In this document: positions 1 to 64,000 of the stretch, piece after piece
Position numbering within the stretch: the stretch's first letter is position 1
How the letters are laid out: each line of letters opens with the position of its first letter
Source of the DNA: Kudoa neothunni
Taxonomy: Eukaryota > Animalia > Cnidaria
Length of the DNA: 64,000 bases
Assembly (NCBI GenBank): GCA_964304625.1
Contig: OZ199839.1
Span: 2,573,587-2,637,586, forward strand
Reading direction: 5' to 3'
Position numbers and translations under genes: made by a program
Notes under the pieces: generated by a model
What the model saw: the letters and a program-made list of their open reading frames with translations, nothing else
Databases searched by the model: none
What the model was told of the DNA's origin: nothing

Positions 1-469
1 CGCGTGTGACATCAAGAATGTTATTTTTAAAATGTACAAACAGATTAATCTTTTAATAATGTTTAGGTTCCACTTGAAGCTAATTCAGTTGATGTTGTGG
101 TGTTTTGTCTCTCCTTAATGGGAACCAATTTAGGTGATTTCATAATGGAAGCCAATCGAATATTAAAAATGAAGTAGGAATTGATTGATCATTTTAAGTA
201 TGTCTAATAATGTATAATTTAGTGGCACATTGTTGATCGCTGAAGTGGCAAGCAGATTTCAAAATGTCTCTAATTTTACAACCTCTCTCAATCAATTGGG
301 ATTTAAATTGAATTTTAATGTAATTTTTGGAATAATTTTATATTTATTTTTTATTTAGAAAAACTTGTCATCTCATTTTCTACTTTTTGAATTCAAAAAA
401 ATCATGCGACCAACTCCTAAAAAAGGATTAAAAATCTCTCTGATGCCCTGTTTGTACAAAAAGAGATGA
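1..469 (+). CDS. RRP8: 3' part of ribosomal RNA-processing protein 8 (nucleomethylin, rRNA methyltransferase); exons <1-19, 67-173, 223-319, 359-469
   Basis: Manual splicing of three GT-AG introns (20-66, 174-222, 320-358) gives [54 protein letters not shown]...GFKL...[10 protein letters not shown]...LMPCLYKKR*. This matches the RRP8 signature (FCLSLMGTN, AEVxSRF, C-terminal PCLYKxR). Confidence 0.93.
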
Positions 470-2967
470 TAAATAGCGTTGTGACTTGTTAGATAATAAA
501 AAATTAGTTACTGTGCATATTTTTATCTTTACTGTGATGAGAGTATTTTTTGCTATTGAGTTCACAAAATAGTAAAAATATGTAATAATATTATTAAATG
601 ATTCCTTAGTCGGAGATACATATTTTGGAGCATACTAATTTATGATTTAAAATCACAAAAATCCATATGATTAAATTATTTTGGAAGTAACAAATATTCA
701 ATAATATATTTTATGATTGTTTTAAAGGAACTAATATTCTCACAATAAGAGTATTTTTTGCTTATGTTTTTATTTTCGTTCTTTTAATTTATACAGTAAT
801 GGATCAGTCGTACGTAATCCCCTTAGGGATGAGGAAATTGTACGTACTACCGGTTCCGGTCGGGAATAATACGTACTTTTTTGGGCAAGCGCACGAAAAA
901 ATTTAAACAAAAAATTAGATATAATTTAAATAATATTGAAAAATCGGATTTTTTAAATGCGATTTAAAATTGAGCAAACATCCGAAGTAGAATCAAATAT
1001 TAACTCCACTTCTTTGAGTCATGATGCTTAAAATAGTTGCGAAACTCTTCTAAATAAAATAGGACCATATTTGAAAAGTATAATTTTTTGAAAATAATAT
1101 CTTCCGTTCCTGAAGATTCGGCGACTTCTCGCCAACAGGGATGACAGTTTCTTTCGTTCATTAGTATTTTGTGAAAATTTGGAGTCTTGCGAGTGAACAT
1201 GAATTTACCATCCCCACCTTAGACTATTGGAGGATTCTAAATACCGACATCTAAGAAAGTTAATAACTCTGACCAATAATTATGTGCAATATGAGATAAT
1301 TATTGATTATTTTTAATTTCACACTACAATCGATCTTTTTAACAATTAAAAAAATTGTTTTTTCGCCTCTTTAATAAACTTTGATATTATAAAATTTCTG
1401 TAACCACATAAGTCATTGGCATTGGTTGTGGGAACTCTCTAATGAAATTGGCTTAAACCTGCGCTAGAATATATATGGCGGAAATGGTAAAATAATTGAT
1501 GATCTTGATAAAATGCTCAAAAAATAGTTTCGATCAAGATTGAAAACGACGTTATTTTTCTCCAACCATGATTTAGCAATCACCCAAATTGCTCAGGGAT
1601 AGATAAGATAATATCATTAACCACATTTCTCACTAAGAGTCGCTAACATAGCTATTCCGGCATTAAATTCGTTATTCAGTCAATAAATATAAGCTTTAAT
1701 TTAAATACATTTTGCTTTTGAAATTAAATACAGATATTGTTTGTTTATATCCAATTAATTGTCTCTAAAAACAAACACGTTCTTAAACGACCGATATATT
1801 TAGATTCCCTCAGAGCAAAGATCCATTCGGTCGAAAAAATTTAAAATTATGATTTCGTTCGTTTTTACTTGTAACAATCTTTGTTCGTGTGAACAAACAC
1901 GAACGAAACTCATGAATTTGCCATTCTTGACCATTATGTGCATCAAGGAGAGATGAGGGACATTTCTGCAGTTCAATCAGATCTTACTTGTACCTGCAGC
2001 GAGAAATTCTCTTACAAACATTTCTAAATGAAAAAGGGTTTTAACTATTATATACTAAGTTCAACAATTTTAATTATGTGCTCGAATATTTGAATTTAAA
2101 TCCATGGAAACTATCTCAGAATATCATTCAAGTTTTTAGAGATTTTAATGCTGATAGAGTACCAAATTCTTTTATTATCAGGGACAAAGTAAAATTTTAT
2201 AGGATTGATGTTATTGTTTATTAAATAAAGAACCAGGCACAATGTTGTTTTTCCAACATATTCCTGATTACAAATAAAATTGAGATTTTTTATTTAAGTA
2301 AAATTTATTGTTAGAAACAAGGATTTACAAAATAGAAATGAGTTGTATACTGCCATTATGGATATAACCAATGAAATATCAATCGAACAATGCTCAGATT
2401 GCTTAAACAATTCTGAAATGTATTTTATTAGGTGTCTAAATTATGGTGTTATTTGAAATTAAGGATTTAATATATTTTCGTTAAAAATTGGTCTGAAATA
2501 ATTGCATGTTGACCTGAAATCTCGTAGTGGCGCGTTAGTCGAAAGTTGATCTTTAAACACCGTAATTTTAAAAATTATAATACTAAATAGCGTGAAATGT
2601 TCAATTGTAATTGCTTGGATTTTTTGTATGTAATTTTCAAATTTTATCCTTCGATAATATTAATTTTTCAGTCACTATACGTTGAATTCTCAATAGTTTT
2701 GTTCCGAAGTATTAAAAAAAGATTGATTGAGGCTGAAATTGAAAAAAGCGCCATAGTAGTGAGATTTTATTTTTATCGCACCATGATAAATTGATATTTC
2801 TTGTACACAACTTTGCTCCTTTTTAAACACAGGTAACGTTCACTAAAATGGTATACCAACAAAGTTTTGTGAAGAAATTAAAAATATCCATTGATATCAA
2901 TAAAATTATGAAATATAAAGATAGGAATGGAAAGGAGTAATATTTATAGCTAATTAACTTTCTAAGG

Positions 2968-5900
2968 CAGTGGTTCCCTACAAGTGTTACTCTCGCATCC
3001 CCAGGCAACCACCAAAACTATGTCCGCACCCAACGGTAATTCACCGTAAAAAGGATTAAAGAAAATCATTTCTCTAATACGACCTTAATTACAATTTAAA
3101 TTTATACATTTCAAATTTAATGTATAAACTATTCTTAGGATTAATTGGATTTTATAAAACTACCGACTGGAACAAATTTTCAAGAATGTTCTTGATTAAT
3201 TTTCCATATTTTAAACTTGAAAATACAAAAAAATATTTTATATGCATAACTTAATTAATTTTATCTTTTAAAAATTTTACTATGAAAATCCAAATAAATC
3301 TATTTTTTTAATTATTTACGTACAGTGTTCAAAATAAGAATGAAATTGGCACGCAAAGAAACCAATAAATCCGTTGAAAAAATATTTTAGGAACAACAAA
3401 AAGGATAAAATATTTTTTAATTATCTACTTTCCTGATCTTTGAGATCGTTAATTAACATTTAAATCATGGTTCTTTGTTAGTTACCGAGATTCGAAAATC
3501 ATTCTCAGGATTTAACAAATTTTTATATTTGTTTTTTATATGCAACAAAAATGAAAAACCAGACACACAACCAATTAATGGAAAACGGAACTAGAATACT
3601 TCACTCTCGTATTGCAAGAGATGGATAAGCAGTCAGAGCATGGCATCATAATTCTTCAAGTGTATTTGATTCAAATACGAGTCTCATCGCTTGACTTTCT
3701 TGTAAATCAATTAGCTCCTCTACATCGTGATCGTCATTACGTATATTTACAAATTTAAATGAAAATAAGTTGATGATCCAAACGTCGGATGCGTCCAAAT
3801 TTCCTGCCGAAAAATACCTATCAAATGAGAGAATCAACATTTTAAGGTAGTAAACAATGACAGCCATTACATCTAGTATAAATTTTTGATTATTTTCAAC
3901 CTAAAGAACTTCATTGAGTGATTCAAAATTTGCGAAATTTTCAACTTATATTCTCGAGCTCCACAAAAGTAATTTCTTACAAAATGAACGCAGTTTTCCG
4001 GAGGATCTCACAATAATCATTCCCTTTCCTTTCCTTCCCTTGAATTGAATTGAATAATTCAAATCGTTTTTATGTAAAAATATATCTATCAAATAGACCA
4101 GTACTATTAAAAAGTTCGGCTACTCAGAAGCATCAAACAGCTCTGAATTTTGTTTGCTTCAAAATTCTTTGAGTTCGTTTCTATAGCTAAAAAATCTTCC
4201 CAAGATTTTACCTCGAGAAAGTCATCTTACTTTTTTATGAATTAATAAAACTAAAGAATCATCGTTGAATTCACCACTGCAAAAAACCTTGAACAAGCGA
4301 TGATTTAAAGCTCTTCCACGAATAAAATTAACGATTTCCACAATACATCCAAAATTTTCTTAAAATTATCCGGTAAAGTATAGACATCAACGCTTGACGA
4401 CGAAGAAAACAATGTGTAAACAAAACATCGGGTACTTCAGTTCTAATCAATGAAACAAATCCAGACCTATTACCTAGCATGACTCATGACTGGACCTCTG
4501 TCAATGCAAACAGACCCAATTCGATTCGATGAAATTTTCATATTATTGAAAAAGGTTTCACTGTATTAAATATGTCTTTCGCAGTCGTTATGATTTCAAG
4601 AAGTTTATAGAAAAGAAACTCTTCCTCGATTGGGGTTTCCTTTATATAGCGAAGAAAGCAGAAAAGTTGACTACAATTTTCGACATCCGTGGATTCATCC
4701 AACTGAATTTAAACTTTCAAAGGTTATTATTTGATATACAGAATTATTTGTTTAAGGATATCCTCTCCAGTAGCGTTGATTCTATTTCGAACAACATTAT
4801 TCGACTTAGAAATCCTTTTATATTTATTTGCAGCATCTTCACCCAATACAATTCGTGCTGATTCAATAATGCAGGGTTTTATAAGATTCTCTGCAATTTT
4901 GTGTGGATTTTTATTTTTTCTATTTCATAAGCAAGGATTTATCCAGAGAAACTAATCCCAATTTTGGATGTGTGCCTTCATATCATAGCGGATTCTTTTT
5001 TTTTCAATGAATCAAAATCATTTCCTATCTGTGAACTTCCACCGTGTTTAACCCCCAAAATGCACTTCAAGTTTTGATGATTTCAGATTTGAATTGGAAA
5101 ACGTTGAACTACAAAGCACACAACGAGGTAGATCGATCCCTTCAATAACAATATTTGTGATACCAAATCGAATGTAATGCTCCTTCCATTTTCTAACCTT
5201 TTGTTGATCCATCATAATTCAAACATTTGGAATATTAAAAGAGATTACAGAAATAGAATCCAGATTTATTCTGTTTTTGATTATTGCATCCACAAAACAA
5301 TATCAGTATTTAAATCTATAACTTAAACCATAAAAAAAGATGCGTCAAGATTTTATTTATTAAAATATCAAATCTAAATTGTTAAGTTTTTAAGCGAAGC
5401 GAATAAATCGTTGTAAATTGGAAAATCAAGATCAATACCTATGTCCAAAACGTGATTAGTGATTGTTAATATGTGGGCGACAACGAAAATACTTGAAATT
5501 ATTATAATATTAAACGCTCTGGAATCATTTACTTATATAAAATAAATTTTGTACTATCTATAATTTTTGATGATCTAGACTTAAATTTATACATGAAATA
5601 ATTTCGTGAAATGTGTATCATCTATAAAACATTATTCAACAATATTTTTTATACCTTTTTTAAAAACAATCAAAAATGGAAGCATTATTAATAATATATC
5701 AATGATAACTCTCGAATGTTAGCAATAAGAAAGCCAAACACATTCACACTCACCTCCTTATACTTATTAAATATATGTCAGCGTAATGTTTTATTAAAAT
5801 GGACTAAATAGAATTATCCACTGTAGATGCAGCAGACACTACCATTAGGGTAAGATTCGGTAATAGAATATACTGGCAACGATTCATTTTTAGTATCGGT

Positions 5901-6108
5901 ACATTTAATATTATTTTTTTTATTGTGCTATCACATAACCAACGACCAATATCACAACAATCAAACGGTAATAACTGTAAATTAAACGAATGATTGGACC
6001 AAAACCTCACCAGCATTAAACTCGTAAAAAGATTATTTCTACATTAATTTTAAATGATTCTCATACCCCCCTAAAATAGCTTCCTGCATCCCATGTAGGG
6101 AACCACTC
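2968..6108 (-). mobile_element. Degenerate hAT (Buster/ZBED8-like) DNA transposon
   Basis: TIRs cagtggttccctaca (2968) / tgtagggaaccactc (to 6108). Fragmented minus-strand transposase at ~3600-5215 includes RKWKEHYIRFG..PRCVLC..SNSNLKSSKL, IQLDESTDV and THCFLRRQAL, with many stops and frameshifts. Confidence 0.85.
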
Positions 6109-6531
6109 CTTGAAGGTATCAAAAAACGATCTAACTCCAAAGATTTTGGGTGAAAATTACCCCCGACTTTTTGTAGGTAAATTTAAATTAAAAATTGTAA
6201 TAAATCTACTTCTAAAACATTATATGGTTCGACACATTACATTCTGAGAAAAAGTGTCGTTACTCACATTACTAGTCATCATAAAACCTTATACGGCACA
6301 AGTCGTAAGTCACCAGTTCTTCGTTAACAAACAAAGGTAAAATATGTAACTACGATGAATCTTATTTTAATTTCTAACTCAATATATTTTTTTTAATATT
6401 ACGAATTATTATAGAATTAAGTTTAAACAATAAACACATTTTTTGGATGAATAATTAAGTAAATATTATGCTGGGGTTAATTTCATCCCAAAATCTTTGG
6501 AGGGTGTTTTTTAATTTTTGATAACCTCCAG
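6109..6531. mobile_element. MITE-like element with ~55-bp imperfect terminal inverted repeats
   Basis: ccaaagattttgggtgaaaattacccc (~6137) is inverted at ggggttaatttcatcccaaaatctttgg (~6473). No coding capacity. Confidence 0.55.
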
Positions 6532-6974
6532 TATTTTTTTAAAATCTAAACACTCACAAATTTTACTTCAAATAAATTTATAGGTATAGCGATAATATCA
6601 TATACATTAAGAAACTATGAAAGAATATATGATAGGATTAAAACTTGTTAACGGGAGTTCCACCCAAAAATCCTTGGAGAGTTAGATTTAAACATTGATG
6701 TTTAATTCAAGGGTTTTTGAACCTTATAATGAATAAAAAATTAAATAATGTCGATTATCAGATTAACTTCAAGTCATTTATTATTTTAATTAAATGTTAA
6801 TTTCGAATAAGAATTCTAATAAGCAGCATTTTAACTTTCTATTAAACAGGAATAAGAAACAGGTAATTAAATACATTCAGAGAAAGGGCTGTGTATATGT
6901 GTTAATTCATTCTTTTTAAATCAAATAACATGAAGGTTTTGATAATAATTCGAAGGGTTAGTTTAAGAAATGTG

Positions 6975-9593
6975 TTATTTGATTCCTTTGCTTGAAGCCA
7001 CCTTCTTACGGTAAATGACCAAATAATAAAATAGTCCCGCAGCTACACTTAGCATCACTCCAACAACAGATCCCCTATTTAACTTGTTGAAATTTTTATT
7101 CAGAACAATTTTACGATATAATTCCAGCCACTTTCATGCTAAATATACGTTAGATTATTAGAAAAATCATTTGCTTACTGATTAGAGTCAGCTTTTGCAA
7201 TGGCATCTGGTGCTAAATATACCAATTCACCAATCATATTTCATTTATTGTTTTATTTACTTGAATTTGTATTATTAATTTAGAAAATTTAAACATTTAT
7301 AAGAAATCAATCATATATTTTTATTTAATTATTAAAATTTGAAAAAAGTGACTACCTTTTGGTCGTGGCACGCGTGACTTTGGTGGTCTTTGAAGCTAAT
7401 TTTGAATTTAAGTAAAGAAAAATAAATGGAATTGAATATCACTAAATAATTATTTAATAATCTACTCATTTATATGATGTGATTACCTTGTAGTATCCGC
7501 CACACTCTCAATTTCTATATAACGGTTGTATTTGAAATAAACGAATAAAAATACCCTTTCTCACAATGTATATTGTATCTCCATGCATGTAACTTTCAGG
7601 CTTCACAATTAATTTGTATGATTTTTTGGACGAGACACCAGAGTATGTAATAAAGTTGCATTTTGTATCGCAACTAGCACTTGTTATAAGACACGGAGTT
7701 CCTACTATTTCAGGCTTTCTGGCATCTGTAATATCAATCAAGGTATTGTAACATTTAATTGCTGACATATCTCTCGTAGGATTCATTGCTCCCACAAACT
7801 TTATGGTCTCACCATCAAACAAATGGGTTATGGTTAATGTTGCGCCGTCTAATGAGCAATTTTCATTTAAAATATTCAAAAAAATTACCAGTTAATAACT
7901 CATTAATTTCTGTATCACTTTTTGTACTATCAAATTTTATTAACAAGGAATATTTTGTCCCGCGCTCCAACCTTTCAAGTTCAGCTCGCTCAGAACACAT
8001 TATTCTGCAAGGGAATCTTCCATTACAGTATACATCAGAGTAAAAATTTGTCCATTCATTCTTTACTTTAATTAAACAAGCAATTTTATCATTGTTCTCG
8101 GTCATTGGCTGGAATCGCATCCTTGTATCCATAATGGTTATGTCGGTACTTCCAAGTTGGACTGCATCTCCATCTCCGTCTATACATTTGTTTAAGAAAA
8201 TCATCAAATTTATTTACCTGTAATAAAATAATATTCAAACGTTATTTCTTCCGATCCCTCATTTTTTGCATCCACAGTTACGATATATGCTGTTCCAGCA
8301 CTCAAGTTGGAAACACTTTTTATGATACAGCCAGTGTCACAAGTATCTCCGGAACATTGTCGTTGTATTTTCGTTTTAACTTTTAGATCAAGAGAATTCC
8401 TTACATCAAGTGTACAACTTGAAGCACTAATTGTATCAGTTAATAATTTCATAGTTGTTAAATCTAATGTAAATCCGGCATTTGAAATATCTGTCGGCGT
8501 TATGCCATTATTTGCCACTAAAAAATGTCATTGGGATTAAATTAAAATTTTTTACATGTATAGGTTTTTGTCTCAGCAGTTTTCTTCTTCACTTCGCGGA
8601 TATAAACAGTCACCTGCAAATACGTTGCATCGGCTATCATTACAACCTCAGTACATGGATTAATACATAAAATCGTGTTTATTCCACAGTTTTTCACGTA
8701 ATCATTTTCCCCTGCAGTTTGATCTTTTATTTTAAATTCACATAGCTTATCAGGCTTTTGGTTCAAAATTGTTATTTTATATTTTTGTTCTCCTGAAACT
8801 TGTGTCACTGTGTAGAAAAATTCAGAAAATTCAGAGGCTTTTTGAGTGTATTCGTTATTTATATAATAAAGAAAACTAGGGAAATAATTTCCACATTCTA
8901 AAGTATATTCATATCGATAAGTAGTTAAACTCGCTTTCAATGTGGCTTGATTTGTTGTGGTACAAGTCTCACTTGCCTCTGATTTCGCAATCTCAATACC
9001 GTCTGAGGTCAGCTTGCACTCTGTTATTGGACATATCATGTTATATGTAAACTTAACTTTTTCATCTACAGTTGTTACAGTAATGTCTGGATTCAAAACA
9101 TAGCCTAAATAAAATTAGCATTACCTAAAATATAAATAGCATTTTCTAATAGGTTTACTTCTTGGTATCATAAATACTTTTTTGAGTAATGGATTTTCTT
9201 CTAAGTTTTCTTTTGAATTAATGACTCTTATTAAAACAAATTTTGAATAAAATGAAGCTTCTTCTATATCTATATTGTCTTTATCGCATTGTAGAACGCA
9301 TTTATTTTCTGTTTCTGTGTCTTTACAAAGAAAATCTGCGTAAGTCAATTTATTTTGCTGGTTGAGCTTAGAAATTTGTATATAACATTTTTTATCAGCA
9401 TCAAAATCTTTTAACGATATTTTAATTTTATTTCTATTATTCTCTACTTCAGTGATTCCAAACTCAAGGTAATGTGATTTTCCCTCTGGCTTATCATTGA
9501 AGGAATCTAAAATGTATATATGTTTAATATTATTTAATATAACATACAAAATATGATTGTCGAAAATGTCACAACTGTTACGAGAAGTCTCAT
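6975..9593 (-). CDS. Array copy 1: Cys-containing FN3-like type I membrane protein, 683 aa; exons 9593-9548, 9506-9159, 9104-8556, 8517-8218, 8179-7889, 7848-7555, 7514-7488, 7395-7357, 7212-7179, 7138-7115, 7074-6975
   Basis: Exons sum to 2052 nt (684 codons including TAA) only with stwintron splicing of introns 7 and 8. Signal peptide MRLLVTVVTFSTIIFYSFN; FN3-like motifs (NLSAGTAYIVTVDA, RLERGTKYSLLI); stalk EIESVADTTTSKTTKVTRATTKTPD; TM VAGIISGSVVGVMLSVAAGLFYYLVIY; tail RKKVASSKGIK*. Confidence 0.85.
7213..7487 (-). other. Two [D1,2]-type nested twin introns flanking a 39-nt exon, copy 1 (A 7487-7396, inner 7486-7442; B 7356-7213, inner 7355-7260)
   Basis: A: ACAA|g gtaatc...tttag tgata...aattag|CT. 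B: AAAA|g gtagtc...ttcaag taaat...tttag|CA. Confidence 0.8.
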
Positions 9594-9627
9594 TATGTAT
9601 AAAATAGATTTAATCCGTTATGTGGCA

Positions 9628-9682
9628 ATTCACTAATACATCTCGATTCAATTGGCAATGAATTCCCCACAAGTCGTCAAAA
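9628..9682 (-). promoter_or_regulatory. Conserved non-coding block ~35-90 nt upstream of the ATG in all seven paralogues (putative core promoter/initiator)
   Basis: The + strand attca(c)gaata...(c)gattcaatt(g)rcaatgaa block recurs at ~9630, 16400, 24292, 32588, 38991, 48798 and 59870. The minus-strand reading contains TCATT in six copies. Confidence 0.5.
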
Positions 9683-10089
9683 TATTGAAAATCTGTAAAA
9701 ATAATAATAACTAAATAATTTTATACAAACATATGATTTTTAGCCCCATCAGAGAGAAAATATAAAAAGTCTAAAATTATATGGATAATTGATAAAATGT
9801 AACTTATTAGATCCTTCTTTTGGTTCAAATAATATTTATTTCTATGCAACAAGATAATAATAAATTCAAGTTTATTTTCACATTAACACAACATATTTTT
9901 TATAAAATTGAATATAACATGAATGTCAGGAAAAAATACGTACTACAGTCGGTAATCGGTTTTGCATACAACCGATTTTTCACACTCTTTGTGAAATTAT
10001 TTAATTATGACTCTAAATGTCTCCAATGTTTATATAAATAAATATATTTAACATAACGATAATTTTGGTTCAAATAATAGACCTTAAAT

Positions 10090-12694
10090 CGGTGTTTCTC
10101 AACCAGGGGTCCTGGAGGATTTTGTGTGGGTCATGAAAATTCTTTTGACTAATTTGGACGGCGAAGGAAAACGTGGAACTATGCCGTGTAGGATACCATC
10201 CGGTTAGAAAATGTTATTAAACATATGAACTTGATTTATATTGATTTATTATAAATATAATATTGAAATAAGTTACATATTGTTATTTATGAGTAACATC
10301 GCACACCTCACGGTAGAAAAAAATGCCAACTTGGCTCATCATGCGAGTTGAATTAAGCAGCAGTTGTTCCGATCAGGCAATACTCACTCACTCACTCACT
10401 CATTTGTTAGTTTGTTTTTGATACTAACGAAAAGTTCTTTAATTCGATAATTTGATACAGATGAAAGTTAATTTTTCTATCAATTAAATGTTAGATATGT
10501 AACTATTCATGTATTTCTGGAACTCGTTAAATTTCATGACACATATCGGTTTGACTTCATAATTTTTTCTATTTTTAATTATTTCATACTTAATAAGATT
10601 ATTCACAAAATATTTAAATGGAATGAGCATGTTTAAAATGTCCACTTTATATTTAATTTAGCTATAAAAACTTGAAGGTATTTTCAAAAACTTCAGTTCA
10701 CTCGCAGATTTAATAACCTAAACCTAGAAATTGAAAGCATTATTTACCCGGAATTTTCACATAGAAAGAATTTTATTAAATAATATAATCAATTCGTATG
10801 AAATTAAAGATTTGCATTGTATAAAATAATGTGTTTTTAGACATTTAATGAAAATATAATCTGTACATCCTAACTATATTTTTTATTATCATTATATGCC
10901 AGTCATATTATTTTAATTGGCGTAATAAATTTTTTAAATAGTTTATTTAACAAAACAGAAAAAATATATATTAATAAATTTAACTAATAAAACATTCAAT
11001 CAAAAAACAATTTATTATGACATCAAAATTGAATAAATAATAAAGTATATATGATTTTTAATTAAAAAAAAGGTGTCAATGAATAATTTTAATTAACACG
11101 GAATTCCATATAAATTTCTATCCGCAAGTTTTAAACATATTATTGACTTTGCGTTACGTATTTAATTAACAAAACTATATTGTCATGGCAGTCAATAGGA
11201 AATAATGAGATTATATTTTGTCAAAATCTCCAAAATTAATAAAAAAATCATAAACCAATTTAATTTAGAGAAGTAATAATGTTTGTCTCATTTAAAAATT
11301 TTAATAAAAACGTGAATTTTCTAATTGCGGCTAAATATTATCCTTGTGCGGATATTATATTTGATTTTATTCCTGAATTAAATGATTGATTTTTCTATAT
11401 TTAGGTAGAATATTTTCAAACGTTTAATTTTTTTATTGAAGCTGTTAAAAATAAATAAAAATGTTTTAAGTTTAAATATTTGTTGTCGTATTAAAACAAA
11501 CATTAATAAACAATACAATTAATGTTAGATTAAAATAGATCTCTATCAAATAATGCTGCATCAAACTGGTGTGTTATTTATTAATGTGATTAACCATAAC
11601 ATCATCAAATAGATACTAGTATTATATTAATAATTTCTATTGATTTTTTTAAATGTAAGATTAAACATCACAAACAAAAATCTTTAAAACACTGATTTTT
11701 CGATTTAGTCAACATAAAATACTGTATTGAATCTTATATTATTAATTTTTTTAAATTAAAAGCAAAAAAAATTCTTTAGTAGAATTAATTTTATTTTAAA
11801 TACCAGAAGTATTAAAAAGTATTGATATATTTCCATAATAGCAAGTTATATTCGAACGAATTTGGTATACCTTTAAATTTTTTGAATTTAAACGGAAACA
11901 TACTATAGCCGTTTTCATATTTTTTCGAATATAAATAAATTATTTATAAAAAAAAATTTTCGTTGCATTGAATATTGAAGCGAATAATTATTAACTGTTA
12001 GAAATTTGTATCTTTATAAGTGATACCATTGGGTCGAAAAAAACAAAAATAATCATTAAAAGGAAATATATTTAAAATATTAGTTTAAATATAATGAACC
12101 GGCGGAGATTATTAAAAATCAAGAGTGAGAAATTGACACAAGACAAGCTTGACGGTTTCATAATACCAGTTAAAAGATAATTATTCAAGCTTAAAAAGTC
12201 CAATTAAAATTAATGCTAAATAAAATTTTTAAATTAATAAATTAAAAATAATTATTATTAAAGTATACGGTTTCAATCATTATAATAATTTCGTTATATA
12301 CAATGACAGAGGCTATTGACACGGAAAAATTTAATCCTAAAATGCATATGCGCTGTTAGAATGTTTAATCTCGGCAACTCAATCTTACAAGCTCGTTATA
12401 GATTTAATTTTTTAGAATCTGATATATTTAATTATTTCTGGCCCCTAAGAGCGGAGCGATGAACGAGAAATAATTGAATATGGTCAAAACTAATGTCACC
12501 TGAATATTATTTATCGTGCCAATAGCCACTTTCATATAATATATAATATCGGTCGGATATATATATATTATTAAAAAATTGTAATTGTTAACGTTAACGT
12601 TAAATACGATTAAACATTTTCAATGTTAACGTGGGTTACAGGACAATTTAAAAAAAAATATGGGTCATGGATAAAAAAAGGTTGGGAAACATTG
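10090..12694. mobile_element. Non-autonomous hAT-like element
   Basis: Ends cggtgtttctcaacc / ggttgggaaacattg (hAT-type TIR). Flanks ccttaaat / cctaaat approximate a TSD. The empty site is visible at ~51326. Confidence 0.75.
12307..12530. mobile_element. ~225-bp MITE (second copy at 53731-53960)
   Basis: TIR agaggctattgacacg / cgtgccaatagccact. Internal sequence is similar to 53731-53960. Confidence 0.75.
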
Positions 12695-13743
12695 CCTAAA
12701 TGAGGTAAAATGCGTAGCCAAAATCACGTGTCGTATCGATTTTGCACATTTTTCCCATGCACTCTGTTGGTCAATGTAACGTTATTTTCAGAAAAAGTGG
12801 AAACTTAACGATAAGCGAAGATATAAATACAACAATATTAGAAGGAAAATCAAAAATAATAAAATACTTCGAAAATCTTTCATAAATAAACGTTAAGATA
12901 GTTACTGTGAGACGTTTTGACATATCAAATATAGCAATCCTAAATGGCCTCCAATAAAAAGAAATAAATTTTTCATCTAAATTCCAAAAAAAGGGGTATA
13001 TAATTATTATGTGCATGCGCAAAATGTGTGTGAAATCTATTACCTACTATATACCATTAATCCTATTACCAATTAAAACACAATTTATTTTCGGTTTGTA
13101 TTTTCAAACAATTATAATATTACATATTTTTGTATAAAAAATCAAAATTTTTCTAAATATTCTTTATTTGTAAATGAATATATCATAATTGACTATGGTA
13201 GTTGTACTGTGCCATTATGTTTGCTAAATAATGCTACAAACACGCTTAACTAATATATTTAATGTGAATTATTTATTTATTAATAAATAGTATATATCTG
13301 AAATTTAAAATACTCATTAACATAAATAATAAATTTATATTAATTGTTATATCATCATAATTTTTTTAATGTTGGTATTAATACAAAAATTAGCTCTAAT
13401 GAAATAATTACAACATGGAAACATGAAGTAGATTTCTGAATTTAATAGCTGTTGATTGTTATTCTATGAATCGTTTGAATACAAATATAAAGGCAATATC
13501 CGAATATTTAAATTGTTCAAAATCTATATGTATTTAATAAAATTTAAGTCATTATAAACAATATAAAATCTAAAATATTACACTTAATATAGTCATATTG
13601 GAATATATTTTGAGAAAATAAGTAACAATATAAGTAATTCAAGATTACAACAACAAGCCGAAACCAGGAATAACACGTACATTTATGACCAGTCATATAT
13701 AAATGTTTTGATAATAATTCTAATAGTTTGTTTAAAAAATGCA

Positions 13744-16370
13744 TTATCTGATCCCTATGCTCGAAGCCACCTTCTTGCGATAGATAACCAAGTAATAAAA
13801 TAGTCCTGCAGCGACACATAGCATCGCTCCAACAACAGAACCACTATTAAAATTGTTAACAATTCTATTCAGAACAATTTTACGATATAATCCCAGCCAC
13901 TTTCATACTAAATCTATGTTAGATTATTGCAAAAATTATATTTTTACTGGTTAGAGTCAGCTTTTGCAATGACATCTGGTGCTAAATATACCGATTTTTC
14001 AATTATAGTTCATATTTTCATATATTTACTAAACATTATGTTAACATATCAGTATGAGCTCCAAATATTAGTAAATAATGTATTATATATATTACATTAT
14101 TAAAGTATGAATAAATTTCTTACCTTTTGGTTGTGGCGCGCGTGACTTTTGTGGATTTTGGAGCTAATTTTCAAATTGAATAAAAATTGAAAATAATTTA
14201 ATTGTTAATTACTAAATATTCAGTTAATAATTCACCCATTTATTAAACTCGATTACCTTGTGGTATCTGCCACAATCTCATTTTCTATATAATAGGTACA
14301 TTTTAACTAAGCGATTAAAAATACCTTTCCTCACAATGTATATAATATCTCCATGTATGTACTTTTCGGGCTTTACTATTAATTTGTACGATTTTTCAGA
14401 CGAAACACCAGGATAAGTGATTGAGTTGCATTTTGTTTCGCAATTGGTATCAGTCACCAAACACGGAGTTCCTACTAATGTCGGTTTTGTAGCAACTGTG
14501 ATGTCGATCAATGTGTTGTAACATTTAATTGTTGACATATCTCTAGGGGGATTCATGACACCAACAAATTTTATAGTATCAGCATTAATCGAATGCGTTA
14601 TGCTTAATGTTGCACCATCTAAAGAGGTTTAACTATTCATCAATTTAATAAAAATGACCTGTTATCAATCCAGTAATCTCTATATCACTTTTTCTGCTAT
14701 CAAATTTTATTATCAAGGAATATTCGGTCCCGCGTTCCAACCTTTCAAGCTCAACTTGCTCAGAACACATTACTCTGCAAGGAAATCTTCCATTGCAATG
14801 TACATCAGTGTAAAAACTTTGCCATTCAGTCTTTATCTTAATTAAACAAGAAATGTTATCATTGTTCTCGGTCATTGGCTGCAATCGCATTCTTGTATCC
14901 ATAATGTTTATTTTATTACTTTCAAGTTGGATTGCATCTCCGCCTGTATATTTATTTAATAAATTCATTAAATTTATTTACTTGTCTTATAGTAATATTC
15001 AAATTTTGTCACTTCTGAATCATCTTTTTTTGCATCCACAATTATGATATAAGCTGTTCCAGCACTTAAGTTGATAAAACTTTTTTTGTCACGAGTGGTG
15101 GTACATGGTGAAGATGAGCATTCTGGTTGTATTTTTGTTGTAATTGTTGGATCAAGAGCCTTTCTAAAGTGAACTGTACAACTATTCGCCTCATTTGTAC
15201 CAGTTGAAGATTTCATATTTGTCAGATCTAATGTGAATCCGGTGTTTGAACGTTCTGTCGGAGTTATGCCATTGTTTGCAACTATAAGGAAGTTAATCGC
15301 CTCTCTTTGAATTTTCGATACTTGTATAGGTTTTTCTTTGAGGTTCACTTTTGATTACCTCATGGATATAGATGGATACCTGTGGAGAGTTGAGATTGGT
15401 ATTCATCACAACCTCCGTACATGGATTAATGCATGACGTCTCGCTTGATCCACAACTTACCACAAATGTATTATCCCCTTCAGCCTGATTCTTTATCTTA
15501 AATTCACAGAGTTTATCGGGCTTTTGATTTAAAATTGTGATTGTAGTTTTTTGTTTCACGGCGTCTTGAGTAACTTTGAAGAAAAATTCGGAGAACTCAG
15601 AGGCTTTTTTTGTGTATTCATTGTTGATGTAATAAACAAAGCTAGGGAAATAATCACCACACACTAAAGTGTAATCGAATCGATAGGTTATTAAACTTGC
15701 TTTCAAGCTAGCTTGGTTTGTTGTTGTACATGTTTCATCTGCCACTGATTTCACAATATCAATGCCACCTGAGGTCAGTTTACATTCTTTTATAGGGCAA
15801 ACCATGTTATACGTAAATTTAACCTGTTCATCTTCTGTTGTTACAGTTATATCTGGATTCAAAACATAACCTAATTAAAGTTAACATTATTCACAAATAA
15901 AATCAAAGTTTCTAGTAGGATTACTTTTTGGTATCATAAATATTTTTATAAGTGTCGGTTCAGTTACTGAATTTTCTGTTGTGCTAGCAACTTGTATTAG
16001 AATAAATTTTAAAGAAAATGATGCTTCTTCGATGTCAAGATTTTGTGTGTTGCATTCTACAATGCATTTATTAGGTGTTTCAGTGTTTGCACAAGAAAAA
16101 TCTTTGTAAGTAAATTTATTTTCTTCGTTCACTCGTGAAATTTGTATATAACATTTTTTGTTGGCCTCAAAATCTTTTAACGATATTTTAACTTTATTTC
16201 TATTATTTCCTACTTCGGTGATTCCAAACTCAAGATAATCTGATTTCTCCGCTGGCGCAGTATTGAACGAACCTAAAATATATCAATGTATATATACATA
16301 ATACGAATAAATAAAAATTACAAAGTATAAATGTTGAAATAGTCACAACAGACGCAAACAGTCCCATCAT
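13744..16370 (-). CDS. Array copy 2: FN3-like type I membrane protein (11 exons)
   Basis: Start (M)MGLFASVVTISTFILC; same exon structure as copy 1. ORF-track pieces 15887-16132, 15293-15862, 14974-15348, 14645-14968 and 14278-14556. Stalk ENEIVADTTTPKSTKVTRATTKTPD, TM exon, stop at 13744-13746. Confidence 0.85.
13982..14257 (-). other. Two [D1,2] twin introns, copy 2 (A 14257-14164, inner 14256-14212; B 14124-13982, inner 14123-14029)
   Basis: Reconstituted outer donors are GTAATT and GTAAAT; exon 14163-14125 is 39 nt. Confidence 0.82.
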
Positions 16371-16871
16371 GAATTAAATAGATTTAATCCGCAATTTGGG
16401 TTCACGAGTAAAACTCGATTCAATTGACAATGAACTTCCGGACAAGTCGTCAAAATAATGAAAATTTATAAATAATAATAACAATTTTGTAATTTTATAC
16501 AAATATATAATTATTGGCACTGTCAGAAATTTACCAACAAAGAATTAAACTATCTTGATATTTTGATAAAATTAAACTTATTTTCATATGGACAATACAA
16601 TCATTTTTAAAATTTAAATTTAATAATATTCGAGCGATAAAATACATACTACACCATAAATCGTAATTTAACTTTAAAATCAGTGTACTTTTGGTTTGTA
16701 ATTAAATTAACGATAAAATTTATATATAATTTTGTACTTTAACATTGTACAGTTTTGAAATTTTGATACATATATTATAATCTAACATAACTGTAACTAA
16801 ATATAATAATTTCTATGTAAATAATTCTCTTTATTATATTTTTTTTATATCAATAAAGTTTTCGTTAAATA

Positions 16872-17304
16872 CATGGGCGGATCAAAAAGTAGCGAGAATT
16901 TTTAAATATCTTCTCGTATGACAAAGATGTAAATTTAAAAAAATAGAATATAATAAAAAATATGTATTCACATATTTTGTGAAAAGAAATTAACAAATGA
17001 ATAATAATATAAAATATGGCAACTAGTTGTTAAATTCTTAAAATGGGTTGACGTCGCTCACGAGAATGTGAGAAAACCACGAGCATAGAATTTGTATTCA
17101 ATTCTGTGTAAAACTGGAAAAAAGCAGTAACAAAACTTATGAAATGATTAAAACGGCATTTTTAGACAATTCCATGAGTATAAGTAGAGTGTGTGAATAA
17201 CATGAACGATCTAAAGAAGGTAGAAATTCGACCAATAGTTTAGATCGTTCTGGTCGATCTTTAACTAGCAGAAATCATGAAAAGATTAATGCCGTTAAGG
17301 ATAT
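16872..17304 (+). mobile_element. 5' fragment of a mariner transposon
   Basis: ta|catgggcggatcaaaaagta end, then EHRICIQFCVKLEKS...YEMIKTAF...SRVCE*HERSKEGR...RSGRS (mariner HTH region) with a stop codon. Truncated by the LTR element. Confidence 0.8.
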
Positions 17305-19165
17305 TGTGGCGGATTAACATTGGATTAACAGTGTTTTACTTGCGCTATAATTGGTGATCCCTAGACAAATGTCCTTTTTCAAAAGCAATGAAAACGACGC
17401 TAATATAACCGCTGATGCAGCGGCTACCAAGCTATCCCAATTTTGGACATCACAAACCAAAATTTAGTTCAATCAGATCCAAGCTCAATTCCATATTCCC
17501 ATATTCGAGGAATCAAGCAAGACGATACCAAATTATATCATGTGATCGCGGCGTTAGACCGAGAAACCGTCATAAGAATCACTGACCTTTTGGAAGATCC
17601 ACCCAAGACGCAAAAGTACGATACCCTCAAAAATAGGCTCATTGGCACGTTTGGTCTCATCGAAACTAAGAGATCTAGACGATTATTACACATGCCGGAA
17701 TTTGGAGACCGAAAACCATCTGCTCTCTTTGATGAGATGTTGTCGTTTATGGGAGATCACAGACCTTGTTTCTGGTTCAATTATATATTTATGCAACATT
17801 TGCCTGAGAACATACGAACTCAACTTTCTTAGAAATCTTTCGAAAACACCAGAAATATGGCTGAATTAGCTGACTTACTTTGGTTAGCGAAAGATGCTAA
17901 CAATGATGCCTACATAAATGAAATTGCAAACATGAATAAAATTTCTCTTCCTTCGACAATGGATGATAACAATTCCAATCAAGTTACCAACGATGTATGC
18001 TTCTACCATCGTAAATTTGGAAAAATTTCCAGGAAGTGTTTGAAACCCTGCAGATTTGCGGGAAACTTCCAAGCCAGGCGGCAATAATTACAAGTGCGTC
18101 CGGCAGCCGAAATAATTTGTTATATTTATTTGACACAAGATCTAAAACACACTTCCTCGTAGACTCAGGTGCACAAGTGAGCGTCTATCCATATAATGAT
18201 TACGACACGCTAGTTAACAACCAAAAGTTCCTGATAGCCGCCAATGACTCCAAAATTTTTTTGTTTGGTAATAAAAAATTGGAGCTTACCTTCCAAGGTG
18301 TTACATATCGTTGGACTTTTGTAATCGCCAAGGTATCACAACCTTTATTGGGATCTGACATCCTCAAACATTATGGGCTACTAACTGACATAGGAAATAA
18401 AAAGCTTGTCTCTCCTCAAAACTCACTAACAATACCCTTATTCAGTCGAAACTTTGGAACAACGCAGATAGCATCAAACTTCTACCTTACCGACGAACCA
18501 TTTTCAAATAAACCCAAACACAGCATACGATTTATCATTGCTATCGATGGACAACCAGTCCATGCGAAACCTCGACGGCTTTCTCCACAAAAATTAAAAG
18601 CAGCCAAAGAAGGTTTCCAAAAAATGGATCAACTAGGAATTGTTAGACAATCCTCAAGTCCTTGGTCTTCACCGTTGCACATGGTACCCAAAAAGGACGG
18701 ATCACGGAGACCATGGGTGGATTATAGGAAACTAAACAATATTACACGACCAGACAGGTATCCTACACCCAATATCAATGACAACACCTTCAAACTCCAT
18801 GGCTGCATTTTCTGTTCCAAAATTGATCTAATTCATGGTTATAATCGGATTACTGTGAAACCTGAGGATATTCCCAAAACGACTGTCACTACACCTTTTG
18901 GACGGTATGAATTCCTGAGGATGCTTTTCGGTCTCAAAAATACTGCCCAAATCTTCCAAAGACATCTTGACAATATTTCTGGAGATTTGGAATATGTATT
19001 TGCTTATTTGGATGACTTTTCAGTTGCTAGTAAAACCTTGGCAGAACACGAAAAACACGTCGAAAAAGTTAGATTGCGTCTTATTTAGAATGGCTTATCA
19101 ATTAATGAAGATAAATATGTTTTCAGAAAACCTGAAATATCCTACTTGGGGCACAAAATCATTCG
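17305..19165 (+). mobile_element. Degenerate, 3'-truncated Ty3/gypsy LTR retrotransposon (gag-protease-RT)
   Basis: PBS-like tggtgatccc at 17352. Gag-like KLSQFW..*F.QIQAQF and CFYHRKFG..SRKC.KPC; protease FLVDSGAQVS; RT SPWSSPLHMVPKKDG, DYRKLN, YLDD. No RNase H or integrase visible. Confidence 0.9.
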
Positions 19166-19169
19166 TGAC

Positions 19170-20096
19170 TCCTTTTTCTCAGATAAACGGATATATTACA
19201 AATATAAAATGACACTGAATCCACCAATAAAAATAAACTTTATAAAGTACTTAGCCCGTTCCATTGGCATATACTGCTTGAATTCGCAGCAGCCCTTAAA
19301 TGCAACAAGTTGCTCGTCGACACATACACCTTCCTTAGGGTGAAAATTACGTGTGATTAAATACACCCGAATATTCCACAATTTACGAATGTGGAAAAGC
19401 TTGTCGGATCCTTTTCTTATATCCTTATTTTCCATATCGTCATAGTGTAGATCCCGTATGATTTGGCGGAATCTATTTAACGAGAATAAACCGCGGTATA
19501 TCTTCCTTCCTCCATCTATCCCAAATAACTCTTTAACCGGTTCTTGATTATCTCCGCGAATTCTATCCACTTATTGCCAAAAATTTTTCTCCCACATGTA
19601 TTATTATGTTTTAGGATAATTTCGTAAATATCCCAATTAAATAGTACCTTGATAGTGTAAATTGTACCATTTACATTTTGTGCTACAAACGGTGAAATTC
19701 CAAGACGACTGTTCATAGTTTTTTCAGCACATGTTCTAGATAACAATGGCGGTCCCATCGACCATAATGTTACGTTCTTGTCCGTTAATGAGTTTGATTG
19801 TGCATCAGTATTAGGGTAAAATTTTTCTGATGATAGGTCGTCATAAAATGGAGAAAACGAATCTGATGACTCAGTATCAGATGAATTACATGTTAAACCT
19901 CATCTTTATTTGGAAGATGTTTTTTTATTAACTTTTTTCCTACCGAATAAAAATGTTGGTTGAATTGTAAAATTTTACAAGAAAAAAATTTAGAAGAATA
20001 GGTGAATTACCGACAATTTTTCTTTAGTGAATGTGGTAGAAAATTGATAACTAATGTCGCCTGGGCCCAATAGACCCCAATTATATACTTAGAGGG
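19170..20096 (-). mobile_element. 5' part of a degenerate piggyBac transposon
   Basis: VCVDEQLVAFKGCCEFKQYMP..AKYFIK and DKLFHIR piggyBac motifs. The end reads ttat|ccct on the minus strand at 20096 (degenerate TTAA|CCCT). Confidence 0.85.
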
Positions 20097-21633
20097 ATAA
20101 ACAAGTGTTTTTCTATATATTTTATATCGCGCCACAATTTTACTTGAATAAAAGTTCCGTTTCCACCTTTTTTAAAAGTATTAATTTTGGAAACTTAAAC
20201 TGTTAAGAACTTTTGATAAAGCTCCCTACCACATTAAAATTTATAAGCAATTAATATATATATATATATATATATATTTCTTTTCTAATTAAAATGCGTT
20301 CGACAAGATCTAACTTAATTTATCGGCGGACCATAAATATTAACATATTTAGTTCTTCATCCCGCCAAAAACAGCATCAATGAAACGGGGGGTATTTCAA
20401 TCTTTATTAGGAAAAAATTTCGTGTATAGGGGACTTTTAAATTAAAAATAAATGGTCATTTTTGAAAATTAATCAATATTATATTAGATTAAATCAAAAA
20501 GAGAATATGATTCTAAATGGGACAAGATTGAGATCAAACCATTTTGATTCTATTCGGGTGAAGGACGCGTTAAATTTTATTATTAATTTCCATATAATTA
20601 CTCATTTCTTGTTGTAGTTTCAATTATATTAATTGTTATTTATAAATAAGCGATATTGACTTCAAAGTACGCCATAATGCATAATTATCTCATTATTAAC
20701 TCTGTCCCACGAACACTCAGAATTTTTTTATTTCCACCAGATCGGTTCAAAAATTTCCATGCCACATCAAAATTTTTTCGCGCCTCACGTTGGGAAACAT
20801 TGCTTTAAACAAACTTAGCAAATGTTTCAAATGAATTAAAATTTTGGTCGTACTTTCTTGTGCTCAACTTAAGTCTAACTACATCATACCCAGAGAATTA
20901 ACAGTTATCTATAAATTTTTAGCGCTTTTAAATATTTATAACTGAGAAATTTGTGGTAAACAACAAAGAGCTAATAAATTTAATCTTGCAGTGATTTTAT
21001 CTGGAAGTTTTAATTCGTGATTTATTAAATTTCTTCTATAAGTCCAGCAATCGTATTATTATCTTTGAGAGGATTTAATAATTAAACTTCCAATCTAACA
21101 GATTAAAATATGAATTAGTATTTTTTGAATGAATAAAATTACAGAATGATTGGCATAACGATAATCCACCTATTTAACAACATTTCGGTGTCTCTATTTG
21201 GATAATTTTCATAAAATTTCGTTTTTAATACTTTTAATTATTAAAATTTTTGTAATTCAGTGCTTCTTATAGATATTTCATGGTTTTGACCTTAAATAAT
21301 ATTCTAACAATATAGCTTTAGAAGGATGCATTGTAATTTAATGGAGATAGTGACATCAAAAAGTGTCATAACGCTAAATGAAAAGAATCTAATGGAATGC
21401 TATTTAATATTATAGAATATCTTTTCCAACAACTTTTTTGCTATAATAGAAAATATAGCGATATTACTAGCAATAATAATAAATACATTTGTTTAGAATA
21501 AATACGAGGGTGATAATTTATTTAGCGCACCAATATAAAAACCTTGAGATTTATATAAAGAAAAATGGGTTTATTTAAAATTATCCAATAATGTTTATTA
21601 AATAATTTTTTTATTGTGTTATTAAGAAATGAA

Positions 21634-24253
21634 CTATCTGCTTCTTCCACCCATTGCAACCTTCTTTCGGTAAATAACCATGTAATAGAACAATCCTCCT
21701 GCTACGCATAGTAATACTCCAATAACACTCCCCCTAACAAAATCGTCATTTATTTTATATTAAGAAATGTTACGATATAATTCCTGCGGTCTTTAAGCTA
21801 TATTTATTATTAGCATCATATTCGAAGAATTTATATTTTACTGGTTTGAGTTCACTGGTGCAATAATATCAGGGGCTAAAAATAGAATTATCGAATTTTC
21901 CTTTTTAATATTTTTCAGGGTTTACTATAAAATAAATATTATTTTAAAATTCTAATAGAGATGTTGTTTATGCATTTTTATTGGACCAATATTGTAAAAA
22001 TATGATTTTGAATAGTTTTAATCATGATCAAATCGCTTACCCTTTTGTGGTTCTCCGAATAACTTTATTTGTAGGTGAAGCTAACGTTGTAAATTAAATG
22101 ACTATAATTTACATTTGTACTTACTAATCAATATTTAACGACGTTCATTTAAAAATTTTAATACCGTGTATTTTCTTCTACTTTAACGGTCGCTATTAGA
22201 AGATTAATTTATTATTTTTTAAGCGAAATACTTGGTCTGATCGTATAAATCGTTTCTCCATGTATATATCTCGCAGGTTTCACAACAAGTTTATATGTCT
22301 TTTTAGGGGAATAATCTCTGTATGTCATTGTATCGCATTTTATTTGACAACTTGTGTCAGATTCTGTGCAGGGAGATCCAATTTGTGTTGGATTGGTAAC
22401 ATCCGTGATATCAAGTAATGTGTTATAGCATATTATTTGAGACATATCTCTTGGTGGATCCATGACCGCAGAAAAAGTTACACTTTCACCATTTATTTTG
22501 TGACTTACAATTAATGTTGCCCCATCTACATTATATAACGATTGCAAAACTAAGCATTAATACCTGTTAACAATCCATCAATTTCCTTATCATTTTTAGA
22601 ACTATCGAACTTTATTAAAATCGAATATGTTGTTCCTCTTTCCAATCTTTCCAGCTTAATTGATTTAGAGCACATTATTCTGCATGGGAATCTTCCATTA
22701 CAATAGGCGTCAGTATAGAATTTTGCCCATTCGCTCTTTATTTTGACCATGCAAGCGACTTTATCCTCGTTTGTAGTCATTGGTTGAAATCGCATTCTTG
22801 TGTCCAAAACTGTTATTTCTTCATTGGAAAGGGTGATGTCCTCTCCAACTATTGAATGATATAATTTAGTTATACACAAAATTTATCACTTGTTTTAATA
22901 TAAAATTCGGACGTTGTTTCCATATTATCTTTATTTGCAACAACAATGACGACGTAATTTGTTCCCTTAGTTAAGGAGGAAACACTCTTGCTATTGCAAC
23001 TGTTCCCACAGTTAATATTAGAACATTGGGTTTCAGTTTTTGTTGCTACGTTAGGATCAAGGGCTTTTCTCGTGTACACAGTACAACTGGCTGCAGCTGT
23101 ACCATCTGAGGATTTCATACTCGAAACATCTAATGTAAATTCGGTTTGTGTCACACCTGATGCCTCTATGGCATTATTTTCAACTAAAGATATATTAGAT
23201 AGAGTTAAATTAATTTTTAATACTTGTATATATTTTTATTTGAGGTGTTATATTGGGTATTTCACGAATCATAACTGACGCCTGTTGGTAAGTCACATCT
23301 ACTTTCATCACGACCTCGGTGCAAAGACTTATGCACGAAGTCGTGCCTGTTCCACAAGTAGTTACATATGTTTTATCTTCGGCAGATGCATCTTTTATCT
23401 TGAATTCACAAATTCTATCAGGCTTAGGGTTCAGAATACTAATTTTAGTATTTGATTGGCCCGTTTCTCTAGTAACCTTGATGAAAAAATTTGAAAATTC
23501 TGATGCTTTTTTTGTGTATTTATTATGGAAATAATATATAAAATCCGGGAAAAAATCATCACATTTTAAAGTATATTCATGTCGATACGTCAGAAAACTT
23601 GCTTTTAGACTAGCTTGACTTGCTGATGTACAAGAATCTGAGCCGACGGTAGATTTGTCAATTTCAATGCCATCAGAAGTAATGTTACACTCTGTTATAG
23701 GGCAAATCTTATTGTAAGTAAACTTAATATCATTATTATCTTTTGATACAGTTATATCTGGGCTCATTATATAGTCTACAAATATAAAAAATTTAATAAG
23801 CTCTGCGATCTGATGATTGTATTACTTTTCGGTATCAAAAAGACTTTCGTAAGAGTTGGTGCATTTTCAGCATTGGCCGCCGTATCGGCAGCCTTTACTA
23901 AAACAAATATTGTTGAAAATGAGGCTTCTTCTAAATCTAATTCTTGCGTATTGCAAGGAACAACACATTTATTTGATGTGTCGGTTCTGATACAACTAAA
24001 GTCTTTGTATGACAATTTGGTTCCTTCTATGTTGGATAATTGTATATAGCATTGATCTGTAGTGATGAATCCTTTGAATGATATTTTAAGTTTATTCCTC
24101 TTATTTTCTTCTTTTTTCATCCCAAATTCTAGATAATTTGTTTTTTGCGCATCCTGAGTATTTATCACGCCTAAAAAATATGTATAAAGATGGATAAAAG
24201 CATCTACCTATGAATAAAATTAGAAAAACGTAAATTTCAACAAATATCGCCAT
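21634..24253 (-). CDS. Array copy 3 (most divergent paralogue): FN3-like type I membrane protein (11 exons)
   Basis: Start MAIFVEIYVFLILFIGVINT. ORF-track pieces 23776-24168, 23210-23767, 22870-23154, 22550-22879 and 22212-22547. Stalk TTVKVEENTPSPTNKVIRRTTKAPD; TM TAGIISGSVIGVLLCVAGGLFYYMVIY; tail RKKVAMGGRSR*. Confidence 0.85.
21876..22165 (-). other. Two [D1,2] twin introns, copy 3 (A 22165-22081, inner 22164-22124; B 22041-21876, inner 22040-21925)
   Basis: A: ACAC|g gtatta...gattag taagt...gttag|CT (outer donor GTAAGT). B: AAAG|g gtaagc...tatag taaac...tttag|CC. Confidence 0.85.
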
Positions 24254-25610
24254 ACGAAATTATATTATCCGATTATATCTAATATTTAGACATTCGTGAA
24301 TACGATCTATTCAATTAACAATTCATTTTCTGAATAGAATTTTATAGTTAAAATTTATTCAAACTTGGATATTACTGATAACTAAGTGCATATTAGATGA
24401 ATTCTTGAACATATTAAAATAACAGCAATCGTATATAATTGTATAAAGAAATGCTTTATCATTTAAAAATGACGCCCAAATTAGAAAACGACATCTACAC
24501 AAGTCATTATTTAAAGAATTAAATTTTTGATACTTATTCACTTTATAGAAATATATAAAATACATTTTTTTAATGTTACATAAAATAATCAAAATAAAAC
24601 AGTCCTTTCTGAGCGAGGGAAATTGCAAAAAATCAATCACTTTTATACGATTTACACACATACACATTGTTTTAATATCACCTTTTGGATATAAAATAGT
24701 TTAATTCATTCACTGAAAATAAAATATCTTGCTGTGAAAATATATTATTAATATTTTGAAATATGAGAACACTTATTTTAATTTGAAATATTTAACATTA
24801 TTTTTATATTTCGCGTAACATTTCATAAAATATTTAAACCTTTAATTTATTATCATCTTATTGTTAGTTTGACAAAGTAGACTCATTAATTACCTAAATA
24901 TTTACGGTAGAATATCCTGAACACAATTGTTTGAGCTCTCTATTTGGAAGTGATAGTTGGATCATCTACGGCGGCTTCGCCATAAAAATTAATTAACTAT
25001 ATAAGGTTACTTTTAATTTATAGGATCCACAAATAAGCGGTAAATGAGATGATATACGCTCTTTGATCCTATTTATTTCATTTATTTAATTTCTTTGGAT
25101 TGCTTTCATTGAATTCAGTTACATTCGCCTTAACGTAGATAATCGATATTACCGCAATTAATAATACTTAGAAAAATGGAAACAGTGAATATTGAAAACT
25201 ATCTTACAATTCTTCCTTTTTTTTAATTCCATTAGACATGTTAGATTATGGCATGTTAATTTGCAGTATCATAATAATTTTCGCTCCTCCCACGGGAAGT
25301 TTACCATATAAAATTTTTATTTTACGTTTATCAGCAATATCAGCGTTTTTAGAGCATTTATTAAGAATTAATTATATCAATCAATAATCAATGCCCCCTC
25401 GAAAAACTACATATAGCTTTTTAACCACGTTATTTATATTTTGACCCTTTATTATATTTCTGATTGGCTTAAAATTCTAAAGGTAATCTAGAATTAAAGT
25501 AATGTCAATTTTTTATTTAATATTTATAAAATATGGACTATTTTTATAAAACTACGTAAACTGGTTACTTGGTCAATCTTAAAACAAAAGGTCATAACGA
25601 TGTAGTTTTC

Positions 25611-27479
25611 GTAATAGGGTAGGATGTGACACCTAAAAAACACCCTTCGGCGCTTAGTTTTTTCGCCGATTCATTCACGAACATTCATAATAAAATAAAA
25701 AAGTATCGAGAGGAAGTATTCAGCTAATTATTGTAACATTTAATTTTGGTACAAAATCCCTAATACAACACCGTCACCACACCTGAAATCTTCGTTAAGT
25801 TTCCAATAACCAATGAAAACCAATCTTATTGTACACACATTAACTTCTACCTTCATCATACGCCTCGATAACATCTTTTTGAATGAAATATTTGATTTAA
25901 ATAACAAAATATAAAATATTTAAGCGAGTAGTTTATCGAATTTCTCGCGCGCTAGAGAAAATGAGTTGAGTTTTATTAACGATGACAATTTTTTTATTGA
26001 TTAATCATCTCATTAAATTATTTAATATACATATAGAGAAATAATATCTGCTTCTTCTTCATTTTAAATGTAACAAATGTTACAGATTCAACTGTTTTTC
26101 CCTCACCAAAAGGAATTTGAACGTCCAAGGGCCAATACCTAAAATTAAATCTCATTAAAGGAATGATGCGTATTATTGATTCAGTTATTATTTTAATATG
26201 AAGTTATTTATATCTAAATACTAGACTCGAAATTCGAAGATGTAAAACTAGGGTATCTCCACGAAATGAAACATCCTTTTCAGGTTTGAATTTGTTTCAT
26301 CCCTCCCCAAATACAACGGTGAATAAAATATATAAAATTATTTACAATTGGAGCATGGTTAAAAATATTTTATCCGCCTCCGAAAATATTAATTTGATCG
26401 CGAAAACAGTGGGGTATGGTTTAAAAAAATATGAAATATTTGCGCTTCTAATTTTCTTCTGCGAATACAATCTGGTGTCAAAGGGTATGTTATTGAGATT
26501 GATGAGACGCTTCTTCGCAGGAAGCGCAAAAATAATCGAGGTCGGTATTTAAAGGGAGATTATCGGAAAACAGTCCAAACCGCAGAATTTAATGAAGAAT
26601 TAATGTTAAATTTTACATAATATAATGTTAAACAAACCGGTAAAATAGTAAAACCCCTTAGCCATAAAAAAACAAATTTATTTATCAATTTTCCCCAAAA
26701 ATTAAGTACATAATAGCATAAAAGGTTTGAAATATAAACGTTAGTTTTAAAAATATGAAAATAGAATAAACATCCAATTAAATGATCATACATACCTGAA
26801 AAATGAAATGAAAAGTGTTTTATATATTTTATATTATATTACTAAATTCCTATTTACGTTGTTTCTTTTATTATGTATGTTAGCTTCCGTTAAGAATGTT
26901 TCTTTAAAAACTGATTGTTAAAAAATTTTGTTGACAGATATTAAACGCAACGAAGATTGAAGATTCATTGTAATGTCGCTATAAAAATTTCATGATACAA
27001 GTTTTACGATAAAATTATTATAACATTTTTTATAATTAAAATAAATTAATCCAAAAAATGTATGAACCACGAAAAGTGATAATTTATTGTAATTTCCTTT
27101 TAAAAGGTTCATAATCGGCATACCGATTATGAGAGAGAAGATAATTTATAAAAGATGTGTAAAGGTTTAATTAAACGACTGAGTCGTATAATTATGGAAC
27201 GACCCATCCCAACAAATGTTATTAAGGCGTATAATAAATGCAGAAGTTATTTTATGCGCAATAAAGTATGTTTTCATTGGTTATTGGAAACTTAACGAAG
27301 ATTTCATGCGTGTCAATGGCGTTATATTCGAGATATGCACCAAAATTGGATGTTGCCATAATTAGCTAAATATTTCTTCTCGGTATTCTTTTATTTTAAC
27401 ATTAACATTCTTAAAAAAATAGGCAAAAGAACGTTGCGCAGAAGGGTGTATTTTAGGTGCCACATCCCACCCTATTATC
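25611..27479. mobile_element. Non-autonomous Mutator-like (MULE) element
   Basis: ~215-bp imperfect TIRs (25611-~25830 versus ~27268-27479) and a perfect 9-bp TSD gtagttttc (25602-25610 and 27480-27488). Confidence 0.88.
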
Positions 27480-28578
27480 GTAGTTTTCAAATGTTGTGCA
27501 CCAGTGAGATTAGAAAGAATATTATATTGATTTTATAATAAAATCAATTTTTATTTTATTATTAATGTAAAATATTTAATTGTTAAATTTTCTATGTCCA
27601 TTATGAATTTTTTACCATTTAATAAAATATTTAAATACTTTGTATTATGAAGTCAAATTCGGTTCTCGCTTATCCTATTATTCATTAATATCGGTGAAAT
27701 GATAAAAACATTAAATATATGTTTTCTAATTCATGTTTCAAAATGATACCAATTCTTATTTTAGTTACATTAAAATTATTTATGAGCAAAAACAAAGAAT
27801 TTTACAAAGGACGTCTATGATTACGTCCAAAACTATTACAATTTATTCTCTAGCTTATTTATTCTGTTATAAAATCGAATACTAATATAATCTGGCTAAT
27901 GTATTATTATAACTCCATTTGGATTTATATGGGAATAATTTAATAAAGAAAATTATAATAATATTATGAAAATATAATATTTCCCATCTAAATAAGGGTC
28001 ATTCCATAAGAAATATGACAATATCATCATGTGAGTTTCAATGATTACAATGGCCCAACATTTTTTATTTGTTAATTTATGTCTTAATTATTTCTTTTTA
28101 CTAAAAATATTTTTTTATCCCAGGTTTATTAATAGAAAAACGCCTTTAATTATTGGACTAATATATAAAATATTGTTCAATATGATAAACATCTTAAAAT
28201 TGTAATTTTATGGTTAAAATAAAATCACAACTCCTTCATGTAATTAATACACATGTAATATTAAACATCATTATTGATCTTATATTTGTGTTGCACAGAT
28301 TAAGCTTATTCGTTTTAAGATTCATGGAGAAATTTTAAATCATAGACAATTTTCCTGTTATCGCATTAGTTTTACTAATGGATTAATATTTTAATTTTAT
28401 ATATATTAATAAAACTTTCAGTTATATGATGACGATTATTCAATATCTTTAATTTGAATAATTTATTAGATGTTGATTGTTATTCTATAAATTATTTTAA
28501 TACAATAATAAAAGACAACATCCGAATATTTTAATTATTCAAAATCTGTCTATATTTAACAAAATTTAGATTACGTTA

Positions 28579-29733
28579 CTGGGTTTTGCGTTCAAATCCG
28601 GATAACATTTTAATTTTTTTCGGGGTGTTACCGAAATTATTTACTTAAACCGCTACATGTCGAACAGTATTAGTGACATAATTCCCGGCGAAGTAGAACA
28701 CAGCAACGAAAAACTGCAATTGGTTATTGATGCGGTGATTCTTAATGGTAAATCACAAGCCGAAACTTCCAGAGATTTAAATGTTCCACGCTCGACCGTA
28801 GATGACAGTAAAACTTTATGATGTCGAGGCAAGAACATTTAAGATCTCAAAGGGAGGCTCTGTCAATGTGACACTGACTGAAGAACATAAGCAACGTCTT
28901 CTTGATATCATAGAAGACGATTGCACAATAACTCCACAATCTATGCTCGAAAAGTTAGATTTGCCGGTTCATAGAAAAACGGTTTGGAGATGGCTCAAAG
29001 CACTCAAAATAACTTTTATAATGACCCGCCCTATTCCAAAAAATTGGAACTGTGCGGAAGTAAAATCGGAGCGTAGCTGCTATGCAAATTGGTATCATGA
29101 GCTTCCTCTCGACATACACTACAAAGATTAAATTTTTGTCGACGAAAGTCGCTTTTCGCTCCGCAAGCTATGTTCTCATGGGCGTTCGCAAGTGGGAAAC
29201 ACACCAAAGCCAATGGTGCAAAACAGTAGGGGACGAAATGTCACTATGATCCTCGCCGTCAATGCCATTAGCGTGGTTAGTTATGAGGCTGTGCTTGGTG
29301 GTGTGAATCATGTTTTGTTCCTAGAATTCTATGATGAATACCCTTACGGTTTTCACTATTTACCGAGGTATTCGCCATTTCTAAACCCCTGCGAAGAGGT
29401 TTTTTCCCAAATTAAAAGTAACGTTCGCAGAAGCGGACCATTAGGGAGGACCAATGATCTGTTCGGGAGAATGGAGAATGCCTCTTATTCTGTCACAGAA
29501 ACGCACTTAAAAAATTATTTCCAAGCATTTTATTTGTTTATTGTCGGAATTTATTCGCTTATTACTTAATTAGTAAACTTTTTTAATTTATATAAGTAAG
29601 AATTTGCTTTCAAAATATCACGAGTTAGAATAACGAATGAACGTTACATTAATCGAAAAAATTACTCAAAATAAATAATTTATTGAATCCGAATTCAGGT
29701 GCAGTATTGTCCAGATTCGAGTGCAAAACCCGG
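28579..29733 (+). mobile_element. Tc1/IS630-type transposon with degenerate transposase
   Basis: TIRs ctgggttttgcgttcaaatccgga / tccagattcgagtgcaaaacccgg, TA TSD. Motifs FVDES and YLPRYSPFLNPCEEVFSQIK. Confidence 0.92.
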
Positions 29734-29927
29734 TATAAACAATACAAAGTCTAAAATTTTACATATTATATAGTCATATGGGAATATGTTTTATGGTGCA
29801 ATTAAGTACCAATACTGTTAATCCAAACTTTCAATAACCGGTCAAAACCAGAAATAAAACTAAGATTTGTGGTCACAAATGAATAAATGTTTTGATAATA
29901 ACTCTATAAATTTGTTTAAAAAATGCA

Positions 29928-32554
29928 TTATCTGATCCCTTTGCTCGAAGCCACCTTCTTGCGATAGATAACCAAGTAATAAAATAGTCCTGCAGCGACA
30001 CATAGCATCGCTCCAACAACAGAACCACTATTAAAATTGTTAACAATTCTATTCAGAACAATTTTACGATATAATCCCAGCCACTTTCATACTAAATCTA
30101 TGTTAGATTATTACAAAAATTATATTTTTACTGGTTAGAGTCAGCTTTTGCAATGACATCTGGTGCTAAATATACCGATTTTTCAATTATAGTTCATATG
30201 TTTATATATTTACTAAAAAGTATATAATTATAAAATTACGAAGTCCAAATATTTATGAGAAATGAATTATGTAATTTTATTATTAGAATATGAATAAATA
30301 GCTTACCCTTTGGTTGTGGCACGCGTGACTTTTGTGGTCGATGGAGCTAATTTTCAATTTAAAACAAAATAAAGAAATAATCTAACTGATGATTACTAAA
30401 TAAATATATAATAATTCAGTCGTTTATTAAACATGATTACCTTGTAGTATCTGTCACACTCTCACCTTCTATAGAATGATTGCATTTCAAATAAACAATT
30501 AAAAATACCTTTTCTCACAATATATATTGTCTCTCCATGCATGTATTTTTCAGGTTTCACAATTAATTTGTATGATTTTTCGGATGAGACACCAGTATAT
30601 GTGATTGAGTCGCATTTTGTTTCGCAAACTGCACTGGCCGTAGATGTCGCAGGGCACGGATTCCCCACTATTTTAGGTGTTGTAGCATCTGTAATATCAA
30701 TCAATGTATTAGAGCATTTTATTTCTGCCATATTTCTTGATGGATTCATAGCTCCGACAAACTTTATGGTCCCGCCATTAAACGAATGTGTTATGGTTAA
30801 TGTTGCACCATCTAATGAAAAGGTTAAATTGAAAAATAAAACGAGAATTACCTGTTATCAATTCTTCAACTATTTTATCACTTTTTGTGCTATCAAATTT
30901 TATCATCACGGAGTATTGTGTCCCGCGCCCCAATCTTTCGAGTTCAACTTGTTCAGAACACATTACTCTGCAAGGGAACCTTCCATTGCAATGTACATCA
31001 GTGTAAAAACTTTGCCATTCAGTCTTTATCTTAATTAAACAAGAAATTTTATCATTGTTCTCGGCCATTGGCTGCAATCGCATTCTTGTATCCATAATGT
31101 TTATTTTATTACTTTCAAGTTGGATTGCATCTCCGCCTAAGTGCTAATTTTAAATTTTCACTAAAATTTATTGACTTGTTTTTAAGTAATATTCAAACGT
31201 TGTAGTTTCTGTTTCACCATTTTTTGCTTCAATCATTATTACATAAGTTGTTCCAGCACTTAAGTTTGTAACACTTTTACTGTCACAAGTGGTTGTGCAC
31301 GTTTCTTGTGAGCATTGTGGTGTTTTTCTTGTGGCTGTTGGATCAAGGGCCTTTCTTACATAAACTGTACAACTAATAGCGCCATCTGTACCAGACGATA
31401 ATTTCATATGTGTTAAATCTAAAGTAAAACCAGTGTCTGAAAGTGCGGTTGGGACTATTCCATTGTTTGCAACTATAACAAAGTTAATCATCCTTCCTTT
31501 AAATTTTTATACTTGTGTAGGTTTTAATTGGATCTACTTCCTTGGTCACTTCACGGATAAAAACAGATCCTAATTGGAAGTTTGCATCAGCTATCATTAC
31601 CACCTCAGTACATGGATTAATACATGACGTTACACTTGATCCACATTTTTTCACATATTCATTATTTCCTGCACTTTGTTTTTGTATCCTAAATTCGCAG
31701 AGCTTATCAGGTTTTTGATTCAGGATTGCAATTTTATATTTATCATCTGATTCTTTTGCCATTGTGAAGAAAAATTCAGAAAATTCAGAGGCCTTTTTTG
31801 TGAATTCATTATTTACATAATAAACAAAAATGGGGAAGTAATCGCCGCATTCTATAGTATAATCGTAACGATAGGTTATTAAACTTGCTTTCAAAGTAGC
31901 TTGACCCGCTGATTCACAATTATCACTTTCTCCTGATTTCGCAATCTCAATACCATCTGTGTTTAGTTTGCATTCAGATATTGGGCATAACATTTTGTAA
32001 TTAAACTTGACTTTTTCATTTTCTTTTTGTACAGTTATATCTGGATTCAGAACATAGCCTAAGTATAGTTAAGATCATCGAAAATCTAAATTATGTTCTA
32101 TATTTAGATTACTTTTTGGTATCACAAAAACCTTTTTAAAATTAGGATTAGATTCAGCCTTTTCTTTTGTATCAGCAAATTTAATTAAAACAAAGGTTGC
32201 AGAAAAAGAAGCAATTTTGATCTCCAGGTTTTCTGTCGTACATGGCACAACGCATATACCGATTTTTTCAGTGTTTAAACAAGGAAAATCTTCGTAAGCA
32301 ATTTTTTTTTCATTGTTGATTTTAGAAAGTTGTATGTGACATATAAAATTGGCATCAAAATTTTTTAGCGATATTTTAATTTTATTTCTATTATTTGACT
32401 CTTCGGTGATTCCATACTCAAGGAAATTTGATTTTATCGTTGGTGAAACATTTAACGAATCTAAACATATCCATGTGTATATATGTAATATAAATTAATC
32501 AAACTAACAAAGTATGAAGGTTGAAAAAGTCACAACTGACAGAAGAAGTCGCAT
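29928..32554 (-). CDS. Array copy 4: FN3-like type I membrane protein (11 exons)
   Basis: Start MRLLLSVVTFSTFILYSLN. Exon 2 is open but absent from the ORF track. Pieces 31499-31993, 31168-31491, 30778-31095 and 30462-30749; TM exon; stop at 29928-29930. Confidence 0.85.
30166..30441 (-). other. Two [D1,2] twin introns, copy 4 (A 30441-30347, inner 30440-30396; B 30307-30166, inner 30306-30213)
   Basis: Outer donors GTAATC and GTAAAT after inner excision; exon 30346-30308 is 39 nt. Confidence 0.82.
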
Positions 32555-32674
32555 TATGATTGAAACCAACTTAATACGATATTTATTATTCACGAATACC
32601 ACTCGATTCAATTGGTAATGAATTTTCGGACAAGTCGTTAAAATGACGAGAGTATATGAAAATAAAAATTTAAA

Positions 32675-32713
<39 letters not shown>

Positions 32714-32841
32714 TGACATCATTAGAAATATATTTTCAAATGTTTTAAATTATATCGATATTTTGATAAAATTTAACTTGTTAGGCACAACTTTAGTATT
32801 AAAAATATTTATTTCTGTAAATAAATAAAAATTAAATTTAA

Positions 32842-33717
32842 CCCTTAGGGGGCGGAAAGGGTATTTTAGTAACTCCAATTATTTTATTTTTCGAAATTTC
32901 TATTTTACGTTTTCATTTTCTCCATAATTTTTCATGGAATTTTTTTAATATTAACTAATCTTTAAATCAAACTAACAAAAAATTATTTTCTTAGGGATAT
33001 AAAATAATAGACTACTTTTTCAAACCCGAACCAATAGTATTTAGTGTTTAAAGGCCATTGATTCTGATATATATATATATATATTATATATTTCATTTTA
33101 ACCAAAAAATAATTCCTAAATGAATAAAAGTAATGAGAATATTACTAAGTTTGGATTTTATTCTCTACCGGAAGAATACGAAAAGCTTGGAGATTATTCT
33201 AAGATTATTATAAGGCACGAGCGTCCATCATAATGTATTAATTTTGAATGTATTGATCGATTATTATTTAATTTCGTTCCTAATTGGTTTTTATTTTTAC
33301 TATAGAATTAAAATTATAACAGAAAAGGTAGTTATTTGAAGGAAGGAAATATTCCCGCGATTTATTACCACGATCGCAAAATGAGATTAACGAAAATTTT
33401 TGGATATCTTTGTTGTGGCGGGTTTGTCGGTTGTTCCTTTCAGATGACAAATTCACTTGAATATCAACCTTGAGCTTTCCAATATTTACTTAATTGCTTT
33501 ATACAAACATAGCCCATATTTTTGAGAAATTTCTTTCATTTTTTTCCTGTCTGTTAAATACTTTTACATACGGCGTTTACTTTTATTTTAAATTAAGTAA
33601 TAACCACATAAAACAAGAGTTTTATCCCTGCGAGCGAATTAAGTTGAAAAACCCCTGGGATAATTAGGTTCCCCCTTCGACACCCGCGTAAGTTACTCGA
33701 GTTCCGGCTTCCGAATG
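32842..33717. mobile_element. Possible non-autonomous TTAA-flanked (piggyBac-like) element
   Basis: ttaa|cccttagggggcggaa ... ttccggcttccgaatg|ttaa; the inverted similarity is weak. Confidence 0.35.
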
Positions 33718-33995
33718 TTAAAAGAAATGTCGTGATAAAATAGAGATTCCATCATAAACCGTATTTCAATCTAAAAACCAGCGTATTTTTTGTTTGTAAT
33801 TTAGAACATTAATGAAATTAATGTATGTTCTTGTATTAAAATTGAAATTATTATTATTATAGTATTTAGATAATGGCTAAATTACAATAATGTAACATAA
33901 ATGCAACTAGTTAAAAGACATTTTTAAATAAATCTTACCACATAATTCTCAGTTATTTTTTTGGTTTCATCAATTTTAATTATATTAACGTAATA

Positions 33996-35276
33996 TAGAG
34001 TTTTTTGAGCATTAACGACATTTACCTATTTTTAGCTTATAAATGGGTAAAAAAAATTTTTTTCGAATAGTACAATTAAAAAAAGCAATATTGTAAATTA
34101 ATGTAATATTTATAGCAATGTATCTTAGCATCTACATGTAGTACCCAGAACAATCAGCTGAGGTAATAGTATGGAAACCGTCATCAATTAATTTTAATAG
34201 ATCTGGTTCATTTTTGGCTTCATCCCTGACAACACTATTGTTCTATTTGCTAGACACATTTTCAATAGGGTTGAGAAATGGGTAATACGGAGTTAGATAC
34301 GTCAAGGATAATTGTAATGTTTCTATGACTTCTTCAAGTCTTTGATAATGGTGTACCCCTGCATTATCTAAAATAAAGCAAGGATCTTCTACCCCATTCG
34401 TTTGACATAAACTTGAAAGCTCTGTAAGAAAAGCTTAAAAGACCTCCCTATTGACTTGCTGACGATTAATTTTATAAAAAATTACCCTGTCCTTATTCAT
34501 GGATGCTATTACTGATATATTTCTTGTTCTAACACAGGGATCAGGAATATATGCAGATGTGCCTGCGAGGGAACGACCAAACCTTGTCCTACTTGAGACA
34601 CTGAATCCAACTTCGTCAATAAAGACAAAGTTTTTCCCATCAGTCTCAAGTAGTTTTGAATTAAACTTTCGGGCATAAGCAAGACATTGTCCCAAGGTGC
34701 TATCACAATTTCTCCTTCGCGGAACAATTGTTGCTGTTTTTAGCGAGTAATGGGATTCGCCTAAGTATCTATTAAAAATACTCAAGTTAACATTCTCGCC
34801 GCATTCGTCTATCAGTTTTTTCCGCAATGCTTTCAAGATAATCGTGGCTTCTTCATCTACCCAACTTCATACCATTGACTTTTCATTGCTATTAAGTTTT
34901 GTGGAATAATCTCCACCTCGTTTCTTAGATTCAACTTTCCCGTCAATTAGATTTAAATAAACAATTGTGGCGACCATGGTTCTTTTAAGTTCTACATTCT
35001 CAGCAATAAAAGAGTCACTGTATCCTTTTTTTGCTTTGCTTAATTATCATTCGCCTTGTATCGTTTGGTACTGATTGCCTTTTATTTTGTCTAGTAGGAG
35101 GTATTATTTGAGAATTGTTTGTGTTAATTTGAAGTTTAATCAGTTACATATTCTCAAATAATGTTAATTATTTAACCATTCGGCATATATTTAATAACGT
35201 CAAGATCGCCAGGATATATCAGTAACTCAAGTGTCGTTAAGGTTTGATACAGTGTCGTTAAAGCTCTAAAACCCTA
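33996..35276 (-). mobile_element. Tc1/IS630-type transposon with degenerate transposase
   Basis: TIRs tagagttttttgagcattaacgaca / tgtcgttaaagctctaaaacccta, TA flanks. DDE motifs FIDEVGF, ILDNAGVHH and YPFLNPIEN. Confidence 0.9.
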
Positions 35277-35894
35277 TATATTGGTAAATTCATACGTTAT
35301 TTTCTTCGATATTAGTTACAATGGCTGATTTTGTTATCAAAAATATGCTTCACACAAGTTTAACTAATATTGACCATGTAAATTTATTACATTTACTAAT
35401 TAATTATTAATTTACATCTGAAATATAAAGAATAAATTCTTATATATCATTTTGTTCAATTATTGTTCACGCTTCCGAACTATTATATTTATAAACAAAT
35501 TTAACTCTAGTTAAATAAGGATAATACGGAAATAGTTTCTATATTATGGAATTTTTGGAATAGATAATATTGGGAAAATTTAATAATGAATAAATTAAGT
35601 TTAAATATTAATATGTTTTTGTTACGTACAATTCTTGTCAAACTCTATAGAATTAAGTAATAATTACTAATTGAATTATCCCAAGTGGATATGATTTTCT
35701 TTTTGTAATATATTATTTCTATGAAAACGTATACATCAGTTGGAAGTCAATTTTTATGTTTTATTTCTCATTAGGTTGAATTTATAAGAAACAAAATTTA
35801 ATTAAAATATATTAATTAACATTTTACGTTTTTATAATAATTAGATAATAACAGATATATTCTGTGATAATTGATACAAAAAATTAATAATATA

Positions 35895-36147
35895 CAGTTG
35901 GTGACGGGTTGTGGGCACTAAAATGGGAATTGGGTTCGAGGTGCCCACGACCCGTCAAATGCCCTCGAGCCGTAAATTTGGACTAATTCATATATACAGC
36001 GAAATAAAACAAAAATTAAGTTTATAATAATTTATTATAATTGTTATTCTTTTATTCGATTCATTATAATTAGTAACAGTATTGTTTAAGTCATTAAATC
36101 ATAACAGGTACCCACGAGTGGTAGTGCGCACGAGCCGTCACCTACTT
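35895..36147. mobile_element. ~250-bp MITE inserted in the 3' flank of copy 5
   Basis: TIR cagttggtgacgggttgtgggcacta / tagtgcgcacgagccgtcacctactt. Confidence 0.7.
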
Positions 36148-36324
36148 ATACATATATTAGAATATATTTTATGGTAGAATTAAGTAACAACAAAAATAAT
36201 ACAAAATTTAAATAACCTATAAAAACCAAGAATAAAACTTAGCTTATTGATAAACCGTATATAAATACGTTGATAATAATTCTATCAATATATTTAAAAA
36301 AAATTCTGACGTATAAAAAATTTA

Positions 36325-38956
36325 TTATCTGATTCCCTTGCTTGAAGCCACCTTCTTGCGGTAAATAACCAAATAATAAAATAATCCTGCAGCTACACAT
36401 AGTATTACTCCAACGACAGATCCCCTATTAAAATTGTTAACATCTTTATTCAGAACAATTTTACGATATAATCCCGGCCACCTTCATACTAAATCTATGT
36501 TAGTTCATTACAAAAATTATCTTTTTACTGGTTAGAATCAGTTTTTGCAATTACATCTGGTGCTAAATATACCATTTTTCAATTATACTTTATATATTCA
36601 TGTATTTACTAAAAAGTATATAATTATAAAATTAAGAAGTCCAAATATTTATGAGAAATGAATTATGTAATTTTATTTCATTATTAGTATATGAATAAAT
36701 AGCTTACCCTTTGGTTGTGGCACGCGTGACTTTTGTGGTCGGTGGAGCTAATTTTCAATTTAAAACAAAATAAAGAAATAATCTAATTGATAATTACTAA
36801 ATATTTATATAATAATTCAGTCGTTTATTAAACATGATTACCTTGTAGTATCTGTCACACTCTCACCTTCTATAGAATGATTGCATCTCAAATAAACAAT
36901 TAAAAATACCTTTTCTCACAATATATATTGTTTCTCCATGCATGTATTTTTCAGGTTTCACTATTAATTTGTATGATTTTTCAGATGAAACACCAGTATA
37001 TGTGATTGAGTCGCATTTTGTATCGCAAACTGCACCGGCCGTAGATGTCGCAGGGCACGGATTCCCCACTATTTTAGGTGTTGTAGCATCTGTAATATCA
37101 ATCAATGTATTAGAGCATTTTATTTCTGCCATATTTCTTGATGGATTCATAGCTCCGACAAACTTTATGGTCCCGCCATTAAACGAATGTGTTATGGTTA
37201 ATGTCGCACCATCTAATGAAAAGGTTAAATTGAAAAATAAAACGAGAATTACCTGTTATCAATTCTTCAACTATTTTATCACTTTTTGTGCTATCAAATT
37301 TTATCATCACGGAGTATTGTGTCCCGCGCTCCAATCTTTCGAGTTCAACTTGTTCAGAACACATTACTCTGCAAGGGAACCTTCCATTGCAATGTACATC
37401 AGTGTAGAAATTTGTCCATTCATTCTTTATTTTAATTAAACAAGCAATTTTATCATTGTTCTCGGCCATTGGCTGTAATCGTACTCTTGTATCCATAATG
37501 TTTATTTTATTACTTTCAAGTTGTACCGTATCTCCATCTGTATATTTATTTAATAAATTCACAAAATTTATTTACTTGTCCTTAAATAATATTCAAATGT
37601 TGTCACTTCTGAATTATCCTTTTTTGCATCAACAATTATGATATAAGTTGTTCCGGCAATTAAGTTGGAAATGCTTTTAGTGTCACAATTGGTGGTGTGT
37701 ACTGCATCTGAATATTGCGGTTCTTGTTTTTTTGTAATTGTTGGATCAAGAGCCTTTCTCATGCTAACAGTACAACTGTTAGCATCACTTGTACCAGTTG
37801 ATGACTTCATATTTGAAAAATCTAGTGTAAATCCGGTGTTTGTAGTATCTTTCGGAGTAATATCATTATTTGCCACTATAAGTAAGTTAATCGTCTTTCA
37901 TTTAACTTTTTATACTTGTGTGTGTTTTAACTTGATCTTCTTTCATTGTCACTTCACGAATATAAACAGATTTCAGTTGAAAATTTTCGTCGGCTTTCAT
38001 TACAACCATGGTACATGGATGAATACATATATCCGAGTTTATTCCACAATTTTTCACGTATTCTTTTTCTCGTGCAGTTTGATTTTTTATTCTGAATTCG
38101 CAAAGTTTATCAGGTTTTGGATTTAGAATTGTAATTTTATATTTTTCATCTCCTGATTCTTTAGTCACTTTGAAGAAAAATTGGGAATATTCAGAGGCCT
38201 TTTTTGTATATTTATTGTTTATATAATAAACAAAATTAGGGAAATAATCGCCACATTCTAATGTATAATCGTATCGATAGGTTATTAAACTTGCCTTCAA
38301 ACTAGCTTGATTTTCTGTCTTACAAGTATCACTTGTCTCTGATTTCACAACATCAAAACCACCTGAGGTCAGTTTGCATTCTGTTATTGGACATATCATT
38401 CTATAAGTAAACTTGATATTTTCCGCTTCCGTTGTTACAGAAATTCCTGGATTCAAAACATAGCCTAAAAAAATTAAGAATACCCAACAAATCAATTGTA
38501 TTCTCTAGAAGGATTACTTTTTGGTATCAAAAAAACCTTCCTAAAGGTGGGATTAGATTCGGCGTTTTCGTTTGTATCAGCAACTTTGATTAAAATAAAT
38601 ATTGCTGAAAAAGATGCCACCTTCACCTCCAGATTTTCTTTATCACATGACACAACGCATTTACCACTTATTCCAGTGTTATCACAAGACAAATCTTCGT
38701 AAATCAATTGGTTTTCGCTGACTTTTAAAATTTGAATGTGACAGCGTTTAGTGGCATCAAAACTCTTTAGCGATATTTTAATTTTATTTCTATTATTCGT
38801 CACTTCGGTGAGTCCAAATTCAACGTAATTTGATTTTGTCGTAGGGTCAGCATTTAACGAACCTATAATATATCCAGGCGTGTATAATAATATAAACAAA
38901 TACAACTTACAAAATATGAATGCGGAAAAAGTCACAACGGACATAAACAGTCCCAT
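36325..38956 (-). CDS. Array copy 5: FN3-like type I membrane protein (11 exons)
   Basis: Start MGLFMSVVTFSAFIF. ORF pieces 38492-38956, 37902-38495, 37568-37876, 37179-37562 and 36863-37150; TM exon; stop at 36325-36327. Confidence 0.85.
36563..36842 (-). other. Two [D1,2] twin introns, copy 5 (A 36842-36748, inner 36841-36797; B 36708-36563, inner 36707-36609)
   Basis: Outer donors GTAATT and GTAAAT; exon 36747-36709 is 39 nt. Confidence 0.82.
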
Positions 38957-39712
38957 TATAAATGAAAGAGATTTAATCCGTTATTTGACCATTCACGGAT
39001 ACAATTCGATTCAATCGACAATGAATTTTCCGACAAGTCTTAAAAATATTTCAAATTTATAACAAGAATAACAACTAAATAATTTTATATAAGTAAGTGA
39101 TTGTTGAATCCATCCGAAAGAAATTATATAAATTATAAAATTTTCGGGATATTTGAGAAAATTTATAATATTAGAATAATTATTTTTCCACAGCATAGTT
39201 GTTTTTATGCAGAGAAATAATAGTAAAGATAAATTTATTATCACGTTAACCAAAAGATTCTTCTTCATAAAATTGAGTTTAACCTTCCAAGCGCCTGAAA
39301 ATCGACTTTACATATTCCTTCGTTTGGGGTCCGATGGACACCACATGTTTTTAAATTACCCTCCGATGATTTTGGGGCAGAATCTACCACAATGCGATTT
39401 TAAAATTCATATATCTCATTATGTTGGAAATGTTGGCGTTTAAGGTTCTATGCATTCCTGTAACATACATTTTTTTAAAATATTTCATATTAAAATATTT
39501 ATTGCATGTTTATCTACTAAAGTACTTTGGGGTAGAAAATTCCCCACCCATTTTTTACGTTTAAATTTAAACAAAATTGAAAAACTCATTTAATTTATAT
39601 ATATAATGGTTTTATAAGCACAATTGAAATAAATATACATATCTCAAACTAGGTAATTGTGGTTTAATCTGCATTATTGATAATTCATTAAAACCTGTGT
39701 GTCGTAATTTTA

Positions 39713-42700
39713 TAGAGCGGGTGACGGCTAATTCGCACTTTTTTCATTTTCGACAATATTAATAAACCTTGAGGTTTTTATCGCCATATATATGAGTATA
39801 ATAATTAATTATGATATTATACAATTTTAAAATGTTTCATCTTATTAAATATAAGAAAATTTTACGAGTTACACCCATTGATGGATAATTCGCACTAATT
39901 TCAGTGGAGCAGGAATGCAAAGCGCGCGCCAGGATCATTTAATACAGAAATATGGTGAACAAAGAAAGCATATATGGATGACACTTACCGAAAAATATAA
40001 TATTATTAAATACTTTGAAATTCAGCCTCCAAAAAATGCTAAAAGTCATACAGTGCAACATTTAGGCTTATCCTCTATTTTAACATTGAATGAAATATTA
40101 TTGAAAAAAGAGGAAATAAAGAGTTCAGATGAGATCAGAGTAGTCAAGAAAAATCATAAATTCCTGAAAAATGGTTCAAATAATGAAATTAATCAACAAG
40201 TTTTTGAGTGGTTGACCCTGCCTGTCCGAGGTGGGCCACTGAGTGACCCCAATAGAGGTATTTTGTTCATAGAAAACTAAATTATTTTACCTAATATTTC
40301 CTGAATACCTCTTTGATGTTTCAGGGCTTCTTTGTAAACAATAAGAGTTACCGAAATTTGTTTTTAAGGTATGACTTTTTGCGTTGCAAAATGGCACAAT
40401 TTCAAAAATTTAAGTTAACGTTAGGATGTCGTTGCCTAAATTTGATATATTGTTTATTTCATTATTTTTAATAGTTTAAATTGATTGTATTATATTATTA
40501 ATAGAAATGTTAGACTTTTACTGTAGTAAGATTTTTTGGAGGTTTACGGAAGTTATTTTCACAAGGTTGTGTTAATTCTCCGTCAGTAGAAAACTTTTTG
40601 TTACTGTATGATAATACTTAAGAAAATTAGTATCGTGCTAAAAATTGTCCGAGAAGATAACTCAACTTATTGAGGTTCATCAAGCCGCGGCGATGACGTC
40701 TCATAATATGAATTTTCTGATATTACGCTTATTCAAACTGATTTTTTTCATTCGTAATATTGTTTATGTTTCATCCGCAAAACCAAAAATTAAATTATTA
40801 CATTTCTGTTTTTCAAATAAATTGAACTATAATGTCAATATATAATCAAAAAGTGTGTAAATTTTAAAACGAAACAGATTATGACTGAAGAATTCAACAA
40901 ACAGCAAAAATAGAAATTTCTTCTGCGTCGTCGGAATCCAAAATCTGCTTATACCGACCACTAATGAAACTTACGTTTTGTTGTGCGTTTTGTTGTTGGT
41001 GGCATAATCGTGCTAAACTTTTGTTTTTTTTAAGTTTTATGATAATCGAGTGAATTATGTCTACAAAGAAATCATTATTGCCGAAATGCTGTCAATTTAA
41101 ACCCATCGCATTTCATTTTGTGTACAAAATGATGCGGCTAACAATCAATGCCATTTTTTGTAATGAAGGAAATAAAAATTCAGTTAAATTTTTGTTGTTA
41201 TCAGCTTAATACTATATAATAAATTAATTGATAATAATTCAAGTGTAGTCAAATGTCATTAACATTGATTTCTACTTGGGTCGCTGAGCGCCCCACCTTG
41301 GCACAGGGGTAATTTTTTTCACTTAGTACAGGGAAGGTTAATATGAATGAGGTCTAAAAAATTGGAAATTTCGTCGTTGGAAATTATTTCGAAACGAAAT
41401 GAATTGTAAAAAACATTAATAAAGAAGCGGAAGATATGAGCTATGGTTGGTTTCGTAGATTCAACGAAAGATTTTAATTTACGACTAAATTTTCATGGTG
41501 AGGCAAACATGGTAAACATGGAAGCTGTCGATGATTGGAAACTTCAACTAAAAAATATATTGAAAAATTATAAAGCTGAACAAGTGTACAACCTTAATGA
41601 AACAGCTTTATTCTATCAGCAACATCTCAGTAAGACATAAGCTATACAAAAACGACAAAAAGAATCATTAATTTGTTACATGTCGTTAAAAAAAACAATT
41701 ATATCAACATTTAATATATGTCAATCATTAACAAATACCGATTAAAATTTTGTTAAGAACTATTTTACAATACATTATATTCACGCGAACGTATTTATGG
41801 TAACATAGTTTAGAAAGAATTTATGTTCTATCTACTGAAATAAATGCAAAATGCTCAAAGTGATAAAAAAGAGTTACGCTTTTATTGGGAGCATCATTAT
41901 TAGGCGAAAAATTGGAACCATTAGTGATTGGTCATCATGAAAACCCTAGGTGTTTTAAAAATTTGAAAAATACTCAAGTTCCTTACTTCTCCAATATGAA
42001 AGCATGAATGACCTCGGAGATATTTAAGAAATATTTAGTTAAATTAAATTCTAATTACAAATAGCTGAACAAAAAAATTGTGCTATTTCTTGATAATGCG
42101 AGTTGCCATTCACCATTACAATTATCACATATTGAATTATCATTTTTCCCTAAAAAACACAACTAGTGTTCTACAACCTATGGATCAAGGGATTACTAAT
42201 TCATTTAAAGCTGTTTATAGAAGATATCTAATAAATAGATCTACATTTTTAGTTGAGAATGATGTCGAACTTAAACCAATTGATTTATTAGATGCGTTGG
42301 TATTTGTAAAAAAAAATCGTGGGATCACGTAAACGATCCAAATAATATCCAATTGTTTCAAGAAGGCTGGATTTAGATTCGATGATAACGAAGATCCTTA
42401 TTACTATTTTTTACAAACTTAATAATTATACATAGACGAACCCGTAAACCATGAAGTTTTAAATGATATCGACGATCCAGAAATAATACAATGTCAAGAT
42501 GAAGATGAACTCGTTTCAAGTCTGTGAATTTGAGGGAAACCATGAAAACAACGGATGTAACCATGGATGTAGAAAAATTGTCTGATTATGAACCTGAAAC
42601 ATACAAAGAAGTGTCATATACCACGAAACAAGTGCTGAAATGCTTTGAATATTTTAAAGGGACACTTCCTTAAGAATGGATCAAATATTTTGGATTATCT

Positions 42701-42926
42701 TCACAAACCAGAAGAGGAAATGTTTCTAGTCTCAAAAAAAAGGATTTAAGCAAACGAAAATAATAAATTTTTGTTTAAAAAAGTAGGATAATATCACATT
42801 TCTTATAAAATCGACCAAAATCTTTTGCGCGCGCTAAATAATAGTGCGAATTAGCCAGCAATGATGTTTAATAAGAACTTTTTCTTTGGTCCCAAATGGA
42901 TTACGAATTAGCCGTCACCCACTCTA
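39713..42926 (+). mobile_element. pogo/Tigger-type transposon, degenerate, interrupted by a piggyBac-like insert
   Basis: TIRs tagagcgggtgacggctaattcg / cgaattagccgtcacccactcta, TA TSD. Motifs LTEKYNII, VFEWL, FHGEA, VYNLNETALFY, FLDNASCH and NTTSVLQPMDQGI. Confidence 0.92.
40216..41337. mobile_element. Non-autonomous piggyBac-like element inside the pogo transposase
   Basis: ttga|ccctgcctgt ... acagggaagg|ttaa, plus a subterminal inverted repeat. Removing it rejoins the VFEWL..MRSK reading. Confidence 0.75.
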
Positions 42927-43420
42927 TACAGACAATTGAAATACCTTTTTTGTATATTTTTCAAAAGTTCTCAATTTTGTGTATTCTATTTCAATCTATT
43001 TTTATTATTGTGTTTATAACTTAATTTGTTCGGTAACAATTTTAGATTCTTAGTAACTTTTCGACAAAGAATGAACGCTTATCTTTTTCAAATTAGCAAA
43101 TATCCAAAATTATAAATAATTTGAATAATAAAAATGTTAAAATCATTTAATTGCTATTTTACTGTTTTCCGATTTCGTGTTTTTCATCATAATCAATGTA
43201 TTATATTGCCAATATTTGGAGTAGATTAAATAATTATCTCTTTCAAATTTTAGAAAATACAAAATTTTCGTAAACAATGTTTGATGTAAATGTGTAATTA
43301 ACGTTTGCATTAATAAAACACAGTAATTTCTATAAGGCTCCCCTTACATCAATAAAATTCACAAGATTTATCTTAAAGGAGACAATATTTTTATTTTTTT
43401 TGTTTGATGTTAATTTAATT

Positions 43421-44481
43421 GGCTAAACTACAGTATACGTGTACCAACTTTGGGATCAGATGAGAACGCTCGCTAAAAATCTGCAATGCATTTAATTTGT
43501 ATATAATATCAATAAATATCTAAAAAGTGTGCTTAATTCTCGTTTGTAATACTTCCTTAGGAAAAGGCAGTCTGATATATACTTAGGCGAGGTTTCTGGG
43601 TTTTTGTTTGTGGCTTTTTTGTATTTGCGTTTAAAAGCGCCCCAAATAAACTCAATCCGGTTGGTGTGAACTTTTTCACTTGAAACAAACTGTCGTTTTA
43701 TGGATAACTCTTCCATGAACGAAACCTAAACTTTCTAACTTATTGTATCCAGCCCAACCGTCAGTCCATATTGTAGAACCATCTTCTACGTTATCAATTA
43801 TTATGTTCTCAAGAACATTTTAATTCCTGTAGCGGGATATTTAAAAAAAAACATTCATCATTTTCGTCTATTCCTCAATTAACCAGAAATGTTGGTTCTT
43901 TAGAATTCTCCCCACGTTGTACTTTCTTTTTGAAGACAGCAATCTTATCAGTTTGAACTACAACGTTCTCGCCTTCAATTTTTGTGCATTCTTCGCCCAA
44001 TTTCGAAGCCATCAAATCTCGAATTACACTTTTCCACTCTGCAATGGTAGAAAAGGATGAGATATCGTCATAATGTTGTATTTCTTCATAGGTGGCGCTG
44101 GGACTTTGGAGAGTATAGAGCAGAAAGACAAAACATTTCCACAGTGGAAGCTTTGATAGTTCGAAAATACTGTATTTTCGAATTGAACATCTCTTTCGGA
44201 AAAATTTACAATAAAGCTGATGACCATCACCAATATCTTTCCTTGCCACCATTTTCACTATCGAGCCACAAAAGCATTTAAGATAGCTACTCAAAGTCCA
44301 ATATTGATCAGAGTTTCAATGTATAATTTATATCATCTCAAAAATAAACCATAATCAAGTATTGTTATGATATCTATATATTCCAATGTGTACATTTTTT
44401 TAAAACTCGATATGGCGCAAATATTTCCCGAGAATATGTGATGCCTTCCGAAGTCGGTACACAGTATATTGTAGTTTTGCC
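43421..44481 (-). mobile_element. Merlin (ISXO2/IS1595-like) transposon, degenerate
   Basis: TIRs ggctaaactacagtatacgtgtaccaactt / aagtcggtacacagtatattgtagttttgcc. Motifs VVVQTD, GSTIWTDGWAGY and HTNRIEFIWGAFKR. Confidence 0.88.
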
Positions 44482-45619
44482 CAAAAATTATTCCAACGAT
44501 TGATTTTTGCATATATATAAAATAAACCGATATTTTAATTTATAAGCCACCAATTATTGTCTAATCAACATAAAAGGCTGATTTTTAATGTAAAATCTAT
44601 ATTGTAAATTTTGTCATTAAAATTTAAAATTTAATAGGAAAAAATATGTTTAAGTAATAGAAAAAAGTATTGGTCTATGCGTTCTCAGAATTATGAGAAA
44701 TTCGTTTTTGTGGGCAATAGACCCACCCCGACACGAGATTATAGGCTAGCGTGGTAATAACCACAGCCTTACTGGATTGTATACACGTTCCGTTGGTTCT
44801 TCTAAAATTTAACTTCATTGTATTTCCTTTTTGTATGACGGTTTCATTTCTCCGTATAACAACTCTTATTTCCTTGAGTTTTTTGGAATTTTTGGAATTT
44901 TTCGTCAAGTTTTGAAGCCATTAAATCATGAATAATACTCTTCCATTAAAAATGGTGGTATACAACATTATTTGAAATAAAATTGTAACGTTTCGCAAGT
45001 AACCGTTGGGGATTTGTATGACGTAAACCATAAAAATAAAACTTTTCGACAGTGGAAGTTTGGATAATTCTAAAATATTATTTTTTTCTTACTGGGCATC
45101 ATTTTTGTCAATCTGTACATCTAAATTAATAGCCTTTGCTAGTATCCTTTTTTGTTGCTATCTTCATTAACACGCCACACAAACCTTTCATGCAACTTTT
45201 GTAGAAGTCCAAGATTCTGTAAAACTTTAATTGTATATATGTTGTTTTCACGAAAAATATGCAAAATCAATAATTGTTATATCATCAATGTTCTCTAATG
45301 CGAATAATTTCCTAAAACTTCCCATCCCATGCAATTATTCAACAATTACGAGCAAAAGCCCCAAGTTTGTAACATCTATTGTAAAATAGCCAATATTCTG
45401 TATAATCCAGGGTAAGTTACGATTCGTTGCATATATCACAATCACTTACAGTTGTGGAAAGAAGTTTCCGAATGTTAAAGCATTTTCCCTCAAAAGTTAT
45501 GGAATAAACCCAATTTTGGAACGAATAATTATATTTTAAATATTATATTAAACTGAAATTTGTATAGATAAAACTATATTTAGGTTTATTTCATAACATT
45601 AACTCTATTAATAAAGTTC

Positions 45620-45703
45620 AAGTTGCGTGCACTAGTTTTTAAAATGAACGTCAATTTAATCGTCGAATTTTCGAAAAATGTTCGTCCAAAAATTACGTCC
45701 TTT
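45620..45703. repeat. Terminal fragment of the hAT-MITE family seen at 52631-53268
   Basis: Reverse-complement match to 52631-52715. Confidence 0.6.
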
Positions 45704-46134
45704 AGTTATAAATAATTTTTTTTATTTCCGTTCCCGCTCAACATAAAATCAAGATTTAAAATGTGTATTAATACAAATTTTTGTTTAGTTGATTTCGATT
45801 GTTCAATATTATTTTAATAAATGAATGTACCTTTTAAATCATTAATTACTGAATTTATTAGCTGTTGACTGTTATTATTTTACCATATTTATAAGAGACG
45901 GTATACGAAAATTTTAAATTATTTCAAAATTAGATTTATTCAATAAAATAAATAAGGAATCTTAAACCAGTTAAAATCTAAAATTTACGATTTTATATAT
46001 TCACATTGGAATTTATTTTATTGTAAGATTAAATTTCAATAACCATTTAAAACCACGAATCAAAAACAAAAATTTATGAGAAATTATATAAAAAAATTTT
46101 TGGTAGTAAATATATAATTTATTGAAAACATGGA

Positions 46135-48758
46135 TTATCTAATTCCTTTGCTTGATGCCACCTTCTTGCGATAGATAACCAAATAATAAAACAATCCAGC
46201 AGCTACACATAGAATCACTCCCAACAACAGATCCTCTATTAAAATTGTTACATCCCATTTTCAGAAAGATTTTACGATATAATTCCAGCCACTTTCATAC
46301 TAAATTTATGTTAGCTAATTACAAAAATAATCTTTTTACTGGTTGGAGTCTGCTTTTGCAATGATATCTGGCGCTAAATATACCATTTTTCAATTATACT
46401 TTATATATTCATGTATTTACTAAAAAGTATATTATTGTAAAATTACGAAATCAATATTTTAATAAGAAATAAATTATATAATTTTTTATAGTTAGAATAT
46501 GAATAACTTGTTTACCCCTTAGTTGTGGCACGCGTAATTTTTGTGGTTGATGGAGCTAATTTTCAAATTTAAATAAATGTGTAAATAATTGAGTTGATGA
46601 TTACTAAATATACTACTAAATCATTAATTTATTAAACGTTGTTTACCTTGTAGTATCTGTCACACTCTCACCTCTCTATAGTAATGATTGCATTTCAAAT
46701 AACCAATTAAAAATACCTTTTTCTTCACAATATATATTGTATCTCCGTGCATGTAGTTTTCAGGCTTCACTATATAATTTGTACGATTTGTCCGATGAGA
46801 CACCAGAGTATGTGATTGAATTGCATTTTGTTTCACAACCAGCACCGGTGGCAAGACACGGAGTTCCCACTGTAATGGGTTTTGTAGCATCTGTAATATC
46901 AATCAATGTATTGTAACATTTTGTTGTTAACATGTCTCTCGGGGGATTCATAACTCCGGCAAAAGTTATGGTCCCGCCATTAAACGAATGGCGTTATGGT
47001 TAATGTTTGCACCATCTAAGATGAGATAATTATTCATCAATTTATATAATAAGTACCTGTTGTCAATCCAGTAACTATTTTATCATTTATTTTTCATCAA
47101 ATTTTATCATCAAGGAATATTTGGTACCGCGCTCCAGCCTTTGAAGTTCAACTCTCTCAGAGCACATTACTCTGCATGGAAAATCTTCCGTTGCAGTATA
47201 CATCAGTATAAACATTTGTCCATTCATTCATTATTTTAATTAAACACGCAATATTATCATTATTCGGAGTCATTGGCTGGAATCGAATGTCTTGTATCCA
47301 TGATATTTATATTTGTAGTTGGAAGTTCTAATTCTTCTCCACCTAAGTGCTTATGGATAAAATTTATTTTATAAAACTTAATACTGGTTTTTATATAGTA
47401 TTGATACGTCGTTTGTACTGTCCCTGCATCCGTCGTATCAACCATAATAACGTATGCTGTTCCGGTATTTAAGATGTTAACCCTTTCGTTATTACGGCTA
47501 CTGCCACAGCTCCCATCCGAACATTGTAATTGTGTTTTTGTTGTAATTGTTGGATCAAGGGCCTTTCTTACGTAAACTGTACAACCAGTAGCGTCACCTG
47601 TACCAGATGATGATTTCATATTTGCTAAATCTAAAGTAAAACCAGTAACTGAAAGTGCGGTTGGGATTATTTTATTTATTTGTCACTATAACAAAGTTAA
47701 TCGCCCTTTCTTTACTTTTTATACTTATGTAAGTCTTAATTTGATGTACTTTTTTTGCCACCTCACGAATATAAACAGACTCCAGTTGAAAGTTTGTATC
47801 GGCTCTCATTTCAACCTCAGTACATGGATGAATACATATTTTCGAATTTTCTCCACAGTTTGTCACATATTCATTTTCTCCTGAAGTTTTATCTTTTAAT
47901 CTAAATTCGCAGAGCTTATCAGGTTTTTTGTTAATAATTGTAATTTTATATTTTTCATTTCCTGATTCATTTGTCACTGTGAAGAAAAATTCAGAAAATT
48001 CAGGAGCCTTTTTTGTGTAATCATTGTTGATATAATAAACAAAACTAGGGAAATAATCGCCGCATTCTAAAGTGTAATCGTACCGATAGGTTATTAAACT
48101 TGCTTTCAAGCTAGCTTGATCTGTTGATTCACATGTTACAGTTTGTTCTGATCCCACAATATCAATACCATCTGAAGTCAGTTTGTATTGTGTAATAGGA
48201 CAAATCATGTTATATGTAAACTTAATATTTTCAGCTTCCGTTGTTACAGTAATACTAGGATTCAGAACGTAGTCTTAGTAAAATTAAGATTATTCAAAAA
48301 ATAAATGGCATTTTTTAAATGAATTACTTTTTGGTATCATAAATACTTTTTTGAGTAATGGAATCGTTCCCAACTGTTCATTTGAGTTAAAAACTTTAAT
48401 TAAAATAAATTTTGAATAAAATGAAGCTTCTTCCACTTCTATACTTTCCTTGTTGCATGCTACAATGCATTTTGTATCTGTTGGAGTTTCTGTACATTTG
48501 AAATCTGCGTAAATCAATTTATTTTGCTGGTTAAGCTTAGAAATTTGTATGTAACATATTTTTCCGACATCAAAATTTTTCAGCGATATTTTAATTTTAT
48601 CTCTTTTGTTGTCCACTTTAATGAAACCAAACTCAAGGTAGTTTGATTTCGTCGTTGTTTCAATGCTTATAGAAACTAAATAATATTTAAACAATAATGT
48701 AACAAAAGTTACGTAATGCGGAACTTAAAATGAACCCAACTGATAAAAGAAGCTTCAT
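46135..48758 (-). pseudogene. Array copy 6: frameshifted paralogue (pseudogene or consensus errors)
   Basis: Exons 1-3 and 8-11 look intact. Multiple single-base indels lie between ~46670 and ~47680; the first produces VTNK* at 47672. Confidence 0.65.
46374..46647 (-). other. Two [D1,2] twin introns, copy 6 (A 46647-46556, inner 46646-46604; B 46516-46374, inner 46515-46420)
   Basis: Outer donors GTAATC and GTAAAT; exon 46555-46517 is 39 nt. Confidence 0.78.
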
Positions 48759-49259
48759 TGTAAACTAAACGAAACCGACGTAATCTGTGTTTTGGGCATT
48801 CATGAATATAGATCAATTCAATGAACAATGAAATTTTCGATATATCTTATAATCGTGGATTAACTATATAAATTTCGAAAAATTAGAATATTCTTTCCAA
48901 ATGATTGATCATAAATTGAATATATCTTAATTATAAAACTATTCGAAATATCTTATATCAAAGCTAAATAAAAAATTACATAATTCGATTAATATTATAA
49001 CATAAATTTATTCACAATAAATCTTTAAATTCAAGGTAAAAGTTCCTTTCAAATTCCAGTAATATAATTTTGATCACATCCAAATAATGGGTATTTGAAA
49101 TTTTGCAAAATTATTTAATCCAAACATTAAAAATAACTATTCTATACCTTCATCTTTCTTACCCATCTACTTTCCTCAATATATATGGTTCCATAGTCAT
49201 TGATAGCGATTTAGAACAAACAATATTCATCTACATAAATTAATATAAAATTAATTTCT

Positions 49260-50040
49260 ATGTTTGGCACTGAAAAAAATGCTTCCGTCAAAAATAACAT
49301 AAGAAACGGATGTAATGATTACACTCAATTCCATACATTATACGAAAAAGCATCTTCCTGTCGTAACAAAATCAACTATTTTCGTAAGATTTTAACTCTG
49401 GATCATAAGTTTGAAGTTAGAATTCTTACTGAAGATGCGAATCGGCTTTGTGCAATAATATTTATAGAGGATGAGGTTAAGAAGGTTTTTTCCCTTTTTC
49501 TATATCTACTTATGTATACAGCCCAAAAATTACTGGAATCATGATAAAAAAACTCATTTTTCATAATTTATTTTTTAAACTTCAAATCCTATTAAATTTT
49601 CTTCAGTGTTCCCCAATACCTAACATATAACTATATTCCCTGGAACGAACCATATAAATAGTGTATGCATTTATTACAAAAAAAGTCATTCAAAACTAGT
49701 ATATTAATGAAATAATATCTATTCTGTCATCGATAAAGGAGAAGGTACTTTCTGCTTTAACCAGCAAAGATTCGAAAGTCTTGAAAAACAATTCTCGGAA
49801 TGCTAAACTAATTATATGTAAATTACACGTTTTACAAATTTTTGAGTGGTAGATATTGCATTAAATATATATCGCACGTGGATTAAAAGACCCTATGCTA
49901 GAAATTCTTCAAAAAATAATCTTCGTTAGAAATTAAGATGATTACCAGAAAATGTGCATTGAGCTTAACAGTTAAACGTTGGGAACTTTGGTTCGTATTT
50001 TAAAAAGAATTGGTATCCAATTCGATCATAATGGATTAAT
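49260..50040 (+). mobile_element. Highly degenerate MULE-type transposase remnant
   Basis: Fragments LCAIIFI...VKKVFSLF and SYFKKNWYPIRS*W resemble MULE/ZSWIM3-like transposases. Confidence 0.5.
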
Positions 50041-51206
50041 TTATCAGACAATATAAAATCAACCAAATCTAGGTGAATTCTAAGGTTTTAATTTCAGTGT
50101 ATCGTCCTACATTTATTCAGATTTTACACTTCCTAAGAAGTCTAAAGTAGTATGTAGACTAAGGGGTTTTAAAATGACTGCAATCGGGAAGAAAAGAAAA
50201 AAATAATAAACTACATAATTGAATTATAAATTTATGAATTATAATAAAGTTCATTCGTGTTTTATCAATAATTCTTGCGTAATTTTTTTATTTATCGTAA
50301 AATTCGAAGATACGTGACGTTCAATCAACAATTATGAGCTCCCTATTTATGATTTACGAATTCGATATTGTGTTTAAGATATCTATTAGTTATTTTTTAA
50401 ATCATTTAAGTAAATAATTTTATCATAAAACATTTAATAATAACTAAGTAACTAATACAACAAGTGTAAAAAATACACGGTTATATGATGCAAATACCAA
50501 TAATTAGGTGAATGAATTTTCATTGTAAAAAAAGTTCTCAATAAAAATATATAAACAGAAATATAGCATACTGTGTGGTTACGGAGAAATTTGTTTTCGT
50601 GGTAATAGCCACTGCTTTAGGAAAATATGCAGTAATTTTATACAAAAAACTATTTTAATATTATCAAACCATAGTATGCTTGTAAAAAAATGTCACACAC
50701 TAAGAAATATATTAATTATTCAAATTTCAGTTCTTCCAATAAAAAGTTTAAAATTATACTAATTAATTTAAGTATTTATTAGGGTGTGTCTATTTTTCTA
50801 GACGCGCTTGTTCTCTTAGTATAATAATTGAATCGTTGCCATTTTTTCAAAAAAGTATTCTTTATAAATGCAAAATATAAAATTAGTTTCATTAATTCAG
50901 GTACGTACTTTAACATAGCTAATTCGTATCAATAAAATCAAAATGAAATCAAGATGGAGTATAACTTTTTTGTCAATTCATTTTCAAAATTCTTATAATA
51001 AGATAAATAATCCATCGGAAAGATTTATACATCACTAAAATTTAATACAATGTTGAATTTTCTACTTTTTAAATTGTTAATAATTATTATTGTGTAACTA
51101 CGCAATAAATTATACTTGAATCCCACACATTGACATTGCTGTTATATTATTATTATTGTGATCATAAAAAAAATTTTTTTGCTTAAATGTATAACTTGTT
51201 GTAATA

Positions 51207-51811
51207 CAGTCGGTAATTGATTTTGCACTTTTTTGATAATTTACTTAATTATGACTCTTATTGCTTCTAATGTTTATATAAAAAAATATATTAAACATAA
51301 CAGTAATTTTGGTTCAAATAATAGACTGTAAATGATGTTAAAATGAGTAGCCAAAATCACGTGACGTACCGATTTGCTCACTTTTTTCCAGGCACTCCGT
51401 TGATCAATGTAATATGGCATTATTCGCAAAAAAATTAGAAATTTAACAATAAGCCAAAATAAAAATATAAAATAATGAAATGCTTCGAAAAACTTCCATT
51501 AATAAATGTTAAGATAGTTACTGTGAGACATTTCAATATGTCAAATATAGCAGTCTTTAATGGCCTCCTCGAAAAAAGAACTAATTTTTATCTCTAATTT
51601 AAATAAGATTAGATCGTTTCCGATCATTGTTAGAATTGGAAATCGATTTGTATGTCATTTTGTGACATATTTTGACACAAACCAAAATTATTGATTTTTT
51701 CAAGAGTTGAAATTAAGTATCACTTGATTTTTTTTGTCCATTTTACTTCTTAATTCCCAAAAAAGTATGTATATAATTGTTATTTGCATGCGCAAAATCA
51801 ATTACCCACTG
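51207..51811. mobile_element. Tc1/mariner-type MITE
   Basis: ta|cagtcggtaattgattttgc ... gcaaaatcaattacccactg|ta. Confidence 0.85.
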
Positions 51812-52630
51812 TACAACTCTCGGTCTACTTTGAAACCTCATTACTGTTGGCAACTTTATTCCTAAAATTTCGTGAATTTCGTAACATGGATAAAATTAAG
51901 ATGACTATCAAAAATGGATATTTAACTGTAGAATCAATCACAATATTTAAGATTTACATACCAGTTATATGATGTGTCATTATCTCGAACTGCTTCTTGT
52001 ATATCCGCCATTTCCGTTCATGATTCCTCAGTGACGATATGTGAAATAAAAAATTTACTAAAAGCACTCTCATTACATTTTCGATCTGAAATTTTTTGAT
52101 TGTTGTTGATAATAGATTCAGACGTAAACTTAAACTTAATTAGGTTGATATATGAATAGTGGAAAAAATGAGCTACCTTATTCAAAGAATCCTCATTGAC
52201 AATAAGCGAGATTAAAGCATCCGAAATCTTTTTTATTAAATCATATTGAGTCCCCGTTTGTTCAGATCTTAATAATGTTACTTCATTGCAAAGAATCTTA
52301 GCTTCAAATATCGCATAATGTTGAATTGGGAGCAGATCAAAACTCGAAATTTCTGTTATAACCGGATGCATATTACACAATTGAGTCTGAATATGTATAT
52401 CTTTTGTCATTTGAATAAATAATAGGTAATATTTTTTGTGCCACCTCTTATTACAAATTTTTTTTGTCATATAAATCCATCTCCATTTTTAGTAGAGATA
52501 ATATGTCAACATGATAACTCCATATATATGTAAAAGCAATATATGCAACTATTGGAAGTAGATTCGATTTAATTATTTATTTCAACTTACATAATATTGT
52601 ATGCGTGTAACGTTAATGATGTGTTATATC

Positions 52631-53268
52631 TAGAGGTCGTAATTTCCGATGACTATTTTTAAAAAATTCGACGATTAAAATCGACGTTTATTTTAAAAAC
52701 TACTGCATACGCAATATAAAACATAATTATCAAGCTCAAACTCTGACTCAATTTCAATGAAATAAACATAACTAACATTTTTTATAAAATTTATATTTAA
52801 AATATAATATTGAATGTATTCTCTTTTGTTCAGGCGCTATATTTACTTCACAACTTTGATACAAATGCCTCTATTTTGATGAACTTATTTCCACGGTTGT
52901 AGGCGATAGTGGTATACGCACCAAATCTTGACCTATCCTAGACAATATGAATTACTTTGATTTGTTGTTTTCTCTAAAACCCAGGACCTATCATTTTATC
53001 ATTTCTCTGGAGTGAAAGTTTCAACGACACTTGCAGTGGAGTTTCTCGTCGATCGACGTTAAAAATTAAGGTATAATTTGTGGGGAGGGGGTCAATTTCC
53101 TCATTTAAATCTGTTTCTTCGGCTATATAATTGTCAGTTCTATTTATTTTTCTCCCCATAATAAAACTTAAAATAATCTATGAATTACCTCTATTTTAAC
53201 CGAAAAATGTAAAAATATTTTAAATAATTCGACATTTCTGCGATTTTAATCGAAAATTACGACCTCTG
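52631..53268. mobile_element. hAT-type MITE
   Basis: TIR tagaggtcgtaatttccgat / atcgaaaattacgacctctg; 8-bp TSD gttatatc / attatatc. Confidence 0.85.
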
Positions 53269-53730
53269 ATTATATCTTATTTTGGTGTCTGGGTTTAATT
53301 TTTCAACAATTCGAGTTATTAGGTCTTTAATTATTTTACTCTCCTGCTCAATCCTTATACTTGATAAATAAATTAGCAAATCACTAACAAAACCTATATT
53401 TCCGTTGAATATTTTCTAGAATATATGACCAAGTAACAAAAGTGCGTACGTTGTGAGTGTCTATCCACTGTTTCTTTAGCCTTTCCAAAGTTCAGTAGTG
53501 CATCAACAACCTCAAGATTAGTATAATATCTTGCATAAGTAGCATTTGATCAGACTCCCCTTTCATGAGGATCGAACTCGGTACTATCATCGTTACAGCT
53601 GTATTTTAAAGGTCATCATTCTCGATTATGACATTATACTACATAAAATTAGCTTTATTAGAGAAATATACTTTGATTTGTGGAAAACTTATAATATTTT
53701 TTATTGATACTTATACGAGAATGAAAAAAG

Positions 53731-53960
53731 CAGAGGCTATTGACACGATAAAATTTAATCCTAAGAGGCATGTACGTTCGCTCATTGGAAATTTTCTATC
53801 TCAACAACTCCTACTTACAAGCCGTTTATCGATTTAATTCTTTGGAATCTGTTATATTTAATTATTTCTGGCCCAACTCCCCACTCTTAAGGTCAGAAAT
53901 AATTAAATATAGTCAAAACTAGCCCCCACCTGTATATTATTTACCGTGCCAATAGCCACT
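53731..53960. mobile_element. ~230-bp MITE (same family as 12307-12530)
   Basis: TIR agaggctattgacacg / cgtgccaatagccact. Confidence 0.75.
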
Positions 53961-54884
53961 CCTAATGAAAAATATCCTCGATGCATTTGGATGCCTAACT
54001 GGTAATTAAAAATATAAATGAAACTAAATTTATATTCTGCATTTATAAAATATATTTTTTGGAAAAATGGAAACGATTGAATTATTGTATTAAGAGAAAA
54101 AGTGCTTCAACAAAAAATAGACACTTTCACTTTATTATTTATTTTTACTTAGAATAATTTAACATTCAGATGTCAATAATGAGAATAATATATTTAATTA
54201 GTAGAAGAAAATTAAAGGCATTAATTGTTATGGAATATATTTAAATTAAAATTTTTAATTAAAATAAAAACACATCCTTAATGTTATCAAAAAAATCGTA
54301 GTATTAACGTCATTGTTGATTTTTTATCTTTGTACACAACTTCATCTAACTGGTTTTCAAGACATATGACGAAATTTTGAATTCTAAACATTTTTTTAAT
54401 TTAGTTTTAGGCAGTGTCTATTGGCTCAAACAAGTTTATTTATTTAATTTTCGAGCCTTTTATTATAGTAAATTTGTGTTGTCTGATATAAAACAACTTG
54501 CAATTGTGTACTTAATGTTTTTATCGAGTTATATCGGTTAAAAATATTCTGTGTAATGTAATATGGTTTCGACTAAATGGACCGTAAGAAGTCTTTATAT
54601 TGAGTTTATGAGTTATTTATTTATTCAAATGAACATTTTTAGTTCTGATTTAACGTTTAATTATCTATGTAACTAAAATTTTTATTTTAATATTTTTAAT
54701 TTTATTGTAACGTGCGTTGATTTGATTGTAATCATCCCCTAATGTTGTAATACAAAATTATTGTAAAAAAATGTAGGATTTTTCACTAGACCAAAAACAT
54801 AAAGTATATTGTTGTTGTATTTAAAGATATTTGATTATAGCAAACGAAAAATTTTGATTTTACTCCTACGCGCGTGTTTACGAA

Positions 54885-55250
54885 ATGAGATTGCCTGAAC
54901 TTAATACGATTTTTCAAACCGGAAATACTTTTAGCATTTTTGAGGAGTTAAAGTTGAAAATAGAAGAATATGAACAAAAATCCATGGGTAGTTTATCTAT
55001 ATATGACCCTTAAACCATCGAAAGAACTTAGAAACGATGTAATAAAACGTTAAATCCAATACTTTAGTTTTATCATACAAAATACTGCTGGGTTCATCGC
55101 GACAAAAACTTAATTTCTTCAAAAATTTAAATATATTTTGTATATGCATTCAAGTTTGAAAACATGCAGTCGTTATTTTAGAGAAAACGATCTGTTGGTA
55201 AAAGAAATTCGTATTAAAATCCTTTGACTTATCACATAACCATGATTCTA
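54885..55250 (+). mobile_element. Degenerate N-terminal fragment of a MULE/FAR1-ZSWIM3-like transposase
   Basis: FQTGNTFSIFEELKLKIEEYEQK...YD and KYCWVH fragments with stops. Confidence 0.45.
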
Positions 55251-57204
55251 TGAACTTTCCATCACAATTTTTGCATTGTAGAAATGAAATTTCAAAGGAT
55301 GAAAGTGATCTTATCGCTCAATTTGTTTAAGTTGACGGAAATTCCAAAGTAATCCAAGAAAAAATATTACGAGAAAGGGGAATTTTGTTTCATTGAATAA
55401 AGTGTCTAACATGAAGCACTCTTGTAAATCACATACAAAGAGCCTGTAATTTTAAAAATATTCAAATAAAAAAGGATGATGTTTAGAGATATGGGAAATC
55501 AACAATGAGACTATAGGCTGCGACATATGTCTTCAATCGAGCTATTTTAAATGCCAACATATTAAACTGAACCCGTCCTCAAAATATTAGAGTTGTATGA
55601 ATTGTAAAACAGAAGAATGATAGTAAGAGAAATTATGGTAAAAAAACTTTAGTTTTAATAAAGATCGAACTTTTAAATTTATATAAATATAAAATATATT
55701 TAATTTCGATTATGAAATATATTTTTATTTTTTTAATATATCTTTCAATTAATTAATGACTGACTTTTAAAAGTTACCAGTTAATCTTTTGATTATTTTA
55801 AGACAATTCTATTAGACAGCACCGAAAAATTTAAATTATTTCAAAATTTAATATATATATATATATAATAAAATTTATTAGACATCATATACCATATAAC
55901 ATAAAATTTTCTACTTTATATATTCATATTGGAATATATTTTATGGCGGAATTAAGAGACAATACATTCAGCCATGCTTATAGCACGCTTTATTGGGGAA
56001 CCGAAATTATGTACGTTATACAAATTAGGCTTGCAATAAATATCCCATGCATGTGCATGATTGTCGTAAAAAATCTTGTCAGAATAAATATTCTTGTGAC
56101 AAGCAAACTGTTCTTTTTGAAATTATTCGTATTAAATCTATTTTATCCCTCGTAAATTGAAGATCTGAGATCTCAGACATAACAGGGTAAGAATTGCTAT
56201 ACCGTATGGATCTATTAAATGTGATTTGATCAACAGATACTGTATTTTTTATTTTTTCAATGTTATTAAAAAATTTCATGACAACATCATTTTTTCCTTG
56301 TTATCTGGTGGATCATAGTTATTATTTACTTTGATGTAATTAATCGACCTATAATTTTTTTTATATATATCCGACTATTTTTACTTTTAAAATATATTTA
56401 TATTTAATTTAATGATAATCATCCACAACTACAAATTCTCAGTCCTTTGTATGAGCTTAATTGGCGACTAGGTGATTTCTATTATCGTTTCTAATTTTAA
56501 AAAATTCGGCATTGTTTGCGCATAAGTTTAAATTGAATTCATGCCGGGTTCTTTAAAATTTCATTCAAACTCCTTACCTATATTTCTATCTCTAATGAAT
56601 AAATTCTAAATTCGTCATTATGAATTCCCCAATCTTATCGTTTATGTTGTGGGGGGAAGCTTTAGTTCTTACAATAATTCAGCCTTTATTTGGCGCTATA
56701 TCATTATCGATGATATATTTAATCATCATGGTAGCAATATCTATTAGTAATTGAACTGACTTGCGATTATTTGCACTGCAGAAAATAAATTATTCAATGT
56801 AGTAATTTAATTGTGGAAAAAACAATATTAACTTTAAAAATGTAATTTATTTCAATAGAATTTTGAAATGTGGGGCTTAGATTTTAATGCGTCGTAGAAA
56901 CTGGGTACGCTATATCCATTTTGGTACCGTGACCTCTACTTTGTCTACATTTAAGTTTATATAATACATTTTCAATAGCCTATAAACCTGGAAAAATGTA
57001 TATTGTTTATTATCAGTAATAATGATAATTTAATAAAATTTGGCTATATTCATACGATCAATAACCACGCCTGACTACAAGTAATCCAAAAGTTCAGTAG
57101 TTAATAAAAAAATAAATCATAGATTTATGATAAACCGTATATAAATATGTTGATAATAATTCTATCAATGTATTTAAAAAAAATTCTGATGTATACAAAA
57201 TTTA

Positions 57205-59829
57205 TTATCTGATTCCCTTGCTTGAAGCCACCTTCTTGCGGTAAATAACCAAATAATAAAATAATCCTGCAGCTACACATAGCATTACTCCAACAACAGA
57301 TCCTCTATTAAAATTGTTAACATCTTTATTCAGAACAATTTTACGATATAATGCCGGCCACTTTCATACTAAATTTATGTTAGCTAATTACAAAAATAAT
57401 CTTTTTACTGGTTAGAGTCTGCTTTTGCAATGACATCTGGCGCTAAATATACCATTTTTCAATTATACTTTATTTATTCATGTACTTACTAAAAAGTATA
57501 TTATTGTAAAATTACGAAATCAAGATGTTAATAAGAAATAAATTATATAATTTTATTTAGTTAGAATATGAATAACTTGTTTACCCGTTGGTTGTGGCAC
57601 GCGTAACTTCTTTGGCTGATGGAGCTAATTATCAAATTTTAAATAAATGTGGAAATAATTGAGTTGTTGATTACTAAATACATACTAAATAATTAATTTA
57701 TTAAACGTGTTTACCTTGTAGTATCTGTCACACTCTCACCTTCTATATAATTATAATGGGTGTATTTCAAATAAATAATTAAAAATACCTTTTCTCACAA
57801 TATATATTGTATCTCCGTGCATGTATTTTTCAGGTTTCACTATTAATTTGTACGATTTTTCCGATGAGACACCAGTATATGTGATTAAGTCGCATTTTGT
57901 ATCGCAAACAGCATCGATCGTAGATGTCGCTGGACACGAATTCCCCACTATTGTAGGTTTTGTAGCATCTGTAATATCAATCAATGTATTGGAGCATTTT
58001 ATTTCAGCCATATTTCTCGGAGGGTTCATAACTCCCACAAATTTTATGCTCTCGCCATTAAACGAATGTGTTATGGTTAATATTGCACCGTCTAATGAGG
58101 GATAATTATTCATCATTTTAATAAAAATGACCTGTTATCAATTCAGTAATTTCTTTATCTTTATTTATGCCATCAAATTTTATCATCACGGAGTATTGTG
58201 TCCCGCGCTCCAATCTTTCGAGTTCAACTTGTTCAGAACACATTACTCTGCAAGGAAACCTTCCATTGCAATGTACATCAGTGTAGAAATTTGCCCATTC
58301 ATTCTTTATTTTAATTAAACAAGCAATTTTATTAGTGTTCTGAGCCATTGGCTGGAATCGCATTCTTGTATCCATGATATTTATATTAGCTTTTGGAAGC
58401 TCGACTACATCTCCGTCTATATATTTTATTAATAAATTTACTAAAATATATTAACTTGTTTCGAAATAATATTCAAACGTCTTTATTTCTGTTTCGTCAT
58501 TTTTAGCTTCAATAATTATAATGTAAGCTGTTCCAGCACTTAAGCTTGTAACACTCTTGCTGCTACAGATATTGTCACAGACCCCGGGCGAACATTGCGC
58601 TGTTGTTTTAGCACTAGTTATAGGATCAAAAGCCTTTCTTACATAAACTGTGCAGCTAGTAGCGTCAACTGTACCAGAAGATGATTTCATATTTGTTAAA
58701 TCTAAAGTAAAACCAACGTTTGAAGGATCTTTTGGAATTATGCCATTGTTTGCAACTATAACAGGGTTAATCGTCTCTTATTGAACTTTTGATACTTGTG
58801 TACGTTTTTTTTTGAGGTTCCGTCTTGGTTACTTCTCGTATATAGACAGATGCTTGTTGATAATCGGTATTGGTATTCATTACAACCTCAGTACATGGAT
58901 GAATACATGGCTCCGAATTTTTTCTGCAGTTTTTCACGTATGCACTCTCACCTGCAGTTTGATCTTTTATCATAAATTCGCATAGTTTATCTGGTTTTTG
59001 ATTCAGAATTGTAATTTTATGTTTTTCTTCTCCTGACACTTTCGTCACTGTGAAGAAAAATTCAGAATATTCAGAAGCCTTTTTTGTGTAATCATTGTTG
59101 ATATAATAAACAAAACTAGGGAAATAATTGTCACATTCCAAAGTATAATCGTATCGATAGGTTAATAAACTTGACTTCAAAATAGCTCGATTTGATGATT
59201 TGCATGTATCACTTGTATCTGATTTCGCAATATCAATACCGCTTGATTTCAGTTTACATTCTGATATTGGACATATCATGTTATAAGTAAACTTAACTTC
59301 TTCGTTCTCTTTTGTTACAGTTATATCCGGGTCCAGAACATAGTCTTAGGAAAATTAAGATTATCCAAAAAATAAATGGCATTTTTTAAATGAATTACTT
59401 TTTGGTATCATAAATACTTTTTTGAGTATTGGAGTCGTTTCCAAATCGTCTCTTGAGTTAACGACTTGTATTAAAATAAATTTTGAATAAAATGAAGCTT
59501 CTTCCACATCAATACTTTCTTTGTTGCATGCTACAACGCATTTTGTAGCTGTTAATGTGTCTGTACAACTAAAATCATCGTAAGTCAACTTCTTTTGCTC
59601 GTTAAGCTTAGAAATTTTTATGTAACATATTTTGTCGGCAACAAAATTTTTCAGTAATATTTTAATTATATCTCTTTTGTTCGCCGCTTTAGTTAAACCA
59701 AACTCAAGGTAGTTTGATTTTGTCGTTGTTTGAGTGTTTATGGAAACTAGATAATATTTAAACAATATTGTAACGAAATTTACATAATGAGAAGGTTAAA
59801 ATGAACCAAAATGATAACTGCTGTCTCAT
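57205..59829 (-). CDS. Array copy 7: FN3-like type I membrane protein (11 exons)
   Basis: Start MRQQLSFWFILTFSL. ORF pieces 59361-59765, 58767-59279, 58451-58690, 58118-58375 and 57751-58116; TM exon; stop at 57205-57207. Confidence 0.85.
57443..57715 (-). other. Two [D1,2] twin introns, copy 7 (A 57715-57625, inner 57714-57674; B 57585-57443, inner 57584-57489)
   Basis: Outer donors GTAATC and GTAAGT; exon 57624-57586 is 39 nt. Confidence 0.84.
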
Positions 59830-61447
59830 TCTAAACGAAATGAAACCGATGTAATTTGGGTATTAGGGCGTTCCCGAATATTGATCAATTCAATGAACAA
59901 TGAAATTTTCGATAAATCTTATCATCATTTATCGACTATATAAATTTCAAAGCATTGAATTATTTTTTCAAATAAATGATTATCTGTTAATTCTAATAAC
60001 TATTAAATATATTTTAAATAAAAGTAATATAAGAAATTAAATCATTCGAATAAACGTAACATCATAAAATTATCCACAATAAATCTTAAAATTCAAGATG
60101 AAAAATTACTTCTAATTCTAATAAAATAAATGTGATTGCATCCAAACAATGAGTATCTTAATTTATTGCGTATTATTAACTCTAAACAAGATAAAAAACA
60201 TTTAAAATAATTATTCCATTCCTCCATCTTTCTTACTTTTTTATTTTTTTTCAATGTATAATAATCCATAATCATCATTAACGATCTAGCAAAATGATAC
60301 TCATTTAAATAACCATTTGAAATTAATATTGACCATATAACAAAACAGAAATTATTTCAAAATATTTACTATTATTAATTTCCAGATTGTTTTCCTCAAT
60401 TTATAATATAATTATTAACAATAAATTAGAATATTCTCTTTTATAATCCATCATCCAAGTTTATTAATAAATATAATTGATATTTTATCGATTAAAGAAA
60501 CATTTACTATATTTATAAAAATAATCAAAAGAAATAATTTTAAGAAAAGTTAATCAGTCAGCAAATTTATTCTATACTTTCTAAATTTAAAACCAAATTC
60601 GAAACGTTTGATAATAAATAAAATAATGATTAAGTCAATAATGGCATGAAATCGTTTCTATTATCGCTTATAAGAAAATATGTGAAAACATAAATTTGAC
60701 GATTTTAAATTGTCATTAAATAATATTTACTCCAATATTTCAAAAAAATTATCATAACTTTCATTTTATAACGTTAATTAAAGGTGAGAATATTATCCAT
60801 TTTCTCACTGTAATCACATGAGAGCAAAAGTATCAATGTTTATACTGTTCAACTCCTATCTCAACGAAAGCTTCTGCTTTATTAATCAACAAATTTAGTT
60901 GTTTGCTAATATCTGATATCCTCATAACCAACTTTAAATGGATTTATTCATGATATATATTTGTAAAAATTTTTATTTTTTAATAGTTTATGAAAAAATT
61001 TCCGGAATAAATATCTCACGCATTAAAGTACATACACGTATCATTAATGTAAATTCACAGTTACTAAATGAAGTCTCTAGAATGAGCAATTTTAAGAACA
61101 AATAATTATGACCAATTTTATTTTTAATCTACTTTGTTACCAAGGTGAAACAATTTATTAAAATTTTATTTCAATATTTACTGAAATGACAAAAAAAGAA
61201 CTTATTTAATTTATTTTCTAAAAATTATACAAAAGAATTTTATTGTAAAGCAAAACAGACGTCAATACATGTATTCTTCTTAAAATAATTCAAAATAAAT
61301 TACATATATAACATAATATAAAAAATTAAATTGTCGAATTTATATAAATATGAATTATTTAATAAATAATAAAAGTTTAAATCTTTTTTAATTTTAAGTA
61401 AAAAATCGTTGAATATTCGGTGCATGTCGGGCGCGCACGCAGGATAA

Positions 61448-62635
61448 ATGTATCCAACCATTAGAGAACAAAAGCTAATTGAAGCCCACATTCAGAAAAA
61501 TTCTGAATGTATTGATGGCGACTATTCAAGGATTAAATTTCTGAGAGAGGAACATGTGTCATTTTTGGAGGGTTGTTTGAGTGCATTACCAAGGGAATTT
61601 CAGTCGTTAAGTGCCAGCCAACCATGGATCATGTATTGGATATTGCACTCATTGGAGCTTTTGGGAATTGAAATTGATAACAAAAATTTGGATAATGCAA
61701 TTGAATATATAACAAAATGTCAGTCGTCTAGCGGGGGTTTTGGGGGTGGACCTGGACAAGAACCTCACATAGGAAACACATACGCTGCTGTAACGAATCG
61801 GCTATTTTGGATCATTATCCATTTTGAAATTTAGATATGTTCACTTTCGATCCTCGGTAAGATGGATCCAAAAGCGTACGATGTGGTTGATCGCGCAGGA
61901 CTGAAACGTTTTATTCTCCGATGCAAAAACAGGGATGGATCATATAAAAACGCAATCGATAACGAAACCGATTTGAGGGCGATGTATTGTGCTATAGCGT
62001 CAGCTAAGATGTGTCACGTCTTGTCAAGTGACATGTACCAAGGAACAGTGGAATACATTGCGAAATGTCAGGGTTATGATGGAGGATTTGGTGCGGTTCC
62101 CGGTTCTGAATCACATGCCGGTTACACGTTTTGTGCTGCAGCCACGTTGTCTATGCTTGACGTGGATGCAGAGTTTTTCGACAAAAAGATGCTGCTCAGA
62201 TGGATAACTCATCGTCAAATGCTTTCGGAAGGTGGTTTCCAAGGAAGAACCTTTAAATTAGTTGATTCCTGTTACTCCTATTGGATTGGAGCTATATTTT
62301 ATATCATGTTTGGGGATGAATTTTTTGACGATCAAATCAACATTCCTCGTCACATGTTTTCTCGAAGTGCATTACAAGCGTACATTCTTAACAATTGTCA
62401 ACTCGAGACTGGCGGGCTTATCGACAAACCTGGGAAATTTGTCGATGTTTATCACACTTGTTACGCTCTAAGTGGGCTTTCCTTGAGTGGAATTCATCCC
62501 GATATTGAAGCTGATCGGTTTATCATTACGAATAACAGTGGTGATTTTCTGGTTAGATGCAATGCGACATTTAATCTATGTCATGAAACGCTGAAAAATC
62601 TATTAACATATTTCTCAAGTAGAGATGAGATTTAG
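61448..62635 (+). CDS. FNTB: Protein farnesyltransferase subunit beta; exons 61448-61789 and 61835-62635
   Basis: A 45-nt GT-AG intron (61790-61834) joins TYAA to ICSLSILG. Motifs SQPWIMYWILHSL, GGFGGGPGQ, ESHAGYTFC, GGFQGRTFKLVDSCYSYW (Zn ligands D, C) and DKPGK..DVYHTCYALSGLS. Confidence 0.95.
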
Positions 62636-64000
62636 ATTTCTAAATAACTGTTGTTTTTATTGCACGTGTCGTTTTTTAGCATTATTCCATTTATATTAAT
62701 ATGACCATTAATTTAACACCTGAGTCTACTAGTGAATAGGACCTCGCTTTATTATTTCTTATACTAAGAATGTACTGTCTTGAGTGTACGGTGGTATATT
62801 CTTGGATTTAAACTATTGTTATTAAGTGTGCGCGATGGGTGATTGCTCCCAATAAGTTTTCTTTGCTATCACGTCAATTGACTTCTATTGATAGGTGCTT
62901 TTTTTGATTTGTGTGATGATTTCGCATTTAGATTTCCAATTTTCTCCTAAGAATATATTATAGATGCTATATTTATGTTAGTTTAAGATTATTGAGAGTT
63001 ATATATTTTCTGCGCCGTATCTATGGGCTAAAAACAAATATATTACCATTGTTTTCGTATTGCAAAAAAAATAATATTTAACTTATTTTTCGTATTGTAT
63101 TATAGTTTGAAAAGTGTTTTTAGTGATAATGATTAGTGATCGAAGGAAATAGAGTAGAATAATTCATGGAAGGAAAAAATTACTTATATTAATTATTTGA
63201 CTTTTCTCAAGGATGATTTATAAATATTAAATTTTATGAACAATAATTTAAGGATGCCAAATGTTGAGTTAAATCAGTAATAATATAAGTAAGAACCTTC
63301 AATATATATACGAAGAAAAGATCAAGTAACTAATTTCGTACTCATCGACCAAAATAATTTATGATCATACGGAGGCTGGAAATTCCGACCTAGTAGAAAA
63401 GTATTTGTCATAAATACATATTTTTTATAATTTGTTATATTTTACAAGTATTAAAATTTAAAAATAAATAAATATCAGAGTTTTAAACTGTTTATATGAA
63501 TATAATCAATATTTTGAATAGTAGATTTTTATTTGGTCGAAAATAAATCAGCTTCCCAAAAGTAATGTTCAAAAGCATTTATCTGTTTATTTAATGATGA
63601 TGACAATATTTCTTACTTTATTATCGATTTAAACAATGATAAATAATTTATAAAATAAGTAATTAACGTTTTTTAAGGGAAAATAATTGATGTTATAATC
63701 GATTATATTTGATGAGTTTTCTTAATTAAATTAAATCAAAAATTATTGATATATTAATAAATATTATTGAATGCCATTTAATTTTTATTTTAAATTAAGA
63801 AGATTTTACTTATTTGATACTTTTTTAAGAACTAAAATCTCCTCGTCTTAGATTTTCTTTATGGAAAATTTTAACGATTATTAAGTATTATTCAAAACGT
63901 AATACTGAGAAAAATTAATTAATATGTAATTTCACTTTAAAAGTAGAATTTTTAACGTTGGATAATGTATGATATTTTGTAAAACTGAAGACATCCTCTA

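Follow-up and report, generated by a model that had tools for sequence, protein, structure and literature searches.

Putative tandem [D1,2] spliceosomal twin introns in a surface-protein gene family of the myxozoan cnidarian Kudoa neothunni

Introduction

Stwintrons of the [D1,2] type have been described in ascomycete fungi, in which the donor of an outer intron is split between its first two nucleotides by an inner U2-type intron (PMC12403724, PMC9024468, PMC5587772, PMC6616335). Both units are of the short size that is ordinary for the organism, missplicing in one step would retain a single G and shift the reading frame, and some fungal stwintrons have a dual [D1,2]/[A2,3] layout. So far, stwintrons have been regarded as peculiar to fungi and taken to prove strict intron definition.

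As to animals, the literature that we searched for nested, twin or GG-AG introns yielded only recursive splicing, intrasplicing, U2/U12 twintrons and junction-regenerated sites. Recursive splicing at AG/GT ratchet points or RS-exons in Drosophila and vertebrates, and splicing at junction-regenerated sites (PMC8184009), proceed by an ordered removal in several steps in which the first step exposes a donor at the new junction. In these systems the GT lies intact downstream of the AG, forming a zero-length exon, and the events take place in long introns or as an error; junction-regenerated splice sites are held down by the exon junction complex (PMC8184009). Intrasplicing (protein 4.1R), nested introns (dystrophin) and U2/U12 twintrons (such as prospero) are also complex animal introns with more than one splicing reaction or pair of splice sites, but in none of them is a splice element interrupted by another intron (definition in PMC5587772). 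No animal stwintron was reported in the literature that we searched, in which the primary descriptions are all fungal; most subscription journals lay outside its coverage, and priority is not fully confirmed.

Here, we analyze a 64,000-nucleotide stretch of the Kudoa neothunni genome (the window), in which a sequence-only reading had proposed a [D1,2] intron at intron 7 of seven paralogous genes. We suggest, with a probability of roughly 85% and on comparative sequence evidence, that introns 7 and 8 of these genes are tandem donor-disrupted [D1,2] spliceosomal twin introns. They share with the fungal [D1,2] stwintrons the position of the inner intron, the ordinary short size of both units, the retained G and shifted frame that missplicing in one step would cause and, at 11 sites of a second gene family (family B), the dual layout. 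Unlike the fungal cases, they belong to an animal host, form a tandem pair around one short exon at a fixed juxtamembrane position and have spread by gene duplication and not as sequence-similar mobile sister introns at new positions; moreover, their signals are reduced (GTA and TAG, without a clear branch motif) and the splicing intermediate has not been shown. Relative to the mechanism already known from fungi, it is the animal host, the tandem pair and the multigene family that would be new. The Kudoa introns resemble recursive and junction-regenerated sites in the ordered removal, and they differ from them in that the AG and the GT share one G, the G of the donor comes from upstream, the complete introns are only 77-167 nt long and the second step is needed for the frame.

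Results

Host genome and splice signals

The sequence-only reading had judged that the host was not a typical ascomycete, and the window indeed comes from an animal, the myxozoan cnidarian K. neothunni, a parasite of tuna. The published assembly consists of three chromosomes and a mitochondrial circle, with a listed intron length of 49 bp (PMC12239612). A (TAAACC)n array lies at the end of the contig that carries the window, and the same telomere motif is present at one chromosome end in the published assembly (PMC12239612). In myxozoans, splice signals are reduced to GTa and AG and branch signals are weak (PMC13644364). Ordinary introns of the genes analyzed here (the 14 family-A genes) are 37-54 nt long, with ~40 nt being typical, and signal scoring of ordinary introns gave a weak enrichment of A 11-13 nt before the AG and no clear branch motif. 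Two copies of Mago nashi lie on chromosome C2 near 11,544,000 and 11,584,000, and at least one subunit of the exon junction complex is thus retained.

Apart from the paralogues, the window carries a farnesyltransferase beta gene (61448-62635, plus strand) with one ordinary 45-nt intron at 61790-61834. Its product is at most ~50% identical to any named protein, with matches that are mostly animal, and a relative in a public run (L001) that is 57% identical has an intron at the same place. An LTR-retrotransposon-like fragment with a reverse transcriptase (Pfam RVT_1, E 3.8e-20) lies between copies 2 and 3 (18036-19088, plus strand), a DDE transposase fragment (Pfam DDE_3, weak) lies at 34435-34836 on the minus strand, and a decayed hAT/ZBED-like transposase remnant, judged by eye only, lies at ~3400-5200 on the minus strand.

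Anatomy and reading frame of introns 7 and 8 in family A

Family A comprises seven tandem minus-strand paralogues in the window (Table 1) and seven further copies elsewhere in the genome. The gene models of all 14 copies have 11 exons, and the ectodomain exons are of phase 1-1. All seven intron-7 intervals reported by the sequence-only reading are present on the minus strand, and each of the seven window copies has the G before the GT, the internal TAG followed by TRA and the inner and outer pieces of 41-45 nt and 44-50 nt that it had described. In the 14 family-A copies together, intron 7 reads G/GT..TAG/TR..AG, its inner intron measuring 40-45 nt and its outer intron 43-50 nt. Intron 8 has the same design in 14/14 copies, with an outer intron of 47-51 nt and an inner intron that measures 94-116 nt in 13 copies and 42 nt in one. 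The paralogue L003 has a compact intron 8 of 90 nt. At six intron-8 sites a TAG precedes the chosen internal acceptor; intron 8 of copy 3 and of its sister copies L004-L008 contains an extra conserved TAG ~25-28 nt upstream of the internal AG/T, possibly a relic acceptor of a lost micro-exon in this clade.

Table 1. Positions of the family-A genes and of their putative twin introns in the window. Lengths of inner and outer introns are in nt; G1 is the first nucleotide of the outer donor.
Feature	Position	Strand	Description
Copy 1 gene	6975-9593	-	11 exons, 681-aa type-I membrane protein
Copy 1 exon 7	7488-7514	-	27 nt, phase 1-1 once G counted as intronic
Copy 1 intron 7, G1 of outer donor	7487-7487	-	invariant
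Copy 1 intron 7, inner intron	7442-7486	-	GT..TAG, 45 nt
Copy 1 intron 7, rest of outer intron	7396-7441	-	47 nt with G1; rebuilt donor GTGATA
Copy 1 exon 8	7357-7395	-	39 nt, phase 1-1
Copy 1 intron 8, second [D1,2] candidate	7213-7356	-	G1 at 7356; inner 7260-7355, 96 nt; outer 48 nt; rebuilt donor GTAAAT
Copy 1 exon 9	7179-7212	-	34 nt, phase 1-2
Copy 1 exon 10	7115-7138	-	
Copy 1 exon 11 (transmembrane/stop)	6975-7074	-	
Copy 2 gene	13744-16367	-	
Copy 2 intron 7	14164-14257	-	inner 45, outer 49
Copy 2 intron 8	13982-14124	-	inner 95, outer 48
Copy 3 gene	21634-24253	-	
Copy 3 intron 7	22081-22165	-	inner 41, outer 44; rebuilt donor GTAAGT
Copy 3 intron 8	21876-22041	-	inner 116, outer 50
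Copy 4 gene	29928-32554	-	
Copy 4 intron 7	30347-30441	-	inner 45, outer 50
Copy 4 intron 8	30166-30307	-	inner 94, outer 48
Copy 5 gene	36325-38956	-	
Copy 5 intron 7	36748-36842	-	inner 45, outer 50
Copy 5 intron 8	36563-36708	-	inner 99, outer 47
Copy 6 gene	46135-48758	-	several frameshifts
Copy 6 intron 7	46556-46647	-	inner 43, outer 49
Copy 6 intron 8	46374-46516	-	inner 96, outer 47
Copy 7 gene	57205-59829	-	
Copy 7 intron 7	57625-57715	-	inner 41, outer 50
Copy 7 intron 8	57443-57585	-	inner 96, outer 47; rebuilt donor GTAAGT

Counting the G before each GT as intronic in both introns gives an open type-I membrane protein of 678-685 aa that ends in a transmembrane segment and a short basic tail in 12/14 family-A copies; the other two carry unrelated 1-nt indels. 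In copy 1, an N-terminal hydrophobic leader is followed by Cys-rich FN3-like repeats, Thr/Ser-rich stalk micro-exons, the transmembrane segment and the short tail. Copy 6 carries several 1-nt insertions, one of them in exon 7, and is either a pseudogene or the product of an assembly error at low coverage. An eighth copy just beyond the window (L002) is almost the same in the 3' part and free of the insertions.

The frame of the exons around the two introns agrees with this assignment. Exon 7 has the claimed 27 nt plus the G, is of phase 1-1 after removal of the G and is stop-free only in phase 1. Codon positions bear out the earlier claim that exon 8 is read from phase 1: in this frame, which is free of stops, single-base differences between copies give 22 synonymous and 16 non-synonymous codon pairs, whereas the two other frames give 2/35, with stops, and 7/29. 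For entry into exon 9 in phase 1 the counts are 15/9, against 2/25 and 3/22. The transmembrane exon is reached in frame only when the G of intron 8 is dropped as well, a point that was missing from the earlier proposal. Between exons 6 and 9, the family-A copies share no canonical GT-AG exon chain. Copy 3 and three sister paralogues do have a formal canonical escape, through a micro-exon of 11 nt and then an intron of 31-32 nt, which is not conserved in the others.

A dispersed second family and a genome-wide scan

A genome-wide pattern search led to family B, a dispersed group of ~66 loci (within L012-L080) on all three chromosomes (C1-C3). These longer multi-domain relatives have two tandem G/GT..TAG/TA..AG introns at the same gene position as family A. 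The two families are distantly related (profile comparison, E 2.7e-5), and an exon of a third subfamily matches both (E down to 1e-10 and 1e-9). The 3' exon series of family B is collinear with that of family A and consists of the last domain exon, a 24-nt micro-exon, a complex intron, an exon of 78-84 nt, the second complex intron and the ending exons, i.e. a phase 1-2 exon, a phase 2-2 micro-exon and the transmembrane exon. This collinear position suggests that the pair arose once before the split of families A and B, a shared origin that we infer. With the Gs removed the model is open in 46/46 family-B segments, and with both Gs kept a stop is met in 45/46. Four loci (L070, L075, L076 and L079) were left out of the family-B scoring; L079, a truncated copy with a stop in a domain exon, has the sole inspected site without the G, with an A in its place.

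In total, the apparent twin-intron design is found in ~70 surface-protein genes, with a tandem pair in each. An assembly error as the source of the design is ruled out by its presence at >70 loci on three chromosomes. The third subfamily comprises at least 150 loci of related Cys-rich FN3-like surface proteins, and the one member that was inspected in this respect (L009:2130-5140, C3 near 8,587,000-8,590,000) is without the two stalk exons, and its introns near the membrane segment are all ordinary.

The family-B domain is predicted to fold as a 7-strand beta-sandwich (pLDDT 85), with FN3 domains as the best structural neighbours (TM ~0.6), and from this family-B model we infer an FN3-like fold for the family-A domain. 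The predicted sandwich and the phase 1-1 domain exons are reminiscent of tandem FN3-domain surface proteins, which the family differs from in that no Foldseek match of the family-B domain reached E 0.001, no Pfam family was significant and no homologue outside the K. neothunni genome was found in searches that used single exons, the alignments A1 and A2 among them, and not the joined model, whose translations served only to check the frame. No orthologue of these genes turned up in another species, a single low-coverage assembly is the source of all evidence, and the protein family looks lineage-specific.

A genome-wide scan with a strict form of the pattern gave no clear excess outside families A and B. 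Of its 26 matches, 18 belong to these families and a further 7 lie outside repeats, compared to ~20 non-repeat matches for a control with A before the GT. The strict pattern recovers only ~1 in 8 of the known sites and may miss other cases. Within this limited sensitivity, a genome-wide habit of twin introns is unsupported, the outside matches being near the control level, and the design seems largely confined to the A/B superfamily. One match outside both families (C2 8732214-8732312, plus strand), at which a search for the family-B domain was negative, may represent a further subfamily. A histone H3-like coding sequence lies downstream of a chance pattern match (L021, near C1 6,944,100).

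Conservation of the splice signals

The base before the GT is a G at 14/14 and 14/14 sites in family A and at 58/58 and 54/54 scored sites (B1 and B2) in family B; the base before that G varies, and at several ordinary introns the last exon base varies among copies. The internal motif was scored in 132 introns in four position classes (14 and 14 in family A, 57 and 47 at sites 1 and 2 of family B). YAG/TR at a distance that gives an outer intron of normal size is present in 131/132, the exception being AAG/TA, and in family B the internal TAG/TR is found in 57/57 and 47/47; shuffled interiors carry such a motif at 0.06-0.09 per intron and ordinary introns of the same genes in 9/247 cases. Given that the copies are related by descent, the 132 introns are not independent trials. 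Nevertheless, the family-B interiors have a median identity of 0.65-0.66, compared to 0.62-0.63 after shuffling, and form 14-15 clusters at 80% identity; the motif is thus intact in interiors that are nearly saturated, arguing that it is under selection and not merely inherited.

By signal scoring, the visible GT is a good donor, and the rebuilt donors have medians of 6.8-6.9 bits against 6.9 bits for ordinary donors. The inner acceptors reach 4.5-5.9 bits against 6.9 bits for ordinary ones, and the outer acceptors of intron 7 are low (median 0.7 bits; small training set). Outer introns measure 36-59 nt across the classes, and none of them contains an earlier YAG.

None of the RNA runs on record covers this region. 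Three raw RNA runs under the name of this species placed 0, 0 and 1 reads on window positions 57000-62800 and are practically without Kudoa reads; RNA reads from Kudoa were reported to be insufficient in the genome paper (PMC12239612).

Discussion

Judged from sequence, the Kudoa introns work like a [D1,2] stwintron and meet all criteria that can be applied at this level: (i) an internal canonical intron lies between G1 and position 2 of the external donor (131/132), (ii) its removal rebuilds a canonical external intron of normal size, and (iii) the frame needs removal of the whole, including G1, without a canonical one-step alternative, apart from the micro-exon and bypass exceptions discussed below. 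The [D1,2] reading accounts at once for the frame, for the invariant G and internal TAG/TR and for the ordinary size of both pieces. The support that the earlier proposal for intron 7 gains in this way is comparative only, and both the step order and the existence of intermediates are inferences. Against the reading weigh the lack of RNA evidence, the dependence on one assembly, the inner introns of intron 8, which in 13/14 copies exceed the norm and in six cases have a TAG further upstream, the bypass AG at site 2 of family B and the low-scoring outer acceptors of intron 7.

We suggest that, by intron definition, the visible GT would initially be paired with the first good YAG, at a distance of ~40-45 nt (more in intron 8), and that removal of the inner intron would join the upstream G to TRA, giving a normal GTA-type donor. 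In the second step, this rebuilt donor would pair with the distal AG 43-51 nt on, and the outer intron would leave together with the G; the exons would then be joined in phase 1 and the frame would continue into the transmembrane exon. Removal in one step would keep the G, shift the frame and lead to a stop before the membrane anchor.

This last outcome could in principle be the dominant one. One-step splicing from the visible GT would give truncated or secreted ectodomains or decayed mRNA, the membrane form would be made by skipping exons 7 and 8, and the two-step route would be minor or unused. The strength of the visible donor is compatible with this possibility, as is the finding that the end of exon 6 and the start of exon 9 are both in phase 1, so that skipping would be in frame; furthermore, missplicing with retention of the G is documented for [D1,2] stwintrons in fungi (PMC12403724), and at site 2 of family B, 32/46 copies, but not the other 14, could bypass the two-step route in frame by one-step splicing to an AG that lies four bases inside the next exon. 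However, the membrane frame is the only one in which exons 7 and 8 are conserved and free of stops, skipping them needs an intron of at least 300 nt where introns are ~40 nt, and the invariant G and the invariant internal TAG/TR would be left unexplained. We consider dominant one-step splicing improbable.

Alternatively, each complex intron could be a single non-canonical GG-AG intron that is removed in one step, with the internal TAGTA serving as another signal such as a branch site or a protein-binding site. The mature mRNA would be the same, and the frame evidence therefore cannot separate this possibility from two-step removal. An invariant G in the internal motif is unsuited to U2 branch pairing, and a perfect GT one base away would have to be ignored. 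The motif is rare in ordinary introns of the same genes; its distance to the distal AG is one intron length, and the acceptor context before it is T-rich. The reduced splice signals of myxozoans (PMC13644364) would leave room for such an intron, whereas FlyBase annotates no GG-AG intron among ~60,000 Drosophila introns (PMC4528330). On balance, we regard a one-step GG-AG intron as very improbable.

Hidden canonical micro-exons of 3n+2 nt, or editing after splicing or ribosomal frameshifting, might also restore the frame. These genes are rich in micro-exons, and formal GT solutions exist in 15/132 introns, including those of window copies 3 and 6; but they are absent from 117/132, differ in position between copies and often need introns of 30-32 nt, a conserved zero-length AG/GT site is lacking (AGGT in 1/132 interiors), and recoding would leave the internal motif unexplained, making this solution hardly tenable. 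The rarity of AGGT, the AG/T site and the short introns also mean that the definition of ratchet-point recursive splicing is not met. Least credible of all is a reverse, [A2,3]-like order, in which the downstream intron would leave first from the GT overlapping the internal AG and the upstream intron would then use TA plus the first exon base as acceptor: this dual layout is described in fungi (PMC5587772) and would be canonical, with the same mRNA, where the next exon starts with G (9 B1 and 2 B2 sites), but in family A the first base of the next exon is C or T, and in family B it is mostly A, so that no AG is rebuilt and this cannot be the general route. The earlier exclusion of [A2,3], argued from an exon that starts with C, consequently holds for family A and is formally undecided at those family-B sites.

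Sister stwintrons or introners were also considered as a source of the [D1,2] candidates, and their definition is not met: interiors of families A and B are at shuffled identity (0.62), and all inspected real sites lie at the same gene position. Retention of the pair may be sufficiently explained by the frameshift that loss of either internal acceptor would cause. A regulatory role of the tandem pair in the choice between membrane and secreted forms is speculation. In the most far-reaching version, these would be the first animal stwintrons and the pair would be a maintained gate, in which two-step removal gives the membrane-anchored protein and one-step removal or cross-pairing gives truncated, secreted or stalk-shortened forms across ~80 variable surface-protein genes; we put this forward as a tentative idea that is unlikely to hold in full.

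The two-step reading has consequences for how these genes are annotated and studied. These surface proteins will probably be truncated or mis-modelled by gene predictors, and in compact animal genomes apparent GG-AG junctions are worth re-examination. With their diverged copies, the ~70 genes amount to a series of natural mutants in which the rules of ordered splicing, and single-base shifts of introns, can be studied. If true, a conserved and apparently obligatory metazoan case would imply that spliceosomes of animals can rely on a donor put together across a newly formed junction; such events are normally suppressed in animals via the exon junction complex, of which Mago is present in K. neothunni.

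Follow-up and report, generated by a model that had tools for sequence, protein, structure and literature searches.

The 64,000-nucleotide window analysed here, a stretch of the Kudoa neothunni genome, carries seven copies of a gene on the minus strand, in whose 3' part introns 7 and 8 display a nested organisation (exons are numbered as in the initial annotation). For K. neothunni from yellowfin tuna, a genome of 40.2 Mb (N50 12.0 Mb) is published, with three chromosomes plus a mitochondrial contig of 18,219 bp (PMC12239612), and the assembly searched here comprised 40.26 Mb in 4 contigs (three of 17.15, 12.04 and 11.05 Mb and one of 18,219 bp). When the complete assembly was searched with a single exon, 14 such genes, termed family A, were identified, and 14/14 display the nested anatomy at both intron 7 and intron 8. 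Database searches were run exon by exon, exons being joined solely for reading-frame tests. The window exons gave no significant match in Pfam, and no homologue was found outside the K. neothunni genome, the profile search returning 4 spurious repeat matches and the alignment of a second family (family B, below) returning 0. Copy 6 (window 46236-48850) carries several 1-nt insertions relative to a near-identical copy just beyond the window (L002), which reflect either pseudogene status or an assembly error due to low coverage. An ORF on the plus strand, between copies 2 and 3 (window 18036-19088) displays retroviral-type protease and reverse-transcriptase-like motifs and was judged by eye to be an LTR retrotransposon fragment, and a Farnesyltransferase beta subunit (PF00432) is encoded at window 61862-62635 (plus strand), its best relative, in run SRR31175926, being 57% identical. 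A lone SSU rRNA match in the assembly (L019:2030-3470) is a 3' fragment adjoining unrelated AT-rich sequence, and a stricter search did not find the full rDNA. The features of copy 1 and the nested intron 8 of the remaining window copies are arranged as follows.

7488-7514, minus strand: copy 1 exon 7, 27 nt, phase 1-1
7396-7487, minus strand: copy 1 nested intron 7, with G1 at 7487, inner intron 7442-7486 and the rest of the outer intron 7396-7441
7357-7395, minus strand: copy 1 exon 8, 39 nt, phase 1-1 by the frame test, Ser/Thr-rich stalk
7356, minus strand: copy 1 G1 of the outer donor of intron 8, parted from the rest of the donor by the inner intron
7260-7355, minus strand: copy 1 inner intron of intron 8, 96 nt, GTAGTC ... 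CAAG
7213-7259, minus strand: copy 1 remainder of outer intron 8, TAAAT ... TTTAG, 48 nt including G1
7179-7212, minus strand: copy 1 exon 9, 34 nt, phase-1 start, first base C
7115-7138, minus strand: copy 1 exon 10, 24 nt, phase 2-2, flanked by the ordinary 40-nt introns 9 and 10
6975-7074, minus strand: copy 1 terminal coding exon, encoding the transmembrane helix, the basic stop-transfer residues and a short tail
13982-14124, minus strand: copy 2 nested intron 8, inner intron 14029-14123
21876-22041, minus strand: copy 3 nested intron 8, inner intron 21925-22040 (116 nt)
30166-30307, minus strand: copy 4 nested intron 8, inner intron 30213-30306
36563-36708, minus strand: copy 5 nested intron 8, inner intron 36609-36707
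46374-46516, minus strand: copy 6 nested intron 8, inner intron 46420-46515; the several 1-nt insertions lie upstream in this gene copy
57443-57585, minus strand: copy 7 nested intron 8, inner intron 57489-57584

Exon phases were tested exon by exon, with no splice model assumed, using stops and the balance of synonymous and non-synonymous variants. Exon 9 is read in phase 1, with stops in 0/13 copies and a synonymous/non-synonymous count of 15/9, while stops occur in 6/13 copies in phase 0 and in 12/13 in phase 2. Similarly, exon 8 displays a count of 22/16 in phase 1 versus 7/29 in phase 0 and 3/38 in phase 2, the latter with stops in 8/13 copies. Exon 10 favours phase 2 (9/0) and runs into the hydrophobic helix with its basic residues, and exons 9-11 are conserved in the transmembrane (TM) frame. 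These tests bear out the initial annotation, in which exon 8 was given 40 nt up to the visible GT and exon 9 a phase-1 start; both the 40 nt and a 34-nt exon 9 are common to 14/14 family-A genes. Thus, one surplus base lies between two phase-1 exons. The removed block of intron 8 cannot slide, because its first base is G and the first base of the next exon is C, and the transmembrane exon can be read only if the G preceding the visible GT is absent from the mRNA.

The arrangement G/GT ... AG/TAA ... AG at intron 8, with slashes marking splice boundaries, is present in 7/7 window copies, and the seven coordinate pairs assigned to it previously are exact. The earlier measurements of the two components in the window (94-116 nt for the inner and 47-50 nt for the outer introns) and the rebuilt donors GTAAAT, GTAAAC or GTAAGT were likewise recovered. 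Copy 1 displays the weakest inner acceptor of intron 8 (AAG), the remaining 13 family-A genes having TAG. Intron 8 of copy 1 and that of copy 3 are 58% identical, against 55% for shuffles, with the motif kept in both. In family-A intron 8 competing AGs are fewer than expected (10 vs 25.7 in the inner and 1 vs 16.2 in the outer intron), and the branch-point-like motif TRAY occurs at -25..-7 in 14/14 inner and 13/14 outer introns, where about 7 are expected. Family-B intron 8 displays no depletion of competing AGs and no enrichment of TRAY, and branch-point-like enrichment is equally patchy in ordinary introns.

Family B was recognised through a strict genome-wide search for the nested pattern, an insensitive search giving 4 matches vs 3 in the control, one of which was an unrelated-looking gene on chromosome 3 with two nested introns. 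The family has 69-70 matches in the genome, a few of which are fragments. G/GT ... AG/T was observed at both introns in 59/60 family-B loci read, the odd locus being interrupted by an N run and unrelated sequence, and a few loci with a damaged outer acceptor or a frameshift may be pseudogenes. Both introns are thus nested in 73/74 inspected genes (14/14 in family A and 59/60 in family B). Because the family-B genes were parsed with a motif filter and their tails located by an ORF-seeking search, part of the family-B tally is circular; an exon-anchored listing made without the motif filter nevertheless displays a G/GT donor after exon 8 in 49/49 genes, in phase 2 in 48. In the ORF-seeking search, phase 2, which a one-step cut at intron 8 would need, was never chosen. 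Phase 0 was chosen first in 20 family-B genes, nearly all of one subfamily, via a second AG in intron 9; these 20 tails were set to the consensus by homology, the phase-0 route needing a frame that is closed in exon 8. In many family-B genes (L033-L092) intron 6, before exon 7, seems to end in AAG (for example GCGAAG) rather than YAG.

G precedes the visible GT of intron 8 in 14/14 family-A and 49/49 anchored family-B genes, and precedes the inner GT in 130/130 parsed nested introns; in contrast, the GT of the ordinary introns 9 and 10 in these genes is preceded by C, A or T and never by G. The base following the inner AG is T in 130/130 parsed introns. The inner acceptor is a near-perfect TTTAG, equal to or better than ordinary acceptors, with TAG in 129/130, and the rebuilt donors (typically AAG/GTAAAT, but also GTAAAA, GTATGT and similar) fit the ordinary GTAA(A/T) consensus. 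Outer introns measure 38-54 nt over both families and end in YAG in nearly all cases. The inner and outer pieces have median lengths of 42-47 nt vs 40 nt for ordinary introns and an intron-like GC content of 15-17%, exons having 34-37%; in one paralogue (L007) the inner intron of intron 8 is just 42 nt, the size of an ordinary intron. In shuffled introns the chance of TAG/TR at an admissible place is 0.23 for family-A intron 8 and ~0.05 for the others. TAG/TR was observed in 13/14 family-A introns 8 (the exception, copy 1, has AAG/TA) and in a further 49/51. The paralogues are related, intron 8 forming 6 single-linkage clusters at 70% identity, and these counts are not independent. Two divergent U1 snRNA genes lie side by side at C2:670702-671375 (L017:987-1145, minus strand, and L017:1501-1660, plus strand), one with the canonical 5' end ACUUACCUG and the other with ACUUACUUG, predicted to prefer A at position -1 of the donor.

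This anatomy corresponds to the definition of a [D1,2] stwintron (PMC12403724). A canonical GT-AG inner intron lies between G1 and T2 of an outer donor, its removal would rebuild a consensus donor followed by a canonical outer intron, and the whole unit, including G1, must go for the frame to be open. Intron 7 and intron 8 would each consist of two canonical GT-AG introns overlapping by one G. At intron 8 the visible GT is expected to pair with the first good AG, so that the inner intron leaves and the upstream G meets TAAAT, giving in copy 1 the predicted intermediate ACCAAAAG/TAAAT (exon 8, G and TAAAT). The rebuilt donor, typically AAG/GTAAAT, would then direct removal of an intron of ordinary size (47-50 nt), joining the exons in phase 1 (predicted mature copy 1 junction ACCAAAA/CACCAG) and allowing the transmembrane exon to be translated. 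If the visible GT were instead spliced directly to the last AG (copy 1 ACCAAAAG/CACCAG), one G would be left and translation would stop before the membrane anchor. The 5' intron would have to go first, since prior removal of the 3' half would abolish the inner acceptor, which exon 9, starting with C, cannot rebuild. An [A2,3] route at intron 8 was rejected, C being the first base of exon 9 in 14/14 family-A genes. Exon 8 starts with G in some members of one family-B subfamily (L034-L045), and an [A2,3] alternative yielding an identical mRNA is possible at intron 7 of these genes.

When the two modes of removal were modelled, two-step removal at both introns reached the TM segment in 64/64 genes with a consensus tail (13/13 in family A, 51/51 in family B), while one-step removal at intron 7, at intron 8 or at both reached it in 0/64. 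We consider it highly probable, on genomic evidence, that these introns are a pair of [D1,2] stwintrons, ancestral to a superfamily of FN3-like membrane proteins and multiplied by gene duplication. Kudoa RNA reads were too few for annotation in the genome study (PMC12239612). Four RNA runs, whose tuna label is most likely that of the host, gave 0 reads on a family-B gene (L038, chosen for its longer exons and numerous near-identical copies) and are hence uninformative on splicing, and none of the listed runs that contain window 6900-9900 is recorded as RNA.

The same mature mRNA and frame would result from one-step splicing at a non-canonical GG donor, one base 5' of the GT, the internal AG/TAA then being incidental or having a role as an enhancer or branch element. 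In human CPSF3, one tissue-specific junction of the GG-AG type is reported (PMC4176328) and Kudoa donors are weak (PMC13644364), but FlyBase holds 0 GG-AG introns (PMC4528330), and a GG donor would leave unexplained an acceptor-consensus AG joined to a donor-consensus TAA, at intron-sized spacing, in both introns of 73 genes. The U1 of this genome is canonical (ACUUACCUG) and the variant U1 is altered at the base facing -1, not +2; a variant U1 as the reader of a GG donor was accordingly rejected, neither U1 gene changing the base that faces +2. We regard this explanation as very unlikely.

Retention of the G in the mRNA is even less probable, whether the frame is then restored by a microexon, another acceptor, editing or a ribosomal frameshift, or whether a truncated protein lacking the anchor is the main product. 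Family-A exon 8 is open in phase 0 too, yet its variants in that phase are mostly non-synonymous (see counts above), and the conservation of exons 9-11 in the TM frame also speaks against retention. At intron 8 the inner AG is neither followed by a conserved GT nor preceded by an AG-n-GT microexon, and a microexon, an alternative acceptor and an alternative donor were each rejected there; no conserved slippery sequence was seen by eye. In one family-B subfamily, intron 9 does contain another AG, 4 nt upstream, that opens a different frame, but this frame requires one-step removal of both introns, which brings a stop into exon 8 in 50/51 genes. An assembly artefact, with an extra G inserted in short G runs, or a chance motif has a negligible probability. 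The assembly is indeed a long-read assembly of low coverage, and 1-nt indels occur in copy 6 and in L051; however, 73 genes have the G at both introns, an error repeated at ~145 sites is not credible, the assembly has a QV of 48.5 (PMC12239612), and the internal motif is independent of the G run. Furthermore, 98% of the words sampled from window 6900-9900 occur in one sequencing run, possibly that of the source sample.

Families A and B are homologous in their last large ectodomain exon (hhalign E 1.4e-5, 26% identity). The family-B domain is predicted to fold as a seven-stranded sandwich (pLDDT 85), its best matches being FN3 domains with weak E-values. Both families share the intron phases 1,1,1,2,2 before the membrane helix, while their introns do not align (z ~0). 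The shared phase pattern, together with the absence of intron alignment, indicates that the pair is older than the A/B split, and the best reading of these sequences is that it is ancestral to the FN3-like superfamily. A distant relative with a short stalk (L026; C3:8582000-8589500, minus strand), displaying phases 1,2,2 before the TM exon and lacking exons 7-8, has neither nested intron. A restriction of nested introns to family A was rejected, the strict pattern being insensitive and family B having since been found. A looser genome-wide pattern returned 65 rows, 59 of them in families A and B and 6 elsewhere, against 53 in the reversed control. Matches outside both families, at or below chance, are located at C1:4696641, C1:6707960, C1:7385075, C2:5738862, C3:3268912 and C3:7831005, and also at L022:1495. 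With this insensitive pattern there is no sign that nested introns are a genome-wide feature.

The initial annotation had proposed that the two stwintrons arose by tandem duplication of an exon and stwintron unit, a proposal for which the alignments offered no support. Intron 7 and intron 8 align at shuffle level (z 0.13 and -0.15 for family A and 0.38 and 0.28 for family B, compared with 3-16 for positive controls), as do exon 8 and exon 9 (z ~0). Tandem duplication may still be the origin, since both introns are in phase 1 and adjacent, and any sequence trace of it would be older than the A/B split. Alternatively, an intron with a pre-existing internal AG/TAA may have gained a G at its donor, by analogy with 'stwintronisation' (PMC7138796), or two introns may have lost the small exon that separated them. 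Persistence of the motif in the diverged copies 1 and 3 had also been read as a mark of selection; this holds for purifying selection on the reading frame and falls short of a regulatory role. The simplest reason for the pair to persist is that a point mutation in G1, in the inner AG or in the T would in each case put the anchor out of frame. No special function is needed for its retention, nearby ordinary introns being as stable in position.

It is doubtful, although conceivable from the gene models, that the tandem stwintrons form a working switch for stalk length and for membrane-bound versus soluble protein. Pairing of the intron 7 inner donor with the intron 8 inner acceptor would drop exon 8 in frame and shorten the stalk, and one-step splicing at intron 8 would place a stop just before the membrane anchor, giving a secreted form. 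Modelled one-step splicing at intron 8 introduces a stop after 1-2 extra residues in 49/51 family-B genes, an outcome that may merely reflect A/T-rich codons. Were such a switch to operate, one splice decision would set both stalk length and the membrane or soluble state of ~80 variable parasite surface proteins.

If confirmed by RNA, the tandem [D1,2] stwintrons would establish a donor-split spliceosomal twin intron in an animal. They most likely represent a known mechanism in a new kingdom, at unusual copy number. The literature found under the term consists of fungal studies or passing mentions and contains no animal stwintron, subscription papers lying mostly outside the search, and nested introns are not mentioned in the parts consulted of a recent survey of myxozoan introns (PMC13644364); the pair would, provisionally, be the first stwintron reported in animals. 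Authors of the fungal work see no reason against stwintrons in other kingdoms (PMC6616335). With ~145 naturally occurring variants of two homologous sites, this single genome provides a comparative set for ordered splicing and for intron definition in 40-nt introns. The junction looks like GG-AG and is beyond standard gene finders, so that ~80 surface-protein genes are probably mis-annotated at the membrane anchor. Other compact genomes of animals could be screened for this signature.

Fungal [D1,2] stwintrons are known from Pezizomycotina, including Hypoxylaceae and Xylariaceae (PMC12403724, PMC9024468, PMC5639578). The Kudoa introns resemble them in having a U2-type inner intron between G1 and U2 of the outer donor, in being short, and in that the one-step mis-splicing product would retain one G. 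In contrast, the host is an animal (Myxozoa), the Kudoa pair is described from genomic sequence, and two stwintrons flank one small exon. In fungal bioDA the inner intron was lost repeatedly (PMC5639578), whereas no loss was observed among 73 Kudoa genes. The sister stwintrons of Xylariales are mobile, with sequence-similar copies at new gene positions and internal symmetry or near-terminal inverted repeats, while the Kudoa copies occupy homologous positions only, the pair apparently having been multiplied by whole-gene duplication at fixed positions in the gene. No self-complementarity was detected in the Kudoa nested introns (mean self-reverse-complement z -0.1 to 0.8). Drosophila and vertebrate ratchet sites are AG/GT, a zero-length exon, lie mostly in very long introns and keep the frame when skipped. 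As in recursive splicing, described as involving abutting introns (PMC6616335), a single intervening sequence would be removed in two steps with an internal AG that regenerates a donor. The Kudoa introns differ from ratchet points in that the site is AG/T in every parsed intron, the AG never being directly followed by GT, in that the G comes from upstream, in the 80-166 nt length of the introns and in the frameshift caused by skipping. A further parallel is the [D5,6] stwintron of the Aspergillus reticulon-like gene (PMC6616335), which is also donor-split, lies beside a small exon and has an inner donor able to pair with a farther acceptor, skipping the small exon. The position of the split differs and in Kudoa the farther acceptor would be the inner AG of the second stwintron; a pairing of this type predicts in-frame skipping of exon 8 in Kudoa.
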